64,000 bases of DNA, taken from a virus. Positions 1 through 64,000 of the stretch are shown one piece after another. The notes under the pieces were generated by a model. The model ran no database searches and had not been told where the DNA came from. It was given only the letters and a program-made list of their open reading frames with translations. How positions within the stretch are numbered: the stretch's first letter is position 1; each line of letters starts with the position of its first letter. Where the stretch lies: positions 96,001 to 160,000 of the IMG/VR virus record IMGVR_UViG_3300037042_004723; one strand, 5' to 3'. Both the position numbers and the translations under genes were made by a program.

Positions 1-17
1 TTCTTTGGTAGCCATCG

Positions 18-90
18 TGGCAGCGGGGAGTTCCGACCTCCTGCACCGTACGCCTTATGAGAGCGTCGTCCTGACCCGCAGGTCGCTGCC
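18..90 (-). tRNA. Non-canonical tRNA-like gene, anticodon CAT (elongator Met-like)
   Basis: Minus strand: GGCAGCG/CGCTGCC perfect 7-bp acceptor stem, A73, D stem CCTG/CAGG, anticodon arm ACGCT-CTCATAA-GGCGT. T loop is aberrant (GTCGGAA); followed by CGA, not CCA. Confidence 0.55.
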
Positions 91-101
91 AAAGTCTGTC
101 G

Positions 102-175
102 TGGGCCTGCTTGGAATCGAACCAAGCTTATTCATCGATTATGAGTCAAGTGCCATACCACTAGGCGACAGGCCC
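102..175 (-). tRNA. tRNA, anticodon CAT (Ile2- or Met-like)
   Basis: GGGCCTG/CAGGCCC acceptor, A73, T arm CTTGG-TTCGATT-CCAAG, loop CTCATAA. Weak anticodon stem (C27-U43 mismatch) and 7-nt variable region. C4-G69 and C5-G68 as in Ile2 tRNAs. Confidence 0.75.
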
Positions 176-187
176 ATCGCCGGATCA

Positions 188-216
188 CGGGTACCTTGCA
201 GCCTGCCCATTGTCAA
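188..216 (-). promoter_or_regulatory. Sigma70-like promoter for the two distal CAT tRNAs
   Basis: TTGACA-N17-TACCCG on minus strand, ending 12 nt before the tRNA at 175; perfect -35, weak -10. Confidence 0.4.
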
Positions 217-263
217 GAACCGTCGGTTGTCAGGTTGGTCCGACTTGTAGTACTACATAGATC

Positions 264-581
264 ATGTTCAGGCTGCTGATCAGCGAGTGCCGCGCCTCCC
301 TCTCGGAGTCGATCGAGAAGTCAGGTGAGACCTTCGCCGGATTCAACAAGCCCAAGCGGACACCTGAACACCCCAAGAAGTCTCATGCCGTCCTCGCCAA
401 GGACGGCCATGGTACGAAGCTAATCCGATTCGGCCAGCAGGGCGTCTCAGGCTCTCCCAAGAAGCAGGGCGAGTCAGACGCCTACCGCAGTCGCCGAGAG
501 TCATTTAAGGCCCGACACGCGAAGAACATCAGCAAGGGCAAGACGTCAGCTGCTTACTGGGCCGACAAGGTGAAGTGGTAA
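264..581 (+). CDS. Small basic phage protein with putative capsid-targeting leader
   Basis: 105 aa. The FNKPKRTP...KSHAVLAK...IRFGQQG...SAAYWADKVKW block resembles a widespread phage family of unknown function. N-terminus MFRLLISECRASLSES is shared with the next gene. Confidence 0.8.
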   Translation: MFRLLISECRASLSESIEKSGETFAGFNKPKRTPEHPKKSHAVLAKDGHGTKLIRFGQQGVSGSPKKQGESDAYRSRRESFKARHAKNISKGKTSAAYWADKVKW

Positions 582-602
582 CCGCTATGATTCGAGGAAA
601 TC

Positions 603-1106
603 ATGTTTAAGTCTCTCATCTCCGAGTGCCTCGCCTACCTCTCCGAAGCAGGCGAGGAGAACCAGCCCGTCAAGGCGCCCAGGAAGCACAAGCATGATCG
701 AGCCGCCGAGCGGACTGGTCACCTCTTGAACACACCACTTTCGAGCATGTCTCGCAGGAAGATGCTCAAGACGATCCCCCACCTGCACCACCACTTCGAG
801 AAGGGGCACGGCAAGGGCGAGGGAGACTACCGAACGGTAGACCTGGATGACCTGAATACCCTTAGCAAGCATGCTGAGCAGATCTCCAACGACGCGAATG
901 CAATCATGCGGATGCCTGGACCGGCGCACCACCTGGCTGGTCACCTCTGCAAGCATGTTGCGAGCGCTCACGAGCGGATGAGCAAGTACTGGACTGACAA
1001 CAGTGACAACGAGTCCGCCGAGCTTCACGGAAGCGAGAGCGCCAAGTATGGCGACATGGCCAAGCACCATCACAAGGTTTCCAAGCGCCACGGGTACGGT
1101 TACTAG
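603..1106 (+). CDS. His-rich hypothetical protein with the same N-terminal leader
   Basis: 167 aa, 19 His; N-terminus MFKSLISECLAYLSEA; GAGGAAA upstream. Confidence 0.75.
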   Translation: MFKSLISECLAYLSEAGEENQPVKAPRKHKHDRAAERTGHLLNTPLSSMSRRKMLKTIPHLHHHFEKGHGKGEGDYRTVDLDDLNTLSKHAEQISNDANAIMRMPGPAHHLAGHLCKHVASAHERMSKYWTDNSDNESAELHGSESAKYGDMAKHHHKVSKRHGYGY

Positions 1107-1179
1107 TCCGCCGAGATGGACTTGAACCAGCAACCTATCGCTTATAGGGCAGCCGCTATATCCATTGAGCTATGGGATC
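1104..1179 (-). pseudogene. Chimeric tRNA-like gene, anticodon TAT
   Basis: GATCCCA-TA-GCTC-AATGGATA-TAGC-G-GCTGC-CCTATAA-GCGAT-AGGTT-GCTGG-TTCAAGT-CCATC-TCGGCGG-A-CTA. tRNA spacing and T loop are intact, but the acceptor stem does not pair and the anticodon stem pairs poorly. Confidence 0.7.
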
Positions 1180-1183
1180 AGAA

Positions 1184-1436
1184 AGGTGACTCTCCACGTC
1201 CGAAGTGTTTATCGGCCGCTGGCTTGCGCCAACCATGCCCGGTCGACCAAGCCTTGCGGCTCACCGACTCCGGGATCTACCCTCGCCTGGTAAAGAGTCT
1301 AAAAAGAGGGGCCGCCGCCCCGGATGTTTAATGTGCGCGGGACCCTAGGTTCGACCGACGCAAGCGCTTGCGCTGCTATTGCGTGAGAAGTGCTCGATGC
1401 TGTTTTGGATGATAACCATCGGACTCCGGCTCACCT
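1184..1436 (-). ncRNA. Candidate structured non-coding RNA (~250 nt), family not recognised
   Basis: ORF-free gap closed by nested end-to-end helices (AGGTGA/TCACCT, GTCCGA/TCGGAC, TTATC/GATAA). Internal hairpins GAGCC-GCAA-GGCTT, GTTGGC-GCAA-GCCAGC and GGGGC-GGCG-GCCCC. Same strand as the tRNAs. Confidence 0.55.
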
Positions 1437-1442
1437 AAAATG

Positions 1443-1715
1443 TCAGGCCTCTGCGGTTCCGATCGGAATCTGGAAGGAGAGTCCCTCCCCTTCCAGGAAT
1501 CTCGCGTGGAGGCGGTTGATCAGCTGGTCGAAGGTGAAGCTGTCATCTGACGAGCCAACGTGCGTGTGGTCCTCGCCGATGTAGAGGGTGATGGCATTCC
1601 CTCCCCAGTCTGGCCCGAACGAGACAACTGGAGCCGTTGGATCTTTGCCGGCTGCGGCATCGCAGAGCCGGACAATCTCTTTCAGTATCTCTTCGCATTT
1701 CTCAGCTGTCGTCAT
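1443..1715 (-). CDS. Hypothetical protein (90 aa)
   Basis: ATG at 1715 (MTTAEKCEE...). The track start at 1742 lies inside tRNA-Glu and was trimmed. Confidence 0.7.
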   Translation of the reverse strand: MTTAEKCEEILKEIVRLCDAAAGKDPTAPVVSFGPDWGGNAITLYIGEDHTHVGSSDDSFTFDQLINRLHARFLEGEGLSFQIPIGTAEA

Positions 1716-1717
1716 CG

Positions 1718-1790
1718 TGACCCCGGTGAGAATTGAACTCAACGTCTTCGCTGTGAAAGAGCGACGTACTAACCATTATACGACGGGGCC
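1718..1790 (-). tRNA. tRNA-Glu (TTC)
   Basis: GGCCCCG/CGGGGTC acceptor, D stem GTAT/GTAC, anticodon arm TCGCT-CTTTCAC-AGCGA, T loop TTCAATT; one T-stem mismatch; no encoded CCA. Confidence 0.88.
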
Positions 1791-1802
1791 GTGATTGTCA
1801 CG

Positions 1803-1873
1803 AGCGTACCGAGGGAGTTCAACCGAGGTCGATCGCTTACAAGGCGATCATTCCGCCACCGAACTACTCCACA
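1803..1873 (-). pseudogene. Chimeric tRNA-like gene, anticodon TGT (Thr)
   Basis: Good D arm (GTTC/GAAT) and perfect anticodon arm ATCGC-CTTGTAA-GCGAT. T stem CTCGG/CCCTC and acceptor TGTGGAG/GGTACGC do not pair. Confidence 0.7.
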
Positions 1874-1897
1874 GTAAGATCGTGTATATTCAAGTCT

Positions 1898-2071
1898 ATG
1901 AACGACAAGCGAAAGCAAAGCCTCTACTTCCCAGAAGACATGCTGGCGGAGGTCCAGGCCGAAGCCACTCGCCTGGACCGCTCGCTCTCTTGGGTGGTCC
2001 AGCGCGCCTGGACCCTCTCAAGGGAGAAGCTGAAGGAGATCCCTTCAATCAACCAGCCAACAGAGACAGAC

Positions 2072-2074
<3 letters not shown>
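1898..2074 (+). CDS. MXAN_4361/MXAN_4362-family (TIGR04563-like) small ribbon-helix-helix-type protein
   Basis: Not in the ORF track. 58 aa: MNDKRKQSLYFPEDMLAEVQAEATRLDRSLSWVVQRAWTLSREKLKEIPSINQPTETD. The KQSLYFPE...DRSLSWVVQ.AW signature was recognised from memory as a myxobacterial family. Confidence 0.8.
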
Positions 2075-2148
<74 letters not shown>

Positions 2149-2154
2149 GGTCAG

Positions 2155-2183
2155 ACTCTGCGCAAAAATCTGCGAATAGTCAA
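2155..2183 (-). promoter_or_regulatory. Sigma70-like promoter of the tRNA cluster
   Basis: TTGACT-N17-CAGAGT, ending 6 nt before the tRNA 5' end. Confidence 0.5.
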
Positions 2184-2298
2184 GGCCGAGGTGATGTCCA
2201 GCTGTAAGTATATGAATTCATAATATACACCGTAGCGTAGGGCGCGGTGTCTTACACGTGGTTGATAGGTGAACGGACCGTTACATTACTGACAACAC

Positions 2299-2326
2299 TT
2301 GCTTTACCCTGCATTGTTGGCATAAT
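2299..2326 (+). promoter_or_regulatory. Divergent sigma70-like promoter
   Basis: TTGCTT-N16-CATAAT with extended -10 TG; upstream of the GGGAGG RBS of the gene at 2354. Confidence 0.45.
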
Positions 2327-2353
2327 CAAGGTCATCCCAACAGGGAGGCCCCT

Positions 2354-2680
2354 ATGAAGTACACACGAGTTCTCATCGCGAAGGTTGCCCTTCGAGTCGC
2401 TTCGGAAGACGAGGTCTTCTGGGTGGAGAAGTGCATCAAGGAAGGCTGCGGCTGTGCGGAGGAGATCAAGAACATCCGTGCGCTCTCCAGCCTGCCCAGG
2501 ACGCACTCCTGCGTCGAGGATGCGGCCCTGATCGTTATCGCTGACAAGAACAAGATGTCCATGTCCGACGAGGACCACATCTTGTCCTGTGGGCGCTGCG
2601 CAAGGATTGGTCAGTACATCGCCAGCATGCCGTTCCCGGCCACCCCCGCCCAGACGAGGTCGCTAGCCCTGGCCGGGTAA
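2354..2680 (+). CDS. Cys-rich hypothetical protein
   Basis: 108 aa, GGAGG RBS, CxxxxCxC and HxxxCxxC motifs. Confidence 0.75.
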   Translation: MKYTRVLIAKVALRVASEDEVFWVEKCIKEGCGCAEEIKNIRALSSLPRTHSCVEDAALIVIADKNKMSMSDEDHILSCGRCARIGQYIASMPFPATPAQTRSLALAG

Positions 2681-2703
2681 CGCTTCCACGACCAGTGGCC
2701 GAC

Positions 2704-2746
2704 GGCCAGCAAGCCTAGAGATAGTCCTGCTGGCCTTTTTTGTTTT
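2704..2746 (+). terminator. Intrinsic terminator
   Basis: GGCCAGCA-N16-TGCTGGCC followed by TTTTTTGTTTT. Confidence 0.65.
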
Positions 2747-2785
2747 CTACAATGTCTCTAGACAATTGGATCTGTTATCGATAGC

Positions 2786-3067
2786 GTGGCTGCGATGAAG
2801 GCTCTGCTAGCGCTAGCAATGGCTGGGTTACTAGTCGTTGCGACGATCGGGCTATCCGGCGAGGGGGCCGTCTGGACCAGATACGTTGGCGCAGGGATGG
2901 TGTTCGCTCTGCTGATGCTGATCTTGACCGGGGTATCGAACATCCCAAGCACGACAGATCTCAAGAAAATGATGATGGGCGCTGATCCTACTATGGCTCC
3001 GAAGTCCATGCCGGTCGTTCCCGACGACGATGACGAGCTTCCTAGCCGGCGCAGCGCCCGCAACTGA
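2786..3067 (+). CDS. Small membrane protein (two TM segments)
   Basis: Two hydrophobic stretches then a charged tail; stop overlaps the next start; exact start uncertain. Confidence 0.65.
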   Translation: MAAMKALLALAMAGLLVVATIGLSGEGAVWTRYVGAGMVFALLMLILTGVSNIPSTTDLKKMMMGADPTMAPKSMPVVPDDDDELPSRRSARN

Positions 3068-3687
3068 TGTCGAGTCGCATTCTTATACTTGACGTCGATG
3101 CTGACAAATACGACGGCATCGTAGAGGCGCTTCGCAAGAAGCCTTCGGTCCGCGTCGTGTCCATGGACCGCGAGGCCCGCAGGCACCTTCGTGAGTGCCC
3201 GGCGTGCTGTCGGAAGCTGTCCAAGGAATCGGCATTTACGATCGACGAGAAGATCATCGACGCCCTGATCAAGGTCACGCAGCGGATGCGGGTCGCCAAG
3301 ACCGTCGTCTTGGTGAACGAGGACAATCCGCAATCCGCCTTGTCATCCATGGAGCACGAGCGATGCGTCGAGGTAGACGCTGTGGTTGCTCAGCGTGCGG
3401 TAACCCTGGGCCTCCTGAAGCCGTTTATGGACGGCGCCCGGCTGACTCACTACGTCAGTGCGTCCGGGCTGGAATTCCTGTCGGGTAACAAGCCAGCCTC
3501 GCCCTGCACGATGCATGTGCTCGATGGCGAGGTCGTGGAGACCAGCGGAGAGATGATGATCGAGAACGTAAAATTCAAGGATGTCCACCGAGCGACATCC
3601 GTAGCCAGAGATGGGGCCAGGGCTGTGAAGGCCATCCCCCAGCACGTGACGAACTTCGTAATTAACGGCCAGATGAGCCTTATTTAA
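3067..3687 (+). CDS. Hypothetical protein with CxxC and a C-terminal QMSLI motif
   Basis: 206 aa, TGATG coupling; ends NGQMSLI. Confidence 0.75.
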   Translation: MSSRILILDVDADKYDGIVEALRKKPSVRVVSMDREARRHLRECPACCRKLSKESAFTIDEKIIDALIKVTQRMRVAKTVVLVNEDNPQSALSSMEHERCVEVDAVVAQRAVTLGLLKPFMDGARLTHYVSASGLEFLSGNKPASPCTMHVLDGEVVETSGEMMIENVKFKDVHRATSVARDGARAVKAIPQHVTNFVINGQMSLI

Positions 3688-3691
3688 GAGG

Positions 3692-3973
3692 ATGGCGATG
3701 ACGAAATCAGATTTGATCCGATGGGTTTCCGTGAAGACCGAGATTTCTTACCCCGAGGCAGAGGTGGCGGTTAACGCCTTCTTTGATACAATGACAACCG
3801 CTCTTAAGGAGAACCGGCGCGTCGAGCTTCGTGGATTTGGATCGTTCTCCGTCAGGGACTACGACGGCTACATGGGCCGCAACCCACGCACCGGGGAGAC
3901 GGTCAACGTCGCCCCCAAGAAGATGCCGTTCTTCAAGGTCGGCAAGGAACTACGCGAAGCGGTCAACGGCTAA
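3692..3973 (+). CDS. ihfB: Integration host factor beta-like / HU-family protein
   Basis: TKSDLI...VELRGFGSFSV...GRNPRTGE...KKMPFFKVGKELRE matches the IHF-beta pattern. Confidence 0.85.
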   Translation: MAMTKSDLIRWVSVKTEISYPEAEVAVNAFFDTMTTALKENRRVELRGFGSFSVRDYDGYMGRNPRTGETVNVAPKKMPFFKVGKELREAVNG

Positions 3974-3984
3974 GGAGAATTCAG

Positions 3985-4308
3985 ATGGAAGAAGAAAAGA
4001 CTGACAGCGTTACCAAGGCCGTGCTTGCTGAGAAAATTGGCGAGGCCGTGCCATCTGCTAGCATCAAAAAAGCGAACGACATCGTCGAGAGCATCATCCT
4101 TGGCATCAAGGAGGCCCTCGTGAAGAAGGAGGGCGTCAAGATTTCCGGTTTCGGAAAGTTCTCGACCAGCGAGAAGGCCGCCCGCAAGGGCCGGAATCCT
4201 CAGACGGGCGCCGAAATTACCATCGCCGACCGATGCGTTATCAAGTTCAAGGTCAGCGACTGCCTCAAGGCTGAGCTGAACGGGAAGCCATTCTCCGGTT
4301 CGGACTGA
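3985..4308 (+). CDS. ihfA: Integration host factor alpha-like / HU-family protein
   Basis: VKISGFGKF...KAARKGRNPQTGAEITI...VIKFKVS..LK matches the IHF-alpha pattern. Confidence 0.8.
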   Translation: MEEEKTDSVTKAVLAEKIGEAVPSASIKKANDIVESIILGIKEALVKKEGVKISGFGKFSTSEKAARKGRNPQTGAEITIADRCVIKFKVSDCLKAELNGKPFSGSD

Positions 4309-4333
4309 TATTTTTGATCAAGGAAATTATACT

Positions 4334-4370
4334 TTGACAATGCAGCCATGACCTATTAGCTTTAGGTCAT
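4334..4370 (+). promoter_or_regulatory. Sigma70-like promoter overlapped by an operator-like palindrome
   Basis: TTGACA-N17-TAGCTT; inverted repeat ATGACCTA-N7-TAGGTCAT (4348-4370) spans the -10 box and the start codon. Confidence 0.65.
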
Positions 4371-4818
4371 GGCAAACGCAGTTCTCAAAATGACCGGACC
4401 CACCAAAATCATCGAGCTTGACGGAATTCCGTCCAAGAACTGGAAGTTGAACGATACCGCCGTTCATCTCTGGAAGGGCAAGCTGTGGCGCAAGGAGAAG
4501 GTTGGCTGCGTCCTTTGCGTCGATAAGGAGGGGCCCGAGCACGCGACCCTTTGTCATGCCGACGATGATGGCGTTGAGCACTTCCACTGCATGGAGCACA
4601 ACGAGCTTATCGCGGTGCCCTACTCGATGAAGAAGGTCTACACGATCACCATCGGTGACGTTCTGCGCGAGGGGCAGGAGCTTCTCGAAGACACGATGCT
4701 CTTCCCGTCGGAGATGACGCTGGCCTCGCGCAACGAGCTGATCAACCGCCTCCTCGATGACGCCGCCAACGAAGAGAAGGAGTCTGGCCCGGCTCCCACC
4801 TCGACGGATGATGAGTAG
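4369..4818 (+). CDS. Hypothetical protein, probably leaderless
   Basis: 149 aa; ATG 6 nt after the -10 box; no SD. Confidence 0.75.
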   Translation: MANAVLKMTGPTKIIELDGIPSKNWKLNDTAVHLWKGKLWRKEKVGCVLCVDKEGPEHATLCHADDDGVEHFHCMEHNELIAVPYSMKKVYTITIGDVLREGQELLEDTMLFPSEMTLASRNELINRLLDDAANEEKESGPAPTSTDDE

Positions 4819-4864
4819 TCCTAAAGGATTAGCTCTTTTTACGCAGTAGACAATCACGTGCAGG

Positions 4865-4902
4865 CCGGTGCATCTATAGCGCCATGTTAGATGCACCGGT
4901 TT
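4865..4902 (+). terminator. 12-bp perfect inverted repeat (terminator or translational lock)
   Basis: CCGGTGCATCTA-N11-TAGATGCACCGG-TTTG; the loop contains the ATG at 4884. Confidence 0.45.
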
Positions 4903-5072
4903 GCCATGAGCCGACGAGTCGACAGGTAGAGGCTGCTGCCAAAGCCTGGATGACGTGGCAGTTCCCGGGCAGATCCTGGGACGATGCAGTTCCAGAACTG
5001 CAGGACAAGTTCCGGGATGGGGCTCGCCGCGCCTTGGTCGCAGCTGCCAATGTTTCGAGCGAGTTCGATTAG
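4884..5072 (+). CDS. Hypothetical protein (62 aa)
   Basis: Fills the gap between genes; plausible helical composition. Confidence 0.55.
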   Translation: MLDAPVCHEPTSRQVEAAAKAWMTWQFPGRSWDDAVPELQDKFRDGARRALVAAANVSSEFD

Positions 5073-5125
5073 TCGAAAGAATCCAGATGGCGGTTCACGA
5101 ATTTAACCGAAAGGGCAAGCGATAA

Positions 5126-6466
5126 ATGGCCAAGATTGCACTAACTATCAGCGAAGATTACTGTCCGGAATGGGATCTGTTTTGCGGAATTCGCGAGTTC
5201 ATGCAGAACGCGCGTGACGCTACCAGGGTGGGCTGTACGTTCGATGCAGTCTACCTGGCCGATGCCAACGTCGTTCGAATCAAGACGACTGGCGCGGTTC
5301 TAGAGCATCGCACGCTGCTTCTGGGCGAGTCCTCGAAGCGGGGCCGCTCGGACATGCTGGGGCAGCAGGGGGAGGGCTACAAGATTGGCTCCCTGGTCCT
5401 CTGCCGGCTTGGCAAGGGCGTCAAGATTCGGACCGGTGACGAGGTCTGGATTCCGGTCATCGAGTACTCGAAGCAGTTCGGCGCCAAGGTGCTGCACTTC
5501 GATATCTCCAAGGGCCGCAAGAACGTCAACGAGGTCGTCGTCGACATCTCCGGCGTGACCGAGGAGGAGTGGCGCTCGATCAAGAACAAGTTCTTGTTCA
5601 TCGAGGACGAAGGCCAGACGGTGGTTGAGTCGCCCGCCGGCTCAGTGATCATCGATGGCGTGGGTCACATCTTTGTCGACGGCATCTGGGTGTGCCGCCT
5701 GGCGAAGCTCAAGCACGGCTATGATTTCCGTCCGGCCGATACCAAGCTGGACCGTGATCGTCGCTTGATGGAGTCGTGGGAGGCCCACACCCTTACGGCC
5801 AGGGCGTGGGAGGCGCTGTACATGCGGTCCACGCGCGAGTACTGCGAGCGGGTTGATGCCATGCTGGCTGACGCCACTCCCGATGTGGAGCACTTCCGCT
5901 ACGACTGGTGCGTGGGCATGAACACGCGCAAGCAGGTCGCCAGCCGGTTCAAGGAGAAGTTCGGCGAGAAGGCCATCCCGGTCAAGACCGAGAGCGAGGT
6001 CCGAGAGGCAGAGTTCTACGGTCGCCATGCGGCCGTTGTCGATGCGGCCCCGCTCAGAGATATCTTGGAGCGAGAAATCGGCACCATCGAGTCCGTGAAG
6101 CGAGACTTGGCCGATGAGGTTGTGGCCGAGCATACTGCCATCAGCCTGGAGCCGTTGGAGTCCAAGAATTTCATGATGGCGATGGAGTTCGTGTCCAAGG
6201 CCATCAAGAAGTCTGGGCTCACGTTGGCCAAGGACATTACGATCGTCGAGTTCCGTAGTCCTTCGGTGATGGGCATGCGGAAGGGCGACAAGATCTACCT
6301 GAGCCGCAACACGCTTGGCTCATTCGAGGAGGCCCTCAAGACTCTTGTTGAAGAGGTGGCTCACGAGTTCGGTGCAGATGGAACGCACAATCACGTCGAA
6401 AGAATGCATGAGATCTACGCCAACGGCGTGGCGATGCTTTTGACAGAAGGACCAGGTAGTGCCTAA
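5126..6466 (+). CDS. GHKL (Hsp90/MutL-like) ATP-binding protein
   Basis: IREFMQNARDA (N box), LGESSK...GQQGEGYKIG (G boxes); C-terminal zincin-like LVEEVAH. Confidence 0.75.
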   Translation: MAKIALTISEDYCPEWDLFCGIREFMQNARDATRVGCTFDAVYLADANVVRIKTTGAVLEHRTLLLGESSKRGRSDMLGQQGEGYKIGSLVLCRLGKGVKIRTGDEVWIPVIEYSKQFGAKVLHFDISKGRKNVNEVVVDISGVTEEEWRSIKNKFLFIEDEGQTVVESPAGSVIIDGVGHIFVDGIWVCRLAKLKHGYDFRPADTKLDRDRRLMESWEAHTLTARAWEALYMRSTREYCERVDAMLADATPDVEHFRYDWCVGMNTRKQVASRFKEKFGEKAIPVKTESEVREAEFYGRHAAVVDAAPLRDILEREIGTIESVKRDLADEVVAEHTAISLEPLESKNFMMAMEFVSKAIKKSGLTLAKDITIVEFRSPSVMGMRKGDKIYLSRNTLGSFEEALKTLVEEVAHEFGADGTHNHVERMHEIYANGVAMLLTEGPGSA

Positions 6467-6749
6467 AGCCGCTCCCGAAGACATTGTTTGTGCTGGATGT
6501 GGACGACCGATCGATAAGTATCGGTCGTCTCGCTATCCAGGTGACCGCGCTGTCGAGGTCAGGGTTGGCAAGTTCCTGCAGAGCCAGGTTGTTGATGGCA
6601 AGCGGAAACCAGGTCGGCCACGCACCAAGAACGAAAAATTCAAGGCGGAGTCCGTCTGGGGTGTGATGCACCTTGGATGCTTTGTGCGTTCGCTCGAATC
6701 GCCGGACGACGTTTTCGCTGAATTGAGCGTGCAGCATGTCGCTCGATGA
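6459..6749 (+). CDS. Zinc-binding hypothetical protein
   Basis: CAGC...HxxC; overlaps both neighbours. Confidence 0.7.
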   Translation: MPKAAPEDIVCAGCGRPIDKYRSSRYPGDRAVEVRVGKFLQSQVVDGKRKPGRPRTKNEKFKAESVWGVMHLGCFVRSLESPDDVFAELSVQHVAR

Positions 6750-6963
6750 CGACGACAACTCGGTCATCGGTGGCCTCAAGAAAATGGCCGTGCTTGAGGG
6801 ATATGAGCCGGGAACCGATCGGTTTGAGATGCGAGTTCGTCAGCTCCAGGTCACCAAATGCCGAGAGATGAAGGGCGTTAACTCTTGTCATGAGTGCAAT
6901 TTTTTTGACTACTGCGACCTGGTCAAGAAAGTGATGCGAGAGCGGCGTGGCCACGACGAATAG
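6736..6963 (+). CDS. Small Cys-rich protein
   Basis: C...SCHECNFFDYC motif; overlapping operon arrangement. Confidence 0.7.
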   Translation: MSLDDDDNSVIGGLKKMAVLEGYEPGTDRFEMRVRQLQVTKCREMKGVNSCHECNFFDYCDLVKKVMRERRGHDE

Positions 6964-6979
6964 ACTTTCTGGAGAAAAT

Positions 6980-7255
6980 ATGACCGCAGAGCGCAGTAAA
7001 CCAGAAAATATCAAGGAAGTTAAGGGGTCTGCCAGCAATCCTGAACGGGATGAGGTAGAAGGGTCCTCCGAAGACACCAATACAGGGATGCGCAGCACAT
7101 CAGGCAGGATCGTTCGCCCGTCTACGGCGGAAGTCAGGCACGAGGTTATGCGGCTCTCCAAAGAAACTGGACAGTCAGAATTTGAGCGTGGCATCAAGGT
7201 CGCATTGGAATGGATCTTGGGAGACAGGAAGACGCTCAGACGTCCCGACAAATAA
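6980..7255 (+). CDS. Hypothetical protein
   Basis: GGAG RBS then ATG at 6980. Confidence 0.65.
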   Translation: MTAERSKPENIKEVKGSASNPERDEVEGSSEDTNTGMRSTSGRIVRPSTAEVRHEVMRLSKETGQSEFERGIKVALEWILGDRKTLRRPDK

Positions 7256-7267
7256 TGCGGAGGACTT

Positions 7268-7921
7268 ATGTTTGAATGGCTCTATTATCCGGTGATTGCG
7301 AAGCTGTGGTACCTGGTCGCGCTGTTCGCATGGACATCTCCTCATGCGGAGGCGGACGCAACCGCACCTATTCCTGAACTAACGGCGAGCTACGCGAGCG
7401 TCGTGGCATCAAGCTCCCATATACCGCTCCCGCCCACGCCGGACGAGCACGGGATTGCTGCTCGCTATGGGGCCCCAGGCGACAAGTTCGCTCAGCAGGG
7501 AACGGCCTGCGCGCCGCACGCCAAGATCAACGACGTTGATCATGTCTGCGCGCATCGACGGTATCCGTGTGGCACGATTCTGATCGTCGAGAACCAGAAG
7601 ACCAAGGACCGCAACTGGTGCGTGGTTCTCGATCGCGGTCCGTTCGGCGCAAGTGTTTTCGCGGCCGACGGCACCAAGGTGATGGTCAAGCCCAAGAAGG
7701 CTGCCTGGTACATTAAGATTCGTGAGGGAGACCTTCCTCCCGATAGCCTGTGTCCCGACGGTGAATGCGTTGGAAAGTGGCGTGGCGTCCTGGATGTGAG
7801 TCCAGCGGTCAGCAGGGGCATGAACCACACTGGATGGGGTAACGTTAAAGTGTGGAAGCTTAGGCGCGTCGTGGATCTCCAGAGATATCTTGCGAAGAAG
7901 GCTTCCCGTCCGGTTATCTGA
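7268..7921 (+). CDS. RlpA-like double-psi beta-barrel protein (lytic transglycosylase/expansin fold) with N-terminal hydrophobic segment
   Basis: CAHRRYPCGTILIVEN...VVLDRGPF...LDVSPAVSR matches the RlpA AHR.LP.GT...V.DRGPF...IDLS pattern. Confidence 0.75.
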   Translation: MFEWLYYPVIAKLWYLVALFAWTSPHAEADATAPIPELTASYASVVASSSHIPLPPTPDEHGIAARYGAPGDKFAQQGTACAPHAKINDVDHVCAHRRYPCGTILIVENQKTKDRNWCVVLDRGPFGASVFAADGTKVMVKPKKAAWYIKIREGDLPPDSLCPDGECVGKWRGVLDVSPAVSRGMNHTGWGNVKVWKLRRVVDLQRYLAKKASRPVI

Positions 7922-7944
7922 AGCTTGAACGGTAGTCGGCTCCG

Positions 7945-8340
7945 ATGTACGTTCCGGTCCTCGTGCCGGATTCCAGTCATCGAAGCGAAAGCCTGGCTAT
8001 CATCACCGCCATGCTCAGCGAGTCCAGCGGGTTGTGGAAGATCTCCGATGCTCGCACCGGCTTGTTGCGAAAGCATATGGACGCTCTGTCGAGCAGATCT
8101 AAGTCATCGATTGGGGAGATGATTTCCATCGCCGAGAGGGGAGATCTGTTTTGGCCAACCAAGGCCGAGTACTACGCCGCTCTCCACGAGATTAAAATTG
8201 CACCGGCATCTGTAGGCCGGAAACAGGTCGACATCGTCATCTCTGACATGATCAAAGGTGCCAGGTTGGACAACGTGTCCGACAGGGCCTGGGTTAAACA
8301 GGCAATCGAAATTCTAAGAAAAATCTCCGCTGATGTTTAG
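7945..8340 (+). CDS. Hypothetical protein
   Basis: 131-aa ORF in the operon. Confidence 0.65.
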   Translation: MYVPVLVPDSSHRSESLAIITAMLSESSGLWKISDARTGLLRKHMDALSSRSKSSIGEMISIAERGDLFWPTKAEYYAALHEIKIAPASVGRKQVDIVISDMIKGARLDNVSDRAWVKQAIEILRKISADV

Positions 8341-8381
8341 CGGCGCGGGACACGTTGACAATGCATGTGCGTGGTAGTTCG

Positions 8382-8612
8382 ATGGTATCAAGGAAGCAGA
8401 TAAAGCAGGAGCATGTACGTCATCCGTACACCAAGAAGAAGCTTCGCGTTATCGACACGTTTGAGCCGATCGACGCTCCGTTGTGTCCTGGCTGCAATGG
8501 CGGCATAATCAAGCAGATAAAGGTAGTTGAGTCTGAGTACCCGGGCGGCGTCCGGTACAATATTATTACTTGTGAAACTTGCGATCAGCCTATCTGGGTG
8601 ATCCCGAGTTAG
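8382..8612 (+). CDS. Zinc-ribbon protein
   Basis: CPGC...CETC; ATG at 8382. Confidence 0.7.
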   Translation: MVSRKQIKQEHVRHPYTKKKLRVIDTFEPIDAPLCPGCNGGIIKQIKVVESEYPGGVRYNIITCETCDQPIWVIPS

Positions 8613-8635
8613 CCGATAAGAAAGGTCAGTGATCG

Positions 8636-9238
8636 ATGGGCGCCCTCCTCTCTTTCCATTCCGTTTTCCGTGACTACACCGACAACTTCACCGAGTGGAA
8701 GCAGCAGACCTTTAAGTCGCTGTCAGCTTTGATGAAGCAGGTGATTACGGTTCACGAGAAGGCATGGACGGCCAAGTTGGAGGAGAACCTTACCCTGCCG
8801 CTCTCCATCTTTGAGAAGGCAGACGAGGTCCATCCTGGCGTCTGGATTGGGAGCTACTCGTCGGTTGTTGACGACGAGCTGAGCAAGGAGATCGACGTCG
8901 TTCTGAACATGGCCATCGAATGCGATTACACGCTGAAGGCCAAGACGCAGCTCGTCAAGATAGGCATCGAGGATGGTCGCCTCACGAACGTAGGCGTCTT
9001 CAGGAAGGCCGCAGAGGTCATTCACCATGCCAGGGAGTCTGATAAGACGGTCCTGGTGCATTGCGCGGCAGGCGTCAGCAGGAGCAGCACGGCGGTTCTG
9101 GCGTACCTGATGCTGCATGAGGGCATGGGCTGGGTGGAGGCGCTAGGGTACGTGCAGAAGAGCAGATCTTGCGTAAACCCTCATCCACTGCTCGTCAGAT
9201 CCATGATCAGAGATCTCGGCTCGGACTTCCTTCCGTAG
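8636..9238 (+). CDS. Dual-specificity protein phosphatase
   Basis: Intact VLVHCAAGVSRS (HCx5R) loop, upstream IED acid loop, and C-terminal R.CVNP motif. Confidence 0.92.
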   Translation: MGALLSFHSVFRDYTDNFTEWKQQTFKSLSALMKQVITVHEKAWTAKLEENLTLPLSIFEKADEVHPGVWIGSYSSVVDDELSKEIDVVLNMAIECDYTLKAKTQLVKIGIEDGRLTNVGVFRKAAEVIHHARESDKTVLVHCAAGVSRSSTAVLAYLMLHEGMGWVEALGYVQKSRSCVNPHPLLVRSMIRDLGSDFLP

Positions 9239-9297
9239 CGTGATCTTTTTTCGGAGGCACTAGGGCGCCGATCCACTAGATGTAGTGGTCGGCTTGG

Positions 9298-9339
9298 TGG
9301 CGAGCACTACTGGTCAAGTGCTCGCCATTCTTCGTTTTG
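9298..9339 (+). terminator. Intrinsic terminator
   Basis: TGGCGAGCACT-N8-AGTGCTCGCCA then TTCTTCGTTTTG; a second hairpin lies at 9268-9292. Confidence 0.7.
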
Positions 9340-9368
9340 TTGACATTGAAAGATCTGGCCGATAGCTT
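9340..9368 (+). promoter_or_regulatory. Sigma70-like promoter of the replication operon
   Basis: TTGACA-N17-TAGCTT. Confidence 0.7.
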
Positions 9369-9405
9369 GCGCGACCTACTGCGACACCAGGACGAGGAGC
9401 GCGCG

Positions 9406-9822
9406 ATGACGATGATGGTTGCTGGGAACTCTTACTATTCGGTTCCTGATCTTCGCAAGCGCAGGTGGTCTTCTGCTGCGATTAGGAAATTTCTTCCTGA
9501 AATCCCGGACCATGTTCAGAAGAAGCCGCCCTGGTTTCCGCAGTCCCAGAAGTCATCCAACGAAATGAAGTTCTGGCGCACGGACAGGGTACACAACGCT
9601 GAGAAGTCCAGCGAGTTCATCGAGTGGATGTCCGGCGAGGCTATTCGTGCCGAAGCGTATCAGCGCACCAACGAAGCACGGCTAAGGAATATTGCCCAAC
9701 GTCAAATCCCTGACCCTCCGCAGGGACATGTCTCGCTGGAAGATCAGTACAAAAACATTCGCGAGGAGAGATCTTCCAAGTCAGCATCGTCGGCTGCCAG
9801 AAAAAACAGGATGCGGCCATGA
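9406..9822 (+). CDS. Hypothetical protein
   Basis: GAGGAG RBS then ATG at 9406; the track start at 9337 overlaps the promoter. Confidence 0.7.
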   Translation: MTMMVAGNSYYSVPDLRKRRWSSAAIRKFLPEIPDHVQKKPPWFPQSQKSSNEMKFWRTDRVHNAEKSSEFIEWMSGEAIRAEAYQRTNEARLRNIAQRQIPDPPQGHVSLEDQYKNIREERSSKSASSAARKNRMRP

Positions 9823-11090
9823 CTGATCCTCGAAGTGAATTATCTGAGGTCGTCAACGAGGATTGGACCTTTGACGTTGTTCGCACATACGTGCTGGGCG
9901 TTGAGGCCTTTGATCTGAACATCTCCGCGATGGAATTGCGGCTCCTGATTATGCTGAGAATCCGCGCTTCCGGCGGGCGGAATAATCACGTTTCAAACGA
10001 GACCTTAGCCAAAGACCTTGGCGTGCAGAAGAACGCCATCGCTGGCTACATGACGAACCTGGTCAAGCAGGGATACGTCGTGTGCAAGTCGCGAGGATAT
10101 GGGTCTCCGACGCTCAAGACCATCAAGTCTATGGTCACGAGATACGATGACGACATTCTGAAGATGACCAGGAGGGACCTGTTCGGGGCAGGTCGTTCTG
10201 ATGAACTTCTCGAACGCCTTCATCACCCAACGGCTGGCCGGAAACCGGTTGACAGTGCCTCCAAGTCCAGTAACACCCGAACGGGTGCTACTGGTGGAGG
10301 GGCGTCCAGTAGCACGCGATCGGATACCATGGAGGCACGCGATCGGGTGACTCTAGAAGCACGCGATCGAGTGACTGAAGTAGATAAAGAGATAAATCAA
10401 AATGAATTAGATTCCGCGACCTGTGGTCGCGACGCGACTGAAAATTCCGGAAGAAGATTCCGGAAGATTGGTCATACCAGATCAGGAGAGTCCTATGACA
10501 AAGACACTGGTGAGGTATTAGATTCTGTCGTTCTTCCTACTCAAGATCCGGAGAAACTTCGCGCCATGGGGTTGGACGAAGGCGACGTCCGGCAGGCGAG
10601 GGCCATGGCGGCTGCGGTCCAGGCTGTCACCAGGAACGCCAAGGTGGCCCATGAGCGCGATGAGATGCTCCTAGCGAGAAAGGCCCAGGACGAGCGTTCC
10701 GGGCTCGCCAAGACGCGCAGGCTGGCTCGTGAGGAGGAGCGCCTGGCCAACAAGACGGCCGGCGGCAGGTTCTACGAATGGGCACAGGTCGAGTACGACC
10801 GCTTCTTCCCGACGATTAGGATGACCAAGTGGATGAAGACCGAGTTCTCGCAGCTTAAGACGTTGCGCGAGGCTTGCCATAACGACGACGTGCTTGTTCG
10901 GAAGTCCTGGTCGTATCTGTGCGAGCACTGGGACGAACTGACAAAAAAGTTGAAATTAGCCGACTCTGCCCCGACTATCGGCCTGCTCCTGGCGATACGG
11001 GCTCGGATCGTTCCGCTCGTGCAGGAGAGGCAGACCGATCGGCAGTACGCCGAACGCTCTGCGACACCTGGGAAGCTTGGAGAATGGTGA
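9819..11090 (+). CDS. Replication initiator with N-terminal winged HTH (lambda O-like organisation)
   Basis: ELRLLIML...HVSNETLAKDLGVQKNAIAGYMTNLVKQGYV HTH; low-complexity linker carrying repeats; directly upstream of loader and helicase. Confidence 0.75.
   Translation: MTDPRSELSEVVNEDWTFDVVRTYVLGVEAFDLNISAMELRLLIMLRIRASGGRNNHVSNETLAKDLGVQKNAIAGYMTNLVKQGYVVCKSRGYGSPTLKTIKSMVTRYDDDILKMTRRDLFGAGRSDELLERLHHPTAGRKPVDSASKSSNTRTGATGGGASSSTRSDTMEARDRVTLEARDRVTEVDKEINQNELDSATCGRDATENSGRRFRKIGHTRSGESYDKDTGEVLDSVVLPTQDPEKLRAMGLDEGDVRQARAMAAAVQAVTRNAKVAHERDEMLLARKAQDERSGLAKTRRLAREEERLANKTAGGRFYEWAQVEYDRFFPTIRMTKWMKTEFSQLKTLREACHNDDVLVRKSWSYLCEHWDELTKKLKLADSAPTIGLLLAIRARIVPLVQERQTDRQYAERSATPGKLGEW
10255..10413. 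repeat. Putative replication origin: iterons plus AT-rich tract
   Basis: GCACGCGATCG at 10312, 10335 and 10359 (spacing 23 and 24); related inverted repeat CCAGTAACACCCG-AA-CGGGTGCTACTGG at 10267-10294; AT-rich 10377-10413. Confidence 0.65.
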
Positions 11091-11782
11091 GCGGCGCAAG
11101 TGCTTGCGCGGCAGAGATGGCCAAGATGACAGACGACAGCCCAGCGTCCAGCGATAACCGACGGAAGGTTACCCATGCCGATCTGTCCAGGGTGAACCTG
11201 GGCAAGGAGTTCTGGGGGGTCCGCACCGATCGGATCCAGATGTCACAGGTCCGCGAACTGGTGCTTCGGTTTAGGAAGAACATCAGGGAGATGATCTCTA
11301 CGGGTAGTGGTTTGGTATTCAGCGGTCCACCAGGGGTGGGCAAGACGGCTGCTGCGGCTTGCATCCTGAAGGAGACCATCAGCGCGGGGTACGGGGCTTA
11401 CTTCGTGACTCACAGTGAGCTTAAGGACCTCAGGTTCGAGAAACATCCGTCACTGTTCGGCAGCGGGGCGGACGGCGTTACGGTTCGTCGGAAGATAGAC
11501 ATCGTTTCGCTTCTGGTTCTCGATGGGTTCAATGATCCGTTCTTCACGGACAATGTGTTTGGACCCCTTCAGCTCGAAGAGCTTCTGGTTCGCAGAAACT
11601 CCCAGAAGCTATCTACGATCATGACGGTCAGATCGCGCCTGACTCTGAAGCAGGAGAAGTTCTCTGATCTGCTCGATGTCATCAGTCAGGTCATGTTCTC
11701 TGTTCCCATGTCTGGGAAGAACATGAGGGACGCTGACCGAGAGAAACTGGGCAAGCGCATGCTTGGGGGCGGTGATTCTTGA
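11084..11782 (+). CDS. DnaC/IstB-like AAA+ helicase loader
   Basis: Walker A SGPPGVGKT, Walker B-like LLVLDG; start moved to the overlap with the initiator stop. Confidence 0.85.
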   Translation: MVSGASACAAEMAKMTDDSPASSDNRRKVTHADLSRVNLGKEFWGVRTDRIQMSQVRELVLRFRKNIREMISTGSGLVFSGPPGVGKTAAAACILKETISAGYGAYFVTHSELKDLRFEKHPSLFGSGADGVTVRRKIDIVSLLVLDGFNDPFFTDNVFGPLQLEELLVRRNSQKLSTIMTVRSRLTLKQEKFSDLLDVISQVMFSVPMSGKNMRDADREKLGKRMLGGGDS

Positions 11783-12039
11783 TCAACTCGGATCTTGGCT
11801 TCACCTGCGAGGTCTGCGGCCAGGCTGTTTCTGCTGGTGATCGTGCCACTCGCGTCCTAGCGGAAACCTGCGTGATTGATCATGGCGGCGGTGCAATCAG
11901 GTCGAGAGGGGATCAGGAAGTGGTTTTTGCGGTGTTCCACGAGGAGTGCGTCTCCGGCACGTATGCCGCCCGCGAGTGCGACGTCGTTGCCTATATTTCC
12001 GAGGCCCGTGAAGTGGTCGAAACAAGTGGGGCCATGTAA
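11779..12039 (+). CDS. Small zinc-binding protein
   Basis: CEVC...FHEEC; coupled on both sides. Confidence 0.7.
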   Translation: MINSDLGFTCEVCGQAVSAGDRATRVLAETCVIDHGGGAIRSRGDQEVVFAVFHEECVSGTYAARECDVVAYISEAREVVETSGAM

Positions 12040-14645
12040 TGGATATCGATAGGGAGTTCATCAGGGCCGTTATTCGCGGTGGCAAGCCAGCCGTCCTTGC
12101 GGCGATCGATAGGGATATCGACAAGGAATTCGCGGTCGGCAAGGACGGCAAAGAGAAGGGGTCCTATCTGGCCGGCGATGGCAAGAAGGCGTGGGCCTTC
12201 CTGCGGACTCACTTCGGAAATTACGACGAGGTTCCATCGGTCGAGGCAATCGAGAGCAGCACCGGCATAGATCTGTCCGGCTCGATGAGCGAGTCCTACC
12301 AGTTCTTCCTGGATGAGATTTTCAAACGTCGATTGTGGCAGCTGCAGCGTCACGGGACGAAAGACGTCAGCGAAAAGCTGGAGGCCAAGGACCCCAACGG
12401 CGCCGCCGAGATCTGGATTGAGATCAATCGCAAGATTCAAGAGGAGGCGCTTACCGTCCGCAAGGTTGAGTCCCTGCTGTCGCTGGGCAGGGGCGTCATC
12501 GCAGATTACAAGGACGCGAAGGCTGGTAAGCGAGGCATCCCGACGCCATGGGCGTCGATGGACAACCAGACACTTGGATGGTGGCCGGAAGATCTTATCT
12601 TGTTCGTTGGCCGCCTCGGCGTTGGCAAATGTCTAGAAACTAACAGCATTCTTCAAGATCCGATTACCGGTGTTCAGCGGACTATTGGCGAGGTATTCGA
12701 CGACCCAGGCGCATCCATGGTCATGACATGGAGCAAGGAAGGCGGAGTTCATTCGGCCCCGATCACGGCCAAGATTGACACGGGCCGCAAGGAGTGCCTG
12801 AAGTTTACGCTGGGCACGGGTAGGACGATTGAAGTCACGCCAGAGCATCCGTTTCTCACGCCTGATGGATGGAAGCGCGCGGATGAGATTGCCAAGACGG
12901 ACTCGGTTGCGTTGCCCATGAGCATGCCATTCCCGCTCGCCCCAGCGGCGATGGAGGATGCCGAAGTTGACATCCTTGCGGTGATGCTGGCTGACGGATG
13001 CGTGGTCAATGAGAATTGCGAGTTCACGAAGGGCGATCCGGAGGTTGTTAGAATCGTCAGCGAGGCTGCCTTGACCATGGGCGTCGAGGTGGTCGCAAGG
13101 CCTGCCGAGTATCAGTATGGCTTCAGGAGCGCGTTCGGCGATGGCGTGAATCGCGTGCGCGACCTCATGCGCGAGCATGGCGTTTGGGGCAAGAAGTCGA
13201 CTGAAAAGACGATTCCGGACGCTGTGTTCAAGCTTGGACGGGAGCAGCTTGCTAGGTTCCTGTCGCTGTTTTGGATGTGCGACGGATACGTGAGCACTGG
13301 CGGCCCTGAGATTGTGCTGGCGTCTGAGAAGATGCTGATGCAGGTTCAGAGTCTACTGCTTCGCTTTGGCATCCAGAGCCGAATCAGCAAGAAGCCATCT
13401 CGCTGCAATGGGAAGACGTTTCCGGCCTGGAGGCTTCGGGTCTATTCTTTCTGTCAGGATTCTTTCTTGAAGTCGTTTCCGCTGTGGGGTCATCGTCTTG
13501 ATAACCTTAAGCATATGGCGTCATTGAAGAAGAACTCAAATGTTGGGTTCCCGAAACTATCCAAGAGTCTTCGGAGTGAGATTGAAGAACTATCCCGGGC
13601 TCGGGCTGGCAGATGGAGTGGTGGGCTTCTCAAGGAGGTTGGAAATCGCCTCGGATGGAAGTCTAGGTTCATGACGAGGTCATTGTTCGGCAAGCATGAT
13701 TCCCTGCTGATCGATCGCTTTAAGGTTTTCTGTGAAGTCTATGGCTGTACTGAAAAGTACAGTTGGCTTTGGGGTTCAGGCATTTTCTGGGATCTCGTCT
13801 CATCCATCGAGAATGTTGGCGAAAAGAAGATCTACGATTTGACCGTAGACCCAACGAGCTGCTTCATTGCGAACGATATCGTTGTTCATAATACCTGGAC
13901 GCTGGTCATTTGCGCTCACAAGGCATGGAAGGCCGGTCACAAGGTCTTGGTGGTCTCGACGGAGATGAACAAGATGCAGATGGCGCGGCGGTTCTTTGCC
14001 CTCCATTTGCGGTTGCCATACGACGAGATTCGGCGCGGCAAGTTAGGCGAGTTCGTCGAGAACAAGTTCTTCCAGGGCGTCGAGGAGATCCTGAGCGACC
14101 AGGGCATCGATATCGTTGCCGGTGATTTCGATTATTCGATCGACAATATCGCTACAGTTATCGCAGATATTAAGCCGCAGTTGATGTGTCTCGACGGTCC
14201 GTATCTGATCAAGAACGTCGGCAAGGACAGGCACGAGAAGGTGTCGAACACGTTCGACGACTTCAAGAAAATCGGCAAGCGGACCGGCGTTGCCACGATT
14301 ACCAATCTCCAGTTTAACCGCTCGGCCAAGACTGGGCAGTCCCAGACCATCGCCGCCGACAACATCGGAATCACCGACGTCGCCGGTTGGAATGCCGATG
14401 CCGCATATGGTCTCAATCAGAGCGATGAGATGAGGGCGAACTGGCAGATGGGCATCAAGGGTCTCAAGATTCGCGAAGGCATGCCTGACGAGTTCCTGAT
14501 CAACTGGAACCACGCAGCCATGGACTTCTCTGAGATCGGCGGCAGCCCCCAGCCTTCGCCGGCTGGCGCTGCACCCAAGAACATGGGCGGCGGCGATAGC
14601 TCGTTTGCCATCGAAGAGGAAGGCTTTGACGATGTTCCATTCTGA
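12039..14645 (+). CDS. dnaB: DnaB-like replicative helicase with intein
   Basis: GIPTPWASMD, Walker A GRLGVGK|T, STEM, CLDGPY; 447 aa after intein removal; ends EEEGFDDVPF. Confidence 0.92.
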   Translation: MDIDREFIRAVIRGGKPAVLAAIDRDIDKEFAVGKDGKEKGSYLAGDGKKAWAFLRTHFGNYDEVPSVEAIESSTGIDLSGSMSESYQFFLDEIFKRRLWQLQRHGTKDVSEKLEAKDPNGAAEIWIEINRKIQEEALTVRKVESLLSLGRGVIADYKDAKAGKRGIPTPWASMDNQTLGWWPEDLILFVGRLGVGKCLETNSILQDPITGVQRTIGEVFDDPGASMVMTWSKEGGVHSAPITAKIDTGRKECLKFTLGTGRTIEVTPEHPFLTPDGWKRADEIAKTDSVALPMSMPFPLAPAAMEDAEVDILAVMLADGCVVNENCEFTKGDPEVVRIVSEAALTMGVEVVARPAEYQYGFRSAFGDGVNRVRDLMREHGVWGKKSTEKTIPDAVFKLGREQLARFLSLFWMCDGYVSTGGPEIVLASEKMLMQVQSLLLRFGIQSRISKKPSRCNGKTFPAWRLRVYSFCQDSFLKSFPLWGHRLDNLKHMASLKKNSNVGFPKLSKSLRSEIEELSRARAGRWSGGLLKEVGNRLGWKSRFMTRSLFGKHDSLLIDRFKVFCEVYGCTEKYSWLWGSGIFWDLVSSIENVGEKKIYDLTVDPTSCFIANDIVVHNTWTLVICAHKAWKAGHKVLVVSTEMNKMQMARRFFALHLRLPYDEIRRGKLGEFVENKFFQGVEEILSDQGIDIVAGDFDYSIDNIATVIADIKPQLMCLDGPYLIKNVGKDRHEKVSNTFDDFKKIGKRTGVATITNLQFNRSAKTGQSQTIAADNIGITDVAGWNADAAYGLNQSDEMRANWQMGIKGLKIREGMPDEFLINWNHAAMDFSEIGGSPQPSPAGAAPKNMGGGDSSFAIEEEGFDDVPF
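12630..13892 (+). mobile_element. Intein in DnaB (LAGLIDADG, 421 aa)
   Basis: GK|CLETNS...TPEHPF...LAVMLADG...FLSLFWMCDG...IVVHN|T. Confidence 0.95.
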
Positions 14646-14901
14646 GCACGCCCAGCGCATGTGCCCTCGTTGCGATGGCGTGGTAACGGCCAAGTCCGCA
14701 TTTGCCGTCCACATATGGGCAGATGGTGGGCGACTTATTTACGATGTAGTTTCGACGAAAAACAACCACCATGGCGGGGTGCTGATGCATATGTCAGCGG
14801 ACCGAGAGTGCAAGGTCGTGGTTTCCGGTTATCTTAGCAAAATGCTTAGAAAGCTAGAGCTTACGATTGATTGCGATACCTCCGCCCTGGACGCCTTCTA
14901 G
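14632..14901 (+). CDS. Zinc-ribbon hypothetical protein
   Basis: CPRC; ATG at 14632 overlaps the helicase end. Confidence 0.6.
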   Translation: MFHSEHAQRMCPRCDGVVTAKSAFAVHIWADGGRLIYDVVSTKNNHHGGVLMHMSADRECKVVVSGYLSKMLRKLELTIDCDTSALDAF

Positions 14902-14905
14902 TTCC

Positions 14906-14934
14906 TTGACAATTCCGTTGTTACCTATTAGATT
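14906..14934 (+). promoter_or_regulatory. Sigma70-like promoter
   Basis: TTGACA-N17-TAGATT; shares ACCTAT-TAG.TT with the promoter at 4334. Confidence 0.7.
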
Positions 14935-14987
14935 TGATTTGTAAATGGCGCTATACTTGGCGCTGGTTCAAGGCGAAGAGGTACAAC

Positions 14988-15542
14988 ATGGTGTCCAAGC
15001 GAGTTCAGGAAGTGGTTGATCGGTTTGTTGTGGAGTTGATTGCCGTTGCCAAGGTGGACGCGGCTGAGGAGATCAGCAATCGGCTGCGCGGTGTCTTCGG
15101 TGGTGAGGCTCCGGCGCGCGAGGTGTCTCCGGCCAAGGACAGGAAGACGACGAAGGGCTATAAGGTTACCAGGCCGTGTCCGATCGAGGGGTGCGGCGAG
15201 ATTGCGGTGTCCCGTTTCGGGATGGTCTGCAAGGGGCATAGCGAGACGCTGTCCCGTGAGGAAGTCTTGGTTGCGCGTGACAACGCCAAGAAGCCTGGCG
15301 GTGTTTGGGCTGCGGCGGATGATCCTGTCCCGGTCAAGACCCGAAGGACCACGAAGGGTTACACAGTGCTCAGGCCATGCCCGATTGCTGGATGCCAGGA
15401 GAATGCGGCACCCCGCTTCGGAATGGTCTGCAAGGCGCATGGCGCTGCGCTCTCCAGGGAGGAGATCTTGGTCGCCAGGGACAATGCTGTGAAGCCTGGC
15501 GGCATCTGGTTCGGCCTGAAGGCAAGCAAGAAGGTCGCGTAG
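14988..15542 (+). CDS. Protein with two tandem C-C-C-H zinc-binding repeats (possible nucleoid-associated protein)
   Basis: TKGY.V.RPCPI.GC...RFGMVCK.H...LSREE.LVARDNA.KPGG.W occurs twice. Confidence 0.8.
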   Translation: MVSKRVQEVVDRFVVELIAVAKVDAAEEISNRLRGVFGGEAPAREVSPAKDRKTTKGYKVTRPCPIEGCGEIAVSRFGMVCKGHSETLSREEVLVARDNAKKPGGVWAAADDPVPVKTRRTTKGYTVLRPCPIAGCQENAAPRFGMVCKAHGAALSREEILVARDNAVKPGGIWFGLKASKKVA

Positions 15543-15576
15543 GAAGCTTCAGTGGTGGCTGTGCTATTCTGCCTGC

Positions 15577-16017
15577 ATGCCAAGCTGGCAAGACATTCCC
15601 GCACTGGTTCGTCATTCAACCTTGGCGATTTACGGTAAGTCGACTGGTGGCGGCGCCGATGGATTCATCAAGGCGCTTCGTATTTCCAGAGATACGCTTG
15701 CCAAGCAGGGGTATCTCTATAACGGCGAGGGGCTCGCCGTTCTTCAGGACATCCAGCTGACCGGCAAGGGATGGCTTCGCAATCGGAGGCACGATGCCGA
15801 AGGCAGGTCGGGAGATGCGAAAGATCGCCAATTTGCTCAGCTATGGAAGCTAATCGAGTCAAAGCTGGCCGACCTGGACGGCCCCAGCGGCAAGAAGTCG
15901 GAGGCGCCCAAGAACTCCGAGGAGGCAGCCGCTCGCGAAAAGATGGTCGGAACCAAGCCGTTAGAGAAGGGAAAATTTGACGATAGCGCCGGCCCCGTCT
16001 ACCCTCCGCCCAAGTAG
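15577..16017 (+). CDS. Hypothetical protein
   Basis: 146-aa ORF in operon position. Confidence 0.7.
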   Translation: MPSWQDIPALVRHSTLAIYGKSTGGGADGFIKALRISRDTLAKQGYLYNGEGLAVLQDIQLTGKGWLRNRRHDAEGRSGDAKDRQFAQLWKLIESKLADLDGPSGKKSEAPKNSEEAAAREKMVGTKPLEKGKFDDSAGPVYPPPK

Positions 16018-16033
16018 CTTCCGCTACTGAGCG

Positions 16034-17110
16034 ATGAAGATCGAACATATCGAGAAGCTCCTGAATATGCTCGGGTGCGATAAGGTTAGATTAGCTGGTC
16101 CCAAAATTCGCAGCACATGTCCACTCGCGCCCTGGAAGCATGGCGGCGGCGTTGACAAGAACCCATCGCTGGCCGTCTACGTCTCTGACGATGACACTGG
16201 TGGGGTTAATTGCATGAGCGGTGGGTGTAATTTTAAGGGTAGCCTCACTGAGTTGATCTACAAGTTGCAGTACCTCTCGAAGAGGGACCTGTCGGCTCAT
16301 CTCGCGTTCGTGTCTGAGCGCAGTGTGGTTAACCTGGATAAGCGCATGTCTCGTATCGATGCGAAGGCTGGGCATTACGCCATGCCGTCGGAGACGCGAG
16401 AGCCTGCGGTGGTTCTCGGCGGCAAGGATTATTCAGATCCATTGATCCGAGCATCCATGAGCGCCGCGCTGCCGGAATCTGCCGTTGAGATGATGGAGAA
16501 GATGCGGTCCTGGATCGACCAGGAGGCTGCAGCCTATCTTCATGGCCCTGATCGCAGGCTCACGGACGAAACCATCAATAAGTGGAAAATCGGGTGGCAC
16601 CCGCAGGCGAGGCGCGTGTCGCTGCCGCAGTTCGACAGGTTAGGCAGGCTCGTTAATCTCTCGGGGAGGCACGTTCCGTATTGGCCGAAGTGCTTGCCGC
16701 CATCAGACCGGGAGGCCAAGGCGCCCAAGTGGATGCACTCGAACGGGTTCGACCGAGAGATGTTCTTGTTTGGAGAGGACTGGTTCGAGGTTTCCGATAG
16801 CGGGCGCGGAACCGTGTTCCTCGTGGAGGGCGGTTTCGACGTTGTTTACCTGGATCAGTGCGGGCTGAAGAATGTTGCCGGCATCAACGGATCTCACATC
16901 AACAAGACCCAGGTGGACAAGATTCTGAAGTGGTTCGACTCGGTCGTTATCTTGATGGACGGGGATCAGGCTGGAATCGAGGCGGCTCATCGGATCGAGT
17001 CGATGCTGTCTCGAAGGATCCACACGATAACGCACATGATTCCTGACGGGAGAGATCCAAATCAGATGGAAGTAGAGGAGGTTGAGGATCTCAAGACGAG
17101 GTTCCGCTGA
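16034..17110 (+). CDS. dnaG: DNA primase (zinc finger + TOPRIM)
   Basis: CPL...H...C...C zinc-binding region; FLVEGGFD and LMDGDQAG TOPRIM motifs; GRDPN. Confidence 0.9.
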   Translation: MKIEHIEKLLNMLGCDKVRLAGPKIRSTCPLAPWKHGGGVDKNPSLAVYVSDDDTGGVNCMSGGCNFKGSLTELIYKLQYLSKRDLSAHLAFVSERSVVNLDKRMSRIDAKAGHYAMPSETREPAVVLGGKDYSDPLIRASMSAALPESAVEMMEKMRSWIDQEAAAYLHGPDRRLTDETINKWKIGWHPQARRVSLPQFDRLGRLVNLSGRHVPYWPKCLPPSDREAKAPKWMHSNGFDREMFLFGEDWFEVSDSGRGTVFLVEGGFDVVYLDQCGLKNVAGINGSHINKTQVDKILKWFDSVVILMDGDQAGIEAAHRIESMLSRRIHTITHMIPDGRDPNQMEVEEVEDLKTRFR

Positions 17111-17217
17111 TGGACGCTGCCGGGATCTTGGACGACATCCGTTGACTATGTCAGACCCCCCTGGTAGTGCTGACGGGTCGCCGAGAATGGCGTCGCAAGG
17201 TACCGACAAGGTCCAAC

Positions 17218-17770
17218 ATGAGCAAGTCACCGGAACAGCTTGGCGAGTACGCCGCAGGTCTCTTCGATGGAGAGGGATCCTTTGTGGCGTTCTGGCAGAA
17301 GAATAGCGCCGGTCGTCCAGGCAACGCGCTTGCGTGCTCGATCAGCTTGCACATGAGACTGGACGACGAGCCAGTGGCGAAGGCTGTGATGGATCGGAGC
17401 CGTAGGCTCAAGATCTGAAACGAGAGCGCGCTCGGCAAATCGCGCCCCGTGTGTGATCTTTACCGTGCGCAGGATCGCGGAGTTGCACGATGTCGTTATT
17501 CAATTTTTTAGACAATTCAAGCTTCTCGGTAAGAAGCAATACGACTTTGAGGTTTGGTCGGAGATCGTGGAGGCTGGGTTTCATAAAAGCAAACGATGGG
17601 ATCCAGAGGCCAAAGAGAGAACCTCCAATTTGATAGATTTGCTGCAGTCTTCGCGGAAATATGGATTCTTTTCTGAGGCGATAGCGCCTCGGATTATGCG
17701 CACCACACATCGTGGATGTGCAAATGGGCAGAATGGCCCAGCATTAGTCCTAGTAGGACGAGGAGAGTAG
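17218..17770 (+). pseudogene. Frameshifted LAGLIDADG homing endonuclease
   Basis: YAAGLFDGEGSF in frame 1 stops at 17418. The continuation (IGAVGS...VIFTVRR...FFRQFKLLGKKQYDFEVW) is in the +1 frame, which is open from 17390. Confidence 0.8.
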
Positions 17771-17772
17771 TC

Positions 17773-18564
17773 ATGGGAAATAATCGTTCGTGGTACGAGA
17801 CCGGATACGAGGGCGCGGAGAAAGAGGGCGAGAAGAAGGCGCTAGGATATCCGCCTGATCGCCTCTGGCAGCGCGCCGGATCAAGCAAGGAGATCATCTT
17901 CATCGGAGATGACCCCTTTTGCATCCGCGAGCACCAGTGGCGCGATACGAGCGACCACTGGCACTACGCCACCTGCACGTCGAAGATTCACGATGCTGGC
18001 TGCGGCGCCTGTGGCGCTCCCGGCGTCGGTCGCGCCGACTACGTCGGGCACTATACGATCGTCGATGTGACTGGGTACACGACGAAGGAAGGCGTCGAGA
18101 ACAAGAATCGGTTGATCTTGCTCCCGGCCAAGACGAAGGTTTTGAACAAGTTCAAGATGAAGAAGGAGAATCGCGGATCTCTCCTTGGTCAGCTTTGGAC
18201 TCTTGCCAGGGCAGATTCGAACGCTCCGAATACTGGCGATGATCTCGATCATGTTCGCGAGATCAAGTTGGAGGCCCTTCTGGGCGCTGTCACCTACAAG
18301 GGCAAGCCTTTGAAGGAGATGATCGAGCGAGCCAACGGTAGCGGTGGGGATGCTGAGAAGACCAGGAAGTATCTGGCGTATCACTTCCAGATCCCGGCGA
18401 CCGGTCCAATTCCGATGAAGGTTCCGCAGTTCCACTACCCGGAGCTGATGGCGCCGCTGGACTACGGCGTTCTCAAGTCGATGGTGGCTGATGCGCAGCC
18501 CTTCAACAAGGATGGCGCCAGCAGCAAGAGCAAGAGCACGGCCGACGACGACGTGCCCTTTTGA
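17773..18564 (+). CDS. Single-stranded DNA-binding protein (phage gp32-like)
   Basis: H...C...C..C zinc cluster, aromatic-rich core, acidic tail DDDVPF; sits in the replication operon. Confidence 0.7.
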   Translation: MGNNRSWYETGYEGAEKEGEKKALGYPPDRLWQRAGSSKEIIFIGDDPFCIREHQWRDTSDHWHYATCTSKIHDAGCGACGAPGVGRADYVGHYTIVDVTGYTTKEGVENKNRLILLPAKTKVLNKFKMKKENRGSLLGQLWTLARADSNAPNTGDDLDHVREIKLEALLGAVTYKGKPLKEMIERANGSGGDAEKTRKYLAYHFQIPATGPIPMKVPQFHYPELMAPLDYGVLKSMVADAQPFNKDGASSKSKSTADDDVPF

Positions 18565-18573
18565 GATAAGCAA

Positions 18574-19011
18574 TTGGAATTACTGCGGGATTATATCCGC
18601 GACAGATCGATTCCAATTCCATTTGTAGGCTGCTGGCTGTGGCTTCTTTCATTTGGAAGTCACGGCTACGGCAATGCTACGACAAAATGGAGACGGGTCG
18701 AGGTTGCGCATCGGGCGTCATTTATGGCGTTCAAGGGAGATATTCCTGCGGGGATGCTTGTGCAGCATAGCTGCGACAACAAATGGTGCGTTAATCCAGA
18801 CCATCTGAGCCTTGGCACCGATGCGACAAATGCATGGGACAAGCAGATCAAGGCCAGATCGGCACATCATAAATTAACCGACGCCGACGTTATCGCAATC
18901 AAGTGCGCAATCAAGTCCGGATCTCCACTGAGGGCTATCGCAAGAGCCAATGGCATCAGCCAAAAATTGGTTCAGAAAATCGCCAACGGGGAGATTTGGC
19001 AGCACGTTTAA
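18574..19011 (+). CDS. HNH homing endonuclease with C-terminal HTH
   Basis: AHRASF...VQHSCDNKWCVNPDHLSLGT..TN; KLT..DV..I. Confidence 0.88.
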   Translation: MELLRDYIRDRSIPIPFVGCWLWLLSFGSHGYGNATTKWRRVEVAHRASFMAFKGDIPAGMLVQHSCDNKWCVNPDHLSLGTDATNAWDKQIKARSAHHKLTDADVIAIKCAIKSGSPLRAIARANGISQKLVQKIANGEIWQHV

Positions 19012-19024
19012 GGCTGGGGAACTG

Positions 19025-20446
19025 ATGAAGATTGATGTCGATGGGTGGTCATGGATAAGTCTTGATGATCTAGGTGAGGTCAACGCGAGCATTCTTCGCA
19101 GGAAGTTGACGCTTGTTGATTCGATCAAGAAGTCACCCATCACCCATCGCGCATACCAGGAGAAGGACGGGCTGCTGGGGATCCCCCGGGCATTCCTGAG
19201 AACCTCAGTCACGAACAAGCACGATATGTCGTTCTCGGCGTCGAGCGGTTTTCCGTGGCCTGAGAGGATCAAGGCAGACCCGGCCGATCCATGGGCGGCA
19301 GCTCAAGACGGTGACGTCGACGAGCTTGTCTTGGTTGATGCGTTCACCGGTGCCAAGTCGGAGGATTTCTTCTCCAAGGATCAAAAGACTGGCATCGGCG
19401 AGATACTGAAGGCCCTTGGTGGAGATCGGGTCGGGGATGGCATGGCCATCTTTTCGTCGGAGCAGGCCGGGGCTAAGGTCTGCCTGTCCTTGATCAGGAC
19501 TCTCAGGGTGCGGACGTTGGTGTTGGTGCCGCCTGGAGCGTCGTTGGCCATGTGGCGCACGGTGATTGGAAGATACCTTCCAGACGCCAGGCTTGGCACC
19601 ATACGTCGTGGGGAGCGCGACGTGGTTGATGCTCACGTGACGCTGAGTACCCTTGAAGACATCAAGGATTTTCTGTCGCAGGGCAGGGTGGCGCCGAACG
19701 AATTTGGATTCGTGATCTGCCATCAAATAGACAAGATGGATCCCATGGCATGGGCCAGGGTTGTGCCTTTCCTTTCGGCAGCTAAGCGGCTGGGATTGGT
19801 CAGCCCAGGGGCGTCCTTCACTACCGGGCTCTCTAGGGTATATCGGTACCATCTGGGCGAGCCGGTGTTTTGCGCGGACCCTGATTACGATCTGCCCAAG
19901 ATCCGCAGGGTGTGGTCCAGCTGGAAAATCAGCAATTGGGTCAGGGTGAATCCTCAGTTCGTGTCTAAGGAAAACCTGCTTGATCACATGTGTTCGAGCA
20001 CGACGTACAACCAACACGTCGTCGAGCAGGTCGTCCTGGCTATGGCAGCCGACAGGAAGATTGTCGTGGTGAGCGATCGGGTGCCCCACCTCAGGACCCT
20101 GAAGCTTCAGATCGAGACAGAGTGGGCCGGCAACAGCAGGGTCGTCGACTTCGCTGTTGATGGCATGACTTCGGATGATTTGACGGTTGCCATAGGTGCA
20201 GACGTTATCTTGACAACGTTTTCGTTTGTCAAATCTTTGCCAGAGATCGAGACCGTTGACACGGTCGTGCTGGCTACCCCAGTGAGGGATCCGGGGGCCG
20301 CCGCAAGGGTCTGTTTATCCAAGTGTCCGTCCAAGAAGCCCCCTGTTATCGTAGACATGAGATGCGACGCAATCCCTGTTTGCAGGGACTACGGTAAGTC
20401 CAGGGACTCCTTATATCATTCATCATTTGGAGCAGATAGCGGTTAG
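19025..20446 (+). CDS. Superfamily 2 helicase-like protein with degenerate catalytic motifs
   Basis: Scaffold motifs recognisable (TLVLVP, FGFVI, RLGL, DTVVLATP); Walker A reads SSEQAGAK and Walker B reads CHQID. Confidence 0.75.
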   Translation: MKIDVDGWSWISLDDLGEVNASILRRKLTLVDSIKKSPITHRAYQEKDGLLGIPRAFLRTSVTNKHDMSFSASSGFPWPERIKADPADPWAAAQDGDVDELVLVDAFTGAKSEDFFSKDQKTGIGEILKALGGDRVGDGMAIFSSEQAGAKVCLSLIRTLRVRTLVLVPPGASLAMWRTVIGRYLPDARLGTIRRGERDVVDAHVTLSTLEDIKDFLSQGRVAPNEFGFVICHQIDKMDPMAWARVVPFLSAAKRLGLVSPGASFTTGLSRVYRYHLGEPVFCADPDYDLPKIRRVWSSWKISNWVRVNPQFVSKENLLDHMCSSTTYNQHVVEQVVLAMAADRKIVVVSDRVPHLRTLKLQIETEWAGNSRVVDFAVDGMTSDDLTVAIGADVILTTFSFVKSLPEIETVDTVVLATPVRDPGAAARVCLSKCPSKKPPVIVDMRCDAIPVCRDYGKSRDSLYHSSFGADSG

Positions 20447-20453
20447 CAACTGA

Positions 20454-20482
20454 TTGACAGTGGAGGATCTATTAGGTAGTTT
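20454..20482 (+). promoter_or_regulatory. Sigma70-like promoter
   Basis: TTGACA-N17-TAGTTT. Confidence 0.7.
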
Positions 20483-20506
20483 GATGACGATTTGATGGGG
20501 GAGCAG

Positions 20507-21112
20507 ATGAGCGAAAATGAAAAGGTGACTAGCGGCCGACGTAACGGGAAGGCCGCCAAGCCACCGTCAGTCGCTGCTCCTGCTGTTGATCCGGCCGTGG
20601 AGCCAGAGTGGACGTACCGTGGATGGTACGAGAAGAACAAGGCAGCGCTTTCCCAGCGAAGGAAAGATCGATACCACAAAGATCAAGAGTATCGAGGCAA
20701 GGTCCTTGAACAGAACAAGGACTATCGAGCGAAGAAGTCTCAGGAGAAGCCAGCTCAACCCAAGGTTAAGGTTAGGACTCCAAAGCATCGCAAGCCAGTC
20801 AGCCTGAAGGTGAAGATTGGCGGTCAGATGCAGGAGGTCAACATGGTTCATGTTGGAGCCTTTGCCAGGGCGATAGGTCGCAGCGTGCCTACGATCCACC
20901 AGTGGGAGCGCGTCGGTTTACTCCCACGGACGCCCTTCATGTTGGAGGGCAAGAACAAACAAGAGCGCCTCTACACAGCCGAGATGATTGGGGTGGTTCG
21001 CACCGTATTGAGCACCAGAGGTGCGACCATCTCAGCGTCCGATAGCAGGTTTCGTCAGGAGATTACCGAAGGATGGAATTCCGTCGGCGTATCTATCGGA
21101 GATGAAAGATGA
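20507..21112 (+). CDS. MerR-type HTH DNA-binding protein
   Basis: VGAFARAIGRSVPTIHQWERVGLLP...RLYT. Confidence 0.8.
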   Translation: MSENEKVTSGRRNGKAAKPPSVAAPAVDPAVEPEWTYRGWYEKNKAALSQRRKDRYHKDQEYRGKVLEQNKDYRAKKSQEKPAQPKVKVRTPKHRKPVSLKVKIGGQMQEVNMVHVGAFARAIGRSVPTIHQWERVGLLPRTPFMLEGKNKQERLYTAEMIGVVRTVLSTRGATISASDSRFRQEITEGWNSVGVSIGDER

Positions 21113-21426
21113 AAGCGAAGAATTCTGTCGTTTATGTCACCAGGACAGTCGGGCCAAATCGTGGCCCCACGACTGGGAGCGAAGCTGAAGACGTTATCGC
21201 AGTCCACAAGTTCGAGACTGAGCCTGCAAGGGTGACGGTGGACTATGCGCTGACGATCAATCTTGGGAATTTTGAGTCGGCCAAGATTGGCGTTTCCGTG
21301 AGCGTGCCTTGCTATGCGGAGGAGCTTGACCAGGCTTATGAATTTGCCCAGGCATGGGCAGAGGAACGGCTGACGCGCGAGCGGGACATGATCACGGCTG
21401 GCCGCGTTGGGCAGTCTTCACTCTAG
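21109..21426 (+). CDS. Conserved phage hypothetical protein
   Basis: TINLGNFESAKIGVSV motif; coupled start. Confidence 0.75.
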   Translation: MKAKNSVVYVTRTVGPNRGPTTGSEAEDVIAVHKFETEPARVTVDYALTINLGNFESAKIGVSVSVPCYAEELDQAYEFAQAWAEERLTRERDMITAGRVGQSSL

Positions 21427-21434
21427 GAATATTC

Positions 21435-23471
21435 ATGGCGAAGAAAACCAAAGAAGACGACAAGCCCAAGGTCGCGGATGACCGCGATGAGCAGCTCAGC
21501 GCCTATTTCAAGCAGGCTGAGAAGAACTACGGCAAAGGGGCCGTCCAGTTCGCTATGGATCATGGCCACGAGAACATGCCCAGGATTACTACGGGGATCT
21601 TGCCGCTCGATGTGAGCCTTGGCGGTGGGCTGCCAGTTGGTCGGGTTTCGATGTTCTACGGGCCGAAGTCTTGCCTCGATGCTGGTACATTTATTCAGTA
21701 CGAGGTTCGCGCTAAGGATGGTCGCAGGCAGAATCATAAAGGAGGGACAATTGAGCGACTATTTGCTCGATTCAATGGAGCCCAGGTTGGTGGGAAGGGA
21801 AGCTATCAGCGCAAGGCCTCTGCTGATTCTGAATTCTATGCCAAGTCAGTTGATGAAGACGGACGCATCCTCACGAATAAAATCGAAGGGGTCGTTGATT
21901 CTGGTGACAAAGAATGCTTTGAGCTGGCGTTGACGACTGGCGAAAGCATCATTGCTACAGCAGATCATCGGTTCTTTACAGGATCTGGGTACGTCAGACT
22001 CGGTGACATATCAGTAGGTGACACTGTAACAGTCCAGAAAAGAACCAAGCCGTCATCGGATGCGGAACAGGCTGCATCTCGTCGTTATATGACTGTGAAG
22101 CACCATCCGTTTGCGGCCTCGTATGAGGTTACCCCGGTTAACGAACGGACCAAGACGGTTAGAACTTACAGCTACAAGAAGCTGGCCAAGTCCAGGGCCG
22201 TCGTTGAGGCTGAGATAAATCGTCTTCCGTTTGATCAGTACATTGACGCGCTGAACAATGGAAAGTTCGATGGGTTTGTTTTTCTTGCTCAATCTCAGCA
22301 CGTTCACCACATTGATGAGAACTTTCTTAACGATAGTCTATCCAATCTGATGGTCATCGATAGTTCTTCTCATGGCTTGCTTCATGCCAGGGAAAGTAAG
22401 CTAGGCCTTGGGTATGCTCACGAAGTCAAGGTGGCTTCCATTCGTAGCGTCGGGATCAGGCATACGTATGACATCCAGATGCGAGCGCCGTACAATAACT
22501 TTGTGGCAGATGGGTTTATTGTCCACAATTCGTCCAAGACGACGTGTTTCTTGCGGGCCGTGGGCAGGGCGCAGCGCATGTGTTCGTCGTGCTGGACTCC
22601 GGCATTCCCAATCTGGAAGGTCGATGTATCCGGGTTGAAGCCGAACTGCGAGTGCGGGGACTACCGCAAGGTCAACGTTGCCTGGCTTGATGTTGAGGGC
22701 GTCTGGGATAGCACGTGGTCCCGGAAATTTCTGGACGTGAATCGACTGGTATTTTCGTCTCCTGAGACTGGTGAGCAGGCGTGCGATGTGGCCGATTCCC
22801 TGCTTCGGTCAGGGGCCGTCGATATCATCGTGATCGACTCCGTTGCGTTTATGACGCCCGTCGCCGAGATCGAGCGCTCTTCCTCGGAACCGACCATGGG
22901 CACCCAGGCGAGGCTTCTCGGCAACATGTTCCGTAAGCTGGTCTCCGGCACCAACGCCGTGTCTCAGCGCGACGGCAGGCGTCCGACGGTCTGGTTCACG
23001 AACCAGATCCGCATGAAGATCGGCGTGATGTTTGGCAACCCGGAAACCGTTCCAGGAGGAATGGCCCAGGGCTTTGCGACCTCTACTGAGACTCGGATGT
23101 CGCCGAGCAAGTATCAGGAAGACAAAGAGACCAAAATCATCACGAGCGTGGACATGAAGTTCCGCAACGAGAAGAACAAGACTGGCGTTGCGAAGATGGA
23201 AGGCGAGTACAGGCTTGTCCTCCACGACACCGAGGTAAAGAAAGTCGGCGACGTAATCGACGAGGACTACGCCATGAAAATGGGCCAGCAAACTGGCCTG
23301 ATTCAGCTTGGGCGCGGTCGGGCGTCAACCATCTGGGAAGGTCAGGAGTTCGACGGTCGATCTCTTCTGGAGCGCCACTGGATGATCAACCGAGACGAGT
23401 ATGAGGCGTTTAAGCTCAAGCTGATGAATCACATCAGGACCATCAGCATCGAGCATGAGGCGACCCTTTGA
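21435..23471 (+). CDS. recA: RecA/UvsX recombinase with intein
   Basis: TTGILPLDVSLGGGLPVGRV, DIIVIDSVA, QARL, NQIRMKIGVMFGNPETVPGG, KNK; 392 aa after splicing. Confidence 0.95.
   Translation: MAKKTKEDDKPKVADDRDEQLSAYFKQAEKNYGKGAVQFAMDHGHENMPRITTGILPLDVSLGGGLPVGRVSMFYGPKSCLDAGTFIQYEVRAKDGRRQNHKGGTIERLFARFNGAQVGGKGSYQRKASADSEFYAKSVDEDGRILTNKIEGVVDSGDKECFELALTTGESIIATADHRFFTGSGYVRLGDISVGDTVTVQKRTKPSSDAEQAASRRYMTVKHHPFAASYEVTPVNERTKTVRTYSYKKLAKSRAVVEAEINRLPFDQYIDALNNGKFDGFVFLAQSQHVHHIDENFLNDSLSNLMVIDSSSHGLLHARESKLGLGYAHEVKVASIRSVGIRHTYDIQMRAPYNNFVADGFIVHNSSKTTCFLRAVGRAQRMCSSCWTPAFPIWKVDVSGLKPNCECGDYRKVNVAWLDVEGVWDSTWSRKFLDVNRLVFSSPETGEQACDVADSLLRSGAVDIIVIDSVAFMTPVAEIERSSSEPTMGTQARLLGNMFRKLVSGTNAVSQRDGRRPTVWFTNQIRMKIGVMFGNPETVPGGMAQGFATSTETRMSPSKYQEDKETKIITSVDMKFRNEKNKTGVAKMEGEYRLVLHDTEVKKVGDVIDEDYAMKMGQQTGLIQLGRGRASTIWEGQEFDGRSLLERHWMINRDEYEAFKLKLMNHIRTISIEHEATL
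21672..22529 (+). mobile_element. Intein in RecA (HNH type, 286 aa)
   Basis: GPKS|CLDAGT...TADHRF...HVHHIDENFLNDSLSNL...FIVHN|S. Confidence 0.93.
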
Positions 23472-23851
23472 GCGAAGACAGGCCCAAGATGCCGTCGTAT
23501 TTCACTGGCCGCGAGCAGAAGAAGCAGCGGGCGAAATCGATGGCTCAAGAGAATCGGGTCGCCAAGAGCGTTGGCGGCAAGCGTCAAAAGGCGTCCGGTG
23601 CTCTGCCTGGTGTGCGCGGTGACGTGAAGTCGGTTGAGCTTCTCGGCGAGTGCAAGAGGACGGACAAGAAGTCGATATCGATTACGCTGGATTACTTGGA
23701 GAAAATCACCAAGGAGGCCAGCTTCTATAACAAGATTCCATGCGTGGCGATTGAAATCCAGTCGCCCCCGAAGTTCGTCAACAGGGACTGGGTTCTCCTG
23801 CCTGCCGGGTTCGTGCAGGAACTCTTGGAGGTTTATCGTGGAAGGAACTAG
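23468..23851 (+). CDS. PD-(D/E)XK nuclease, Holliday junction resolvase-like
   Basis: E..VAK...SGA...GDVK...GECKRT. Confidence 0.75.
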   Translation: MSEDRPKMPSYFTGREQKKQRAKSMAQENRVAKSVGGKRQKASGALPGVRGDVKSVELLGECKRTDKKSISITLDYLEKITKEASFYNKIPCVAIEIQSPPKFVNRDWVLLPAGFVQELLEVYRGRN

Positions 23852-24293
23852 CGCAGATCAGCAGGAGTTCGCTCCGCATCCTCCACTCCCGGTGTCGGAT
23901 GCCGAGATTCGCTTTATCGATTCTGCCATTTCTCAGATGGCCAAGCTTGGCAAGCGCAGGGGCGTGACCTGTATCAGTCTAAGCGAGGTCGGAGTCGACG
24001 ACGCCCTGTGCAAGAGGACGGATGAGTTGATCTCAGAGACCCTCACTTCCATGAGGAAGGACGTTTCGGATGATGCGGCTGAGAAGCTTTTTGAGCGGCT
24101 CGCTAGGGTCGTCGATGGGTGGGTCGGTCTGGACGAGCAGATGACGCTGGGCGTCGTATTCATCAGGTTCATGGATACGATGAGGTATTTTATCGCTTAC
24201 AAGCAGAAGTTCAGGGGAGTGGCCAGAGATTCTTCCATTTCCAAGAGCGATGCACTAATCGAGTTGAAGATTCGTGGACTCACCAAGAGGTAA
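23838..24293 (+). CDS. Hypothetical protein
   Basis: GTG at 23838 with GGAGG upstream. Confidence 0.65.
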   Translation: MEGTSADQQEFAPHPPLPVSDAEIRFIDSAISQMAKLGKRRGVTCISLSEVGVDDALCKRTDELISETLTSMRKDVSDDAAEKLFERLARVVDGWVGLDEQMTLGVVFIRFMDTMRYFIAYKQKFRGVARDSSISKSDALIELKIRGLTKR

Positions 24294-24295
24294 TT

Positions 24296-24556
24296 ATGAA
24301 GAGCAGAATTCAGATGGCGGGCGTGGCCCACGGATCGCAGGAGAAGGTTCTCTGGAAGGGCGATCTTCCGGTCGTCTCTGGAATTCCCGGAATGCGAGTC
24401 GTTCTCCACGATCCTGGCAAGGATAGCGCGGAGGCGTTTTCGTTCAAGCAGATGTGCCTTGAGATCAACGTCAACACCAACGAGTCCGAGCAGGTCATCT
24501 ACGTGTCTAACGTCGATCGATCTGCCTATTCCAAGCCAGCTGAGCTTGTTGAATAG
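24296..24556 (+). CDS. Hypothetical protein
   Basis: GAGG RBS, ATG at 24296. Confidence 0.7.
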   Translation: MKSRIQMAGVAHGSQEKVLWKGDLPVVSGIPGMRVVLHDPGKDSAEAFSFKQMCLEINVNTNESEQVIYVSNVDRSAYSKPAELVE

Positions 24557-24588
24557 TCCATGTGTTTGGATGGCTTCGCGAAAGAAAG

Positions 24589-24855
24589 ATGAGCAGGCGC
24601 AGAACCTCCATTGAGGAGGCTCTGCTTGAGCAGGCTTGCGTGTCGCTGCGTGGCGGTAGTAGGTTTCAATTTCGCGTAGATGAGATCGGCGGAGAAGATC
24701 AGATCCGCCGGTTCATCGTAAAGTTGTCCATGATGTTCGGTAGTAATGTTCGGGCGAATTGTGGACATGGCCTGATCACCATCTATGATGACGGGAGCCC
24801 TGACGGCACTACAGTCGTTGTGGCAATGATTAAGCATGGACCCACTTCTCAATAG
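24589..24855 (+). CDS. Hypothetical protein
   Basis: Fills the gap; start uncertain (24562 possible). Confidence 0.6.
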   Translation: MSRRRTSIEEALLEQACVSLRGGSRFQFRVDEIGGEDQIRRFIVKLSMMFGSNVRANCGHGLITIYDDGSPDGTTVVVAMIKHGPTSQ

Positions 24856-25627
24856 GTCGGCAGGTAGGGAGATGATCGCTCCTGCCATTGCAAAAACGAT
24901 CTCCGTGGCCAGCGGCAGGTTTATTGGGCTGTTCTGTGGAGCAGCTGATGTTTTCTTCATGGCCGAGCCTGATAGCGGAGTCCTGGTTGACTCCAGGAAG
25001 CCCATCATTGCTTTCTATGAGGCAATCCAGAGAGAACCAGATGCGGTTCACGACGAGTTGCAGCGCTTGTTGAAGCTTTCGTTTAGCGAGAGGACGTTTA
25101 ATCAGATTCGCTCCAAGTGGAATGGCAAGGACTTCGGTGTGCTGTTTGCCGCCAAGCTGCTGTATCTAAATAGGATCTGCGTCCCAGGCACGTTTTCCGT
25201 GGACCAGGGCCAGCGCTTCTCTGCCCTCTGGGGAGGCATGTCATCGCCACCTGGTGTCCCAAGCCTTGACGACATTCGCTTGGCGTCTGCTGCTTTGAAG
25301 CGGATGCGGCTGTACACGAAAGATTACGCATACGTCCTGCGTGCCGCCAGGAAGGGCGATGTTATCTATGTCGACGCCCCCGACTGGGGTGTCGACATCT
25401 CCTATGGTGGCGCCATGTTCACCGAGACCGATCATGTCAGGCTGTCGCGCCTCCTTCGTAAGGCGTCAGAACGCGGTGTTAGTGTTTTGGTATCAAACGT
25501 CGACTGCGATGCGGTGCAGCTTCTCTACGGCGGATGGGCGGACACGGAAGTATTCGACGGTGGCAGGCTTTTGATTTCTGCGATTGGGTCCGCGATTGAC
25601 CGTAGGCAGATGAGCCTATTCGGATAA
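24836..25627 (+). CDS. Dam-family DNA adenine methyltransferase homolog, catalytically degenerate
   Basis: Collinear with Dam (LYLNR, VIYVD, VLVSN); DPPY reads DAPD and EPFxGxG reads GLFCGAA; ends RQMSLFG. Confidence 0.82.
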   Translation: MDPLLNRSAGREMIAPAIAKTISVASGRFIGLFCGAADVFFMAEPDSGVLVDSRKPIIAFYEAIQREPDAVHDELQRLLKLSFSERTFNQIRSKWNGKDFGVLFAAKLLYLNRICVPGTFSVDQGQRFSALWGGMSSPPGVPSLDDIRLASAALKRMRLYTKDYAYVLRAARKGDVIYVDAPDWGVDISYGGAMFTETDHVRLSRLLRKASERGVSVLVSNVDCDAVQLLYGGWADTEVFDGGRLLISAIGSAIDRRQMSLFG

Positions 25628-25630
25628 AAA

Positions 25631-25975
25631 ATGTCCTACTTAGCCTCCAACAGAAACAAGCTCACGGTGCCTGCTGATGGCGTCGTTGATATCCGCATAG
25701 AGCTGGTCGCAGACGCCATGCCTCGTGTCAGGGTTTGGTTGCAGTGCATCCCCTGTGGCGATGAACTCCAGGAAAATCCTGAGAGGCATCTGTTCGAGTG
25801 CCCGGAGTGCGGGTACGAAATGACGTTCCATGAGGCCGAGATGCTGGCAGGGCGTCATGTAGAGGCGATTCGTGGGCGATTCGCTATCCCGGCCCAAACG
25901 CCCAAGAGAGGTTTGATATGGCGCTTTCTAGGCTTATTCGTAAGCAAAAAAAGACTGTCAGCGCCAAGGAGCTGA
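25631..25975 (+). CDS. Zinc-ribbon protein
   Basis: CIPC...FECPECG. Confidence 0.7.
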   Translation: MSYLASNRNKLTVPADGVVDIRIELVADAMPRVRVWLQCIPCGDELQENPERHLFECPECGYEMTFHEAEMLAGRHVEAIRGRFAIPAQTPKRGLIWRFLGLFVSKKRLSAPRS

Positions 25976-26820
25976 TCGAGCAGGCGATGCGTCAGGATAT
26001 CGGGGAGACGGCCCCGATGCGTCCTGATGACTGGATTCGCATTTCTTCGATCGGTGGACTGTGCCCACGCGAAGAGGTCCTTAGGTTTCGCTTGGACGTG
26101 CCTAGAACCAAAGGGATCGATCCGAATCTTGGCTTGGTGTTTGAGTTCGGGCACTCGATCCACTGGATCATGCAGAACAAGGTGATGGCAGCCACTGGCA
26201 AGATCGTTGGATCTTGGCGGTGTACTTGGTGCGGCGAGGTGTACGGTTCATTCAAGGAGGGTCTGCAGCCTCGCCCTGATAGCTGCGTTCGCTGTGGTGG
26301 TCTGGCCGGAGAATCTCAACGGGTTAACAATAAGCCAATCCTCTCTGCCAGGTCTGAGTCGTTCGTGTTTGCCGAGGAGTGGCTTGGCAACGCCGAGTAC
26401 ATGGTTGGCGGTAGTCCGGATGGGTATCTGGTTGACGGAGACCCGCTGAATTTTACGATCAATGACTTGGTGGTGCTTGAATTCAAGAGTGCGTCTGACT
26501 CGAACTTTGTAAAATACGAGAAGGCGCCCGACTTCATGCATGTCATCCAGTGTCAATGTTACATGTGGCTTACCGGGTTCAAGAGAGCCAAGATTCTGTA
26601 CGTCAATAAGGGTAAGTTCGGAATGGACGGCATTGCCGAGCATGACATCTTGTATGATCAGGAGACCGTGTCGATGGTCCAGAAGGCTATCAAGGAGATC
26701 AGGGCTGGACTGGTTGGCGGGCCTGTCCCGCAGAGAGTCGCCTGTGATTCGTCGGGCTGCCCCAGGGCGAACGCCTGCGACGTGTCCAAGCAGTGTTTTT
26801 CTGGAGGATTCGACAAATGA
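25918..26820 (+). CDS. Cas4-like PD-(D/E)XK exonuclease
   Basis: SSIGGLCPR, GHSIH, GSPDG, LEFKS, Q.Q.YM, C-terminal Cys cluster; internal CxxC...CxxC insert. Confidence 0.8.
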   Translation: MALSRLIRKQKKTVSAKELIEQAMRQDIGETAPMRPDDWIRISSIGGLCPREEVLRFRLDVPRTKGIDPNLGLVFEFGHSIHWIMQNKVMAATGKIVGSWRCTWCGEVYGSFKEGLQPRPDSCVRCGGLAGESQRVNNKPILSARSESFVFAEEWLGNAEYMVGGSPDGYLVDGDPLNFTINDLVVLEFKSASDSNFVKYEKAPDFMHVIQCQCYMWLTGFKRAKILYVNKGKFGMDGIAEHDILYDQETVSMVQKAIKEIRAGLVGGPVPQRVACDSSGCPRANACDVSKQCFSGGFDK

Positions 26821-27179
26821 ATAGGCCTCTTATTATCGATACGGAATGGATTCGTCCATTCGACGCGGGTGCGTCGCCCATGCCGTGCATGACGTGCTCC
26901 ACGGATTCTAGGTGGATCGTTGGCAAGCCTCCCAACGGCTATTTTTCGTGTGCGCGGTGCTTCCTTTACTCAAGCCCTTGGGGCAAGGAGAACAAGGCGA
27001 GGATCGGCGAGCTGGTCGTGGAGGTGGAGGGCGTTCTAAATAAGAAGATTTCAGACGATGGGATCGTCTGGTCAACAGAGGCTGACAGGATTCTATCGTC
27101 GATAGTTTCGATCTCTGGAATAGCCAGGGCTCGTGCGCAGAGAAGGCTCAGAGATGAAGGTTCTGGGTCTAGATCTTAG
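26817..27179 (+). CDS. Zinc-binding hypothetical protein
   Basis: CMTC...CARC. Confidence 0.7.
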   Translation: MNRPLIIDTEWIRPFDAGASPMPCMTCSTDSRWIVGKPPNGYFSCARCFLYSSPWGKENKARIGELVVEVEGVLNKKISDDGIVWSTEADRILSSIVSISGIARARAQRRLRDEGSGSRS

Positions 27180-27780
27180 CCTCAAGGGGACTGGCATCTG
27201 TGTGCTGGATGGCGATCCGGGTGATCAGACGCCGGCCATTCGCACGGAACTCGTTCCCCAGCCAGAGGCGAAGACAGTGGAGGCCAGGGTTCTCAGGCTT
27301 GTGGCAATCACTGAGCGCATTGTTCAGTTGATCAACGGCGAGCGTCCAGATCACATCATTATCGAGGCGGCTGCCAAGAACCAAGTATGGCAGGCGGCTG
27401 CCATTGGTGAGATTCATGGCGTTGTCAAGGTTCAGATCTACCTAGCGAGCGGCATGTTCCCGATGGTCAAGGAGGCCACGGAGATGCGTAAGGTCGTGGT
27501 TGGGAAGATCGAGAGGGTGATGGTCGCCACGACCGACGCCAAGGGCAAGGTGACCAAGCGAGCGTCATACGGTGACATCCCAAGCGCCAGGAAGGGGAAG
27601 GTGAAGAGGGCGACGGTGAAGGATGTGATCGAGGGTCGCCTGGCGGCGCAGGGATTGACGTTCCCGACACAGGATGAAATGGACGCCTATGTCGCGGCTA
27701 AGTACTGTTGGGGTAAGGTGACGGCTCCCCCAACAGGCACTCCCGATGACTCCAAAAAGGCGAAGACCAGGCGGACATAA
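27154..27780 (+). CDS. ruvC: RuvC-like Holliday junction resolvase
   Basis: VLGLDLSLKGTG, IIIEA, QDEMDA. Confidence 0.8.
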   Translation: MKVLGLDLSLKGTGICVLDGDPGDQTPAIRTELVPQPEAKTVEARVLRLVAITERIVQLINGERPDHIIIEAAAKNQVWQAAAIGEIHGVVKVQIYLASGMFPMVKEATEMRKVVVGKIERVMVATTDAKGKVTKRASYGDIPSARKGKVKRATVKDVIEGRLAAQGLTFPTQDEMDAYVAAKYCWGKVTAPPTGTPDDSKKAKTRRT

Positions 27781-28102
27781 CCAGGTGTTGATCAGCGGCC
27801 ATATGGAAGGCCGCGTTCTTGCTGGAACTACTGGAGATGGCGGGGAAGCATGCTCCTTCCTTGTTGCATCCAGCGATGGCGGGCAGAAGATCACGATGGT
27901 CAGGGTGAACGCATACGGATCCGTTGCAGCTCAGTGCATGCAGGAGAGTGGCGTTGGAACATACTGCGTAATCACAGGGGAATTGATGAATCGCCCTGGA
28001 AAGTATGGGAAGCTCACGGAGATTAGGGTGAAGAAAGTGGAATTTTTTCACGATATTGACAATGACGAACAAGGAGCATTAGATGCCGGACAAGAAGACT
28101 GA
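27746..28102 (+). CDS. Short bacterial SSB/PriB-like OB-fold protein
   Basis: NQVLISG...VRVNAYG..A..C......G....ITGEL. Confidence 0.7.
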   Translation: MTPKRRRPGGHNQVLISGHMEGRVLAGTTGDGGEACSFLVASSDGGQKITMVRVNAYGSVAAQCMQESGVGTYCVITGELMNRPGKYGKLTEIRVKKVEFFHDIDNDEQGALDAGQED

Positions 28103-28229
28103 AAAGAAGACCGAGAGATCGGGGTGCGGGTCTTGTGGTGATAGCCGCGTGCTCCTTTCTGAGGAGCGAGACTCTCCCCCAAAGTGCGCCGGCTGTGGTA
28201 AGGCTGTCAACCGGCCTAAGACGAACTAA
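28083..28229 (+). CDS. 48-aa zinc-ribbon protein
   Basis: Not in track: MPDKKTEKKTERSGCGSCGDSRVLLSEERDSPPKCAGCGKAVNRPKTN; AAGGAG upstream. Confidence 0.65.
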   Translation: MPDKKTEKKTERSGCGSCGDSRVLLSEERDSPPKCAGCGKAVNRPKTN

Positions 28230-28247
28230 TTCGCAGGGAGAATTCAA

Positions 28248-29213
28248 ATGGGAACGACGCTTCGCATAGTTGGCAATGGCGAGAAGAAGATTGTTGGGTC
28301 GAGCACCCAGAAGGTGTCCGAGGAAGATCTTCTGAAAGCAGAGAATCAACTGCGGAGCGAGGCCAAGACGCTTGTTCGGGAGATCTCTCATAAGTACTGG
28401 GATCTTGGCAGGGTTCTCTATGATGTGTACGACGGCGTTCCTGGTGGGTATCGCGGCCTCATGGTTGGTGATGGTTCGATTAGGGATCGGACGGCGTTGT
28501 TCACGAAGTGGGGATATAAGAATTTTGGTGAGTACTGCGAGCAGGAGGTTGGTCTTCAGAAGAGGACCGGTGAAAACCTCCGGTTTGCCTACTACTGGTT
28601 CACGATCCAGCAGCCGATGCCTGAGTCGGTCATTGACGAGTTGATGGCAATTGGTCGGTCGAAGGTCTATTTGCTGTCAGGTATCGCCACCCGAGACAGC
28701 ATTGGGATCTGGATGGAGAAGGCCAAGGAGCTGACCTTCGAGGAGCTAAAGAAGGCGATCAAGACGTCCAAGGCTGTTTCCGCTGGGAGGAACGTTGATA
28801 ACGAAGAGAGGGAGATGCCGGACGAGGCTCCTTCTGCCTTCATTCCTACTGCCGATGCCGGTGGCGGCAGTGGCGGATCCAAGCAGCTGCAGAAGCCAGA
28901 GGCTCTTCATACGAGGCAGGTTGGCCTATATGACGCCCAGCTTGAGACCTGGGACACGGCCCTCAGCAGGGCTCAGGGTTTGACTGGGTCTGAAAAGATT
29001 GGCCACAACATGGAGCTGATCTGCCAGGACTTCTTGGCCAACAATGATTTCTCGAAGGCCAAGGACAAGGATAAGAGCGGCTACATCTCTAAGATGGAGC
29101 GTCGTCTTGGGGTTCTGATCATTGCAATCGATCCCAACAGCGGCAAGCCGGTCCATGGGCGCGACCTCCTTTGGCGGATGATCAGCGAGTCTAAGGAGCA
29201 GACGGAGTCGTAG
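28248..29213 (+). CDS. Helical DNA-binding-like protein (DUF3102-like)
   Basis: YWDLGRVL...GYKNFGEYCEQEVGL.KRT...L pattern; GGGAG RBS. Confidence 0.65.
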   Translation: MGTTLRIVGNGEKKIVGSSTQKVSEEDLLKAENQLRSEAKTLVREISHKYWDLGRVLYDVYDGVPGGYRGLMVGDGSIRDRTALFTKWGYKNFGEYCEQEVGLQKRTGENLRFAYYWFTIQQPMPESVIDELMAIGRSKVYLLSGIATRDSIGIWMEKAKELTFEELKKAIKTSKAVSAGRNVDNEEREMPDEAPSAFIPTADAGGGSGGSKQLQKPEALHTRQVGLYDAQLETWDTALSRAQGLTGSEKIGHNMELICQDFLANNDFSKAKDKDKSGYISKMERRLGVLIIAIDPNSGKPVHGRDLLWRMISESKEQTES

Positions 29214-29687
29214 ATGGGTTTCGGCAAGAAGAAGCGACAGATCCGAGAGGCGCTTGCGAAGTGGGATTGCTTTGGTCACCTTGGCTATGGTCAGGGACGA
29301 GCGGTGGCTCAGTTCGGCGAGCGTGATCTGCATGGCAGGTCTGCGTGCTTGGACGTCTGTACCCGCGCAAGCGCTTGCAGGGCTTTGCATCGTGACAGGA
29401 TGAATGAGCGGTATCCCCAGCTTGGGCAGCTCGTTGAATCGACATCCAGGCTGGCTCAGGCACGTGGCCTTGATGTCGTTACTGAAGTGGTGTCGGCGAT
29501 GGGGCACGCCGCCGAGCTTGGTCTTGATGAGGCTGTCGATGTCAGGAGAATCCTTGGCCTATTCAAGGTCGACGAGATGACAGACCATTACCGCTGCGGT
29601 CAATTTGAAAACATCCAGGATGGCCTCAGTAAGGCGCTGCCAGGTTCGCGTGTCGCTCTCGATGAGGCCAAGAAGAAGGCTTCCTAG
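29214..29687 (+). CDS. Cys-rich hypothetical protein
   Basis: 157 aa, abuts the previous stop. Confidence 0.7.
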   Translation: MGFGKKKRQIREALAKWDCFGHLGYGQGRAVAQFGERDLHGRSACLDVCTRASACRALHRDRMNERYPQLGQLVESTSRLAQARGLDVVTEVVSAMGHAAELGLDEAVDVRRILGLFKVDEMTDHYRCGQFENIQDGLSKALPGSRVALDEAKKKAS

Positions 29688-29703
29688 TTCGTAGTCAACA
29701 CTG

Positions 29704-30303
29704 ATGGAGATGATGATGTCGTCGTTGCTAGGCCCAGATGGATTTCCGGTAGGTCAGGTTGGCAGGAGCCAACGCCCAGATCGCCCTGATGGCGAGAAGA
29801 AGGGAATTGACCCAATTGCGATGGAACGTCTCTATGAGATGGTCCAGCAGAGCATGAAGTCCCAAGATGGCCATGCAGTCATCGAGAAGCGCGTGTCGGT
29901 ACATGCTCGAAAGATTGAGCAGGCGCTGCTGTTTTGGAAGCCAATCTATTTCGGTCACTCCAGAGAGGGCCGGCTGCTCAACGGTATTGAGGCGTTTGAG
30001 CTGGGCGACGAGAATCGGACTCCTGACTCTTGCTGGGACAAGGCACCCTACATCGCCATGTGCAACCTTATGGCGCTGGAGGCTATCAAGATGATGGGCA
30101 ACCAGATGCCCACGTCGGAGAAGGGGATCCTCCTCGCTTACGCCTCGGACCGGGAGAAGGGAATCGCCGACTTCTGGAAGAGGATGTTCGCTCCCACAGA
30201 GTTCCAGGCGGAGTGGGCCTGGAAGGCGGTCCTGGCGGTCCTCGCCGGCAACCCTGCTGCATCAGCCGAACTTCTGGATAACTACAGACAGCAGCTGCCG
30301 TAA
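29704..30303 (+). CDS. Hypothetical protein
   Basis: 199 aa followed by a terminator. Confidence 0.7.
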   Translation: MEMMMSSLLGPDGFPVGQVGRSQRPDRPDGEKKGIDPIAMERLYEMVQQSMKSQDGHAVIEKRVSVHARKIEQALLFWKPIYFGHSREGRLLNGIEAFELGDENRTPDSCWDKAPYIAMCNLMALEAIKMMGNQMPTSEKGILLAYASDREKGIADFWKRMFAPTEFQAEWAWKAVLAVLAGNPAASAELLDNYRQQLP

Positions 30304-30331
30304 TCTGAATTAACCAGCAATATCAGTTAAC

Positions 30332-30360
30332 AAGCCCGCGCTCATGCGGGCTTTGTTTTG
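30332..30360 (+). terminator. Intrinsic terminator
   Basis: AAGCCCGC-N6-GCGGGCTT-TGTTTTG. Confidence 0.75.
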
Positions 30361-30381
30361 TCCAGATCTTTGCGTAAAAAT

Positions 30382-30410
30382 TTGCGCGTTTGATCTGTTG
30401 GCAATAGTAT
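30382..30410 (+). promoter_or_regulatory. Sigma70-like promoter of the 30.4-38.8 kb operon
   Basis: TTGCGC-N17-TAGTAT, 8 nt before ATG 30419. Confidence 0.5.
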
Positions 30411-30418
30411 CCGACGGT

Positions 30419-32293
30419 ATGGCAGACGCTATCCCTGGAAAGAAGTCTCGGTGGACCTCTGAACAGGAGGATCTATTGCGTAAGCTATGGGGAACGCAGC
30501 GAGATATCGAACTTGCTAATGTCCTGGGCAAGACGATCAAATCGGTGCGGTCCAAGGCGACCGAGATGAACATTCGCGCCGAGAAGGGCCTCAGGACAGC
30601 ATGCAGGTCTGGTCGCGTATCTTATCCGTGGAGGGCAGACGAAGACCTTGTTCTTGTTAAGAATGTCGGGCACCTCAGCATATTCGAGTTGATGAACCTG
30701 TTGCCTCGCAGGAATCGCTTGGCCATCGAACGCCGTTGCTATGAGCTTGGCTTCTCTCCGACGCAGGGTACTCACACGCGCCTCCAGATAGAACGAGAGA
30801 CCGGATACGACTGGAGACAGATCCAGCGGGCCCGGGACGCTCTGGGTCAGGCTTGGAAGCGATACGGCACCCGCAAGTACATGATAACCTTTGATCAAGT
30901 TCAGGATATCATTGAGTATTTGCGGACCGAGACGAGAAAGTGGTCTCTCCACTACGACTTAGATCGGTGCATTCTTTGTGGAGTCTCTGGAGCTGAAGAG
31001 CGAACCAGGCATTCCGGCGATGGGCTTTGCAAACGATGCGTGAGTGGAGACACCAGGATTATGGTCCGGGGGCGCGGCCTTTTGCGCATTGATGAGATGA
31101 CTGACAGTGGAGAGTTCGAGGTGTGGTCAGGTAAGGCATGGAGGACTACTACGGCGGTGGAGTCTGGCGTTCAACCAGTCGTTGAGGTTCTATTGAATAA
31201 TGGTTCGAGGATCAAACTTACTGGCGATCATCCGATTTTGACTGATTCTGGAATGATTCACGCCCACGTAATCGATAACGAAAGACTTCCATTAGAATTG
31301 CCATCCGATGTCTGCTTTCCGGAAGTTGCCATGATTTCAAGCGTTAATTGGCATAGTGGTGGTCCGCATGAACAATTCCCACGTGAGTGGACTCGTGACG
31401 TAGGAATGTTCCTTGGTGTCGTCCTTGGTGATGGAGCAATGTCAGGTGGAGAATATCCAACGATTATAATTGGCCTCGGCCGGCAGGACAGAGACGACTT
31501 GATTCATCTCCGAGATGTCGTGGGTGGATGGTGCGGATCAAAGTCTCAAGTTGTTGATTTTGAAAGCAGTCCTAACAAATTTTGCGATGAGCATAGGCCG
31601 ATGTCACGCATTCAGTGGAGGGTCAAGTCTCTGATTGAATTCGTTGGGCAGCTTGGATTAGACAAAAGTCTGCCCATCGAGGAACGTCGGGTTCCTTCTT
31701 CTATTTGGACCGCCAGCGCATCAGGCGTTTCCGGTTTCTTGGCAGGACTGTTTGGTACCGACGGTGCTGTCAGTGTTAACGGTGCTGGCAAGATCGAGAT
31801 ATCAATGTCCTCCGTGAGCGCAGGATTGTTGGAAGACGTTCAAAATCTCTTATGTGCTTTTGGGATCAAATCATCGATGTGGTCGTACCCGAAGAAAGAG
31901 CAATATAAGCAACTATTTGCACTTAGTGTCTTTGGTAAGAAGAACGTTGATTTATTTACACGGCGTATAGGCTTTTCTTGTCGGAGGAAGCGGGATGCCT
32001 TGGCGAAGGCGATCTCGGAATCGACCATCGTTGGTCGAGGTAACCGCCATCTCTCCGTTGAGAGTGTTAGGGATGTTGGAGTCGAAAAGGTCTACGATCT
32101 TGTTAACGTGGGGGATGAGCGACAGTTCGTTGCTAACGGTATAAGTGTTTCAAATTGCTGGGATTTCCGTAGGCATGGTCGGGTCCAAGTGCTCGATGCC
32201 CTGCGGAAGGGAAGGGTGATGATTCTGACTGAGGAGATTTGGCACGCTTACATACGCGACGAACCAGAAGTGCGAATCGTTTCTGCAGTTTAG
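30419..32293 (+). CDS. Myb/SANT-like repeat and zinc-finger regulator, interrupted by an intein
   Basis: RWTSEQEDLLRKLW and PWRADEDLVL repeats; CILC...H...GLCKR|C zinc finger; 251 aa after splicing. Confidence 0.8.
   Translation: MADAIPGKKSRWTSEQEDLLRKLWGTQRDIELANVLGKTIKSVRSKATEMNIRAEKGLRTACRSGRVSYPWRADEDLVLVKNVGHLSIFELMNLLPRRNRLAIERRCYELGFSPTQGTHTRLQIERETGYDWRQIQRARDALGQAWKRYGTRKYMITFDQVQDIIEYLRTETRKWSLHYDLDRCILCGVSGAEERTRHSGDGLCKRCVSGDTRIMVRGRGLLRIDEMTDSGEFEVWSGKAWRTTTAVESGVQPVVEVLLNNGSRIKLTGDHPILTDSGMIHAHVIDNERLPLELPSDVCFPEVAMISSVNWHSGGPHEQFPREWTRDVGMFLGVVLGDGAMSGGEYPTIIIGLGRQDRDDLIHLRDVVGGWCGSKSQVVDFESSPNKFCDEHRPMSRIQWRVKSLIEFVGQLGLDKSLPIEERRVPSSIWTASASGVSGFLAGLFGTDGAVSVNGAGKIEISMSSVSAGLLEDVQNLLCAFGIKSSMWSYPKKEQYKQLFALSVFGKKNVDLFTRRIGFSCRRKRDALAKAISESTIVGRGNRHLSVESVRDVGVEKVYDLVNVGDERQFVANGISVSNCWDFRRHGRVQVLDALRKGRVMILTEEIWHAYIRDEPEVRIVSAV
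31037..32155 (+). mobile_element. Intein (LAGLIDADG, 373 aa) ending Ser-Asn
   Basis: KR|CVSGDT...LTGDHPI...LGVVLGDG...FLAGLFGTDG...ANGISVSN|C. Confidence 0.93.
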
Positions 32294-32331
32294 ATCTGGC
32301 ATCGTCCAGTCGTGGTAGATAGGATGCCAGC

Positions 32332-32547
32332 ATGTCGATGCGAATCAGGCCAGATACACTTCGTTCGGAGATCGAGCAGGTAGTCTCGATTCTGTCCAGC
32401 TGGCAGGATAGGCTTGCCCAGGGCGTCCCCGGAGACGAAGCTCCGGCCAACGATCTGAACGCTGAGATTTTTCAATTCCAGCTTAGAGGCGAGGTGCAGC
32501 TCGCAGCCGAGAGGCTGATGGCCCTCGTTGAGGTGCTTGAGGTATGA
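32332..32547 (+). CDS. Small helical hypothetical protein
   Basis: 71 aa; 4-nt overlap with the next gene. Confidence 0.65.
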   Translation: MSMRIRPDTLRSEIEQVVSILSSWQDRLAQGVPGDEAPANDLNAEIFQFQLRGEVQLAAERLMALVEVLEV

Positions 32548-33314
32548 GGTCTGCGGATAAGCTAACTGACATTTCTCGGGTCGAGCTTGATCCGAATGTT
32601 CTCATTGGCGCCGAGTGGAACCCCAATGAGATGGCCATCGAGGATTTCAATTTGCTCAAGGAGCAAATCAGCGAGATTGGCTTCATCGATCCTCCAACCG
32701 TAGTTGAGGTAGAGGATTCGAGCGGCAAGCCATTCTATCGCATCATCGGCGGGCATCATCGAGTAGCTGCGGCCAAGGAGCTTAAGCTTCGCAAGATCCC
32801 GGTTGACGTTCTTCAGGGCGACAGATGGAAAGACGAGGACCTATGCAAGATGCAGACTGTTCGCCTAAACGTCTTGCACGGAAAAATGAACCCGGAAAAA
32901 ATGGTCTCTCTCTATAATGAGATGGCCGGCAAGTACGGAGACTCGGTGACCAAGATGCTTGGTTACGCAAGCGACGCTGGGCTGAAGAAGATGATCAAGC
33001 AGGTCCAGGGAGACCTTGCTAAGACGCTGGAGCCAGAGCTTGCCAAGCAGTTTCAGGAGCAGGCCAAGGAGGCCAAGACTGTTGGAGATCTGGAGAAGAT
33101 CATCCAGAGACTAATGTCCGACAGTGGAGGCACGGCCAAGCACGGCTTTGTGGTGTTTTCGTGGGGCGGCAAGGAGCACATCTACGTGGCGATGTCTGAC
33201 AAAACCCGAGAAGCCATGAAGAGGATCGTCCGCGCGTCCAGGGACAACAAGGTCGACGTTAATGAGATCATCGAGGAGGCGGTCGTCGACGCCGCAAGAG
33301 GGCTGGAGTCTTAG
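32544..33314 (+). CDS. ParB/Srx-like N-terminal domain protein
   Basis: WNPNEM...LKEQISEIGFIDPPTV...YRIIGGHHRVAAAKEL...IPV. Confidence 0.85.
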   Translation: MRSADKLTDISRVELDPNVLIGAEWNPNEMAIEDFNLLKEQISEIGFIDPPTVVEVEDSSGKPFYRIIGGHHRVAAAKELKLRKIPVDVLQGDRWKDEDLCKMQTVRLNVLHGKMNPEKMVSLYNEMAGKYGDSVTKMLGYASDAGLKKMIKQVQGDLAKTLEPELAKQFQEQAKEAKTVGDLEKIIQRLMSDSGGTAKHGFVVFSWGGKEHIYVAMSDKTREAMKRIVRASRDNKVDVNEIIEEAVVDAARGLES

Positions 33315-33316
33315 AT

Positions 33317-33619
33317 ATGGCGCCCAAGGTCGACAAGCCGTCGCTACTCCCTGATGACATCGTTGGGGATGCCCGCAGGATTAGGATGATTAGCATCGAC
33401 CCGGCTACCGGCGACGACAAGTCGATCGTTGGAGAGGCGTGGCAGGATGCGACCGGCAAGCTGCATGGCACCGGCATCGCTGGCGTGATGTTGTTTGAGC
33501 CAGTATCGATGGCCAAGTATCGCATGGCGTCTATTGCTAAGGATTTGTCTCCTCTTTCTATCTTCTATTCCAGGATAGCTAGAAGTTCATTTATCAGAGT
33601 TGAGCTGGTGAAAAAGTGA
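33317..33619 (+). CDS. Small kinase-coupled protein 1
   Basis: 100 aa; paralogous to 35255 (RI.MI...GD...AWQ.A.G.L...GI). Confidence 0.7.
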   Translation: MAPKVDKPSLLPDDIVGDARRIRMISIDPATGDDKSIVGEAWQDATGKLHGTGIAGVMLFEPVSMAKYRMASIAKDLSPLSIFYSRIARSSFIRVELVKK

Positions 33620-35265
33620 CCAGAGAACTTGATGAAAAGTTTGGCTCCCAATTGACCAGGGTGCTGAAGAAGGTTAATCGCAAGGACGGGGACGGCGGAA
33701 CCAAGACGGTTGACCAGGCGTTCCATGTCCGCAAGGCTGCTCCAGGCGATCGGTATGCAGCATTCAAGACTCTTGAGTCAAGGACGGCCGAAGGACCAGG
33801 CGCAGCAGGTGCTGAAATGTCAAATCCGGAAGAACAGCCCGCAGATCAGGCAGACGGCTCGCAAGATCCCACGCAGCAGCCAGACGAGTCGCAGGAACCT
33901 GTGCAGCCGGCGCCCGTTGTCAGAATAATGGTTAGGCGTCTCGATATTCCATGGCTCAAGAAGGGTGACAAAGCCAGGGAGAAGGCTAAGGCCCTGGCCA
34001 GGGATCCAATTTCGCCAGAATTGAGGCAGCGTTTCAAGAAGGGCAGCGGTTCGATTGCTATGTCGAACCCGGCCGTCACCGGCCTTCCGATCACCACGGT
34101 TGTGCCGACAGACAGGATCTTCTGGGGGGCTGACGAGCCTGGCTTGCTTGTGTCGCTGCGTTCCGGGACCATCAGGAAGATGCGCTTGGTCGGTGGCAGT
34201 AATGGCTTGATGATAATCAAGATCGAGGCCATCGGAGGCGGGTCCTTCTACGGGTATATGTGGATGGAGTCCTTGCGATGCTCTCTCCTGAAGCAAATCT
34301 GGGGAGATATCATAGATTTTTCTGATCCAGATGGCCCGCTTTCCAAGAGGGCTGCATGTTCGTATGAAACCGCTAAGGCTTGCGGATTGGACGATCTAAC
34401 TCCGCCGACCGTTCATCGCGTGGACGACGATGGCGACATCAGATCTATGCTTCCGGATTCTCTTATCGAGCAAGCCAACGAATGGGTGTCCACGACGTCC
34501 GGCATTGATCCTGATGCGGTCAAGAGCGGCATCAGCGGTCATGCGACCGTCCAGCTCGTTCGTGGTGAGCCATGGCCAATTGAATCAGAGGAGTGGTTCA
34601 GGGACCTATTTGGAAGCGGCGATCCGTCGGCCCTGAATGACATATGGTCGTCTATGCCTCCGGATCGCAGGATCGGCTTGTTGCGGTTGGCTGCACTCGA
34701 TTTCGTTACCGGGTCACTGGATAGGTCTTTCGGCGATCTGGTGTTTTCGGATGATCCAAGACATCCAGTTGTTGCGTATGGCGGCGAGATGTCAATCCCC
34801 TGTCCAAGGACGATTGGGATGGCGTATGCCAGCGGAGGTTACGCTGGATATCTGGATAACGAGTCTGCCAATCTACCGCTTTTCTGGAGCGAAGCGTCGA
34901 CCATGCTGGCGGTTCGTGGCGGAGATCGGGAGATTGACGACTACGAGTTGATCGGGATAGCAATCGCGTCGCGGATGAAAGAAAACCGAGCCGTAGAATT
35001 GGCGAGGTCACTTCATGACCACAAGCTAACTGCGCTCCAAATCTCTGGGATTTTGAGTCGCATCTGGATGATGAATACTCATTCAAGGGACATCGCCAAG
35101 GATCCGTACCTGGCGGCCAGGTATTACGCATCGATTGTTTCCGGGCAGGCCGATCCATTGATGGACGGAGTGAAGGACTTTGTAAACAATACAATGCGGC
35201 AGGTCCTGGTCGGAAAATTTGACTTCTATAAGGTCATGAAGTCGGGGGCAGAGGATGCTGCTTGA
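33616..35265 (+). CDS. PI3/4-kinase/HipA-like fold protein, predicted pseudokinase
   Basis: KRAACSYETAKACGLDDLTPPTV and LDFVTGSLDRSFGD; the IDHG position reads AYGG. Confidence 0.7.
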   Translation: MTRELDEKFGSQLTRVLKKVNRKDGDGGTKTVDQAFHVRKAAPGDRYAAFKTLESRTAEGPGAAGAEMSNPEEQPADQADGSQDPTQQPDESQEPVQPAPVVRIMVRRLDIPWLKKGDKAREKAKALARDPISPELRQRFKKGSGSIAMSNPAVTGLPITTVVPTDRIFWGADEPGLLVSLRSGTIRKMRLVGGSNGLMIIKIEAIGGGSFYGYMWMESLRCSLLKQIWGDIIDFSDPDGPLSKRAACSYETAKACGLDDLTPPTVHRVDDDGDIRSMLPDSLIEQANEWVSTTSGIDPDAVKSGISGHATVQLVRGEPWPIESEEWFRDLFGSGDPSALNDIWSSMPPDRRIGLLRLAALDFVTGSLDRSFGDLVFSDDPRHPVVAYGGEMSIPCPRTIGMAYASGGYAGYLDNESANLPLFWSEASTMLAVRGGDREIDDYELIGIAIASRMKENRAVELARSLHDHKLTALQISGILSRIWMMNTHSRDIAKDPYLAARYYASIVSGQADPLMDGVKDFVNNTMRQVLVGKFDFYKVMKSGAEDAA

Positions 35266-35509
35266 TAATCGCAGGCTTCGGATCAGCATGATCAACATGG
35301 TGAACGGCGACATGGTCTCGACTCATGCTGCCGATGCATGGCAGGAGGCGGACGGAACGCTTTCTGTGAGTGGTATTTGGAGTGATTTGATTCCTGCCTC
35401 CAAGGAAGACCACGTTCTCATGGCCGAAGCCGCCGGTGTGTCATCGCTGGAATGGCTCCGTCGTCGTTTGCTTACATGTCCAATGATAGCTATGGAGATC
35501 TTTGATTAA
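35255..35509 (+). CDS. Small kinase-coupled protein 2
   Basis: 84 aa; paralog of 33317. Confidence 0.7.
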   Translation: MLLDNRRLRISMINMVNGDMVSTHAADAWQEADGTLSVSGIWSDLIPASKEDHVLMAEAAGVSSLEWLRRRLLTCPMIAMEIFD

Positions 35510-37158
35510 TGTTGAAAAGAAATTCATGGATTGACACGGTCCAGCTGCTGCGTGCCGGTCAATTGAAGGAGATCATGCTGGAGACGACCGAACTGGCGAG
35601 GCCTGGCAATATTGGCCAAGCTGCTCTTGCCCAGCAGGCCGCTCAGGCCGCTCCAGCCCCGCAGGCCGCTCCAGACCCGCGCCTGGCTATGCCGTCACCA
35701 GGCGCCCCAGATCCACTGGCCGCCCAGGCGCCGCCAGCGCAGCAGCAACCGGCTTGGGCCAAGTGGGGGGCTGTTCCGGGGAAGACCGAGCTGCATAGTA
35801 CCGAACCAAGCTTGGCGTCGAGAACCAGGCCGGACTTGGCCCAACCAGCCGAGCGTCACTCGTCTTTTCATAAGGCATATCACGACAAGGCAGCGACTAA
35901 TAAGTCACTGGCCAGACTCATGTCCGCCGGCAACGTCAATCTCGTTTATCATGGACAATTAGACAGCGGGCACAATTATATAGCTAAGCCAGTATCCGGC
36001 ATGTGGCACCGTCACCAAAAGACTGGCCAGATGGATCCGTATACTCTGAATCAGTACACGCAAGATCAGCCGAACATGGCCAATCGCCATGACGCGACAT
36101 ACGAATTGATGTCGGCCATGGGGGCTCATCATATGGTTACGCCAGGCATGCAGACGAATATGCATCAGCGTCATCAGTTTGGAGGCCCGGATCCGGACCC
36201 GAATGCGGATAAATTTCAGCGCAGGGAAATGGCCAGCGGCGTTGCTGGCGAATCTGCTCACGTAAATGAGTTCGTGCCCGGACTGGTGATGGCGGGAAAA
36301 TCTTCTAGTGGAGAGCTAGGCAAAGTTGACGCAGAGCATCGTCTTCATGGAATGGTTGCCCATTTGCTTTTTGGTAATCAGGATGGACACCATGAAAATG
36401 TGATGATTCATCAGAAGACCGGCCACCCGGTACTGATCGACCACGACATGGCGCTGGATTCCGTCAATTCCCGTGGAAACATGATGAGGTACGGCGCTCA
36501 CTCGGTTAAGTCAGTATTCTCGCCGGGGGGCATCCTTGACTATCAGGCTAAATTGCCCAGGGATAGTAACGGTCAAATAATTCCAGTTGGGAAAAATTAT
36601 CCGCCCAGGATGAGAGAGGTGCTCGATAGAGTTGCCGACGGCTATTATACCGAGGGGCCTGGTAAGTTAAACCTGTCACCGGGAGATCACGCAGACCTCC
36701 AGCATCACGCCCGCGACTTGCTGACCCATGGCCTTGAGGACACCCTTGATAGAAGAGTTGACATTTACAACCCGCATAAGGCGAAGAAGGCCGCTCCGGC
36801 GAAGAAGGCCGCTCCGGCGGCAGTAGCTCCGGCGAAGAAGGCCGCTCCGGCGGCAGTAGCTCCGGCGAAGAAGGCCGCTCCGGCGGCAGTAGCTCCGGCG
36901 AAGAAGGCCGCTCCGGCGGCAGTAGCTCCGGCGGCAGTAGCTCCGGCGGCAGCCGCTAAGGCTCTTAAGCAGCGTAAGAAGCCGGAGCCGCGAAAGCGTC
37001 CCCCGGTGACAGAGAAACCGGCAGCACAAGCCAAGGCGCCGTTGCACCACGGGTCGGTTCAGCGAGCACTTGACGATATCAGGGTTAAGCCGGACAATTC
37101 TGTTCAGAGGGCGCTCAAGGGCATCAGGTTCAGCGCGCCTGGCAAGGGGAAAAAGTAG
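35509..37158 (+). CDS. PI3/4-kinase/HipA-like kinase with intact motifs and a Lys/Ala/Pro-rich tail
   Basis: YIAKP lysine, FGNQDGHHENVM catalytic loop, VLIDHD metal-binding motif. Confidence 0.78.
   Translation: MLKRNSWIDTVQLLRAGQLKEIMLETTELARPGNIGQAALAQQAAQAAPAPQAAPDPRLAMPSPGAPDPLAAQAPPAQQQPAWAKWGAVPGKTELHSTEPSLASRTRPDLAQPAERHSSFHKAYHDKAATNKSLARLMSAGNVNLVYHGQLDSGHNYIAKPVSGMWHRHQKTGQMDPYTLNQYTQDQPNMANRHDATYELMSAMGAHHMVTPGMQTNMHQRHQFGGPDPDPNADKFQRREMASGVAGESAHVNEFVPGLVMAGKSSSGELGKVDAEHRLHGMVAHLLFGNQDGHHENVMIHQKTGHPVLIDHDMALDSVNSRGNMMRYGAHSVKSVFSPGGILDYQAKLPRDSNGQIIPVGKNYPPRMREVLDRVADGYYTEGPGKLNLSPGDHADLQHHARDLLTHGLEDTLDRRVDIYNPHKAKKAAPAKKAAPAAVAPAKKAAPAAVAPAKKAAPAAVAPAKKAAPAAVAPAAVAPAAAAKALKQRKKPEPRKRPPVTEKPAAQAKAPLHHGSVQRALDDIRVKPDNSVQRALKGIRFSAPGKGKK
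36781..36945 (+). repeat. Perfect coding tandem repeats (AKKAAP x5, AAVAP x5)
   Basis: 18-nt GCGAAGAAGGCCGCTCCG and 15-nt GCGGCAGTAGCTCCG modules in the order K K A K A K A K A A, all identical. Confidence 0.95.
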
Positions 37159-37464
37159 ATGAAATTTTTGATTACGTCATCGGTTGAGACGGGCAGGGTT
37201 GATCAGATTCTGTGGAAGGAAGGGGATATCGTCGTGTCCAAGACGCTGTACAGAGACGGCACCCAAGAAAAGAGGACAACCTATCACGCTACGTTGTTTG
37301 ATGCCGCCGGAGAAATGGGCAACGGGTACAGCAGCTCTCGCCTTGTGGATGTTGCTGATGTTAGGTCTGCGGAGAAGTATCTAGGCAAGTCGTCCGACTT
37401 GGTCAATGCATTGCCGGAGCAGGACATTTATGCCCCCGACGAGCCAAGCATCAACGCTTCGTAG
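37159..37464 (+). CDS. Small protein 3, upstream of the third kinase-like gene
   Basis: 101 aa; abuts the previous stop. Confidence 0.65.
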   Translation: MKFLITSSVETGRVDQILWKEGDIVVSKTLYRDGTQEKRTTYHATLFDAAGEMGNGYSSSRLVDVADVRSAEKYLGKSSDLVNALPEQDIYAPDEPSINAS

Positions 37465-38767
37465 TGTATTCGGGGCCCTTTCCCAAAATCCGCCAGGCCT
37501 GTCAGCGCGACTAAACGACAAGCCTTCCATAGACGATACAACACCAGCTCTCGACGAGCTTCCGGCAACCCCTGTTCTTCATGAGAAGACCGGGGTTGTC
37601 TTGTTGCCGGCCGCCAGGATCGATGGCTCGGTTACCGATTCGTCATGGAGCATCGGTGAGCCAGCCCTCTGGACTTGGCTACGCACGGCTCCAATTGAGC
37701 ATCTTGAGGAGCGAGTACAGGATGGACTAGGTGGGTCGTTTTGGGTTCGATGTCGGAACCAAGAAGGAGAGCTGCGAAGTGCTGTTCTTCGTTTTGATAC
37801 CGTTGGATTTGATACGATTTATGAGGCATGGGGCCAGGAATATGGCCTTTCCGTCGAGAACCATGACGTCCTAAGACGCGAGCAGGCTGCTTACGAGATT
37901 GCCAAGGGGATCGGATGCGAAGATCTGCTGCCTCCGATAGCCATCAGAGAGGCGAATCTTGTTCCTTTGATTTCCGATGCAGTCAGGGACAAGGTTGCCG
38001 CCGAGCTTGGTATCGATCAGATACTCGTGGACGAGACGTTTGGCGTCATTGCCGCACTGCAGGCGACTCCGTTAAACGCCCGCAATTTTGTCGAGTACTG
38101 GGCGACCCTGGGGCCAGATGCCACCAACAGGTGGGCGAGGTCGTCAAGCGCACTCAGGCACGGCCTTTATCGAATGATTGCTTTGGACTTTGTGCTCGGA
38201 ACTGGAAATCGATCGCTGGCCGACTTTCTCTTCAATGAGGCTTCCGGGTCGGTGGTTGCCTATGGATTTGGTGTAACCCTGCCAAGTCCGACTGCTACAG
38301 CGGATGGATATCTTGCCCATAGAGCGCGCGGATGGGGCAGGCGACTCGCTGGTCCACTCGAAGAGCCAGCCCCTGGTTCCCCACCGTTTGGATCTGACAC
38401 GTCATTCCTGATTCATGGATTTGGCGATCGTGAGCGGGCCGAATGCTTGATGACGTTCAAGCAGATGTCCAAGGCTGCCGACGAGACGATCGTAGGACTT
38501 TTGTGTCGAATCATGATCGAGGTCGGCGTTCCGGTTGAACACGTTGCGGGCTTTGTCGCTAGGCTTTCCTTCCTTCAGGAAGATCCAGAGTCGGTTATCA
38601 GTAACCAATTCGACTTCGTCAGAAGCATCCTGGTTCCGATGCGGCGTGGTTACGGATTTGAGGCTGGGCGCAACGCCAAGATGGTCGAAACCGTCAATCA
38701 GATCATGACGACGGCATCCGGCCAGGAGTACGACTTCGCTTCTGCGATGCAGGCCCAGCAGGGATAG
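37430..38767 (+). CDS. PI3/4-kinase/HipA-like fold protein, predicted pseudokinase
   Basis: RREQAAYEIAKGIGCEDLLPP and LDFVLGTGNRSLAD (catalytic D to N); AYGFG; paralog of 33616. Confidence 0.72.
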   Translation: MPPTSQASTLRSVFGALSQNPPGLSARLNDKPSIDDTTPALDELPATPVLHEKTGVVLLPAARIDGSVTDSSWSIGEPALWTWLRTAPIEHLEERVQDGLGGSFWVRCRNQEGELRSAVLRFDTVGFDTIYEAWGQEYGLSVENHDVLRREQAAYEIAKGIGCEDLLPPIAIREANLVPLISDAVRDKVAAELGIDQILVDETFGVIAALQATPLNARNFVEYWATLGPDATNRWARSSSALRHGLYRMIALDFVLGTGNRSLADFLFNEASGSVVAYGFGVTLPSPTATADGYLAHRARGWGRRLAGPLEEPAPGSPPFGSDTSFLIHGFGDRERAECLMTFKQMSKAADETIVGLLCRIMIEVGVPVEHVAGFVARLSFLQEDPESVISNQFDFVRSILVPMRRGYGFEAGRNAKMVETVNQIMTTASGQEYDFASAMQAQQG

Positions 38768-38822
38768 CTGCGCAAACACTTGCGCTGGTGTCTATTGCAA
38801 CATCATCTGCAATTGAGCTGGA

Positions 38823-38852
38823 TTGCGTTTTTAGCTAAGATCTTGGTAGGTT
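38823..38852 (+). promoter_or_regulatory. Possible promoter of the packaging genes
   Basis: TTGCGT-N18-TAGGTT. Confidence 0.35.
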
Positions 38853-38895
38853 CTGTGACCATCAATGATGTGGTCAGGTAAACTTTTACCAAGGT

Positions 38896-39666
38896 ATGGT
38901 GATGTCCAACAACGGCACTCGTAGACCGTCTATTCGACCAGTAAGCCGTGAGCCGAAGAAGGCTGCGTCCGCGCTTCAGGATTGCCGGTGCTTTGAGGAA
39001 GTTGAGCGCAGGACCAGGATGGGATGGCCATCCTCGGATCTGGCCAAATTTATCCAAGAAGATAGCCAGGAGCTAGTTCACCTGAGCCAGTCATACGTCA
39101 GGAAGATGGTGGACGACTTCAGGAAGACCATCCCACCAGCCGAGCTGTTGCTGACGACGCAGAACACGACCGTAGCGATGCATTCGGCCCAGAAGGTTGC
39201 GAACGGCATGGAGGAGCTGGCTAAGCTTAGCGAGCTGTATGACCTCCAGATGGATCGCATCAAGATCGACGTTGAGAACGAGAAGAAGATCAATAAGCTC
39301 TTCCAGACGACGGGCCGAGAGATCTTCTATGCGATGAAGATTCTCAAGCAGACGTCAGACCTGAAGATGGATCTGGGTCTGGCCAAGCGGCAACTTGGAG
39401 AGGTGTCCGTGTCCGGGCAGGCGGCTGTTCAGATTGGTGATCGATACACTGATGGGGTCGGCAGGGTGATGGCTGATCCGGACAGTCGGCGGAAGGTGCT
39501 TGGCATGGTGGAGACGCTCATGTCTCTAGGTGCCAAGGCCAACCTAGACGCCACCGAGATTGTCAGAAGCGCAACCACGTTTGTGGCCGATGACGTCATT
39601 GACATCGAACCTTCAGCATCCGCTGAGTTGCCAAATGATGAGCAGCCAGAGGGCGCAGAAGAGTAG
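38896..39666 (+). CDS. Probable terminase small subunit
   Basis: N-terminal HTH-like segment plus coiled coil; ends 2 nt upstream of TerL. Positional inference. Confidence 0.55.
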   Translation: MVMSNNGTRRPSIRPVSREPKKAASALQDCRCFEEVERRTRMGWPSSDLAKFIQEDSQELVHLSQSYVRKMVDDFRKTIPPAELLLTTQNTTVAMHSAQKVANGMEELAKLSELYDLQMDRIKIDVENEKKINKLFQTTGREIFYAMKILKQTSDLKMDLGLAKRQLGEVSVSGQAAVQIGDRYTDGVGRVMADPDSRRKVLGMVETLMSLGAKANLDATEIVRSATTFVADDVIDIEPSASAELPNDEQPEGAEE

Positions 39667-39668
39667 TC

Positions 39669-42600
39669 ATGGCCATCAGGGATCTTGGTGGGAGAGTTCG
39701 CAGCGAGCAGACGAAGGACGAGGTGCTTCGTCTGCTGAGGACTGAATTTGCGAACCTGAGCGACGAAGAAAAGCAGGCGGTGATGCTCTGCCTGAAGGAG
39801 CTTGATGACCCGGCGTTCAACGACATGGAGGCCAATGGGGAGGTCGCCCCTACGAGGATCTACGATGTCTTGACCGAGGCTGAATATATTCGCAAGCCAG
39901 TCGACATCGAGACGTTCGTCAGAGATCCATATTATCTCGGGAAGACCTGCGATGTTCTCTATCCGAAGCTTCTCGACGATATGAAGGAGCTGTTTGGCGG
40001 TCACTACCGAGAGACCATCCTGAGCGGTAGCATCGGTTGGGGGAAGTGCCTGGATTCATTGACAGAACTATATAACACGAAGACCGGGAGGCGAGAGCTT
40101 ATTTCCGACGTATCGGACCTTGGCGTCGCCTCGATGGTCGACGGGGGCGGAATAGAGCCCAGGGATGCGTCCTGCTTCAAGTCGGGCAGGAAGCGGTGCG
40201 TCAGGGTTGCGCTGGCCGACGGGAAGTCGATCGTTGCCAGCAACGACCACAGAATCTTCACTGCGCGAGGGTGGGTGGGGGCGTCTAAGCTTGGCTGTGA
40301 CGACTTGGTCGCCACTCCAAGGAAGCTGCCAGATCCGGACTCAACAACCGACGTTGCCGATTCCGTTGTGAAGCTGGTGGCGTACCTGTTGGCCGACGGA
40401 GGGTGTACCGGGCCGACGACGTTCACCAACGCCTGCGAGGATGTACTTGTTGAGTTCTGTGAGCTTGTCAACGAGCTTGGCGACAGCTCTCAGTATGACA
40501 AGTGGCACCGGCACATAGAGACTGGTGTTGCCATCGTCGATGATGGCAACAGCGGGATGGCCCTGACACTGAGGGCTAGTGGGGTCAGGCACCTGGTTAC
40601 AAGGTACGGGTGTGACAAGAAGTCGATCGACAAGCGTATTCCTGCCGAGTTCTATGGGTTGCCAAGGAACCAGGTTGCTCTCTTTTTGAACCGATTCTGG
40701 GCGTGCGACGGGTCGTTTTCCGTGGCATCGCCCAGGAAGGTTGAGATTGGGCTGGGATCCGAGGGGCTCGTAGATGACTTGATGTTCTTGTTGCTTCGCC
40801 TTGGGATTCAGTCGCGCAAGTACTACAAGAAAAAATCTTGCACTTACAAGGGAGAGAAGAAGTGGTTCGACTCGTGGTGCCTTACGGTAACGGACAGGGA
40901 TGGCATCATTAGCTTTCTGGACGCCGTTGGACCAGTGGTTGGCAAGGTCGATAAGTGCATGGCGCTGCGTGCGGCGTGCGAGGCCGTCAAGTCGAATCCG
41001 AACTGCGATGTTGTTCCGGTTGGCAATGCGGAGCTGCTTGAGATAAGGTCTGAGCTTGGCTCTCGTGGCGGAGGGCTTTCCGCTAGGTTTGGATGTCCAG
41101 AGGGGCAGCTGTTCTCTCGCCAGCGATTTGAGAAGCTTTGTTCTGAGTATGAGTACGTCGGCAAGTATTCGTGGCTGGCCGGGTCGGATATCTACTGGTC
41201 GAAGATCAAGGAGGTCGTCGATGTTGGAGACCGCGATGTCTACGACCTGACGGTCCCAGGTACCGAGAATTTTGTTGCGAACAACATAGTGGTTCACAAC
41301 AGTTTCTTTGCGTCCATCGCAGCCTGTCGGATCATCTACGAGCTGTCGTGCATGCGAGATCCGCACAAGAGCTTCGGCATCGGTAAGGGCACCGACATCA
41401 CGATGGTCGTTCTTTCTGTCAAGGAAGACCTAGCGATCAAGGTCGCCTTCGAAAACATCGCAAATAAGATCAAGGAAAGCGATTATTTCAAGGAGAACTT
41501 CCCCTTCAAGCCGATGAAGAAGGAGATCATCTTCCCCAGTAAGATCCAGATCGCAGCTCGTGCCTCAACGGATAGCGCAGCACTCGGTCTCAACGTCTTC
41601 GCGGCTTGGATTGACGAGTCCAACTTCATGCAGCCCATGAAGAAGAAGGGCGGGATCGAAAGTCGCGTCGGGAACATGGATCGAGCCCAGTTCCTCTACG
41701 ACCAGCTTATTCGTCGTATGAAGTCTCGCTTCCAGCGCCACGGCAAGTTGCCAGGCATGATGATCGTGGTGTCGTCGAAGCAGACGCGCGATGACTTCAC
41801 GGCCAAGCGGATCAAGGACTCCAAGGACGACCCAACCGTCTTCGTTCGCGACTATGCAACCTGGCACGTGAAGCCGGATGGGATTTACTCCAAGGAGACG
41901 TTTTATGTCCTCGTGGGAAACGACTTGGTCCCGTCTAAGGTCCTCACACCTGAGGAGATCGACGTCACCAGGGATAAGCTACAGGACGGGATGCTCATCA
42001 TTGATGTCCCTATCGACTTCAAGAACGATTTCACGAGCAATATCGAAGACTCCATTCGAGACATTGCCGGCGTCGAGACGGTTTCGGTGTCGCCGTTTAT
42101 CCAGCAGCGAGATCTGATCATCCCGTGCATCGACGTTAATCGTCAGCATCCGTTTACCGTTGAGGAGTGGGTCCCCACCGAGCACGGAAAGTTCGTGTGG
42201 TCGAGGCTGGCCAGACAGGTGGAAGTCCGCGACGGCGCTTCGATTAGTCGAGAATGGCAGCCGTTGTTTCACCAGGGCGCCGCCAGGCATATTCACATCG
42301 ATCCATCGCTCAACTCCGATGCGACCGGGTTCGCTGTTGGCTGTGTCACTGGGTACAAGACGGTCGTTCGCCGTGACGAGGAGACGCGCGAGCAGTACAC
42401 AGAGCGAGCCCCTGAGATCTGGGTAGACTTCATGCTTCGCATCAAGCCTCCCATTGGGGGCGAGATTGATCACGGTCTTGTTCGGTCGCTCGTCTATCAG
42501 ATGCAGGCTAAGGGGTTTTCGATCAGCCTAATCACGATGGACCAGTTCAATTGCCTAGTTGCCGGTACGATGGTGCCTACGGCACGCGGGATACTGCCGA

Positions 42601-44060
42601 TCGAGCAGGTCGTTGTCGGGGACATCGTTCAGTCGCGCATCGGTCCTCGTCCGGTCGAGAACACCTGGAACTACGGGGAGAGGGAGACGATCAAGATCGT
42701 CACTCAGGATGGCGATGTTCTTGAGGGGACGCCGAATCACAGGATTGAGATCCAGGTTGGGTGGACCAAGGAGCACCAGAACGAGTACGGGTGGACGAGG
42801 GACCCTGTCTGGGAGTGGAAAACGCTGTCCGAGCTGTCGGTGGGCGATGTGGTCCACATGGCCGATCAGCCGGTCTCCCTTGACCCGCCGGACGTAGAGC
42901 TGAGCGGGTGCAAGGAAGACTTCGGGTGGACGAGTCCGCGTGGCCTGATCGGCAACTGGACGCTGCCGTCAAAGATGACGCCTGAATTGGCCGAGTTCCT
43001 TGGCCTGCTGTGGGGCGACGGCGACGTCTCTGACAAGCTGATCAGGCTGACGTTCCACGTGGACGACACGGAGGACGTCCAAGCGAAGTTCATTGGCCTT
43101 TTCGGTGAATGCCCAGCTGTCGAGGTTAGTCGTCTGACGGACAAATGCGCGTCCGTTCGTTTTGGATCCACGTGGGTGTGCCGATGGATGGCGCACAACG
43201 GCCTGGTCAAGCCGACGATCCCTGATGCCGTCATGCGTTCAAGCAAGGCAGTCAAGTCGGCGTTCCTAAGGGGACTTTTCTCTGCCGACGGCGCGGTCAG
43301 CAAGATTGACGGAGAGATCTCTCTGGGAACGTCGGTGAGATGCCTCGCTGAGCAGGTGCGGCTAATTCTCCGCGCCGACTTTGGGATTGAGAGCTGCCTG
43401 GTGACCACGGAGAAGAAGTACAAGAGCCAGCAGGCGATGCCAGGGTGGCACGGTGGGCTTCACTACGTAGTGTCCGTTCGTGGCCCCAGGAGGCGGTTCC
43501 AGGAGAGAGTCGGGTTCTGCTATCGGGGCAAGTCAGAGATGCTGGCGAGACATGTCGAGGTGAATGGGCGCCGCAAGTTCTCGAAGATTGTCGACATCGA
43601 GCATGGGTTCGGAGAGGTGTTCGACATTCAGGTTGCAGACGACCCGTCGTACATCGCGAATGGGTTCGTTTCGCACAATTCGGCAAGCTCTCTGCAGACA
43701 TTTGCCACTAAGGGAATTACGGCCGAGCGCCTGTCCGTAGATAAGCCGATGGATGCGTACGATATCCTTAAGACAGCTATCTACGAGAACAGGCTCAGCT
43801 TCTACGGATACAATCCGTTGCTTGAAGAGTTGCGGTGGATCCAGAAAGACAACATCCGCAACAAGGTGGACCACCCACAGGGCAAATCCAAGGATCTCGC
43901 GGACGCCCTGGCTGGTATCGTCTTCTCGTTGACGACGATGTATCACGGCCCCCCGATGGGGGTGTACAAGGGGATATCGCAGTTCAATGACCCGGTAGCC
44001 GAGGAACAGCGAGAGATCGTAGAAGAGGACTTCCCCCTGCTACCTTTTCTGCAAGGATGA
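39669..44060 (+). CDS. terL: Terminase large subunit with two inteins
   Basis: Walker A GSIGWGK|S, Walker B AWIDES, nuclease HIHID, MDQ, DHP..KSKDLADA; 669 aa after splicing. Confidence 0.93.
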   Translation: MAIRDLGGRVRSEQTKDEVLRLLRTEFANLSDEEKQAVMLCLKELDDPAFNDMEANGEVAPTRIYDVLTEAEYIRKPVDIETFVRDPYYLGKTCDVLYPKLLDDMKELFGGHYRETILSGSIGWGKCLDSLTELYNTKTGRRELISDVSDLGVASMVDGGGIEPRDASCFKSGRKRCVRVALADGKSIVASNDHRIFTARGWVGASKLGCDDLVATPRKLPDPDSTTDVADSVVKLVAYLLADGGCTGPTTFTNACEDVLVEFCELVNELGDSSQYDKWHRHIETGVAIVDDGNSGMALTLRASGVRHLVTRYGCDKKSIDKRIPAEFYGLPRNQVALFLNRFWACDGSFSVASPRKVEIGLGSEGLVDDLMFLLLRLGIQSRKYYKKKSCTYKGEKKWFDSWCLTVTDRDGIISFLDAVGPVVGKVDKCMALRAACEAVKSNPNCDVVPVGNAELLEIRSELGSRGGGLSARFGCPEGQLFSRQRFEKLCSEYEYVGKYSWLAGSDIYWSKIKEVVDVGDRDVYDLTVPGTENFVANNIVVHNSFFASIAACRIIYELSCMRDPHKSFGIGKGTDITMVVLSVKEDLAIKVAFENIANKIKESDYFKENFPFKPMKKEIIFPSKIQIAARASTDSAALGLNVFAAWIDESNFMQPMKKKGGIESRVGNMDRAQFLYDQLIRRMKSRFQRHGKLPGMMIVVSSKQTRDDFTAKRIKDSKDDPTVFVRDYATWHVKPDGIYSKETFYVLVGNDLVPSKVLTPEEIDVTRDKLQDGMLIIDVPIDFKNDFTSNIEDSIRDIAGVETVSVSPFIQQRDLIIPCIDVNRQHPFTVEEWVPTEHGKFVWSRLARQVEVRDGASISREWQPLFHQGAARHIHIDPSLNSDATGFAVGCVTGYKTVVRRDEETREQYTERAPEIWVDFMLRIKPPIGGEIDHGLVRSLVYQMQAKGFSISLITMDQFNCLVAGTMVPTARGILPIEQVVVGDIVQSRIGPRPVENTWNYGERETIKIVTQDGDVLEGTPNHRIEIQVGWTKEHQNEYGWTRDPVWEWKTLSELSVGDVVHMADQPVSLDPPDVELSGCKEDFGWTSPRGLIGNWTLPSKMTPELAEFLGLLWGDGDVSDKLIRLTFHVDDTEDVQAKFIGLFGECPAVEVSRLTDKCASVRFGSTWVCRWMAHNGLVKPTIPDAVMRSSKAVKSAFLRGLFSADGAVSKIDGEISLGTSVRCLAEQVRLILRADFGIESCLVTTEKKYKSQQAMPGWHGGLHYVVSVRGPRRRFQERVGFCYRGKSEMLARHVEVNGRRKFSKIVDIEHGFGEVFDIQVADDPSYIANGFVSHNSASSLQTFATKGITAERLSVDKPMDAYDILKTAIYENRLSFYGYNPLLEELRWIQKDNIRNKVDHPQGKSKDLADALAGIVFSLTTMYHGPPMGVYKGISQFNDPVAEEQREIVEEDFPLLPFLQG
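40047..41300 (+). mobile_element. TerL intein 1 (LAGLIDADG, 418 aa)
   Basis: GK|CLDSLT...SNDHRI...VAYLLADG...FWACDG...IVVHN|S. Confidence 0.95.
42552..43679 (+). mobile_element. TerL intein 2 (LAGLIDADG, 376 aa)
   Basis: FN|CLVAGT...TPNHRI...LGLLWGDG...LRGLFSADG...FVSHN|S. Confidence 0.95.
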
Positions 44061-44704
44061 TCATGACGGAACGAAAAAAGCACAGGAAACGCAAGAAGCG
44101 AGAGCGTGCTTTGTCAGTATTTCCAGTGCTTTACCCGTCGAGTATGGGTACTCCGTTCGGCTACCGCCCTGGATCTGCGAACGATTCAGGTGGAACGCCT
44201 CCGGCGCCTCCTCCAGGCGACGGCGGGGCGGGCGGCGGTGGAGGTGAGTCTGTATTTATTCGGCCGACCAGAGCCAGGGTTCTGCATGAGATGAGACGTG
44301 CCTTTGGGCTTATTGAGTATTTCAATGATGCGCCCAACGTCGCTATGGGCGGGTTCTCCATGCCCAGCTTCGCGGCGGCTTCAATGCGTGCCGGCGGTCC
44401 AGTAATCGGTGGTCCTGGTTTCGAGTACAACGGCGATGGCGAGGGCGGGAAGTACGACTTCAAGAAGTCTCCCGGGCTTGGGTTTCGTACCGAGATAGCT
44501 TGGAGGATTTGGGAAAAGGCGATGGAAGTCGTTAGTCAAGACAAGACGCTTCCCAAGCACTCGGTTTTGCTTAGGGCGATGGCCAAGGCTGGCGTACATC
44601 GAGGCCAGATGGATCCGGCTGAGTTCCGCCTGCTTGAGATGGGTATCGAGTGGTACCTGAGCGCCGCTGGTGCTCTGGCGGCTGGCAGGAATGTATTTTA
44701 CTAG
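44057..44704 (+). CDS. Gly/Pro-rich hypothetical protein
   Basis: 215 aa; coupled to TerL. Confidence 0.7.
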   Translation: MIMTERKKHRKRKKRERALSVFPVLYPSSMGTPFGYRPGSANDSGGTPPAPPPGDGGAGGGGGESVFIRPTRARVLHEMRRAFGLIEYFNDAPNVAMGGFSMPSFAAASMRAGGPVIGGPGFEYNGDGEGGKYDFKKSPGLGFRTEIAWRIWEKAMEVVSQDKTLPKHSVLLRAMAKAGVHRGQMDPAEFRLLEMGIEWYLSAAGALAAGRNVFY

Positions 44705-44708
44705 ATAG

Positions 44709-44990
44709 ATGAGTAAAATGAACAGGATACGGCCAGAGCCCAAGAATGATATCTCCCACGCCTTGGGAGACGCCCCGGAGGAGGAGTACACGTTCCTTCT
44801 GGTTCCCGTAGCTGTGTATTCGTTGGTATCTCAACTGGCCAGAAAAGAAGGATGTTCTGTCGGGGAGGTGTTCCAGAGATCTCTTTTGCAGTATCTTCAG
44901 GCCGCTGAGTCGTCCGGCGGTAGGCCGGCAGAGCAGAGACAAGACAGGCCTGAGCCTGATATCGCCGTTCGAAGGAAAAGGAGTCCATGA
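44709..44990 (+). CDS. Hypothetical protein (possible RHH)
   Basis: VPVAVYSLVSQLARKEGCSVGEVF pattern. Confidence 0.6.
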   Translation: MSKMNRIRPEPKNDISHALGDAPEEEYTFLLVPVAVYSLVSQLARKEGCSVGEVFQRSLLQYLQAAESSGGRPAEQRQDRPEPDIAVRRKRSP

Positions 44991-45430
44991 TGTGGCAGAC
45001 GGTTTTAGAGAATCTTATCCCGACGATCTTTGTGATCATCACCCCGGTGATCACCCTGTTCGTCAGCATGTTGCTGCGTCGTCTGGCCAAGAAGTGGCAC
45101 CTGGAGGGCGCGCTTAAGTATGATGAGAAGGTCGACGAGCTGATCCTCAAGGGCATCAAGGCCGTCGAGCAGAAGAGCTTGTCTGCCGTCAGGAAGGGCG
45201 GGGAAATGACTCCCGGCCAGAAGAAGCTCGACGAGGCGATGAAGTTCGTTAACGCGCAGCTGATGGCGATGAAGCTTCCCGAGAAGGCGGCCTCCGAACT
45301 GTCGATGCTCATTGAGTCGAAGCTGTTCGATGGAGCCAAGGGCAAGGAGATTGCCGGAGCCGTGGCAGCGAAGCCAGATGAAGCGGTTAAGGCGGAGATC
45401 GCTGCCGCAACCACCACCCCAGCGGCCTAA
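44987..45430 (+). CDS. Holin-like membrane protein (LL-H type)
   Basis: One N-terminal TM segment, then V.AVEQ...GQKKLDEA..FV...L...IES pattern. Confidence 0.65.
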   Translation: MMWQTVLENLIPTIFVIITPVITLFVSMLLRRLAKKWHLEGALKYDEKVDELILKGIKAVEQKSLSAVRKGGEMTPGQKKLDEAMKFVNAQLMAMKLPEKAASELSMLIESKLFDGAKGKEIAGAVAAKPDEAVKAEIAAATTTPAA

Positions 45431-45444
45431 GGTAGGATTACAAC

Positions 45445-45774
45445 ATGGGCGTTCTAGCTCCAGCATTTCCGGCGCCGAATCCGTCGAATATCAAGTCGAT
45501 CCGGTTCTACGAGACCGGAGTGGCGACCGCGAACTTCACGGATAGCAAGTGGCCGTTCGAGCGGGTAGATCCTGCTGATCCTGCGGTACCGGAGCAGGGG
45601 TGGTCATATTCGATTGAGGTAAGGGCGGTCGGCGGCGACCTTCAGATCTCGTTTGACGGCACCAATGTTCACGGGTTCGTTCTTGCTGGGACGACCAAGC
45701 AGTACGAAAAGCGTCACGAAGGCGGGATTTCAGTTCGTGGAATTGGCGTGACGTATCATGTCGAGGCTTGGTAG
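45445..45774 (+). CDS. Hypothetical beta-rich protein (possible virion component)
   Basis: 109 aa within the structural region. Confidence 0.7.
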   Translation: MGVLAPAFPAPNPSNIKSIRFYETGVATANFTDSKWPFERVDPADPAVPEQGWSYSIEVRAVGGDLQISFDGTNVHGFVLAGTTKQYEKRHEGGISVRGIGVTYHVEAW

Positions 45775-45808
45775 TTAGGTTTCAGCCCCTTGTGATAGGC
45801 TGCCCGTC

Positions 45809-46114
45809 ATGATCGACGAGAGCAGCCCATCGATGGCCGCAGACCGTGTTTCGCCCAGTGTTGGCGATGACATGGAATGCGGCCTTGCTGTTTCTGCTGC
45901 CGGGGATGAAGCGGAAACGCAGAAACCCCATAGATCTCGCATGGAAGAAGATCTAGTGCGGAACGCTTTGTCTTTCATGAAAAGCACTGAGACCAAGTGG
46001 TGTGATGCTCGTGGCCAGAGCGGCCCGAGCCCAGCCGACTTTGGCGAGCACGATCCAATTCCGGTCGATGCGATTTGCGCATCGGTCGTGGTTTCTACCA
46101 ACAAGGAGAGCTAG
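45809..46114 (+). CDS. Acidic hypothetical protein
   Basis: 101-aa ORF. Confidence 0.55.
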   Translation: MIDESSPSMAADRVSPSVGDDMECGLAVSAAGDEAETQKPHRSRMEEDLVRNALSFMKSTETKWCDARGQSGPSPADFGEHDPIPVDAICASVVVSTNKES

Positions 46115-46224
46115 ATATGGCATTGCAAATAGTCCCCCGCAGGAGGATGCTCCGCCCCGTTCGTCACTGTAAAGCCGGCTGCTTACTTTAGCCGGGCCTT
46201 GCGCGGGACCCGGCATCAGTTGAT

Positions 46225-46521
46225 ATGACTATACTAATTTGCTTTATCCTTTCTTGCTATGGAGTTACGAACATCGTAACTAGCGGAAAGATCTTCCAAT
46301 GGCTCAGGGACCTGCTTCGGCCGGTCCCTGGCCTTGGGTATTGGATCTCCTGTCCAATGTGCATGGGGGTTCCGGTTGGAGTTGGATGGTTCCTCCTCGG
46401 GCTCCAGCCGGAAATGCAGGCATCGTTCTGGGTGACAGCGGCTGCCTGCGGAATGATCTCAAGCGGATCTTGCTGGATTATCCGAGTGGTCCTTAATCAT
46501 TTTGGAGAGGACGCACTCTGA
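46225..46521 (+). CDS. DUF1360-like membrane protein
   Basis: TM segments with IF..LR...LG.WISCPMCMG. Confidence 0.65.
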   Translation: MTILICFILSCYGVTNIVTSGKIFQWLRDLLRPVPGLGYWISCPMCMGVPVGVGWFLLGLQPEMQASFWVTAAACGMISSGSCWIIRVVLNHFGEDAL

Positions 46522-46550
46522 TGTTGATCACGCGGAAGGTATCGTAAGTC

Positions 46551-49500
46551 ATGGGATTTTGGGGACAAGTCGGAGACCGCGTTCGCGGTTTATTGCGTTT
46601 CGATAAAGAGCAGGTAGTCCTTAATCTTGCCAAGGGCGGGTCTGCCTCTGGCTATCCGCAGACTGGGTTTGATCTCCTCCAGTCGTACGGCCAGGACGTC
46701 CTCAGCGACTACCTCAAGCTCGAACATGACCTGATGGCCAGGTTCGTTGACTACGAGGAGATGGACGACTATCCGGAGCTGGCGTGCCTAGACGGGGACA
46801 CTCTCGTTTTCACACTGGAATACGGGTGGGAGGCGATCCGTAGCCTCGCCGCGAGAGGTGGAGACTTTCACGTTCTCGCCTATGACCGTGAGAGCAAGTC
46901 CCTGGTTCCGGCGATGGCGCGGAACGCTCGTGCCACGGGTGCGGCTGGGCACAGCAAGCAGATGGTCAGAGTTGTCATGGACAACGGGCAGGCAATCGTT
47001 TGCACGGCTGATCATATGTTCTTCTCCAAGGAGGAGAACTGGATTCAGGCTTCTGGCTTGCGGGCCGGGCAGAGGCTAATGCCGGGGGTTCTTCGGTCAA
47101 GGAGCCTGAACGGTGACTCGGATGGCTCCTACTGGGAGGTTCACCAGCCGAATAGCGACTCGGTTATCAGAACTTCCGATGGGAAGCGCTGGACGTGGGT
47201 TCATCGCCTGGTGGGAGAGATGATGCTGGGAGCCGGGCGCGGAGATATCGTCCATCACAAGGATGAGAATTCCCTTAACAACGCCCCAGACAATCTGAGC
47301 GTGGAAACATACAGCAGCCATGCTGGCGTCCATATCGCCAGGATCAACAATTCATCATATCTGCCTGAATGGAATGACGAGCGCAAGAGAGCTAAGTCAT
47401 TGGCGATGCTTGGCAATTCGCATAGAATTGGCAAGCGCGACAGCGCGGAGACTCGCGCTAAAAAGTCGGCGGCTCGTGCAGGTCGGCCGCTCACGGATGA
47501 TCATCGCCGAAAAATTGGCGACGCTCACCGGGTTAGCTTTACTCGTGAGCAAGTGGAGTCGGCCTACAGGAGTGGCGGGTCTGTCGCCGAGGCGGCGAGG
47601 ATTCTGGGCGTGTCGTGGGGTACGGCTCGCCGGAACCTTGATCGCTATGACCTAATTGTTGACGATGGGAATCACCGCGTAGTTCGCGTTGAGTTCCTCG
47701 ATGATCGTCCCGAGATTTTCGATCTTGAGGTTCCTGGCTATCACAACTTTGTCTGCAATGGCGTTGTTGTTCATAATTCAGCCATCGATATTTATGCCGA
47801 CGACGCGACGCAAACGGAGTCGCTTCAGAACAAGGTCGTTTGGATCGATAGTCCAGACAAGACCGTTCAGATGATTCTGGAAGATCTTCTCTGGAAGAGA
47901 CTTCGCATCGACGAGGAGGTCTGGGAGATCACCCGGACCCTGGTCAAGTACGGCAACGACTACGAGGAGCTTCTCGTAACCGGTGACGGTCTGGTTGGCC
48001 TCAATTTCCTGCCTCCTCCCACGATGCGTCGAATCGAAGGCCGGCGTGGGGAGTTGTTTGGATTCGTCCAGGACTACAAGGGGCGCTTCGGATACAGCCC
48101 TGAGGAGTTCAAGCAGCTATTGACCCAGCGTGCGGCTGGTGGGAATAGCCCGCAGAACAAGTATGCCGCCCTTGAGGATTGGGAGGTCTCCCACTTCAGG
48201 CTGAGGTCGAAGCATCGTCGGTCGATCTATGGGTACTCGGTCCTTGAGCCAGCTCGTTGGATCTGGAAGCGCCTTATGCTTCTTGAGGATGCAGCGATGG
48301 TCTATCGACTGCAGCGCGCTCCGCAGCGGTACGCCTTCTATATTGACGTTGGCGATATGCCGCCGAAGGAAGCGATGGGCTTCCTTCATAAGATGCGTCA
48401 GCAGTACAAGAAGACTAAGTTTTACAATCCGCAGTGCCTGACCGGCGAAACCTGCGTGACGTTGCTGGATGGCACCGACAAGAGCATGTCGGAGCTTGTT
48501 CGCGACTACGCTGACAAGACGTTCGACGTGTTCTCCTACGATTTGGAGACCGGTCGCGTGGTGCCGGGCAAGGCCAGAAACCCTCGCCTGACCCATGAGC
48601 AGGCGCCGATCTGGCGGGTGGTGTTGGATAACGGTTCCGTCGTGCGCTGCACGGGGAATCACCCGTTCCTGATGAGGGACGGTGAGTACAAGGCTGCCAA
48701 TACGCTCGCGTCCGGCGATTCCCTGATGCCGCTGTACATGTCACGCGGGTCGAAGGGCACGCATGGCTACTGGATGTATCAGGAGCCTGGAACCGGCCAG
48801 CGCAAGCATGTCCATCGGATGGTCGCGGAGGCTGTATGGCCAGATATGGCTGCGGCGAATATGCAGGTTCATCACGTTGATCACAACAAGGCCAATAACG
48901 CCCCCGGGAACCTGCAGTGGCTGACCGCGTCCGAGCATGCGCTGCATCATCCTGAGCGCCATCAGGCCGCGCGAGCTGCCTACGTCAAGCGCGTCAAGAA
49001 TGATGAGGCGTTCAGGCGCGAAATCGCAGGGCGAATCTCCAACTGGCGCAAGACAAAGCCTGACGAGGCGTTCGCGGCGACGTCGAGCCACAGCAAGCAG
49101 ATCATGGCCGACCGGGTGGCTTCGGCCAAGCCGGCTCACGATGCCATGATGGTCATCATCGAGGGCGAGGTCGTTAGAGATCCGCTCGTGGTTATCGAGG
49201 AACTCGCCGACCGGCTCAACGCGAACGATGAGTTCGCTAAGCTCTACGCTGACCTTCCAACCACAAAGAATTCGACAATCACAGGCGGATGCCTGCACGC
49301 ATTCTTGCGTCGTCATGGTTTTGACGGCTTCAAGGACTTCAAGAACAAGAAGACCAATCAGGCTCGGTGGAGAAATCGCACATACGGCAAGGAGGTCACC
49401 GAAGGCACGGAGGCGCACAACCATAAGGTCGTTAGCGTTTCATTCGAAGGATACGAGGACGTCTATAATATGGACGTCGAAAAGTATCATAATTTTGCCC

Positions 49501-51689
49501 TTACAAATGGCGTATTCGTCCATAATACCGGCAAGTTAGATCTCAAGTACAACCCGCTCTCGCAGGACGAGGATTTCTTCGTTCCCGTGCGCAAGGGTGT
49601 CCAGGCGACCAAGATTGACGTCGTGGGCTCGCCATCATGGCAGCACATGGAGGACATCGAATACTTCAAGCTGAAGCTCTACGCGGCGATCAAAGTTCCC
49701 AAGGTCTACCTCGGGTCTGAGGCACCGCGAGCCAAGGGCGTGCTGTGCTTGACTGGCGACACGCAGGTACCGCTGCTTGATGGTCGGCAGATTGCGCTCA
49801 AAGATCTTGCCGCAGAGCACGGCGCCGACGGCACCTTCTACGTTTACTCCTGTGACAAGGATGGCAACGTTGTGCCCGGTGAGGCCGTTGGCTGCCAGAT
49901 GACCAGGCCCGACGCTGAAGTCTGGGAGGTCGAACTGGACGATGGCTCTAAGGTTCGCGGGACGGCAGACCATCCGTTCTTGATGCGTGATGGGACTTAT
50001 TGTGAACTTGGGTCCCTCAAGCCAGGCGATTCCCTGATGCCGCTCTACCGCAAGGAGGCAAGTGGCACGGGGCGCGGCGAGAAGCTGGCCGGATACGAGA
50101 TGGTCCAGCATCCGTCTACTGGCAACTGGGAGTACACACATCAGGCGGTCAGCCGGGATGCGTGGGGTGATGCCTGGTACATGCTCGATGGCAAGCAGGC
50201 CGTCTGTCACCATGCCTCATTCGACAAGAGGAATAACGATCCTCGCTCCTTGGTGCGCCTGACCAAGGAAGATCACATCCTCCTGCACGCAGATCACGCA
50301 GAAAAGACCCTGCAGCGTCCAGATGTTGTTGAGGCCAGACGCAAAGGGGTCAAGGCATGGACCGACACCGAGAGGTGTAAGGACATCGCCAGGGGTAACC
50401 TGGCTGCCGTGAAGGCAGATCCGGACTCCGCCTGGTGGGCCTGGCAGCAGTCTGACGAGCATCGCGCCGCCAAGTCATCACAGATGACAGTCCAGTGGAG
50501 CGACGACTCGTCTCTGATGCGAAGCTCTCATCAGACGGATGAGTTCAGAGAGACGATGAGCGCGGCTGCGTCCAACAACTGGGACGATCCAGACTATCGG
50601 TCGCAGCGCGAAGGAGCCAATAACTCCAGATGGAGAGGCGACGTCAACCTTCAGCACCTGATTAACATCGCTGATAGTTATCGGTGCCGTAATCGGGACG
50701 AGCTGATCAAGTGGTCGAAGTGCTCGTGGTCGCTGATTGCCAGGATCTTTCGCGATAACGAGACCTCGTACGCCGAATTCGCTGCCAAATATATGGTCGG
50801 CGGATACAGGCTGTGCGCGAAGGGCGTTGGGCCGGTCATGACTCCGGACATCTTGACCAACAACTTGCCTGCACCCGTTAATCACTCGGTTGTCGCAGTT
50901 CGATTTGTTGGCCGCGAGGATTGCTACGACATCACGGTCAAGCAGCATCACAACTTCGCCGTGGCGGCCGGTGGCGTAAGCGGTGTTTTTGTTCATAATT
51001 CGCAGGAAGACGTACGTTTTGCCAGAACCGTCCTGCGTATCCAGCGTGAAGTGAGGAACGGCATCAAGAAGATGTGCCGCGTCCACTTGGCTGCTCTCGG
51101 CATCAATCCGAGCCAGGTCGACTTCGAGGTCTACATGACGACCCCGAGTTCGATCTTCGAATTGGCTCAGCTAGAGGTCAGAAATGCGAAGGCGGACTTT
51201 GCTGGCCGCATGAGCCAGTTTGTTTCCTTGCACTGGATTCTCCAGAAGGTATTTGGACTTAGCGAGGAAGAGATCGAGTACATCATCAAGGAGCGCCATC
51301 AGGAGCAACTTGCTGATGCCGAGGTTCAGTCGAAGGCCATGGGCCTCACCGTGGACGTGCAGAATACGGCCGCCCTGAAGCAGCAGGCTGCGACGACCAG
51401 TCTCCAGCAGCAGATGGCAACGGCTCAGCCGAACACGCAGGCATCCGAGGACCTGCGCAAGCACATGCGCGCCTCAGGCAGCCTGTCTCATATGTGGCCA
51501 CAAATGAGACAAAACCTTGGCTATCGCCCGATATCCGAACAAGAGCTATTCCACGGCAATCGTGAGCACGAGAAACTTGTTGGGGACAATCTGGAGAAGA
51601 TCCTGGAGTCCAATACGTCTTTAGCCAGGAGACTCGCTGAGTTGGGTCAATTGGTTAACGAATTGAAGATGAGCATGCCTGGTCGCTAG
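46551..51689 (+). CDS. Portal protein (T4 gp20-like) with three inteins
   Basis: YPEL|SAID, LEPARWIWKRLMLLEDAAMVYRLQRAPQRYAFYIDVG.MP, EDFF.PVR.G...TKID, YF...LYAA.KVP, EDVRFA; 599 aa after splicing. Confidence 0.93.
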   Translation: MGFWGQVGDRVRGLLRFDKEQVVLNLAKGGSASGYPQTGFDLLQSYGQDVLSDYLKLEHDLMARFVDYEEMDDYPELACLDGDTLVFTLEYGWEAIRSLAARGGDFHVLAYDRESKSLVPAMARNARATGAAGHSKQMVRVVMDNGQAIVCTADHMFFSKEENWIQASGLRAGQRLMPGVLRSRSLNGDSDGSYWEVHQPNSDSVIRTSDGKRWTWVHRLVGEMMLGAGRGDIVHHKDENSLNNAPDNLSVETYSSHAGVHIARINNSSYLPEWNDERKRAKSLAMLGNSHRIGKRDSAETRAKKSAARAGRPLTDDHRRKIGDAHRVSFTREQVESAYRSGGSVAEAARILGVSWGTARRNLDRYDLIVDDGNHRVVRVEFLDDRPEIFDLEVPGYHNFVCNGVVVHNSAIDIYADDATQTESLQNKVVWIDSPDKTVQMILEDLLWKRLRIDEEVWEITRTLVKYGNDYEELLVTGDGLVGLNFLPPPTMRRIEGRRGELFGFVQDYKGRFGYSPEEFKQLLTQRAAGGNSPQNKYAALEDWEVSHFRLRSKHRRSIYGYSVLEPARWIWKRLMLLEDAAMVYRLQRAPQRYAFYIDVGDMPPKEAMGFLHKMRQQYKKTKFYNPQCLTGETCVTLLDGTDKSMSELVRDYADKTFDVFSYDLETGRVVPGKARNPRLTHEQAPIWRVVLDNGSVVRCTGNHPFLMRDGEYKAANTLASGDSLMPLYMSRGSKGTHGYWMYQEPGTGQRKHVHRMVAEAVWPDMAAANMQVHHVDHNKANNAPGNLQWLTASEHALHHPERHQAARAAYVKRVKNDEAFRREIAGRISNWRKTKPDEAFAATSSHSKQIMADRVASAKPAHDAMMVIIEGEVVRDPLVVIEELADRLNANDEFAKLYADLPTTKNSTITGGCLHAFLRRHGFDGFKDFKNKKTNQARWRNRTYGKEVTEGTEAHNHKVVSVSFEGYEDVYNMDVEKYHNFALTNGVFVHNTGKLDLKYNPLSQDEDFFVPVRKGVQATKIDVVGSPSWQHMEDIEYFKLKLYAAIKVPKVYLGSEAPRAKGVLCLTGDTQVPLLDGRQIALKDLAAEHGADGTFYVYSCDKDGNVVPGEAVGCQMTRPDAEVWEVELDDGSKVRGTADHPFLMRDGTYCELGSLKPGDSLMPLYRKEASGTGRGEKLAGYEMVQHPSTGNWEYTHQAVSRDAWGDAWYMLDGKQAVCHHASFDKRNNDPRSLVRLTKEDHILLHADHAEKTLQRPDVVEARRKGVKAWTDTERCKDIARGNLAAVKADPDSAWWAWQQSDEHRAAKSSQMTVQWSDDSSLMRSSHQTDEFRETMSAAASNNWDDPDYRSQREGANNSRWRGDVNLQHLINIADSYRCRNRDELIKWSKCSWSLIARIFRDNETSYAEFAAKYMVGGYRLCAKGVGPVMTPDILTNNLPAPVNHSVVAVRFVGREDCYDITVKQHHNFAVAAGGVSGVFVHNSQEDVRFARTVLRIQREVRNGIKKMCRVHLAALGINPSQVDFEVYMTTPSSIFELAQLEVRNAKADFAGRMSQFVSLHWILQKVFGLSEEEIEYIIKERHQEQLADAEVQSKAMGLTVDVQNTAALKQQAATTSLQQQMATAQPNTQASEDLRKHMRASGSLSHMWPQMRQNLGYRPISEQELFHGNREHEKLVGDNLEKILESNTSLARRLAELGQLVNELKMSMPGR
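46785..47777 (+). mobile_element. Portal intein 1 (HNH + NUMOD3-like + HTH, 331 aa)
   Basis: LA|CLDGDT...TADHMF...VHRLV...VHHKDENSLNNAPDNL...VVVHN|S. Confidence 0.95.
48435..49526 (+). mobile_element. Portal intein 2 (HNH, 364 aa)
   Basis: PQ|CLTGET...TGNHPF...VHRMV...VHHVDHNKANNAPGNL...VFVHN|T. Confidence 0.95.
49746..50999 (+). mobile_element. Portal intein 3 (HNH, 418 aa)
   Basis: VL|CLTGDT...TADHPF...THQAV...CHHASFDKRNNDPRSL...VFVHN|S. Confidence 0.95.
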
Positions 51690-51718
51690 ATTCATTTTCT
51701 AAATGGATCTAGCCATGC

Positions 51719-51747
51719 TTGACACACGCAATCATTTGCAGCAGGAT
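51719..51747 (+). promoter_or_regulatory. Possible promoter of the head genes
   Basis: TTGACA-N17-CAGGAT. Confidence 0.45.
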
Positions 51748-51770
51748 CCCTCACACAAAGGTCTGAACTG

Positions 51771-52730
51771 GTGGCAAATAATCAAACATCGACTGCGAGG
51801 ATTGTTTCTCTCGATGCGATTAAGACCCTCGTTGAGGGCTCTCATGAGCATCTTGGCTTCGTTTTAGACGAGGCCCTGCTTGATGGCAGAGATATCTTTA
51901 CCGCTGGCCGGTCTGTCGACGTGACCAGGATGGCCACGTTCAGCGATTATATGGTTGTCGGGACGTCTGATGGCCAGTACTTCAATGTGAAGTTCGAGCA
52001 CTCCGATGGAGGAGTTGTACTCCTCGCTCCGACGAAGGTTGCTGTGCCAGTCGTTACCTCGTCGAACGCGACCAAGTCCGTAAAGGATTTTACTCTTAGC
52101 GCCGTTGACGCGCTGATGTCTGAGGGATCCCCGGGTGTGGTTGGTCGGATTTTGGCCCTGGCAGATCTCCAGGAGCAGCGTCAGGTGTGGGGGGCCAGGG
52201 ACTATCCTGCGGAGGCGGTTGCGGCCGTTTCCGATGGAAGGCCATGGCGTCAGGCGCTCGCTGCTCAGTGGGGCGAGATCAGCAGACAGGTAGTCGATAA
52301 GCTTGAATCGATCAGGGGCGTTGCCCTTGAGGCGAAGTACAAGCCGATGTATGAGTCTGACGATATCCCAGAGGAGAAGTTCGAGACTTATCGGCCTCTC
52401 GCTGAGGCAGATCTCAACGTCCTCGCTGGACGACTCCAGTCCATCCACGAGGCTGTCGAGTCAGTCTATCTTCCGTTCAGGGACTCCCTAAGTAAGAGCG
52501 ACCTGGATGAGTCGGAAGAGGACGTCCTGTCCCACTTCTGTTTCTTCTCCGAGGACCTGATTGCGGATCTCAGCGAGATCAGGTCGTTGGTGGCGGACAC
52601 TCTCGAAAACGAGCAGTGTGTTATGTGCCTTGGACAGGTCTACGACACGATCGCTGAGTCGCTTACGGATTGCGAGATCGCCGGTAGCTTTGTCCAGCGT
52701 ATGGCTGGCGCACTAGACGATGCGGCGTAG
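51771..52730 (+). CDS. Acidic helical head-region protein
   Basis: 319 aa between portal and protease. Confidence 0.75.
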   Translation: MANNQTSTARIVSLDAIKTLVEGSHEHLGFVLDEALLDGRDIFTAGRSVDVTRMATFSDYMVVGTSDGQYFNVKFEHSDGGVVLLAPTKVAVPVVTSSNATKSVKDFTLSAVDALMSEGSPGVVGRILALADLQEQRQVWGARDYPAEAVAAVSDGRPWRQALAAQWGEISRQVVDKLESIRGVALEAKYKPMYESDDIPEEKFETYRPLAEADLNVLAGRLQSIHEAVESVYLPFRDSLSKSDLDESEEDVLSHFCFFSEDLIADLSEIRSLVADTLENEQCVMCLGQVYDTIAESLTDCEIAGSFVQRMAGALDDAA

Positions 52731-52763
52731 GCCAGGAACCTCGACGACCACAGGAGAAGCAAG

Positions 52764-53786
52764 ATGATTCACAACAGGTATCCAGTCCAGCTTACGACCC
52801 TCGAAGAGGATTTCCGCGCTATCGGCCTGCTCCCCCAGCGTGAGCTGTCGGAGTCCGACGATTCGGCGGTGCCGCGCGATATTCCCTCCCCGGCCCCGGA
52901 GACGAATACCGGCAGCGACATGCAGGCGATGCCCGCCCGGCACAAGTACGCCAAGCAGCCGAAGCCAAAGATGGCCCCGGACGATACCAACGATCATGAC
53001 GATCCGTTGGAGGCTGGCGCAACTCAGCGCAGGAAGGGCTCCGGCTCGTACAGGACAGTCTCCGGTGGCAAGGAAGCCAGCCTTGGTCGCATGGAGTCCG
53101 CTGAGCCCAAGGGCTATCAGCTACTCAAGAATAAGATCATGAAGGGCGCCAAGGACAACGGCAGGGAGCCGTCTATCGCCAGAGGCCTTGCCCCCGTCAA
53201 CAAGCACGCCGGAATGATCAAGAAGGAGTCGGCCAACATCAGCCGCGCTTCTGAGCTTGTGAATGAGGTCGAGGCGCTCATCAACGGCTCGCAGGTCAGC
53301 GAGGACTATAACAACCTCGCCCACGGGTTCTCGCTCATTGGCGAGAACTGTGCGCTGCTTGCCGATCGCCTGGTCGATCTCGCCGAGCACTACAACGTGG
53401 ATCGTGCAATTTCGGCCATGGAGTCTCTCTACAACAACGCCATCGAGGCGGCTCAGATTGTCGAGATGAAGGCCAAGAAGAAGGACAAGGACGACGATTC
53501 GGACGACGATGACGATGATGATTCGGACGCCGACGAGGCGCTTGAGTCCATCAAGGAAGCCTTCCGTCTCATGACCCTTCAGCTGATGGATGCGGTTGAG
53601 GCGTACGACGCCACCATCACCAAGGACGACGATTCGGACGACGACGACGACGACGACGATGACGACGATGATGACGATGATGACGACGATGATGACGACG
53701 ATGACGATGACGATGACGAGGGTGGCATTGCTGCTCGGATGGCTAAGCTGAGGGCAGGTAAGGGCAAGGGCCCTTTCGGCAAGTAG
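52764..53786 (+). CDS. Poly-Asp protein, putative prohead core/scaffold
   Basis: 340 aa; GGAG RBS; two Asp tracts; directly upstream of the protease. Confidence 0.75.
   Translation: MIHNRYPVQLTTLEEDFRAIGLLPQRELSESDDSAVPRDIPSPAPETNTGSDMQAMPARHKYAKQPKPKMAPDDTNDHDDPLEAGATQRRKGSGSYRTVSGGKEASLGRMESAEPKGYQLLKNKIMKGAKDNGREPSIARGLAPVNKHAGMIKKESANISRASELVNEVEALINGSQVSEDYNNLAHGFSLIGENCALLADRLVDLAEHYNVDRAISAMESLYNNAIEAAQIVEMKAKKKDKDDDSDDDDDDDSDADEALESIKEAFRLMTLQLMDAVEAYDATITKDDDSDDDDDDDDDDDDDDDDDDDDDDDDDDDEGGIAARMAKLRAGKGKGPFGK
53621..53720 (+). repeat. GAY codon run: DDDS plus 27 consecutive Asp
   Basis: 53637-53717 is 27 mixed GAC/GAT codons; a 24-nt direct repeat is shared with the shorter tract at 53486. 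Confidence 0.95.
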
Positions 53787-54009
53787 GGCTCCAGACCGAG
53801 GAGCCCAGGGCTAGGCGAACGGCCTACGCATCGGGACGCAAGGAATTGGCATTCGGTCTAGAGCCACGTGACGGCCCAATGGGCAAATCAACAAGGAGTC
53901 CAAAGCGGAGAAAAAGCAGTTCAGATCTATCGCTTTGTTACGATGTGAGTTTCAAGTCGCCCGTAATTAAAAGATCTGAATTCAGTTTCCCATTTTGGTC
54001 AAAAGGCTA

Positions 54010-55608
54010 ATGTCCAACGAAAAACAACTACTTGTTGACACGTTTTCCTTCAGGGCTACCGTCCTGGAGGAAAGCAAGTCAGGTCCCGGCGAGTACATCG
54101 CCAAGGGCGAGTTTGCTCGTTCGGATAGACCAACCGAGAACAAGCGACTATATCCAGCGACCCTCTGGGAGCGCGAGATCGGACGCCTGTCTAAGCAGAT
54201 GAAGGAAATGAAGGTCTACGGCGAGCTGGATCATCCGATGGATGGTCGGACGCAGCTCAAGCGCGTATCCCACATTATTTCCGACCTCCACATGGAGGGC
54301 AACATTGTCGTCGGTACGGCTCGCATCCTCAACACGACTGAGGGCAGAAACCTCAAGGCAATCATTGAGGCAGGCGGAGCAGTTGGTGTTTCGTCTCGTG
54401 GATTTGGTACTACCAAGCCAAACCTTCAGGGAGAAGAGGTTGTTCAGCCGGATTATCGGTTGATGACTTTCGATTTTGTCGCTGAGCCAGCGCAGCAGAG
54501 CGCCTATCCGAAAATTAGCATCGAGAGCACTAATGCTCATCGAAAGATGGAGGCAGCAATGGATGAGAGTATGACATTTAATGAGTTCAAGAGGACTCAT
54601 CCTGAGCTGGCCGAGCACTTTGCTGACGACGCTCAGCGTGAGTACGAGAAGCGTGGCGCTGAGATTTGGGCCAAGAAGATTCTTGGCACCAAAACTGAGG
54701 TCGCCACGAATCTCCGTGCCGAGTTCGCCGAGAAGCTTGAGGCGGCCGTCGCTGAGGCCAAGAAGGAGATGGAGAAGTCCGTCACCGAGCGCCTCATGAA
54801 TGACCCCTCGGTTGCCCTTGCCAAGAAGGCGATGAGCGAGCTGAAGGACGTCCTTCGTCCGTTCGTTATTCCTTCCGACGTGGAGTCGGTCGTCAGGTCA
54901 AAGGAAGAGGTCATCGGCCAGCTTGAGAACAAGCTGGCGGAGAAGGATCTCGAAATTGCTAACCTGATCAGCGAGAATGACAAGCTTGCGAAGATCGCCA
55001 AGGAAGCTGGCTACAGGTATCACCTGGAGCAGCGCCTGAACGATATCGGTAACGCGGACGAGATCCGCTCTCTGGTTGGTGATGTGAAGCGGTACAGGAC
55101 CCTAAGGGATATGGACAAGCAGATCGTTCAGATCGCTGAGTCCATCGCCCTCAGAGATACTGAGGAGTCGAGGCGCGATGAGCGCGTCGCTCAACTTGAG
55201 GAAGAGGTTGCCACGCAGAAGCTGATCGCCGAGAAGGCGCTTGAGGCTAGCAAGCACCTCGCTGCCCAGGTCTACCTGGAGCAGCGCCTCGCAAATCACC
55301 CCAATCAGGAGTACGCGCGTACTCTCACTGAGTCTCGTCAGCCCGCGACCAAGGAACAGGTCGATGCGCTGATGGCGAAGTCACTGCCCCGGGTATCCGT
55401 TACTGAGGATATCGAAGCAGCTCGGGCCCGCGTTCGTCAGTTGACGAACAGCGGTACTCGTGAGTATCTGCAGGAGCAGGAAGAGGGCAAGGGATCTATG
55501 GGTGGTAACCATGATGGTGCCACTCGCGATTACAACGGGCTCGGAGCGAATCTCAACGAGATCCGTGCCCTATCGGGGCTGCCAGGCAAGGGCACTCAGA
55601 GCAACTAA
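54010..55608 (+). CDS. Prohead protease (T4 gp21-like) with C-terminal coiled-coil scaffold
   Basis: N.R.YP, GELDHP, VSHII, GVSSRG.G, TFDFVAEPA. Confidence 0.92.
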   Translation: MSNEKQLLVDTFSFRATVLEESKSGPGEYIAKGEFARSDRPTENKRLYPATLWEREIGRLSKQMKEMKVYGELDHPMDGRTQLKRVSHIISDLHMEGNIVVGTARILNTTEGRNLKAIIEAGGAVGVSSRGFGTTKPNLQGEEVVQPDYRLMTFDFVAEPAQQSAYPKISIESTNAHRKMEAAMDESMTFNEFKRTHPELAEHFADDAQREYEKRGAEIWAKKILGTKTEVATNLRAEFAEKLEAAVAEAKKEMEKSVTERLMNDPSVALAKKAMSELKDVLRPFVIPSDVESVVRSKEEVIGQLENKLAEKDLEIANLISENDKLAKIAKEAGYRYHLEQRLNDIGNADEIRSLVGDVKRYRTLRDMDKQIVQIAESIALRDTEESRRDERVAQLEEEVATQKLIAEKALEASKHLAAQVYLEQRLANHPNQEYARTLTESRQPATKEQVDALMAKSLPRVSVTEDIEAARARVRQLTNSGTREYLQEQEEGKGSMGGNHDGATRDYNGLGANLNEIRALSGLPGKGTQSN

Positions 55609-55626
55609 AGGCACGGAGGAGATTTT

Positions 55627-57108
55627 ATGGAAGCGAGACAGCTAATGTTGACTGAGTCCAAGCGGTCCATCGCCGACAAGGGGTTTATCCAATCCCTTAT
55701 CGGTAAGTGGGGCGAGCTGCTTGAGGGGATCGAAAATCCCTACACTCGTGGTGTCACTGCGATGCTCATGGAAAATGAGTCGCAGTGGCTTCAGAACCTG
55801 GAAGAGGAGACCAAGACGATCAACGTCGGTTCCTTTACCAAGTTCATCTTTCCGGTTCTCCGGAGGGTGTTCCCGAACCTGATTGCCAACGAGATTGTGT
55901 CGGTTCAGCCGATGACAGCCCCGATTGGCGCAGTTTTCTTCTTCGACTACAAGTACGGGTCCAACAAGGGCTCGACTCAGGCTGGCGCGGTGTTCCCGCG
56001 CGACTTCGACAGGGACTACTCTTCGGAGTTCGTCCGTGACGAGCAGCTTGCGGTTGGTGACGGCGCCTCCTTTGGCGGTGTTGGTGCGGCGCTTGCGGCG
56101 GTCATGTCGTGGACCCCGGTTCGCCCGTTGAACGCAGCCCTGGGCTTCTCGGTCCAGATCATCGAAGTCAATGCGGCCACTGGCACGGTCATTCAGACCG
56201 GTACGGACAACGGCACTGGTGGCTTCACCGGCGCGGTTACCGCTGGCGCCATCAACTACGGCTCGGGCGCGGTTACCGCGTTTAAGTTCACGGTTGCTCC
56301 GCTGATCACCAGCAAGATCGTCGCTCGTTACTTCTATGACGGCGAGCTGAACACCAAGATTCCCCAGGTCAACCTGGACATCACCAAGCAGCCCATCGAA
56401 GCGATTCCGCGTCGCCTCAAGGCTCTTTGGTCGTCTGAGGCGGCCGAGGATCTCCGTGCATTCCACGGCCTCGATGCGGAGACCGAGCTGGTTTCCGGTA
56501 TCGCTCAGGAGATCGCTCTTGAGATCGACCGTGAGATCATCAACGACCTGTTCGTGACCTCGGCGTCGGGTCGTACTGACACCTTCTCGCTTACGCCGCC
56601 CGCCGGCATCAGCGAGATCGACCACCTTCGGTCGATGATCACGAAGATCAGCTCGATCTCGAACTTCATCCACAAGGACACTCTCCGGGCTCCGGCGAAC
56701 TTCCTTGTGACGTCGCCCGAGATCTCGGCTCGTCTGTCGCAGCTGACCACGCACGGCGACTTCCGGCCCCTTTGGGTGTCGGGTGGCGCGAGCCCGTACG
56801 GCCCGGCTGATATGCCGCGCCCGCTGACTCAGCATGGCCAGTTCGGTATCTACAAGGTCGGCACCCTGATGAACAAGTGGGTCGTCTATGAGGATCCCTT
56901 CTTCGACAGCGACAAGATGCTCATCGGCCTCAAGGGCGCGAGCTTCCTGGATGCCGGCTACGTGTGGGCGCCGTACATCCCGCTGCAGGTCACCCCGACG
57001 TTCCTCGATCCGGCTGACTTCTCGTTCCGTAAGGGCCTGAGGACCCGCTACGGAAAGAAGGTCCTTAGATCCGAATATTACGGTAGGATCACCTTCACTG
57101 GCCTGTAA
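55627..57108 (+). CDS. Major capsid protein (T4 gp23-like)
   Basis: LIANEIVSVQPMTAPIG..F, R.LKALWS.EAAEDLRA.HGLDAE.EL, EIDREII, YAPYIPL-like VWAPYIPL, GL.TRY. Confidence 0.95.
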   Translation: MEARQLMLTESKRSIADKGFIQSLIGKWGELLEGIENPYTRGVTAMLMENESQWLQNLEEETKTINVGSFTKFIFPVLRRVFPNLIANEIVSVQPMTAPIGAVFFFDYKYGSNKGSTQAGAVFPRDFDRDYSSEFVRDEQLAVGDGASFGGVGAALAAVMSWTPVRPLNAALGFSVQIIEVNAATGTVIQTGTDNGTGGFTGAVTAGAINYGSGAVTAFKFTVAPLITSKIVARYFYDGELNTKIPQVNLDITKQPIEAIPRRLKALWSSEAAEDLRAFHGLDAETELVSGIAQEIALEIDREIINDLFVTSASGRTDTFSLTPPAGISEIDHLRSMITKISSISNFIHKDTLRAPANFLVTSPEISARLSQLTTHGDFRPLWVSGGASPYGPADMPRPLTQHGQFGIYKVGTLMNKWVVYEDPFFDSDKMLIGLKGASFLDAGYVWAPYIPLQVTPTFLDPADFSFRKGLRTRYGKKVLRSEYYGRITFTGL

Positions 57109-57133
57109 TAGGTCAATAAAGTGAAGTAGATAC

Positions 57134-57168
57134 GAGGCTCCGAGCGAAAGCTCGGAGCCTCTTTTTTA
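57134..57168 (+). terminator. Intrinsic terminator after the capsid gene
   Basis: GAGGCTCCGAGC-GAAA-GCTCGGAGCCTC-TTTTTT. Confidence 0.92.
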
Positions 57169-57206
57169 TCTTGATTGTCTAGATCTATAGTAAGATACTA
57201 TGGCTC

Positions 57207-58067
57207 ATGACCAAGGATGTTAAGTTTGATCTTCTGGATGGATGGTCACAGGAGAAGGCTTGGTGGTTGGGAGCTACTTACGGTGACGGCAATATCTATG
57301 GACGAAGCGACAAAGGGGCATACCGGGTTTCCATTGTTTGCAATCTCAGCACAGTTCAGCAATGGACGGCCCTGATCTGCCCAGACGCCGGTATTGAGCA
57401 GAGGACGCCAAATGCCTGGGAGGGTTATATCTACTCAAAGCGCCTGGTTGAGTGGTTTGCTGCCCGTGATCTGGTAGGCAAGAAATCGCATCGACTGGTG
57501 TGGCCAGAAGATCTTCCGGCTCAGTTCTATCCAGACTTCTTGCGTGGCCTTTGGGACACAGACGGAAGCGTCAAGATCGAGAAGCGGCGCCTTAAGCAAG
57601 GCAACGACACTCTGCGAGCCATGTTTTGCGCTCAGAACGAGAGCTTCGCGCAGCGAGTTCAGGATGAGGTTGTTGCTGGGTCGAAGGTCCAGCCTGGGAA
57701 GTTGATTCGTCAGGAGAAGATCTTGTCCGGCAAGTCCCATAGCTGGAGCACCTTCAAGCATACCGGCGCCCCAGCCGTCCTGGTCTGCGACTACCTCTAC
57801 GGCGATGCGCCGGCTCACATCCGTGGCGAGAGCCGGTATCAGGTCTATCGGGACTACGTTGATTCGCGTCCAGAAGGCTCATGCCGATGTGGTGGCGAGG
57901 CCTGGACTGAGGCAATGTGTCGCACCTGTTGGTGGACCAAGCGTCGGGTCGACACTCCTAAGAAGATTTGCCAATGCGGGCGCGATGTTGTCGCTAAGGG
58001 CATGTGCCTGAACTGCTATAAGCGAGCGGCGCGCAAGCATGATAGTGTCATCACGTCTGGTTCTTGA
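57207..58067 (+). CDS. Free-standing LAGLIDADG homing endonuclease with C-terminal Cys-rich fingers
   Basis: WLGATYGDGN and FLRGLWDTDGS; two C.C...G.C..C repeats. Confidence 0.88.
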   Translation: MTKDVKFDLLDGWSQEKAWWLGATYGDGNIYGRSDKGAYRVSIVCNLSTVQQWTALICPDAGIEQRTPNAWEGYIYSKRLVEWFAARDLVGKKSHRLVWPEDLPAQFYPDFLRGLWDTDGSVKIEKRRLKQGNDTLRAMFCAQNESFAQRVQDEVVAGSKVQPGKLIRQEKILSGKSHSWSTFKHTGAPAVLVCDYLYGDAPAHIRGESRYQVYRDYVDSRPEGSCRCGGEAWTEAMCRTCWWTKRRVDTPKKICQCGRDVVAKGMCLNCYKRAARKHDSVITSGS

Positions 58068-58137
58068 TACCAAGGATATGCTGAACGCTTTCCTTTGGAT
58101 AATTTGCAATGTCAAACAGTTACCCAAGGAGATGATG

Positions 58138-58407
58138 ATGTCCGCTTCCCCTGATGCGCTTGCTGAGATTCAGATGTTTGGCCTGGACGACAGCGAGCAC
58201 GTGGGTCCGAGTGCCCCAGCTAAGCGAAACGGCATCAATAGTGAGCAGGATGACATCGAAAACGACCGTCGGGCGATTCTTGAGATCTCCAGGATGGCTG
58301 ATCGAATGAGTTCTCTGCTACAAGAGACTCGCAACATAAATGTGGAGACAGACGAACGTCTTCGCAGACTTGAAGCGGATCTCAGTCTAATCGCCTCGGA
58401 GAAATGA
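58138..58407 (+). CDS. Small coiled-coil hypothetical protein
   Basis: AAGGAG RBS before the ATG run. Confidence 0.65.
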   Translation: MSASPDALAEIQMFGLDDSEHVGPSAPAKRNGINSEQDDIENDRRAILEISRMADRMSSLLQETRNINVETDERLRRLEADLSLIASEK

Positions 58408-58739
58408 TCATGGCTAAGTATCAGAAGGTAGAGAACTGCGGTCCCGTCCCGTATCCAGATCAGTCTGGCAAGCTTCTCGTTGCAGGGGAGACTGCCGAGG
58501 GCGACGAGTGGGAGCCTCTGGTTGCTCTTGGATTCGTAGTCAAGGTTGCCGAGGTCGCTGCGGCGCCGGTCAAGGTTGCTCCACCCAAGGAGGAACCGAA
58601 GGCTGCTATCCTCAAAGAAGAGCCTGAGGGGGTAATCGATGTCGTGCCGACTAATGACGGAACCACAGCTGAAGGCGTGGCAGAGAAGGCTGAGCCGGCA
58701 TTCAATAGGGAACGCGGATCAGGCAGAAAAAACAAGTAA
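58404..58739 (+). CDS. Hypothetical protein
   Basis: 111 aa; coupled start. Confidence 0.7.
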   Translation: MIMAKYQKVENCGPVPYPDQSGKLLVAGETAEGDEWEPLVALGFVVKVAEVAAAPVKVAPPKEEPKAAILKEEPEGVIDVVPTNDGTTAEGVAEKAEPAFNRERGSGRKNK

Positions 58740-58790
58740 GATCATCGGGTCAGGCCGACGATCTTACGTTGATGCCTGCAATGATCATCG

Positions 58791-59753
58791 TTGACACCGA
58801 CGGATTGTCCGAGGTCGAGCGGCATCGTGGCGCAGCCTAAAGCAAGAGAACAATGGGCCCCTGACTGCGGGCGCTCTCCTGACATCGCTCTTCGCGATTG
58901 CAGCGAGTGTCTCAAGGCTCGCCCATCGTCTGAATTCAAGCGCAAAAGTGCCAAGTGTCGAGATTGTCGTAATGCGTATAAGCGAAAGCATTACAAAAAA
59001 CACGCTGCCAAGCACAGCGATCAGGTTAAGCAGTACAGAAAAGACAACCCAGACAAGGTTCAGTCTGTTCGCATTGCATACAAGGAAGCCAAAAACAGGC
59101 TAGCTCGCGAGAAATACAGAAAGACCACCGAGCTTCTCAATGGCATAAAGAGTTCTCCATGCGCAGACTGCGGAGGTGAGTTCCCTCCGGAATGCATGGA
59201 CTTTGATCACGTTAATGGGATCAAGATCGACTGCGTGGGCAGCCTAAAGCTCAATCCCGGCAAGATGTTAGAGGAGATATCTAAAACCGAGCTTGTATGT
59301 GCATGCTGCCATAGGATTCGAACCAAAAGCAGGCGGCCGGAGAAGCCTTTGCTGGCTGTTGCTCAATCTGATTCGAAGCCGCAAGATCCTGATGACGATG
59401 ACAAAAGTAAGGCCTGGTTTCGGGATTACTACATACGGAACAAGGATCGGCTGCTCAAGCTCGGCAGAGATCGCCGGATGGCGAACAAAGCTTTTATAGA
59501 TGAAAAAAAGGCGTCGCCTTGTGCCGATTGCGGCAAGACGTTCCCTCCCGTGTGCATGGATTTTGATCACGTTAGAGGAGAAAAGATTAATGATATAAGT
59601 CAGATGACGTCCAATAGAATCGATCTAATCAGAGAAGAGATCGATAAAACGGAAGTTGTCTGCGCCTGCTGTCACAGGACAAGGACATCCAAAAGAGGCT
59701 ACAACGCCGTAGGCTTACAGGAAGTGGTGGCCAGTGCCGAAGTTAATGAATGA
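58791..59753 (+). CDS. Protein with two tandem zinc-finger HNH-like domains
   Basis: CADCG..FPP.CMDFDHV.G.K...EEI.KTE.VCACCHR.RT twice; start uncertain. Confidence 0.8.
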   Translation: MTPTDCPRSSGIVAQPKAREQWAPDCGRSPDIALRDCSECLKARPSSEFKRKSAKCRDCRNAYKRKHYKKHAAKHSDQVKQYRKDNPDKVQSVRIAYKEAKNRLAREKYRKTTELLNGIKSSPCADCGGEFPPECMDFDHVNGIKIDCVGSLKLNPGKMLEEISKTELVCACCHRIRTKSRRPEKPLLAVAQSDSKPQDPDDDDKSKAWFRDYYIRNKDRLLKLGRDRRMANKAFIDEKKASPCADCGKTFPPVCMDFDHVRGEKINDISQMTSNRIDLIREEIDKTEVVCACCHRTRTSKRGYNAVGLQEVVASAEVNE

Positions 59754-60465
59754 AAGCGAGCTTCGTCATTGGATCCTCCGAAGATTGGGGAGTCCAGTGA
59801 CGAAGGTCTGTCTGGACGCACTGCAACTAGACGACGCCGTTGAAGAGGCGATTCGCTGGTTCGCAGCGAAGAAGGGCGTAGACAAGGACGTCACCATTGA
59901 CTTGTTTGCCGGGCAGGTGGAGTACCGCATGCCCGACGATTGCGACATGGTCTTGGATGTCGCGTTCCAGGTGAGTCCGCTTGATATCTCTCTGATTTTT
60001 GCGCCTTACAACGTCGCGCAAGACTCAAAGGTACCGTACAGCGCCTTTACGGCTGGAGCTTCAGGTGGGCTCTATAGTTCGCTTTTGCAGTCTCTGCAGT
60101 ACGTGGAGATGGCCAAGAGGATGATCAATGCCGAGAGGAACTGGATCTATTTTCAACACAAGAACATTCTCCTGCTGTTGCCTGATCCAAAGGGCGGCGG
60201 CAAGGTGTTCATCGAGTACAAGAGCTGCGAGAGCACGCTGGAGCAGCTCCCTGAGAGAGATCACCAGCTGGTTCGTCGCTATGCCTTGGCGTGGGCCAAG
60301 CAGGACCTTGGGATGATCTACTCGAAGTACAGCACCTGGCCGACTGCACAGGGCAACGTGTCGCTCAACGGCGATCAGCTCATGTCTCAGGCGAAGGCCG
60401 AGATGGACAAGCTGGAGGATGAGATCTACGAGAGCGCCAAGCCGATGGCGTTCTTTACCCAGTGA
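59746..60465 (+). CDS. Neck / head-tail adaptor protein (T4 gp13-like)
   Basis: ILRRLG.PV....LD..QLDDA.EEA...F; YALA..K..LG....KY...P...G.V.LNG. Confidence 0.8.
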   Translation: MNESELRHWILRRLGSPVTKVCLDALQLDDAVEEAIRWFAAKKGVDKDVTIDLFAGQVEYRMPDDCDMVLDVAFQVSPLDISLIFAPYNVAQDSKVPYSAFTAGASGGLYSSLLQSLQYVEMAKRMINAERNWIYFQHKNILLLLPDPKGGGKVFIEYKSCESTLEQLPERDHQLVRRYALAWAKQDLGMIYSKYSTWPTAQGNVSLNGDQLMSQAKAEMDKLEDEIYESAKPMAFFTQ

Positions 60466-60513
60466 TTCCCATGCTTGTAGCATTTCGCATAGTTGTGATA
60501 TCAAGGCTTTCCC

Positions 60514-61032
60514 ATGGGTAAGGTCCTTGACGGCAGCGAGCTTGCGCTGTTTGACTGTATCAATCAGGACATGATTGAGCTGACGGGCGAGGAGATCAAC
60601 TATTACTCCTACGATCAGTCAAGCATCCAGAACCGGTCGAGGGTAGATCCTCTCTACGGAGAGACGACCAGCCGAGTCTTTGGTAACGGCGCCGGCACCG
60701 GTGCCGCCAGGATTATGGCCCTGGTCAAATACCCAGAGTACGACCCAATGTCCGAGGAGTCGGGATTCTCTCGTGAATGGGACGCTACCGTCACGATCAG
60801 TCGATCAATCCTCGACGAGAAACATCTCCCATATCCCAGCGAGGCAGACGTCATTGAGATGTGGCGAACGCCGTATCATGACGCTTGGTCGATGGGTAAG
60901 GGGCTTTACTTTGATGTTCTCAAATCGAAGCCGGATGGCTACCTGAATGATTCGCCATCATTTACGCAGTTTATACTTACGGTCAAGAGAAGGTCTCAGT
61001 TCGGCGCCGAGCGGAGAATCACCCAGCCGTAG
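60514..61032 (+). CDS. Neck / head-completion protein (T4 gp14-like)
   Basis: Follows the gp13-like gene; E.IE..G..I.YY...DPLYGE...F pattern. Confidence 0.65.
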   Translation: MGKVLDGSELALFDCINQDMIELTGEEINYYSYDQSSIQNRSRVDPLYGETTSRVFGNGAGTGAARIMALVKYPEYDPMSEESGFSREWDATVTISRSILDEKHLPYPSEADVIEMWRTPYHDAWSMGKGLYFDVLKSKPDGYLNDSPSFTQFILTVKRRSQFGAERRITQP

Positions 61033-61048
61033 TCTTCAGGAGATTATT

Positions 61049-63493
61049 ATGCCCGGACATCACACGAAAAAAGAGAAGCGCCAAGCCCGACATATCGTTG
61101 CTGGCTATGAGAGGCGTGGCGCTCCCAAGAAGAAGGCCACGAGCATTGCCTGGGCAACGGTAACCAAGCAACAGAACGAGTCTTGGATGTTCAATGGAGC
61201 CGGGCAGCCGGTGTTCATGGGCAACCAGGGCAACGTGAGCCAGTTCAACCCAGGCGGGTCGGTGTCTCCTGGTCAGAGCTACATTCCTGACGAGGTTGCC
61301 AAGATGCTCGTCAAGGAAAGCGGCCTCCGCAAGATGGATACGGTCTCCAAGAGGGTCATCGAGGGGTACCTGGAGTCCATGCGGCTATCCAAGGGGCTGG
61401 CGGTCGATGTGGCCAAGGTGCTGCGTGACGTCTACGGGATCACGCCGACGTTCGACGAGTCGACGCTCTATGCTCGGTCCGGGGCGCTCATCGAGGAGCT
61501 GACCGGCGTGGTCAGCGAGAGCTTCCCGATGCCGTTCGCTGTCGACGACGAGCCCAAGCAGCTAACGGAGGCGGATGTCTTCGCGCTCGCTATCCAGAGC
61601 GAGTTCATGAAGTCGACCGACGAGAACTACGATCTGGTTCTCGGTCATCTGGCTGCGATGTCCCCACGGGACCTCCGCGACGTAGCGAATTTCTATGAAT
61701 GGGTCGGGCCCGAGGTTTTCGATTACATCGAGTCGATTGCCGTCAGTGGTCCAGATGGGGCTGCCGAGTACATTGTTGAGGGATTGTGCTGGCCTCATCG
61801 CGTTCAGTTCATGCCTGAGCACATCCAGGCATTGTTCGATGCGGAGATGGTTGAGGACAATGCTGAGGCCATTCGCAATAAGGCGATAGCCACGATGCAT
61901 GGCATTACGCCTGAGAAGCATGATGCCTTTAAGGTGAAGGCTGCTCCAAGTCCGGAGCATAAGGCGTTTGGGGCGAAGGTTAAGGCTGATTGGGCCAAGG
62001 GCGATCAGCAGGCCAAGCAGAAGGCCGGTAGGGCCGATAAGGAGCTTGGCAAGGACCTTCGCGGCGCCCAGAAAAGGGCGAAGGCGGCGGCAGATGCACC
62101 GACAGCAAATGTGCGGAGGCGGATGGCAGACCGCTGGCAAGATAAGACAGCGCCGGACAAGCTGACGCCACATCAGAAGATCGCGGCGCTTAGGAAATCA
62201 CGCGGAGACAGCGAAAAGGCCGCCGAGAGTCCTAGCCGCACGGCCGCCGAGAGTCCTAGCCGCATGAAGCGGGCCGGCGGCAAGGCCGTTGAGCTGATGA
62301 AGAAGGTTGGTGGCGGTCTCGTTACGACTGCCGCGCACGTCGCTCATCATGCCATGGACATCGCTGGCGCAGGAGCTTTTGGCTTCAAGAAGGGATACAA
62401 CCGTTTCAACAAGGATGTTGATGCGAAGGTTGCCAATATCCACGCCCATGGATCAACCAAAGATCCGGAGCCTGGGTCCGAGGGCTATGCCGAGAAGCAA
62501 AGGCAGGCTAAGGCCAGGGAAGCCTCCGCCGGAGAGCGCAAGCCTGGACTGATCAGTCGAGCCCTTAGTCACGTCGGGAAATTTATCTCGAACAGATACA
62601 AGGAAGCTCAGCAAAGGATCAAAGATTCCACGCCAGGCCATCAGGCGTCCAAGGCTAACGCAGGTGAGCCTGCCCCCATCAAGGGACCCGATGATCCGCC
62701 TGCGAAGCAGCGGGTCGCCAATTCTGGGGTTGGCGCCAGCGAGTCGGTGCTCAGGAGCGGTTCACTTCTGAATGAGGTGGAGGCCGCTTTCATGGGGGTT
62801 CAGCCGGAAGAAGATCCGGAAGACCCTGAGCTAACTCCAGCCGACGTCGTCAATGAACTCGATGCCACGACCATCGTCGATATGGCTGCACTTGAGGCCA
62901 TTGGCGAGATGGACTGGAACGGCGTCGCCGGGATCGCCGGATTCATGATGCTCGAACCGGAGAGGTTCCTGGGGCTTATCCAGTCCTTCAAGGAGAGCAC
63001 CAGCGCATTCAGGGCCGAGTGGAGCGGCCTCGTGGAGAGTGGCAGCAAGCCGAGATGGATGAACGTCGGTTCCTTTGTTGCGCTGGCCAACCTATCCGTG
63101 GATGAGGGCGTCATTCCGCGACTGGTGTATTGGGCTGCCAGGACGCTTCAGGGCGCCGACGAGAGAGTCTCGTCTTACGTGTCCGAGGCATACCCGGAGC
63201 TTGGGAAGACGGTCTACGGACCGGCAGGAGACCCCAAAGAGGGTCCTCGGATGGCCAAGTCGTTCATGACGCCTCATCCGGCCGGGACGATGAAGCCAAC
63301 GGATGGCGATTGCACGACCAGAATGTTCTCTGACCCGGATGATCGGGAAAAGGAGCGCAAGTCTAAGCTGGCTGACGTCATGACCGCCCTGGATGGCATG
63401 CGTAAGCAGGCTGCTGCTGCCGGAGTCCCGCCCGAGGGCATGTTTCTGAATCTGTATACATCCCTTCATACACAGAAGATCAGATACAGCTGA
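61049..63493 (+). CDS. Large multi-domain protein, likely head-associated
   Basis: 814 aa; CAGGAG RBS; alternating acidic and basic low-complexity blocks; N-terminal RQARHI..GYE.RG....A..IAWATV.K motif. Confidence 0.75.
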   Translation: MPGHHTKKEKRQARHIVAGYERRGAPKKKATSIAWATVTKQQNESWMFNGAGQPVFMGNQGNVSQFNPGGSVSPGQSYIPDEVAKMLVKESGLRKMDTVSKRVIEGYLESMRLSKGLAVDVAKVLRDVYGITPTFDESTLYARSGALIEELTGVVSESFPMPFAVDDEPKQLTEADVFALAIQSEFMKSTDENYDLVLGHLAAMSPRDLRDVANFYEWVGPEVFDYIESIAVSGPDGAAEYIVEGLCWPHRVQFMPEHIQALFDAEMVEDNAEAIRNKAIATMHGITPEKHDAFKVKAAPSPEHKAFGAKVKADWAKGDQQAKQKAGRADKELGKDLRGAQKRAKAAADAPTANVRRRMADRWQDKTAPDKLTPHQKIAALRKSRGDSEKAAESPSRTAAESPSRMKRAGGKAVELMKKVGGGLVTTAAHVAHHAMDIAGAGAFGFKKGYNRFNKDVDAKVANIHAHGSTKDPEPGSEGYAEKQRQAKAREASAGERKPGLISRALSHVGKFISNRYKEAQQRIKDSTPGHQASKANAGEPAPIKGPDDPPAKQRVANSGVGASESVLRSGSLLNEVEAAFMGVQPEEDPEDPELTPADVVNELDATTIVDMAALEAIGEMDWNGVAGIAGFMMLEPERFLGLIQSFKESTSAFRAEWSGLVESGSKPRWMNVGSFVALANLSVDEGVIPRLVYWAARTLQGADERVSSYVSEAYPELGKTVYGPAGDPKEGPRMAKSFMTPHPAGTMKPTDGDCTTRMFSDPDDREKERKSKLADVMTALDGMRKQAAAAGVPPEGMFLNLYTSLHTQKIRYS

Positions 63494-63690
63494 TGCCCTA
63501 CGCAGATCCTGAAAAACAAAAAGCGCACAACAAGGCGTATCAGGAAATAAATCGTAAGAAAATCAGCGATCACAAAGTCGGCTTAATTCGTGGACTTCTG
63601 TGTGACAAGTGCAATCTAGGGCTTGGCATGTTCATGGATGATTCAAATTCTATTCATCGGGCTTTGTTGTATATAAGAGAGCACAGCTAA
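63493..63690 (+). pseudogene. Endonuclease VII remnant (internally deleted)
   Basis: DH...IRGLLCDKCNLGLGMF.DD...RAL.YI present; the N-terminal CxxC is missing. Confidence 0.7.
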
Positions 63691-64000
63691 TGCCGATGGA
63701 TGCAGTCAAGATAGCTGCCGCTGTGTCTGGCGGGCTCTCGATCGTTTGCGCCACTTGTGAAAAGTACTGGGAGGCCAGGGACAGGAATGTTCCTGACGAT
63801 CTGTGCTTGGCCGTTGACGGCTGTGGATCGCCGATAGCTGGCGATGTGTTTCACGAATATCGTGGGCCCATGACGCAGTTCGATAGCTTTTGCTTCGTCT
63901 GCGGAAACAGGGCGACGCACGCGGTCAGGGTAGATGGCAATGTTCGTGTGATTGGCGTTTGCGCTGGGCACATGGAGTTGGTCAAGACGTTGAAGCCGGA
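63690..64000 (+). CDS. Cys-rich hypothetical protein (runs off the window end)
   Basis: Not in track: MPMDAVKIAAAVSGGLSIVCATCEKYW...FCFVCG...GVCAGH; TAATG coupling. Confidence 0.7.
   Translation, partial: MPMDAVKIAAAVSGGLSIVCATCEKYWEARDRNVPDDLCLAVDGCGSPIAGDVFHEYRGPMTQFDSFCFVCGNRATHAVRVDGNVRVIGVCAGHMELVKTLKP

Follow-up and report, generated by a model that had tools for sequence, protein, structure and literature searches.

Convergent stop codons at tRNA 3′ ends in a shrinking phage tRNA array probably reflect inherited gene packing and deletion scars

Mitochondrial genomes are very compact, and their protein genes end no more than a base or two from the ends of tRNA genes. The overlap is usually between genes on the same strand, and the stop codons are completed by polyadenylation. 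This tRNA punctuation of mitochondrial genomes, with its overlaps of genes and tRNAs, was reportedly described by Ojala and co-workers in 1981. Precursors of tRNAs that lack an encoded CCA are processed by RNase Z, which cuts on the 3′ side of the discriminator base, and CCA is subsequently added (PMC1874595, PMC7479834). Trailers starting with CC inhibit RNase Z, and the RNA of RNase P pairs with C74 and C75 of the tRNA (PMC1874595, PMC7479834). Among phages, the tRNA region of T4 and T6 with SegB (PMC2330249, PMC13096335) and other viral tRNA clusters (PMC6409571) are dense, contain small embedded ORFs, and give rise to hybrid genes by recombination between similar tRNAs. A review of T4 (PMC3014915) contains nothing on CCA-less tRNAs of this phage.

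The window analysed here is 64,000 nucleotides long and comprises bases 96001–160000 of the 197,279-bp virus record IMGVR_UViG_3300037042_004723 from IMG/VR (G000), which belongs to a metagenomic phage and is a single metagenome assembly. It was compared to four related IMG/VR records (G001–G004). The genome contains a minus-strand tRNA array spanning positions 90.9 kb to 98.15 kb, and the first 2.15 kb of the window constitute the upstream end of this array. The order of the array is collinear with those of the relatives, as determined by blastn of the array against G001–G003. There are eight intact tRNA genes in this genome, versus 37–47 in each of the whole records of the four relatives, where all of them have one orientation. 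Two protein genes are convergent with the array, and the stop codon of each abuts a chimeric pseudo-tRNA. We propose that these abutments result from a close packing of genes that was inherited from relatives whose tRNAs are intact, and that the chimeras are deletion scars of a shrinking array. We assign this reading a probability of about 0.78, and it draws on the anatomy of the locus, the orthology of its genes, the collinearity of the arrays, the deletion junctions, and the base statistics of tRNA positions 74–76.

Three tRNA genes at this end of the array, all on the minus strand, are intact: one of two CAU tRNAs (18–90), which is orthologous to a tRNA of G001, tRNA-Met(CAU) (102–175), and tRNA-Glu(UUC) (1718–1790). 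Each has seven of seven acceptor pairs and ends in A73-CGA, as had been noticed in the sequence-only reading of the window. The A76 of tRNA-Glu(UUC) is at the same time the A of the ATG at 1715–1713, which starts a 90-residue minus-strand ORF. Similarly, the ATG at 15–13 that follows the tRNA at 18–90 uses the A76 of the CGA trailer and opens the next minus-strand ORF.

The first of the two convergent genes (1898–2074, plus strand) encodes a 58-residue ribbon-helix-helix (RHH) protein of the family TIGR04563. It matches the family model with 103.1 bits (cut-off 65) over model positions 3–53 of 53, and there is also a weak match to RHH_1. The TAG stop of the RHH gene (2072–2074) reads on the minus strand as CUA at positions 74–76 of the abutting pseudo-tRNA, after U73 (2075). 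The gene has thirteen homologs in IMG/VR, four of which (L002–L005, from the records G001–G004) are located inside minus-strand arrays containing 20–24 tRNAs per 6 kb. In G001 and G002, the TAG of the RHH gene occupies positions 74–76 of an intact tRNA-Thr(CGU), which ends in U73-CUA, and the junction GGGCU-CUA-G with the intact tRNA is identical in the two genomes. The tRNA at the corresponding position in G003 and G004 encodes CCA. The RHH ORF of these two genomes contains no TAG and extends 22 nt antisense into the tRNA, where the T loop provides a TGA. The sequence-only reading had argued that a CCA at this site would be read as TGG and had proposed a comparison of orthologs, which agrees with the argument. 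The more distant homologs (L006–L014) have other stop codons and no adjoining tRNA, except L009, in which two plus-strand tRNA(CUA) genes flank the RHH homolog.

The second convergent gene (603–1106, plus strand) is an ORF for a protein of 167 residues with the C-terminal end G-Y-G-Y-TAG. Its TAG (1104–1106) forms CUA on the minus strand at positions 74–76 of the other abutting pseudo-tRNA, after A73 (1107). The protein has no match in Pfam, PHROGs, or NCBIfam. A single-protein search of IMG/VR identified no relatives, an alignment-based search identified just the four known ones, and a scan of metagenomes provided six further contigs with the gene. In G001–G003 and the six metagenome contigs, orthologs with 46–71% sequence identity occupy the corresponding place in the array, on the downstream side of tRNA-Ile(UAU). 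Judged by these alignments, it is a conserved phage gene for a putative protein without an assigned family. A 14-nt near-repeat (1009–1022 and 1102–1115) was judged to have arisen by chance, since about 0.7 such repeats are expected according to a rough estimate.

The ends of the 167-residue orthologs differ in their distance from the tRNA. In G001, the TAG occupies positions 74–76 of an intact tRNA-Ile(UAU) ending in A73-CUA, and the GGA-CTAG-TA junction of the window gene is also present there. The ortholog in L025 seemingly has the same arrangement, and the contig stops 5 nt further on. The stop is a TAA at positions 75–77, with C74 kept, in L026, and a TGA one base past the encoded CCA of a tRNA fragment in L031. 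The TAG is separated from a tRNA or tRNA fragment by 7 nt in L029 and 9 nt in L028, and from the tRNA by 73 nt in G002, 251 nt in G003, and about 300 nt in L027. Despite this spacing, a homologous Tyr-TAG end is conserved in all five. Therefore, the TAG belongs to the gene as its stop codon and is not a converted CCA. The sequence-only reading had held that CCA ends were converted to CTA to serve as stop codons, and had added that the same TAG in orthologs lacking an adjacent tRNA fragment would make the overlap coincidental. For gene 603–1106, this is what the orthologs with a TAG kept 7, 73, 251, or about 300 nt from the tRNA demonstrate. The history of the junction between tRNA-Ile and the 167-residue gene could have involved either loss of a spacer in G000 and G001 or gain of a spacer in G002 and G003. 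In G003, the sequence CTAG is present at both ends of the approximately 250-nt insert that separates tRNA-Ile from the gene, which hints at an insertion into an ancestral abutment.

The sharing of bases by genes and tRNAs was evaluated for the 137 tRNAs identified by ARAGORN in G000–G003, with position 73 set by acceptor pairing. C74 is present in 136 of the 137 tRNAs and A76 in 91, whereas position 75 is variable (C in 52, G in 42, T in 33, and A in 10). The triplets at positions 74–76 are CCA in 38 tRNAs, CGA in 33, CTA in 12, CTG and CCG in 10 each, and CAA in 8. CCA is not encoded by 99 of the 137 genes, and the CTA at both window sites places them in this CCA-less class. Alteration of the middle C, which had been pointed out for the window, is a family-wide habit, and CTA is unremarkable among the C-N-A trailers. 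Because C74 is nearly invariant, no stop codon other than TAG fits positions 74–76 on the opposite strand. By analogy with B. subtilis, positions 74–76 of CCA-less genes would be replaced after transcription and would thus be usable by a neighbouring gene. TAG terminates 26 of the 72 ORFs of at least 250 residues in this genome (about 36%). Recoding of TAG was considered, as the array contains a gene resembling one for a release factor and the distant phage L009 has suppressor tRNAs. It was rejected because TAG ends a third of the long ORFs and the genome contains no tRNA with a CUA anticodon.

Close packing is also found on the strand of the tRNAs. In 15 of the 137 cases, an ORF of at least 50 residues starts with an ATG located 2–5 nt after position 73, and sets of orthologs that follow Val(UAC) and Arg(CCU) are among these cases. 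The same-strand ATGs close behind tRNAs indicate compaction on both strands. A convergent TAG is positioned at exactly +1 in three gene–tRNA pairs: the RHH gene with tRNA-Thr, the 167-residue gene with tRNA-Ile, and a 67-residue ORF of G002 with tRNA-Cys(GCA). Conserved antisense ORFs beside tRNAs were accepted only as hand-checked cases; shadow ORFs of sense-strand genes mimic conservation. Since the exact abutment also occurs at orthologous loci, it was inherited and does not represent two lucky events in the window. The three pairs could mean that exact overlap is favoured beyond mere tolerance.

A further step would be to assume that the sharing of CUA and TAG is itself selected and that the tRNA remnants are kept on purpose. 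Structures of the antisense tRNA or its remnant might stabilise or terminate the 3′ end of the convergent mRNA, or antisense RNA produced by read-through of the tRNA operon might time the expression of the embedded genes. The recurrence of the TAG at +1 in three different pairs is consistent with this assumption, as are the tRNA remnants that persist next to the 167-residue gene in L028 and L031 and the location of the convergent genes within a long same-strand tRNA transcription unit. However, exact abutment is not a fixed rule among the relatives, whose orthologs are spaced anywhere between 0 and about 300 nt from the tRNA and end in three kinds of stop codon. Neither gene 603–1106 nor gene 1898–2074 is followed by a predicted intrinsic terminator, and a scan for promoters and terminators found no excess of sites over shuffled sequence. 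Furthermore, the deletion endpoints are located where the identity between tRNAs is highest, and recombination alone suffices to explain them. We therefore consider selection for the shared bases unlikely.

The pseudo-tRNA abutting the RHH gene (2075–2148, minus strand) is composed of parts of two tRNAs. Its 5′ end through the T loop is derived from initiator tRNA-fMet, and the 3′ strand of the T stem together with the acceptor strand is derived from tRNA-Thr(CGU). The sequence is identical to that of the initiator tRNA of G001 through GGTTCAAATCC, in which the junction is located (about 2086–2096), and then continues as the 3′ strand of Thr(CGU). Only one of seven pairs can form between the acceptor strands UGCGGAA and CGAAGGC. 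The score against Rfam is 33.3 bits, but the match includes only model positions 8–63 and is not full-length. ARAGORN called a 94-nt tRNA-Met at 2056–2149, which we rejected as a forced fit, the body being an initiator-like tRNA of 74 nt whose 3′ strand is foreign. According to blastn, window positions 2985..2086 correspond to 992..1890 of G001, and 2095..1898 to 5905..6102. In G001, the first alignment reaches the T loop of the initiator tRNA, and the second extends from the T loop of tRNA-Thr(CGU) across the RHH gene. The two alignments overlap by 10 nt, and about 4 kb containing approximately 18 tRNA genes are absent between the two blocks. The acceptor strand derived from tRNA-Thr has changed from CGUGGGC to CGAAGGC, the kind of drift that would be expected in a dead tRNA.

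The pseudo-tRNA abutting the 167-residue gene (1107–1179, minus strand) has its 5′ flank, acceptor strand, and D arm from tRNA-Arg(ACG), and continues from the D arm onward as tRNA-Ile(UAU), with the junction in the D arm at about 1156–1177. The anticodon loop CCUAUAA provides the anticodon UAU. The acceptor strands GAUCCCA and UCGGCGG form three of seven pairs, and the T stem contains one mismatch. The match to Rfam RF00005 reaches 21.8 bits, which is under the gathering score of 29 bits, and is restricted to model positions 7–64, so that it is not full-length either. In both gene-abutting pseudo-tRNAs, the acceptor strands were left unaligned by Rfam. The blastn alignments assign window positions 1404..1156 to the spacer and the first 24 nt of Arg(ACG) in G001, and 1177..1101 to its Ile(UAU). 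They overlap by 22 nt, and the remainder of Arg(ACG) and the whole of Arg(CCG) are gone. As the sequence-only reading had reported, both pseudo-tRNAs end in N73-CTA, the complement of the TAG stops of genes 603–1106 and 1898–2074, which was confirmed on both strands. A third degenerate chimera (1808–1873, minus strand) has a Gln-like 5′ end, the anticodon arm of Thr(UGU), and a 3′ end resembling that of Cys(GCA). It scores 19 bits against Rfam, three mismatches break the T stem, and there is no plus-strand gene at its 3′ end. The parentage of this chimera was loosely assigned from the best part-matches and is less certain than that of the other two.

The halves of the fMet|Thr(CGU) and Arg(ACG)|Ile(UAU) chimeras correspond to separate tRNAs that occur in the same order in the relatives, and the genes between them are absent from the window. 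By this comparison of sequences, the two chimeras are deletion fusions. The best matches of the individual halves and their alignments (to fMet of G001 and Thr(CGU) of G002) agree with the blastn breakpoints. Chimeric junctions might also result from mis-assembly of the metagenome at repeated tRNA loops, in which case the real phage would carry intact tRNAs. Only one IMG/VR assembly represents the genome, and an exact-match search of IMG/VR for the fMet|Thr junction retrieved no second record. However, the stretches shared at the junctions are just 10–22 nt long, all three junctions are collinear deletions, and the retained 3′ strand has acquired extra substitutions of its own. Fragments of tRNAs are also present in independent contigs of relatives, and the abutment of stops and tRNAs is independent of the junctions. 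Mis-assembly is thus extremely unlikely.

The sequence-only reading regarded each gene together with the tRNA 3′ fragment as a fused cassette. If such a cassette were mobile, the plus-strand gene and its tRNA 3′ fragment would insert into tRNA genes and replace their 3′ ends, and CCA would have been turned into CTA to provide the stop. A gene and a tRNA 3′ piece do occur together in G000, G001, and G002, the 3′ end is foreign in both window tRNAs that abut a gene, and the duplicated CTAG around the tRNA-Ile/gene insert of G003 resembles the outcome of an insertion. Nevertheless, the relatives have collinear arrays, the 5′ partner in each chimera is the next surviving upstream tRNA, and the supposed fragment is an intact resident tRNA in the relatives, so that the lost intervening tRNAs explain the chimeras. 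There is no direct repeat of a tRNA 3′ fragment in positions 1–3000 of the window, the proteins of the supposed cassettes contain no integrase or nuclease domain, and those encoded in 264–3687 contain no recombinase domain according to Pfam, PHROGs, and NCBIfam. The Arg|Ile junction is located in the D arm and leaves nearly the whole tRNA-Ile in place, the TAG is conserved away from tRNAs, and the third chimera has no attached gene. Insertion of a mobile cassette is therefore very unlikely. What stands of the sequence-only reading is the coincidence of CTA and TAG, conserved for the RHH gene and tRNA-Thr(CGU) in G001 and G002 and for the 167-residue gene and tRNA-Ile(UAU) in G001, and the altered middle C; the fused cassette and the conversion of CCA do not.

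Based on the comparison with the relatives, a course of events can be proposed for inherited packing followed by erosion of the array. As most tRNA genes of the family do not specify CCA, whatever follows position 73 or 74 would be free at the DNA level. Protein genes would have become packed against the tRNAs, with convergent stops at positions 74–76 and same-strand ATGs 2–5 nt past position 73. The abutments of the RHH gene with tRNA-Thr(CGU) and of the 167-residue gene with tRNA-Ile(UAU) would be ancestral and would have involved intact tRNAs. Most of the array would later have been deleted when tRNA genes that were not neighbours recombined through their conserved D and T loops, and the number of tRNA genes would thereby have dropped from about 45 to 8 intact ones. 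These later deletions would leave the fMet|Thr(CGU) and Arg(ACG)|Ile(UAU) fusions, in which the acceptor stem cannot form. The tRNA 3′ pieces are still beside the genes because they were adjacent to them, and the TAGs persist because protein genes need stops. Compact gene packing on CCA-less tRNAs and erosion of an array by loop recombination are both known kinds of event.

The overlap has consequences for how tRNAs of the array may be processed. No CCA-adding enzyme (PF01743) was found in the phage, and host enzymes would therefore add CCA. By analogy with the described CCA-less precursors, the intact CUA-ended tRNAs of the relatives are probably trimmed and provided with CCA by the host, and C74 is presumably retained for processing. 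We speculate that keeping C74 while breaking C75 preserves part of the contact with RNase P and allows endonucleolytic 3′ cleavage. A broader idea is that the triplet after the discriminator functions as a shared punctuation site, in which C74 is fixed as a contact of RNase P or a stop for exonucleases, and bases 75–76 are recruited into start codons (cgATG, ccATG) and convergent stops (CTA). Gene ends would then be set by excision of the tRNAs, which would yield near-leaderless mRNAs. We regard this idea as rather doubtful; if true, it would constitute a bacterial-virus analogue of mitochondrial tRNA punctuation.

The main value of these observations is for the annotation and evolution of phage tRNA arrays. 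Matches to tRNA-like sequences with unpaired acceptors in such arrays can be deletion scars instead of new RNAs or mobile cassettes. Recombination at tRNA loops can deprive a phage lineage of about four fifths of a set of approximately 45 tRNA genes. Small conserved protein genes located antisense within tRNA operons share bases 74–76 with CCA-less tRNA genes. The near-invariant C74, the variable base 75, and the ORFs starting 2–5 nt after tRNAs provide modest leads on the processing and expression of the array.

The phage family resembles B. subtilis, whose CCA-less tRNA genes depend on RNase Z and a CCA-adding enzyme (PMC1874595, PMC7479834, and Pellegrini et al. 2003 as cited there), in the large share of its tRNAs that lack an encoded CCA. 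It differs in that it keeps C74 almost without exception and usually changes C75, whereas the example trailer of B. subtilis has U74 and A75. With the T4/T6 region and viral tRNA clusters, the array shares its density, its small embedded ORFs, and its hybrid genes formed from similar tRNAs. Unlike in T4 and T6, neither of the two genes encodes or adjoins a recognisable homing endonuclease, and the loss of tRNA genes is larger in scale. Integrase islands at tRNA genes (attP/attL-attR) also feature a protein gene beside a tRNA 3′ piece that mismatches the 5′ part. In contrast to such islands, the locus has neither an integrase nor a duplicated fragment, its order is collinear, and the 3′ piece belongs to the resident tRNA. 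In comparison to mitochondria, the TAG stops of the phage genes are complete and are located on the opposite strand, and the same-strand analogue of mitochondrial punctuation is probably the ATG that follows 2–5 nt after a tRNA.

The tRNA genes in the arrays of this phage and three of its relatives (G000–G003; loci L001 and L015–L020) start their 3′ ends almost invariably with C74, which is present in 136 of 137 genes, while the complete CCA is encoded in only 38. Most genes have G or T at position 75, and 91 of the 137 retain A76. The near-constancy of C74, while position 75 and the CCA as a whole vary, suggests from the gene sequences that a constraint acts on C74 alone. In the same arrays, fifteen of the 137 tRNAs are followed by an ORF on the same strand that starts 2–5 nucleotides past position 73, with two such junctions at window positions 1713–1717 and 13–17. 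The junctions from tRNA end to ORF start have the forms cgATG, ccATG, and ctgATG, and the ORFs following tRNA-Val(UAC) and tRNA-Arg(CCU) have orthologs in four of four genomes. Such ORFs have no space for a leader, and therefore near-leaderless mRNAs might be released through tRNA processing.

The chimeric pseudo-tRNA joining Arg(ACG) to Ile(UAU) is preceded on the minus strand by a non-coding spacer of about 225 nucleotides (1180–1404), which is 79% identical to the intergenic spacer between tRNA-Thr(GGU) and tRNA-Arg(ACG) of relative G001. The spacer holds the palindrome GCAAGCGCTTGC, which is also found after Ser tRNAs in this phage family. Another deletion product is probably the overlapping pair of tRNA-Leu(UAA) and a short, 75-nucleotide tRNA-Leu(UAG) on the minus strand (L001:8918–9058, genome 94918–95058), because the two genes are separated by a 7-nucleotide gap in G001. 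The overlap spans 10 nucleotides, so that the 3′ acceptor strand of Leu(UAA) doubles as the 5′ acceptor strand of Leu(UAG). A minus-strand tRNA-like gene (L001:7453–7536, genome 93453–93536), whose acceptor is paired and whose CCA is encoded, is the positional counterpart of tRNA-Ser(GGA) of the relatives. It was not called by ARAGORN, its top Rfam match is tRNA-Sec at 28 bits, and its D arm is probably degenerate.

Gene 264–581, which matches phrog_7595 (3.6e-38), has no counterpart at the same site in G001–G003. Its 60-nucleotide start region (261–320; MF.LISEC...) is shared at 72% identity with that of the neighboring gene 603–1106 (600–659), and it appears to be an inserted gene carrying a copy of its neighbor's start. 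Just ahead of the window, within the tRNA array, lies a minus-strand gene for a 210-residue release-factor-like protein (L001:7752–8381, genome 93752–94381). The protein matches the RF-1/GGQ domain (1.4e-30), and its top NCBIfam match is prfA, at 178 bits, far under the cut-off.

In relatives G003 and G004, the gene for the ribbon-helix-helix (RHH) protein ends in seven codons that lie antisense to tRNA-Thr(UGU), opposite its acceptor and T stem (L004/L005:3156–3177). This tRNA is intact and encodes CCA, and the protein and tRNA genes truly overlap here in antisense, over 22 nucleotides. On the distant 407-kb phage contig L009, the RHH homolog lies between two CUA-anticodon tRNAs (2900–2973 and 3232–3308), which are predicted amber suppressors and hint at TAG recoding in that phage. 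Two metagenome contigs with orthologs of gene 603–1106 encode tRNA-Ile(UAU) of 90–91 nucleotides (L026:3002–3091 and L029:1823–1913), whose long extra arm is unusual among Ile tRNAs.

Follow-up and report, generated by a model that had tools for sequence, protein, structure and literature searches.

A conserved 112-nt structured RNA in the tRNA cluster of an uncultured phage

The locus and its minus-strand features

The analysed window is a 64,000-nt stretch of DNA (bases 96001 to 160000) from a 197,279-bp IMG/VR virus record of an uncultured phage. The record is rated 100% complete, has a GC content of about 56%, and encodes a DnaB-like helicase and a UvsX-like recombinase. Every tRNA was placed on the minus strand by ARAGORN and Rfam; therefore, the stretch flagged in the initial annotation (positions 1184 to 1436) was to be read on the minus strand. 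The window's own genome (G000) was compared with G001, which carries the contig L005, and with the fragment G012, which carries L023 and is the closest relative by helicase identity (84%). Eight tRNAs were called by ARAGORN in the window genome versus 37 Rfam tRNA matches in G012. Because of this difference, which was obtained with two different tools, the tRNA island of the window genome appears to be decaying. A 94-nt tRNA-Met(CAT) was called by ARAGORN at 2056-2149 (minus strand), and Rfam aligned only model positions 8 to 63 of it (33 bits). This gene overlaps the 3' end of a convergent 58-aa ribbon-helix-helix ORF (1898-2074). Two neighbouring plus-strand ORFs (264-581 and 603-1106), convergent with the minus-strand tRNAs, have the N-terminal peptide MF(R/K)xLISEC in common and are otherwise unrelated; neither gave a Pfam match.

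The features of the flagged stretch and its flanks are listed in Table 1. No Pfam match was found for the 90-aa ORF upstream of the stretch. This ORF is followed by a repeat unit of about 70 nt, which occurs in tandem in the relatives, with three units in L023 (758-965) and two in L005 (4271-4425); the window genome has a single, truncated copy. The units have a covarying closing stem of 7 to 8 bp, which is then followed by a T-run. They gave sub-threshold matches to RF01656 (25 to 30 bits versus a cut-off of 38), a likeness that probably arises through shape alone.

The adjoining segment is the remnant of a gene termed ORF-X, which is intact in L005 (4690-5070), L035 (840-1195), and L028 (3330-3630, minus strand) and is interrupted by stop codons in the window and in L023. 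ORF-X has no Pfam match. Its conserved frame, followed by eye from ...NVAGR..., is one base out of register with the sole ATG nearby that has a Shine-Dalgarno sequence (GGAGGTACGAAATG) and runs into the RNA gene before reaching any stop codon of its own. The frame offset and the missing stop codon could reflect unusual initiation or a programmed frameshift. A promoter in the conserved GCGYACATT box was considered and rejected, since the conservation of this box is explained by the ORF-X codons for AYIQH.

The ORF-X remnant contains the 12-bp palindrome GCAAGCGCTTGC. Eleven copies of this palindrome are present in the 197-kb genome versus about 0.01 expected by chance (window positions 1360-1371 and 29367-29378; G000 positions 6848, 13885, 16969, 30699, 36003, 48017, 62024, 83788, and 93436). 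The palindrome is usually flanked in such a way that CGC-GCAAGCGCTTGC-GCG results and often lies beside or within GGAAAACTC...GAGTTTTCC hairpins; one copy has a TTGTCA box on one side and a TATTAAT box on the other. The palindrome probably serves as an operator of the phage or as a hairpin signal in RNA.

Next to the conserved RNA lies the GC hairpin GGGGCGGCGGCCCC, followed on the minus strand by TCTTTTTAGA, which corresponds to the GC-rich hairpin and U-run of an intrinsic terminator. Across the 3-kb region, terminator-like sites are no more frequent than in shuffled sequences. This hairpin (1308-1321) had been counted among the elements of a single large RNA. It does exist, but it is terminator-like, and of the five contigs, the window and L023 alone carry it, whereas the other three (L005, L035, and L028) lack it. 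The pairings TCCGGG/CCCGGA and CCCTC/GAGGG, assigned to the same RNA, are complementary in sequence but involve this non-conserved hairpin region. No promoter was recognisable between the terminator-like hairpin and helix P1 of the conserved RNA in the window and in L023.

Downstream, the conserved RNA ends 11 to 24 nt before tRNA-Arg(ACG) in the relatives and 8 nt before a chimeric pseudo-tRNA in the window. The acceptor strands of the pseudo-tRNA are not complementary, its score against the Rfam tRNA model was 21.8 bits (cut-off, 29), and no tRNA was called at 1107-1179 by ARAGORN. A deletion between shared AUAGCUCAA boxes would explain the origin of the chimera. At the 3' end, the chimera directly adjoins the stop codon of the convergent ORF 603-1106. 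A further tRNA-like gene, located in L023 (1045-1262), has an insert of about 135 nt between its 5' half (GCCCCTGTGGCCAAGTGGTTAAGGCG) and a 3' T-arm plus acceptor ending in ...GTCGGTTCAATCCCGACCAGGTGC. The insert matched no Rfam family, and the gene was not called by ARAGORN.

Table 1. Features in and around the flagged stretch (window positions)
Feature	Position	Strand	Basis or remark
90-aa ORF	1443..1715	-	Upstream, same strand; homologue at 65% identity in L005
Truncated copy of ~70-nt hairpin/T-run repeat unit (GAGCCGRAG...GGGTTAYC...)	1400..1440	-	Comparison with L023 and L005
Decayed 3' end of ORF-X	1322..1405	-	Nucleotide and peptide similarity to ORF-X tail, by eye
12-bp palindrome GCAAGCGCTTGC	1360-1371		Inside ORF-X remnant
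Terminator-like GC hairpin GGGGCGGCGGCCCC + TCTTTTT	1300..1321	-	Pattern scan; outside conserved RNA
Core structured RNA, four-way junction P1-P4	1188..1299	-	Covariance-model hits, covariation, RNAalifold, fold z-score
P1 5' strand GACUCUUU	1292..1299	-	Pairs with 1188-1195 (GGAGAGUC)
P2 arm	1232..1291	-	P2a, 11-nt bulge, P2b, P2c, apical hairpin
P2a	1286-1291 with 1232-1237	-	Pair 16-65 switches G-C / A-U
Asymmetric 11-nt bulge CGAGGGUMGAU	1275-1285	-	5' side; invariant
P2b	1271-1274 with 1238-1241	-	Invariant, hence unproven
P2c	1264-1268 with 1242-1246	-	Three compensatory pairs
P2 apical hairpin AGCC-GCAA-GGCU	1250-1261	-	GCAA-capped form in window and L035
P3 hairpin, GNRA tetraloop	1220..1231	-	GCAA in window, GAAA in relatives
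P4 hairpin CGGCCG/CGGACG	1197..1218	-	Near-invariant 10-nt loop L4 AUAARCACUU (1203-1212)
P1 3' strand	1188..1195	-	Followed by ACC in window, L023, L028, and L035, not in L005
Chimeric pseudo-tRNA	1107..1179	-	5' part like tRNA-Arg(ACG), 3' part like tRNA-Ile(UAU); aligned to tRNAs of relatives

Distribution and fold of the core RNA

A covariance model (R1) was built from two copies of a block of about 110 nt, one from the window and one from L005 (IMGVR_UViG_3300015360_000024), which had been located through the homologue of the upstream 90-aa ORF. Searching with R1 revealed one copy each in the window's genome, G001, and G012. Two more contigs, L035 (Ga0315912_10037150) and L028 (from ERZ1292644), came from a metagenome pattern scan. 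The window and these four other contigs each hold a single copy of the core RNA, with covariance-model scores of 115 to 144 bits. The five contigs represent four distinct sequences; the L028 copy is identical to the L023 copy, and their flanks differ. Exact-pattern scans of IMG/VR, JGI metagenomes, and GTDB genomes, followed by a covariance-model check, gave no homologues beyond the four other contigs, and the scan matches L025-L027, L029-L033, L036-L042, and L044-L062 were rejected by this check as chance matches. In the tRNA regions of distant helicase relatives (36 to 64% identity), no homologue was detected with model R2 with filters off; the best match was a class II tRNA with an E value of only 0.3. 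A protein-anchored search with a 167-aa ORF found nothing, and blastn against GenBank phages matched the neighbouring tRNA alone. On its 5' side, the core is preceded by an ORF tail in some contigs and by a terminator with a gene remnant in others, and the 3' tRNA varies too; therefore, the core behaves as a discrete module.

The initial annotation had described the whole flagged stretch as one structured RNA of about 250 nt, closed by a long helix of 1431-1436 with 1184-1189. The complementarities on which this was based exist in this one sequence (AGGTGA 1184-1189 with TCACCT 1431-1436, GTCCGA 1198-1203 with TCGGAC 1419-1424, and TTATC 1209-1213 with GATAA 1411-1415), and all of these helices also appear in the minus-strand minimum free energy fold. 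As a single unit, the 253 nt folded no better than shuffled sequences, with z = -0.71 for the plus strand and only -2.07 for the minus strand. In L005, only two parts of the region recur, namely, about 40 nt just past the ORF stop codon and the block of about 110 nt directly upstream of the tRNA-Arg gene. They are about 700 nt apart, with two tRNAs and a gene between them. In L005, L023, L028, and L035, tRNAs, an ORF, or both intervene between the two halves, and the long closing helix has no counterpart in the relatives. The outer helices would have to form at the expense of P1 and P4 in the conserved core, and the upstream half consists of a gene remnant and a repeat with copies throughout the genome. 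A single RNA of about 250 nt is already contradicted by these comparative data and is scarcely credible. The flagged 253 nt are not one RNA but four minus-strand pieces, of which only 1299-1188 is kept as a unit. The closing helix proposed earlier joins the repeat fragment to the core's own P1 and P4 strands and is not conserved; the closing helix of the conserved RNA is formed by 1292-1299 with 1188-1195. The idea of an unrecognised structured RNA in the tRNA cluster holds, since the conserved RNA has no Rfam match and includes two of the hairpins described, but its length is about 112 nt and not about 250 nt.

The core RNA was modelled as a four-way junction of the helices P1 to P4. Helix P1 comprises 8 bp in the window and 10 to 13 bp in the relatives, reaching 13 in L023 and L035. 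Four of its eight pairs show compensatory double changes, and 96.9% of the alignment cells pair. The two GCAA (GNRA) hairpins of the initial annotation are real on the minus strand (1250-1261 and 1220-1231), and both lie inside the conserved RNA, as the apex of P2 and as P3. In L005, L023, and L028, the P2 apex is instead formed by a shorter CCAGC-CUUAGUA-GUUGG hairpin, and an 8-nt indel in P2 separates the long and short forms. In P3, a G-C/A-U switch is seen at one pair and a C-G/U-G switch at another, and all cells pair. The P4 stem is invariant and so has no support from covariation; 79% of its cells pair, position 86-103 is non-canonical in every sequence, and the stem is also predicted by RNAalifold. 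Of two TAAACA motifs pointed out previously, the one in loop L4 is conserved and the other is not.

Comparison of the four distinct sequences revealed standard pairs in 93.4% of cells versus 29 to 49% when the partners were slid by 1 to 3 columns. Among these four sequences, nine pairs are changed on both sides, with P1 contributing four, P2c three, and P2a and P3 one each, and the covariation score was reached by none of 500 shuffles. Covariation was found within 1188-1299 of the minus strand, which was kept as a unit, whereas the outer helix of the 253-nt stretch is not conserved. The same four arms were obtained with RNAalifold, unconstrained by the manual model. Formal covariation statistics would be underpowered here, since the distinct sequences number only four and all belong to one narrow phage lineage. 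The fold z-score was -5.05 for the window core and -3.17, -2.40, and -1.02 for the homologues. Unpaired positions are more conserved than paired ones (29 of 38 versus 44 of 74 columns invariant). Twelve cells contain G-U pairs, and therefore the opposite strand would pair less, in only 84.6% of cells, which favours a minus-strand RNA.

These data also bear on the possibility that the core is not an RNA gene at all but the relic of a decayed tRNA, a cluster of palindromes acting at the DNA level, or coding sequence of the antisense ORF 1116-1331 (plus strand). This ORF is open in the window and L035, where the peptides are similar, the tRNA region of the window genome appears to be decaying, and the best distant R2 match was a class II tRNA, at the E value given above. 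The 8-nt indel breaks the antisense frame in the relatives, the G-U pairs favour a minus-strand RNA, compensatory changes are present in three helices, and there is no tRNA signal within 1188-1299. Altogether, this explanation is most improbable. On the sense strand, the upstream ORF-X reads 45 to 100 nt into the core in L005, L035, and L028, with different frames and stop positions. Because of the 8-nt indel in P2 and because the frame of the upstream ORF across the core differs among the contigs, the core RNA is judged to be non-coding. These results show that the core is an RNA module of the tRNA cluster that is discrete, specific to one strand, and under structural constraint.

Comparison with known RNAs

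Rfam 15 (4,227 models, including RNase P, tmRNA, SRP, 6S, riboswitches, small ribozymes, and GOLLD/ROOL) was searched. The core gave no match at the gathering threshold or at E ≤ 10, and neither strand of 1184-1436 as a whole gave any match at E ≤ 10 either. The homologue L023:1501-1608 gave none at E ≤ 1. ARAGORN and RF00005 detected no tRNA or tmRNA signal in 1188-1299; this segment has no GTTCRA T-loop, and no tmRNA was called. Several candidates were rejected. A group I intron in a tRNA was dismissed because the flanking tRNA is complete, SRP 4.5S RNA and RNase P CR-I because the likeness was restricted to superficial strings with no Rfam match, and twister and hairpin ribozymes because their topologies do not fit.

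The comparison with GOLLD drawn in the initial annotation is borne out by the location and by nothing beyond it. Like the core, GOLLD, ROOL, and other large phage-associated noncoding RNAs are orphan structured RNAs of phage or prophage DNA, in some cases located close to tRNAs; they are five to eight times larger than the core RNA.

Theta ribozymes are minimal double pseudoknots; as ribozymes of the HDV-like type, they are expected to cleave at their own 5' end. They are HDV-like elements of gut phages with a proposed role in tRNA maturation through 3'-trailer processing (PMC10879173), and they resemble the core RNA as small structured RNAs physically coupled to phage tRNA genes. In contrast to them, the core RNA lies upstream of the tRNA, forms a nested four-way junction in which all covariation-supported helices are nested, and matches no HDV-like model. 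The core might nevertheless be a new small self-cleaving ribozyme that separates the mRNA of the upstream ORF from the tRNA precursor. Its compact junction fold with invariant unpaired nucleotides, the known association of self-cleaving HDV-like theta ribozymes with phage tRNA genes (PMC10879173), and the ORF that runs straight into the core in three contigs are consistent with such an activity. However, the core matched no ribozyme family even at E ≤ 10, its fully nested four-helix topology fits neither a hammerhead core nor an HDV-like double pseudoknot, and no cleavage-site signature was identifiable in it. Theta ribozymes have been proposed for tRNA 3' trailers (PMC10879173), whereas the core RNA precedes the tRNA. 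The suggestion of a ribozyme, also made in the initial annotation, found no support in the analysis and is very unlikely.

Two small RNAs of unknown role come from the tRNA region of phage T4 (PMC3014915, a 2010 review). These are rnaC (139 nt) and rnaD (119 nt), the species 1 and species 2 stable RNAs, annotated beside tRNA-Arg in NC_000866. T4 RNAC and RNAD are the closest known kind, being small non-tRNA RNAs of similar size in a phage tRNA cluster, on the tRNA strand, and by tRNA-Arg; encoding in the tRNA cluster and on the tRNA strand was likewise found for the core RNA. When R1 was run with filters off over the T4 tRNA region, nothing overlapping rnaD was matched, and within rnaC the score was only 4.7 bits (E value, 3.7). 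The fold of T4 rnaC shows a tRNA-like GGUUCGAAUCC T-arm, whereas the core RNA is without one, and RNAC and RNAD follow tRNAs, whereas the core RNA precedes them. The core is an uncatalogued RNA family of the same kind as T4 RNAC/RNAD but separate from and unrelated to them.

The position of the core directly before the tRNAs raises the question of a cis-acting function. The core could be a leader of the downstream tRNA-Arg array that acts in processing or antitermination. Either the P1 5' strand would serve as a NusB/NusE site of the boxA type, or the long P1 stem would guide endonucleolytic release of the tRNAs. It always ends 8 to 24 nt upstream of a tRNA on the same strand, and an untranslated tRNA array would gain from protection against Rho. 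The P1 5' strand (GCUCUCUACC, ACUCUUUACC, or GUUCUUUACC) matches, by eye, 8 to 9 of 10 positions of GCUCUUUAAC, which we take to be the rrn boxA core, a likeness noticed after the fact. Like the boxA leaders of rrn and lambda, this pyrimidine-rich strand heads an untranslated RNA array. A boxA site would be expected to be single stranded and to recur ahead of untranslated operons; the P1 5' strand is base paired, covaries with the P1 3' strand, and is not repeated at other arrays. The boxA-like motif is not enriched over a reversed-pattern control in three related genomes (G000, G001, and G012), and there is one core copy per genome despite many tRNA sub-clusters. In addition, the core is intact in the window genome, where the tRNAs to be served were deleted, and a simple processing stem needs neither an invariant bulge nor the L4 loop. 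A cis-acting leader is therefore regarded as rather unlikely.

Proposed role of the core RNA

The explanation that we favour, with moderate confidence, is that 1299-1188 (minus strand) encodes a trans-acting small noncoding RNA of about 112 nt that forms a four-way junction and is released from a tRNA precursor. The main reason for favouring an independent role in trans is that the RNA is intact in the window although deletion of the downstream tRNAs has left a dead chimera in their place. The core RNA would be transcribed within the phage tRNA precursor; transcription into the core past the terminator-like hairpin is assumed for the window and L023. RNase P would probably release it by cutting where the next tRNA begins, with trimming as far as the P1 clamp, as for T4 RNAC/RNAD, and the product would be a stable RNA that acts in trans. 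The 11-nt bulge and the L4 loop, both single stranded and invariant or nearly so, may form a recognition surface for a protein or RNA partner. The GNRA tetraloop of P3 probably braces or docks on the P2 arm; docking is proposed because the P3 arm adjoins P2 at a matching distance from the junction. A search of the phage genome for targets of the L4 loop gave only the core's own antisense site and no other complementary site.

A bolder proposal is that the core founds a new functional class of RNA in phage tRNA islands. Such an RNA might be self-cleaving or ligand binding, or it might act in trans through the 11-nt bulge and the 10-nt loop on a host translation, tRNA-processing, or anticodon-nuclease defence factor. 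We consider this distinctly unlikely.

The RNA family described here is narrow, with four sequence variants and no cultured host. The survival of the core where the neighbouring tRNAs have decayed points to a role of its own.

Follow-up and report, generated by a model that had tools for sequence, protein, structure and literature searches.

Clamp-tethered, replication-coupled DNA methylation is textbook biology in eukaryotes. Methyltransferase folds can also be employed without chemistry, as in METTL14, a non-catalytic protein in which EPPL replaces DPPW and which acts as the partner of an active paralog. In eukaryotes, replication-coupled maintenance methylation involves the association of DNMT1 with PCNA (PMC9690074). 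The consensus for binding to the bacterial sliding clamp (beta) is QL[S/D]LF (PMC3716654). Beta-clamp-binding motifs are used by protein C of phage Mu (MuC), which is a transcription activator (PMC12867686), and the SocB toxin is likewise a client with a clamp-binding motif (PMC9690074). A full-text literature search of incomplete coverage returned no description of a Dam or other bacterial DNA methyltransferase with a beta-clamp motif. Here we describe a phage gene whose product has the Dam fold and decayed catalytic motifs, and ends in a peptide of the clamp-binding type.

The window that we analysed is a stretch of 64,000 nucleotides, bases 96001-160000 of a 197,279-bp IMG/VR record that CheckV rates as 100% complete. 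All features of the gene described below lie on the + strand. The gene occupies 24836..25627 and is an intact open frame of 263 codons, in agreement with the first-pass annotation, which had been made from the sequence alone. The public gene call for the same contig (P0276, 251 aa) begins at Met13 (24872 instead of 24836). We prefer the 263-aa start at 24836 since homologs conserve an M-[DE]-P-L-L N-terminus. This longer frame overlaps the upstream ORF at 24562-24855 by 20 nt.

The 263-aa protein matches the Pfam family PF02086, the D12 class of N6-adenine DNA methyltransferases (79.2 bits against a cut-off of 22, E 5.5e-22), as well as PHROG families of DNA methyltransferases. Its closest solved relatives are DpnM (E 7e-12) and E. 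coli Dam. AlphaFold2 models of the protein reached a mean pLDDT of 81 with 14 aligned sequences and of 87 with 47. Foldseek comparisons of the model gave TM scores of 0.81 against DpnM (2dpm) and 0.79-0.80 against E. coli Dam. The VIA-align superposition on E. coli Dam (2g1p) had a Z of 25.5 and an rmsd of 2.6 Å over 240 aligned residues, with model residues 1-251 covering Dam residues 4-270.

A word-indexed search of 5.8 billion proteins returned 13 close homologs (51-100% identity), all of them metagenomic. We refer to the clade of the window protein, which has 13 members from large, uncultured phages, as the dead clade, after its predicted loss of catalysis. A sister clade of approximately 46 proteins from related uncultured phages (P0015 and P0164-P0208; 40-50% identity) was recovered by exhaustive profile searching together with a further search that started from the nearest outlier. 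The members of the sister clade retain LLKWPGGKRR, ELFAG(G/S)AA, FNGLFRLN....FNV(A/P)W, DPPYWG, and a beta6-beta7 loop in which a His and an Arg are invariant. Because these elements are kept, we consider the sister-clade orthologs probably active methylases of the GATC type, judging from their sequences. Meanwhile, the earliest-branching member of the dead clade (P0013) is intermediate, with RWPGDR, DVPYW, and a retained loop. Searches for relatives in cultured phages returned nothing by megablast and only identities below 38% by tblastn, IMG/VR held no close relative besides the record of the window itself, and 185,579 species genomes gave only matches of 30% identity or less. Hence, these searches provided neither prophage copies nor a host assignment.

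Comparison of the two clades revealed decay of both the catalytic and the DNA-reading motifs. The active sister clade has 81 columns with a conservation of at least 93%. Of these, 23 are changed in the dead clade, and each of the 23 belongs to motif X, the motif I Glu, the recognition hairpin, DPPY, or the beta6-beta7 loop. The N-terminal motif X of the window protein reads LLNRSAGREM (aa 4-13; 24845..24874) where active orthologs have LLKWPGGKRR, and its positions 6, 9, 12, and 13 vary within the clade. Motif I, GLFCGAAD (aa 31-38; 24926..24949), aligns to EPFVGAGS of solved relatives and to E-L-F-A-G-G/S-A-A of active orthologs; its invariant Glu is lost and Asp38 is newly invariant. The first-pass annotation had described this motif as altered, which is borne out by the changes of Glu31 to Gly and of Ala38 to Asp, but the F-x-G core survives in this protein. 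The intact sister clade, too, has Ala for the third Gly of the motif (FAGGAA or FAGSAA). Motif IV reads DAPDW for DPPYW (aa 180-184; 25373..25387). The replacement of DPPY by DAPD had also been read from the sequence, and in our alignment D180-A181-P182-D183 indeed faces the DPPY of DpnM and E. coli Dam. Position 181 is A, S, L, or V in the clade, and position 183 is T, D, P, S, or Y.

The target-recognition hairpin, VPGTFSVDQGQRFSAL (aa 116-131; 25181..25228), is remodelled with respect to the FNGLFRLN....FNVA of active orthologs, and its residues V122, D123, G125, Q126, and R127 have become invariant in the dead clade. The beta6-beta7 loop, approximately 14 residues long in active orthologs, is deleted just before beta7, the last strand of the methyltransferase fold (RLLISA, aa 244-249; 25565..25582). 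The losses of the N-terminal KWPGGKRR motif, of the DNA-reading hairpin, and of this loop come in addition to those listed in the first-pass annotation. Formerly conserved columns that now vary in the dead clade are 6, 9, 12, 13, 116, 117, 181, 183, and 244, and variability at once-invariant sites suggests a relaxed catalytic constraint. The newly invariant residues include, besides those of the hairpin, R11, C34, D38, R54, and R172.

Not every catalytic position has changed, and the protein could still be an active methyltransferase or another SAM-dependent enzyme. Such an enzyme would have a divergent D-A-P-x-W site, maybe a new substrate or recognition sequence, and would be tethered to the clamp like its relatives. 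D180, P182, W184, D52 (motif II), and D163 are still invariant in the dead clade, and Y164 is kept next to D163 in motif III. Residual cofactor binding is possible, because these residues are invariant and the F-x-G of motif I is kept in the window protein. Some active adenine methyltransferases of the Erm and KsgA type have a hydrophobic residue for the first Pro of motif IV. The new invariant residues of the hairpin could signal a new specificity, and the gene is under strong purifying selection. However, the aromatic position of motif IV is T, D, P, or S within the clade, positions of motif X are variable, motif I lacks its invariant Glu, and Asp replaces the F-x-G glycine in 4 of 12 members. 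In addition, deletion of the beta6-beta7 loop has removed its invariant His and Arg. Taken together, we consider continued activity quite unlikely and favour a protein that has probably lost its catalysis.

The DNA-reading positions have decayed as well. The residues by which E. coli Dam reads GATC, which we take from published Dam-DNA structures to be K9, Y119, N120, L122, R124, and P134, are kept in the active sister clade, whereas all six positions are replaced in the dead clade. The window residues aligned to N120, L122, R124, and P134 are P117, T119, S121, and L131, and the sister clade has N, L, R, and A/P at these positions. The first-pass annotation had suggested a link between the Dam-like protein and GATC sites of putative iterons. 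Three direct repeats of approximately 24 nt (AGCACGCGATCG.GTGACT...) are indeed located at 10305-10379 in the window, and each unit holds CGATCG as had been observed. They lie inside the ORF at 9819-11090, which encodes a 423-aa HTH_36 protein, and by analogy with lambda O they could be an origin with iterons inside its own initiator gene. Nevertheless, the proposed link between protein and repeats is weakened, since other residues stand at the GATC-reading positions of Dam throughout the dead clade. The frequency of GATC is neither depleted nor enriched in a way that separates dead- from active-clade phages (O/E 0.81-0.96).

The gene of the dead clade is kept under strong purifying selection outside the decayed motifs. 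When the codons of seven clade members were aligned with those of one active ortholog, synonymous differences were saturated (pS 0.68-0.88), pN was 0.07-0.36, and dN/dS was 0.025-0.116 where dS was computable. The comparison among homologs that the first-pass annotation had proposed is thus at odds with neutral evolution. Net charge and pI did not differ between the dead and the active clades.

The C-terminus of the protein reads RRQMSLFG, as had been noted previously, and contains the peptide QMSLF (aa 258-262; 25607..25621). This peptide sits on a flexible tail (aa 250-263; 25583..25624) that lies outside the fold, with pLDDT values from below 50 to about 55, and residues 252-263 fall beyond the region aligned to E. 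coli Dam. The first-pass annotation had recognised here a motif of the bacterial clamp-binding type. This assignment gains strength from the comparative data: QMSLF fits QL[S/D]LF, the motif takes the form Q-[ML]-x-[LM]-F across the clade, and the peptides of UmuC (QLNLF) and Pol II (QLGLF) recur unchanged in some orthologs. In active orthologs, the tail follows the pattern [DN]-x-[RKN]-Q-[ML]-x-[LM]-F. It begins approximately 10 variable residues past beta7 and is followed by 0-15 variable residues. The dead clade has lost the beta6-beta7 loop, and beta7 and the tail remain.

We searched for a strict pattern, Q[LMIV]x[LM]F within the last 25 aa. It was present in all 13 dead members and in 36 of 46 active members, and a looser pattern raised the latter count to 44 of 46. 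None of two sets of other D12 methyltransferases contained the strict motif (0/148 and 0/66). Over the entire clade, 49 of 59 proteins matched the strict and 57 of 59 the loose pattern, against 0 and 1, respectively, of the 214 other D12 proteins. The difference in tail motif between the clade and other D12 proteins has a Fisher p of 1.6e-44, in which related members are counted and the counts are not independent events. Anchored on the Gln, conservation is high at the motif positions (Q in 59/59, L or M at +3 in 58/59, F at +4 in 51/59), and the linker and post-motif residues are variable. A C-terminal motif of this kind occurs in 1 of the 278 ORFs of the phage genome, and 0.1 would be expected from shuffled sequences.

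Strings such as R-K-Q-V-T-E-L-L-F occur at beta7 of ordinary Dams. We considered whether QMSLF might be beta7 itself and rejected it. In the active orthologs, a canonical beta7 (R-[RK]-x-V-[DN]-E-[VL]-[LI]-[IV]-S) is present and the motif comes approximately 10 residues later, the strand at 244-249 of the model aligns with the end of E. coli Dam, and none of the 214 other D12 proteins have the motif.

The order of events can be read from the distribution of the tail. In a quick maximum-likelihood tree, the dead clade is monophyletic (SH-aLRT 100) and is placed inside the tailed active clade, and the tail-less P0209 branches outside the tailed clade. P0209 (L092:10001-10816, on a 237-kb metagenomic contig) is a syntenic Dam with intact motifs that ends right after beta7. 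It marks either the state before the gain of the tail or a secondary loss. The same gene order is found around the dead-clade genes of L002 (from a 295-kb contig) and L005, around the active-clade genes of L006 and L091, and in the more distant L092. In each case the ortholog occupies the same slot within a module that runs from DnaB, primase, and RecA to an exonuclease, RuvC, and SSB. The sister-clade orthologs (P0015, P0164-P0208; loci L006 and L091) share both the module slot and the tail with the window protein. The most parsimonious order is that a Dam was present in the module, then gained the tail, and subsequently lost catalysis in one branch.

These data also bear on the possibility that the gene is a functionless, decaying relic and that the likeness of its tail to a clamp motif is accidental. 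Several of its catalytic motifs are degenerate, as a relic would have them, but the frame is intact in 13 diverged homologs with saturated synonymous sites (pN/pS 0.1-0.4, dN/dS 0.03-0.12), synteny is conserved, and the tail is conserved across the clade while absent from 214 other D12 proteins. The relic reading is contradicted by the purifying selection described above, and we hold it to be extremely improbable.

The Dam-like gene is located in a module of replication and recombination genes. Upstream, this module includes the HTH initiator-like gene with the iterons, DnaB (with an intein), a DnaG-type primase, RecA (with an intein), a Holliday-junction resolvase, and small ORFs. Downstream, it includes a zinc-finger protein, a Cas4-like PD-(D/E)XK exonuclease, a RuvC-like resolvase, and an SSB-like protein. 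Two different genes of the Holliday-junction resolvase type flank the Dam-like gene within 4 kb (23468-23851, phrog_2002; and 27133-27780, RuvC-like phrog_159). At least five genes of the genome bear inteins. Three of these are in the window, encoding DnaB (12039-14645; Intein_splicing and LAGLIDADG), RecA (21354-23471), and a 649-aa protein with a LAGLIDADG intein (30344-32293). Elsewhere in the record (G000) are an SNF2 helicase with a Hom_end intein (961-3804) and a 586-aa protein with Hint and LAGLIDADG domains (9019-10779). Unusually for a phage, the record also encodes a 1076-aa beta-propeller protein of multiple Kelch repeats, whose gene lies outside the window (78176-81406, - strand).

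Six-frame family searches of the whole 197-kb genome recognised no Pol A, Pol B, Pol III alpha, or DnaQ, and none of DnaN, gp45, PCNA, or a clamp-loader subunit of the delta-prime type; the absence of a polymerase rests on Pfam models, which a very divergent enzyme could escape. The largest unassigned ORFs encode SNF2 helicases, an Mre11-like phosphoesterase, a HerA-like ATPase, and the Kelch protein. With a genome of nearly 200 kb, the phage does encode DnaB, primase, RecA, an SSB-like protein, and two resolvases, but neither a polymerase nor a clamp, loader, or proofreading exonuclease that could be recognised. Since no polymerase, clamp, or loader is recognisable and RecA, DnaB, and primase are of the bacterial type, this phage probably borrows the Pol III holoenzyme of its host, beta included. 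No other DNA methyltransferase was found in the genome among the families PF01555, PF00145, and PF05869 or as a second PF02086 member, which suggests that the dead protein does not serve an active paralog as its partner.

The first-pass annotation had also suggested modelling the protein together with DnaN. Co-folding with E. coli DnaN, a stand-in that may not be the clamp of the host, gave a score of 0.55 (runs 0.51, 0.55, and 0.57), compared with 0.00-0.01 for three controls with unrelated proteins (best 0.01). The runs shared at least 72% of contacts with a partner pLDDT of at least 80, and no interface was reported. The mark used for such co-folds is reached by 58 of 80 solved complexes and by 2 of 110 mismatched pairs, and at scores of 0.60 or under it is reached by only 7 of these 80 complexes and by both passing mismatches. 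The score with DnaN may also reflect a memory of solved clamp-peptide complexes. Overall, the co-fold lends weak support to clamp binding.

The weak co-fold score leaves room for a partner other than the beta clamp. The tail might dock on an unrecognised clamp-like ring of the phage or on another protein of the replication and recombination module, in which case the dead Dam would be an adaptor in a phage complex. The module is tightly conserved and holds many proteins without known function. Clamp-binding peptides of T4-type phages are likewise C-terminal and hydrophobic, with a Leu-Phe-like end. Against this reading, the genome encodes no recognisable member of the DnaN, gp45, or PCNA families, nor a clamp loader or polymerase. 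Furthermore, the invariant Gln four residues before the Phe fits the bacterial QL[S/D]LF rather than the T4 type, and the co-fold controls with unrelated proteins stayed at 0.00-0.01. A partner other than beta thus seems rather unlikely, and the bacterial sliding clamp remains our preferred candidate.

Collectively, a clamp-docking peptide that is still present on a decayed and selected Dam suggests that the protein is probably a non-catalytic, clamp-bound replication factor. More specifically, we lean towards a non-catalytic mode of action in which this pseudo-methyltransferase uses QMSLF to dock in the cleft of a host beta clamp that sits on phage DNA. The first-pass annotation had arrived at a similar picture. 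Its two main elements, a fold retained after the presumed loss of catalysis and a clamp-type peptide on a flexible tail, agree with the sequence, structure-prediction, and comparative evidence; its link to GATC and the iterons is not supported. The roles that it had proposed for the protein, which may shield sites from restriction or methylation or block the host clamp, are candidates. The case is now stronger than it was, because catalytically intact syntenic orthologs carry the same tail.

We propose the following scenario. The ancestor would have been a phage Dam of the D12 class that gained a C-terminal beta-clamp-binding peptide. In this ancestral state, which would persist in the approximately 46 syntenic orthologs, the enzyme may be carried by host sliding clamps that stay behind on replicating phage DNA, and would methylate adenines immediately after passage of the fork, in a bacterial parallel to PCNA-bound DNMT1. 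The lineage of the window would have abandoned the chemistry: residues of the cofactor pocket, DPPY, the base-reading residues of the hairpin, and the beta6-beta7 loop have decayed. Strong purifying selection has kept the Dam fold, a basic surface, the newly fixed hairpin sequence, and the clamp peptide. The present protein might compete for the clamp cleft by occupying it, or serve as a fork adaptor in a phage that needs the host Pol III holoenzyme. As a broader and more tentative idea, which we put forward as a possibility below even likelihood, large phages that use host Pol III may have invented a beta-clamp-tethered Dam, one branch of which became a dead, clamp-docked DNA-binding protein that controls access to clamps on phage DNA. 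Such control could consist in excluding mismatch repair, Hda, or translesion polymerases, or in holding clamps for the recombination-dependent replication of the phage.

These findings may have implications for the understanding of phage replication. The active sister clade would offer a natural test case for clamp-tethered Dam methylation. As a pseudoenzyme in a phage replication module, the dead clade would be among the rare documented cases, and the path by which an enzyme became a clamp-bound non-enzyme would be clear, leading from a tail-less ortholog through tailed active orthologs and an intermediate member to the dead form. Together with Mu protein C, it would point to the host sliding clamp as a hub exploited by large phages without a polymerase. 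Two aspects appear to be new: a D12 Dam that bears a beta-type motif of the bacterial kind, in a phage with no recognisable clamp or polymerase of its own, and a derivative of Dam that retains the tail and is predicted to be catalytically dead.

Among known systems, the window protein is most similar to E. coli Dam, DpnM, and T4 Dam, with which it shares the fold of the whole core (Z 25.5, 23.1, and ~21, respectively), the order of motifs, the Asp of motif II, and the Asp-Tyr of motif III. It differs from them in having no KWxGGK, no motif I Glu, and no beta6-beta7 loop, in having DAPD for DPPY, and in the replacement of the hairpin residues by which Dam reads GATC. The C-terminal QMSLF tail is an extra of the window protein that none of the 214 other sampled D12 proteins have.

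The likeness to DNMT1 and PCNA lies in a DNA methyltransferase with a short clamp-binding peptide that acts on new DNA marked by the clamp, a logic that likely applies, by analogy, to the active sister clade. DNMT1 belongs to an unrelated class of C5-cytosine enzymes, it uses a PIP box and PCNA where the phage proteins would use QLxLF and the beta clamp, and it is catalytic, whereas the window protein is without catalytic motifs. MuC and SocB resemble the window protein in that a motif for the host clamp serves a purpose besides DNA synthesis, and occupation or overloading of the clamp cleft has physiological effects; unlike the window protein, neither the transcription activator nor the toxin has a methyltransferase fold. 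Finally, METTL14 provides a parallel for an adenine-methyltransferase fold that is kept with a degenerate motif IV and used for binding instead of chemistry. METTL14 pairs with an active paralog, whereas the genome of the window phage contains no other recognised DNA methyltransferase family.

What the first reader, a model, noticed from the sequence alone, without database searches (positions are those of the whole stretch)
30419..38767. Operon with a threefold-repeated small protein + kinase-fold module: one active kinase between two pseudokinases
Seen: between a terminator/promoter (30332-30410) and TerS, abutting or overlapping genes run: regulator, small, ParB/Srx, then small-kinase x3. 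35509 keeps K, DxHxxN and IDH. 33616 and 37430 are paralogs that lost the metal-binding Asp, and 37430 also has D to N. The small genes 33317 and 35255 are paralogs. Established: HipA-family kinases are often paired with a separately encoded ~100-aa N-terminal module, which is the antitoxin HipS in HipBST, and myxobacteria have large Ser/Thr kinase networks. Inference: a phage phospho-signalling or anti-defence system in which pseudokinases regulate or decoy for the active kinase. This is the best protein-level candidate for an undescribed system here.
Basis: partly seen in the sequence, partly recalled or inferred. Interest (0 to 1): 0.85.

Follow-up and report, generated by a model that had tools for sequence, protein, structure and literature searches.

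The report
Phage kinase with two dead-kinase paralogs
An uncultured group of large T4-like phages keeps, just before its DNA-packaging genes, an operon with one apparently working kinase of the type II PI4-kinase kind, two catalytically degenerate relatives and three small partner proteins; no such combination has been described in a phage and its function is untested.

Summary
The layout differs from what it proposed.

- **Setting.** The window lies in a 197-kb virus record from a sediment metagenome.
- **Synteny.** The order g250, g71, ParB, sA, pkA, sB, K, sC, pkC, g256, TerL recurs in 10 related loci; an eleventh lacks K and sC.
- **K (35509-37158).** It keeps the ATP-binding Lys, DGHxxN and IDHD in 36 homologues. 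Sequence evidence places it in the PI3/PI4-kinase group.
- **pkA and pkC.** They are paralogues (hhalign 99.7%). A confident pkA model matches type II PI4-kinases (Z 19-20), then Fam20 and CtkA. HipA is far lower (Z 10). Both lack the catalytic His and the metal-binding Asp, and pkC also lacks the catalytic Asp.
- **Not a threefold repeat.** sA and sB are paralogues, as are pkA and pkC, but sC is unrelated. One phage (L020) lacks exactly K and sC. The units are therefore (sA-pkA), (sB-pkC) and a K-sC cassette.
- **Capsid link.** Of 10 long canonical relatives scanned, 3 carry a Mu-F head-protein domain (one below Pfam's cut-off) and 1 a portal domain.
- **Likeliest role (inferred).** Capsid-delivered host-takeover or anti-defence proteins.
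- **HipBST.** This analogy is not supported.

No part of the function was tested.

The parts
30332..30353 (+). Terminator-like hairpin (9 bp, 6 GC, T-rich tail) that closes the upstream unit
   Evidence: sequence
30372..30387 (.). 16-bp palindrome GCGTAA-N4-TTGCGC just upstream of the operon. The same motif follows pkC.
   Evidence: A match lies at or just upstream of the annotated start in 6 of 9 related loci that include it (in L005 inside the longest ORF, which is therefore probably over-called).
30419..32293 (+). g649: regulator-like protein (PHROG 323 'transcriptional regulator, D5-like') interrupted by a LAGLIDADG intein. It is about 250 aa and intein-free in relatives.
32332..32547 (+). 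g71: conserved 71-aa protein of no known family
   Evidence: 56-79% identity in relatives
32544..33314 (+). ParB-like nuclease-domain protein
   Evidence: PHROG 26387 at E 3.9e-50; Pfam ParB_N at 7.4e-5
33317..33619 (+). sA: 100-aa protein, paralogue of sB, translationally coupled to pkA
33616..35265 (+). pkA: catalytically degenerate protein with a type II PI4-kinase-like fold. It has a conserved basic N-terminal segment, a low-complexity linker and a core at residues ~100-549. The catalytic loop is LDRSFGD and the DxG motif is replaced by AYGGE.
   Evidence: AF2 pLDDT 86.3; Z 19.9 to PI4KII
35255..35509 (+). sB: 84-aa paralogue of sA. In the K-less phage L020 it sits directly upstream of pkC.
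35509..37158 (+). K: motif-complete PI3/PI4-kinase-like protein (K160, D292/H294/N297, D311/D313) with a basic C-terminal tail (net charge +25)
36793..36933 (+). Perfect 33-bp tandem repeat, 4.3 copies, inside K. It encodes (APAKKAAPAAV)n.
37159..37464 (+). sC: 101-aa protein unrelated to sA/sB, fast evolving, absent together with K in L020
37430..38767 (+). pkC: paralogue of pkA with every catalytic position degenerate (GNRSLAD; AYGFG)
38770..38785 (.). Second copy of the palindrome (GCGCAAACACTTGCGC), 3 nt after the pkC stop codon
   Evidence: Present after pkC in 8 of 10 related loci.
38896..39666 (+). g256: conserved protein directly upstream of TerL. Possibly the small terminase, not verified. 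It lies outside the palindrome-bracketed unit.

Best explanation
Shown:
- 30419-38767 is a conserved, translationally coupled operon of an uncultured clade of ~200-kb phages with T4-type portal and capsid genes.
- It holds three diverged members of the type II PI4-kinase / SCO1664-like branch of the protein-kinase-like fold.
- K keeps every catalytic motif. pkA and pkC are old paralogues that have lost them. pkC is fully degenerate. pkA keeps an Asp-Arg pair plus the invariant D374 and E391.
- The evolutionary units are (sA-pkA) and (sB-pkC), a tandem duplicate. A separable K-sC cassette sits between sB and pkC.
- One phage lacks exactly K and sC. The block sB-K-sC-pkC has also been exchanged as a unit between two phages.
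- All six genes are under purifying selection.

Inferred:
- K is an active ATP-dependent phosphotransferase, probably a protein kinase. Its basic tail may steer it to nucleic acid or to proteins bound to it.
- sC, encoded directly downstream and lost together with K, is K's cognate binding partner. It may hold K in check in the producing cell, as an immunity protein does.
- pkA and pkC, each with its small partner, act without catalysis as binders, decoys or scaffolds, and they do so even where K is absent.
- The operon abuts the packaging and head genes, and several of the closest canonical relatives of these domains are fused to Mu-F or portal head proteins. The most likely setting is therefore proteins packed into the capsid and delivered with the DNA, for host takeover or counter-defence.
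For: Synteny:
- The full gene order is kept in 10 loci.

K:
- Motifs are invariant in 36 homologues.
- 9 of 19 members match PF00454, best E 8.9e-6.
- Language-model features score 0.96 to PI3_PI4_kinase clusters.
- The K profile recognises 55 of 82 canonical relatives, with Lys, DxHxxN and IDxG in register.

pkA and pkC:
- hhalign gives 99.7% between them.
- Their joint profile finds proteins carrying PF00454 at E 1e-8 to 1e-3 in 1.84 billion sequences; 9 of 10 scanned pass Pfam's cut-off.
- The pkA model (pLDDT 86.3) scores Z 19.9, rmsd 4.2 over 262 residues to PI4KIIbeta; Fam20 15.6, CtkA 13.1, HipA 10.2.
- ESM Atlas structure search (by shape): SCO1664 family, TM 0.82.
- The motif losses are read from the alignments.

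Units:
- sA~sB and pkA~pkC are paralogue pairs.
- L020 has sA-pkA-sB-pkC with no K or sC. It is sister to L011, which has the full set (support 98/100 and 100/100).
- Window against L005: nucleotide identity rises from 70-80% to 90-98% exactly over sB..pkC, and dS is 0.22-0.35 there against more than 1.6 in ParB, sA and pkA.
- dN/dS in that unsaturated block: pkC 0.17, sB 0.12, K 0.34, sC 0.69.

Capsid link:
- Of 10 long canonical relatives scanned, P0141 and P0165 carry Phage_Mu_F above Pfam's cut-off, P0133 carries it below the cut-off, and P0112 carries Phage_portal, each N-terminal to the kinase domain.
- BFVD fold matches include kinase domains in 'head morphogenesis', 'portal', 'ADP-ribosyltransferase' and 'Nudix' fusion proteins.
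- The operon is followed by TerL, portal, prohead protease and major capsid protein.

Published analogies:
- Mu-F proteins sit in the head, and their toxin fusions are followed by small immunity ORFs (PMC5576092).
Against: - No function was tested. K itself could not be modelled: the single-sequence fold failed with pLDDT 35.
- The window's K scores 19.4 bits on PF00454, below Pfam's cut-off of 27.1.
- K has Gly where canonical relatives have the Arg of DRH, and the helix-C Glu is not conserved in K's family.
- Direct K-to-pk homology is not significant.
- The capsid-cargo idea rests on relatives' architectures and on gene position. None of the six proteins matches a structural PHROG. The operon is bracketed as a unit separate from the terminase genes.
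- The L020 contig is only ~32% complete, so K could lie elsewhere in that genome.
- pkA's invariant D374 and E391 leave room for residual or different chemistry.
- The basic tail of K is long only in the window and its closest relative, and is short or neutral in some homologues.
Confidence: 0.5

Rival explanations
1. HipBST-like toxin-antitoxin reading. Each small protein is a HipS-like N-terminal module that neutralises the kinase encoded after it, and the operon is an addiction or abortive-infection type module.
For: Small ORFs of ~85-100 aa are translationally coupled to each kinase-fold gene. HipA and HipT share the broad fold (Z 10.1 and 8.8).
Against: - No HipA Pfam family matched K, pkA or pkC.
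- PI4KII, Fam20 and CtkA match far better than HipA.
- The pkA model has a complete N-lobe of its own.
- sB stays when K is deleted and then abuts pkC.
- sA/sB occur only in this phage clade, and no fused form was found.
- The setting is a large phage with lytic-type gene content, and the operon lies next to its head genes.
Confidence: 0.06
2. pkA, and perhaps pkC, are not dead. They would be kinase-fold enzymes with migrated catalytic residues and a different chemistry, such as AMPylation, glutamylation or small-molecule phosphorylation, as in SelO, SidJ or Fam20B-type enzymes.
For: - pkA keeps Asp-Arg in the catalytic loop in 8 of 9 orthologues. D374 and E391 near the lost DxG motif are invariant.
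- Both families keep the helix-C Glu and several invariant Arg, Asp and Lys residues around the former active site.
- Purifying selection is strong.
Against: The position aligned to the ATP-binding Lys varies in pkA (K/R/H/Y/A) and is mostly Tyr in pkC. In pkC the catalytic-loop and DxG positions differ from one orthologue to the next, which is not expected of an active site.
Confidence: 0.15
3. K is a lipid or small-molecule kinase rather than a protein kinase. It would be PI4KII- or MavQ-like and remodel host membrane lipids, or it would phosphorylate a metabolite or modified DNA. The ParB-like neighbour would belong to the same pathway.
For: The best structural relatives of the family are lipid kinases: PI4KII at Z 19-20 and MavQ at 11.3. 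The ParB-like gene is always adjacent.
Against: The next-best relatives (Fam20C, CtkA, actin-fragmin kinase, CotH) are protein kinases. A shared fold does not fix the substrate. No membrane-binding segment is evident. K's basic tail and the Mu-F/portal-fused relatives fit a protein or nucleoprotein target better.
Confidence: 0.12
4. The six proteins act inside the infected cell on the phage's own processes, such as control of packaging, replication or head assembly through phosphorylation. They would not be packaged or aimed at host defence.
For: The operon sits between the replication genes and the terminase and includes a regulator-like gene and ParB. It is a unit bracketed by a clade-wide palindrome.
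Against: The module evolves faster than its neighbours: 38-44% identity in the most distant locus against 55-66% for ParB, g256 and TerL. K-sC is dispensable at this site in L020. Blocks are exchanged between phages. These are traits of host-interaction genes rather than core machinery.
Confidence: 0.2

Closest known systems
Type II phosphatidylinositol 4-kinases (PI4KIIalpha/beta) and bacterial SCO1664-family (TIGR03843) proteins
   Same: Best fold match of the pkA model: Z 19-20 over 262-276 residues, and TM 0.82 to SCO1664 models. Canonical relatives share the 'GNxDRHxGNW...IDNGLxFP' motifs, which K keeps as 'GNQDGHHENV...IDHDMAL'.
   Different: Identity is only 12-14%. K, pkA and pkC do not reach the TIGR03843 or PF00454 cut-offs. 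These are phage genes. pkA and pkC lack the catalytic residues. SCO1664 proteins are themselves uncharacterised.
Fam20A pseudokinase with Fam20C kinase; vaccinia B12 pseudokinase with B1 kinase
   Same: An active kinase sits beside a paralogous, catalytically impaired kinase-fold protein. Fam20 is the second-best structural match at Z ~15. A virus-encoded kinase and pseudokinase paralogue pair is known in poxviruses (PMC6395007).
   Different: No evidence here that pkA or pkC bind or regulate K. The pseudokinases persist where K is missing. There are two pseudokinases, each with its own small partner. The setting is a bacteriophage.
Mu-F (SPP1 gp7-like) polymorphic toxins and other head-protein fusions of phages
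   Same: Canonical relatives of these kinase domains are fused behind Phage_Mu_F or Phage_portal domains (BFVD). Mu-F toxins are followed by a small immunity ORF (PMC5576092), as K is followed by sC. The operon lies in the packaging and head region.
   Different: K, pkA and pkC stand alone with no Mu-F or portal domain. The phage has a T4-type portal. Kinase domains are not mentioned in that paper's main text ('kinase' occurs 0 times). Packaging was not shown.
Phage T7 protein kinase (gp0.7)
   Same: A phage-encoded kinase that uses a C-terminal DNA-binding part to reach nucleic-acid-binding defence proteins (PMC13645617). K has a strongly basic C-terminal tail.
   Different: K matched no PHROG family at all, so it has no annotated phage-kinase relative there. 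The fold branch differs. T7K is an early gene with no pseudokinase partners.
HipA / HipBST kinase toxin-antitoxin systems
   Same: Same broad fold class. A small protein is encoded before a kinase.
   Different: Fold match is much weaker: HipA Z 10.1 and HipT 8.8, against 19-20 for PI4KII. No HipA Pfam family matched. The kinase-fold proteins are complete. sB is not tied to K.

Membership tests
PI3/PI4-kinase-like catalytic domain (Pfam PF00454; type II PI4K-like fold) | Bilobal kinase fold closest to PI3K/PI4K structures | tested here: met
   pkA core model (pLDDT 86.3): Z 19.9, rmsd 4.2 over 262 aligned residues to PI4KIIbeta, and Z 19.2 to PI4KIIalpha in the unbiased search. It holds for pkC by paralogy. 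K itself was not modelled.
PI3/PI4-kinase-like catalytic domain (Pfam PF00454; type II PI4K-like fold) | Score at or above Pfam's gathering cut-off (27.1 bits) | tested here: not met
   Window K scores 19.4 bits and pkC 14.5 bits; pkA has no match. Support is indirect: 9 of 19 K homologues match at E<=0.01; both profiles hit proteins that pass the cut-off; language-model scores are 0.94-0.96.
PI3/PI4-kinase-like catalytic domain (Pfam PF00454; type II PI4K-like fold) | Catalytic residues: ATP-binding Lys, D-x-H-x-x-N loop, metal-binding Asp of I-D-x-G | tested here: met
   This row is for K only. K160, D292, H294, N297, D311 and D313 are invariant or at least 90% conserved in 36 sequences and align with the canonical motifs. 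The Arg of DRH is Gly in K.
Pseudokinase (kinase fold without catalytic residues): pkA, pkC | Kinase fold retained while canonical catalytic residues are lost, and the gene is kept under selection | tested here: met
   His is replaced by Ser, Asn by Asp, and the DxG Asp by Tyr or Phe. pkC also has Asp replaced by Asn, Ser or other residues. dN/dS for pkC is 0.17 in an unsaturated pair. Absence of activity can only be shown by assay.
HipA family / HipBST | HipA-type kinase domain (Pfam HipA_C or HipA_2) | tested here: not met
   K, pkA, pkC and their orthologues have no match at E<=0.1. HipA scores Z 10.1 and HipT 8.8, against 19-20 for PI4KII.
HipA family / HipBST | The small protein corresponds to the missing N-terminal subdomain of a truncated kinase (HipS with HipT) | tested here: inconclusive
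   The pkA model has its own N-lobe strands and helix C. sB is retained without K.
SCO1664 family (NCBIfam TIGR03843) | Score at or above the model's cut-off (172.4 bits) | tested here: not met
   K, pkA and pkC have no match at E<=0.01. The canonical intermediates score 40-60 bits. The similarity is in shape only, TM 0.82.
Mu-F / portal-fused capsid cargo proteins | N-terminal Phage_Mu_F or portal domain on the same polypeptide | tested here: not met
   No such domain in K, pkA or pkC. It is present in relatives P0141, P0165 and P0112, and below Pfam's cut-off in P0133.
Mu-F / portal-fused capsid cargo proteins | Presence in the virion | not testable with these tools
   The phage is uncultured and no proteome is available.

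The most novel reading that the evidence does not exclude
A capsid-delivered kinase and pseudokinase set, the first pseudokinase system described in a bacteriophage. The phage would pack one active PI4KII-like kinase, kept silent by its downstream partner sC. It would also pack two dead-kinase paralogues with their own small partners, which act on infection as decoys or sensors against host immunity independently of the kinase. The parts would be exchanged between phages as cassettes.
Probability: 0.2. Interest if true: 0.8.

Novelty: new variant of a known kind. Interest (0 to 1): 0.58.

Why it matters
Phage kinases have recently been shown to disarm bacterial immunity broadly (T7 kinase, PMC13645617). 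Only a few phage kinase families have been studied, and no pseudokinase has been described in a phage within the literature searched.

This operon supplies three new protein families of the PI4KII/SCO1664 branch, plus two families of small partners. It also carries natural experiments: a phage that lacks K and sC, and a block exchanged between two phages. These already say which genes belong together.

If the proteins are delivered through the capsid, the case would extend the 'head protein carrying an effector' idea. That idea is known from Mu-F toxin fusions of temperate phages and from T4 Alt (the latter from general knowledge). Here it would apply to free-standing kinases of large T4-like phages.

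It would also give a first functional handle on the uncharacterised bacterial SCO1664 family.

Tried and rejected
- **Close relatives in GenBank phages.** Megablast of the region and tblastn of K and pkA found nothing. The capsid protein is at most 37% identical to that of any isolate.
- **PDB sequence search.** No meaningful match for K, pkA or pkC.
- **Single-sequence AlphaFold of the K core.** It failed (pLDDT 35) and used one of the two fold jobs. K therefore has no model.
- **Direct profile comparison of K with pkC and pkA.** Probabilities 18% and 0.3%. The link was made through shared canonical relatives instead.
- **Complex prediction of sB with K (residues 1-420).** Score 0.00, 'no answer'; it counts neither for nor against binding.
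- **Fused forms of sA/sB with a kinase ('longer' search).** None found, which is weak evidence.
- **sC related to sA/sB?** hhalign probability 1.5%.
- **NCBIfam and PHROG.** No family for any of the six proteins.
- **Sequencing runs.** One sediment metagenome holds the stretch and is probably its source. No RNA holder is listed.
- **T4-style capsid-targeting propeptide.** pkA orthologues have (L/I/V)-x-E at residues ~5-8 in 7 of 9 sequences. K and pkC show nothing comparable, so this was not used as evidence.
- **Sigma-70 promoter scan.** No more sites than in shuffled sequence.
- **Myxococcus phage Mx1.** It has only a remote kinase next to a giant Nudix protein, which is not this module.

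Full report
**Context.** The window is bases 96001-160000 of a 197,279-bp IMG/VR virus record. The only run that holds most of the stretch is a sediment metagenome, probably its source. All genes in the region lie on the + strand. Downstream come a terminase large subunit with inteins, a T4-type portal, a prohead protease and a gp23-like major capsid protein. That capsid protein is at most 37% identical to any isolate's. The host is unknown, and nothing ties the phage to myxobacteria.

| Gene | Coordinates | Note |
|---|---|---|
| g649 | 30419-32293 | start fixed by the relatives' alignments and by a terminator-like hairpin at 30332-30353 |
| g71 | 32332-32547 | |
| ParB-like | 32544-33314 | PHROG 26387, E 3.9e-50 |
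| sA | 33317-33619 | |
| pkA | 33616-35265 | |
| sB | 35255-35509 | |
| K | 35509-37158 | |
| sC | 37159-37464 | |
| pkC | 37430-38767 | |
| g256 | 38896-39666 | after a 128-bp gap |
| TerL | from 39669 | |

The junctions are ATGA, GTGA, TAATG, TAGATG or short overlaps. This fits translational coupling.

**Paralogy.** pkA and pkC are paralogues (BLASTP 2e-20 at 23% identity; hhalign 99.7%). sA and sB are paralogues (8e-8). sC shows no relation to them. K is not detectably similar to pkA or pkC by direct comparison.

**What the large proteins are: K.**
- K has 35 metagenomic homologues.
- Across 36 sequences K160 (YIAKP), N297, D311 and D313 are invariant. D292 and H294 are at least 90% conserved.
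- Nine of 19 members match Pfam PI3_PI4_kinase (best 8.9e-6). The window's own protein scores 19.4 bits, below the cut-off of 27.1.
- Language-model features place K next to PI3_PI4_kinase clusters (0.96). pkC lands next to the same clusters (0.94-0.95).

**What the large proteins are: pkA and pkC.**
- A joint pkA+pkC profile was searched against 1.84 billion representatives. It found 56 family members at E up to 1e-10.
- It then found about 80 remote proteins at E 1e-8 to 1e-3. Each matched in two stretches: helix C, and the catalytic loop with the DxG region.
- Nine of ten of these pass Pfam's PF00454 cut-off. The five scanned against NCBIfam match the SCO1664 family below its cut-off.
- The K profile recognises the same set, 55 of 82 at E<0.01, with Lys, DxHxxN and IDxG in register. 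K and pkA/pkC are therefore linked through shared canonical relatives.

**Structure.**
- AlphaFold2 on the pkA core with a 51-row alignment gave pLDDT 86.3 and pTM 0.86.
- Best matches are type II PI4-kinases: Z 19.9, rmsd 4.2, 262 residues.
- Then come Fam20C/Fam20A (about 15), CtkA (13), actin-fragmin kinase (12.7), MavQ (11.3), CotH (10.8), HipA (10.1) and HipT (8.8).
- The ESM Atlas search by structure gives SCO1664-family models at TM 0.82.

**Active or dead.** The canonical 'DFVIGNTDRHSGNWL...VVLIDNGLSFP' aligns with three local versions:
- pkA: 'LDFVTGSLDRSFGDLVF...VVAYGGEMSIP'
- pkC: 'LDFVLGTGNRSLADFLF...VVAYGFGVTLP'
- K: 'LLFGNQDGHHENVMI...PVLIDHDMAL'

K therefore keeps all catalytic positions except the Arg of DRH, which is Gly. 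pkA has lost the His and the metal-binding Asp, but it keeps Asp-Arg in 8 of 9 orthologues and has invariant D374 and E391. In pkC these positions differ from orthologue to orthologue, as expected for a site no longer under catalytic constraint.

Both pseudokinase families keep the helix-C 'YE..K' and several invariant Arg and Asp residues. Some ligand or partner binding at the old active site is therefore likely. In the one unsaturated comparison, pkC has dN/dS 0.17, so it is a maintained gene.

**Conserved synteny and the real units.**
- The order g250-g71-ParB-sA-pkA-sB-K-sC-pkC-g256-TerL is found in L002, L003, L004, L005-L008, L010, L011 and L019 (L004 with split ORFs). It is found in L009 as far as that contig reaches.
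- Identity in the most distant locus is 33-44% for the six module genes. It is 55-66% for the regulator-like gene, ParB, g256 and TerL.
- L020 (a 42-kb contig) is the exception. It has sA-pkA-sB-pkC with sB abutting pkC, and no K or sC there or elsewhere on the contig.
- L020 is sister to L011, which has the full set (ParB tree 98/100, g256 tree 100/100). The simplest reading is a clean loss of K+sC.
- With sA~sB and pkA~pkC, this shows the repeat is a tandem duplicate of (small + pseudokinase). K-sC is a separable cassette between sB and pkC.
- Between the window and L005, nucleotide identity jumps from 70-80% to 90-98% exactly from the start of sB to the end of pkC. dS there is 0.22-0.35, against more than 1.6 in ParB, sA and pkA. 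That block has recently moved between phages as one piece.
- Within the block sC evolves fastest (dN/dS 0.69), then K (0.34).

**Operon boundaries.** A 16-bp palindrome, GCGYAA-N4-TTRCGC, lies just upstream of the first gene (30372-30387) and 3 nt after the pkC stop (38770-38785). The window has 12 matches where 0.66 are expected. The same two positions carry it in most related loci. Its role was not tested.

**Where the proteins may act.**
- Ten long canonical relatives were scanned. P0141 and P0165 carry an N-terminal Phage_Mu_F domain above Pfam's cut-off and P0133 carries one below it. P0112 carries Phage_portal. In each the PI3_PI4_kinase domain is C-terminal.
- P0112 is also the second-best hit of the K profile.
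- BFVD fold matches of the pkA model include phage proteins named 'head morphogenesis domain', 'portal', 'ADP-ribosyltransferase' and 'Nudix'.
- Mu-F proteins sit in the head bound to the portal. Their toxin fusions are followed by small immunity ORFs (PMC5576092).
- The operon abuts the packaging and head genes. pkA, K and pkC each have a conserved N-terminal segment followed by a low-complexity linker.
- K ends in a basic tail in most homologues. In the window the tail has net charge +25 and includes a perfect 33-bp repeat of 4.3 copies.

From these points I infer, without proof, that the proteins are packed in the capsid and delivered with the DNA for host takeover or counter-defence. I also infer that sC is K's cognate partner.

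The HipBST analogy fails three ways: the family test, the fold ranking, and the L020 arrangement. The idea that the pseudokinases merely regulate K is weakened by their persistence without K. That contig is only about 32% complete, however.

**Limits.**
- K has no structural model.
- The one complex job (sB with K) gave no answer and probably tested the wrong pair.
- No expression or virion data exist.
- All functional statements are inferences.

**Novelty.** PI3K/PI4K-like domains are annotated in some phages and archaeal viruses. I found no description of a phage operon that combines an active member with conserved pseudokinase paralogues and small partners. I rate it a new variant of a known kind, with interest 0.58.

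**Earlier scan notes.** The scan's notes on this genome had already flagged pkC as a pseudokinase and the intein in the regulator-like gene. My tests agree with both.

Noticed in passing
window 30372-30387 and 38770-38785; also 11094, 7647, 2159, 51455: A 16-bp palindrome, GCGYAA-N4-TTRCGC, recurs in intergenic spots (12 matches against 0.66 expected). It brackets the g649-to-pkC unit at the same two positions in most related phages. It could be an operator, a transcript-end hairpin or a promoter-linked signal.
   Followed up: partly
window 35258-38651 against L005: Nucleotide identity to the closest relative jumps from 70-80% to 90-98% exactly over sB-K-sC-pkC, with dS 0.22-0.35 against more than 1.6 outside. 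This is a recent recombinational exchange of that block.
   Followed up: yes
L020:10594-14114 (IMGVR_UViG_3300031673_000148): A related phage has sA-pkA-sB-pkC with K and sC missing at the syntenic site. Its sister L011 has all six genes.
   Followed up: yes
window 30419-32293: The regulator-like first gene (about 250 aa in relatives) carries a ~360-aa LAGLIDADG intein here (Pfam LAGLIDADG_3 at 7.7e-15). Relatives align to residues 26-232 and 590-649 only.
   Followed up: partly
window 39669-44060: The large terminase is 1463 aa against ~670 aa in most relatives. Alignments break at residues ~128-533 and ~983-1337, which fits two inteins. L002 and L020 each carry a long insertion of this kind too.
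   Followed up: partly
window 36793-36933: A perfect 33-bp tandem repeat, 4.3 copies, inside K encodes (APAKKAAPAAV)n. It lengthens a basic tail that is short in most homologues.
   Followed up: partly
L004:6080-6842 and 8188-9814: In a contig nearly identical to L003, both the regulator-like gene and pkA are split into two ORFs. These are either frameshift mutations or assembly errors.
   Followed up: no
P0112, P0133, P0141, P0165 (remote relatives): PI3_PI4_kinase-like domains are fused behind Phage_portal or Phage_Mu_F domains. P0133 also shows a weak intein signal.
   Followed up: partly
L012 (Myxococcus phage Mx1, 28851-30710 of OR576727.2): A 619-aa 'kinase' remotely related to the canonical family lies directly after a 1479-aa 'NUDIX hydrolase'. 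The context differs from the window's.
   Followed up: no
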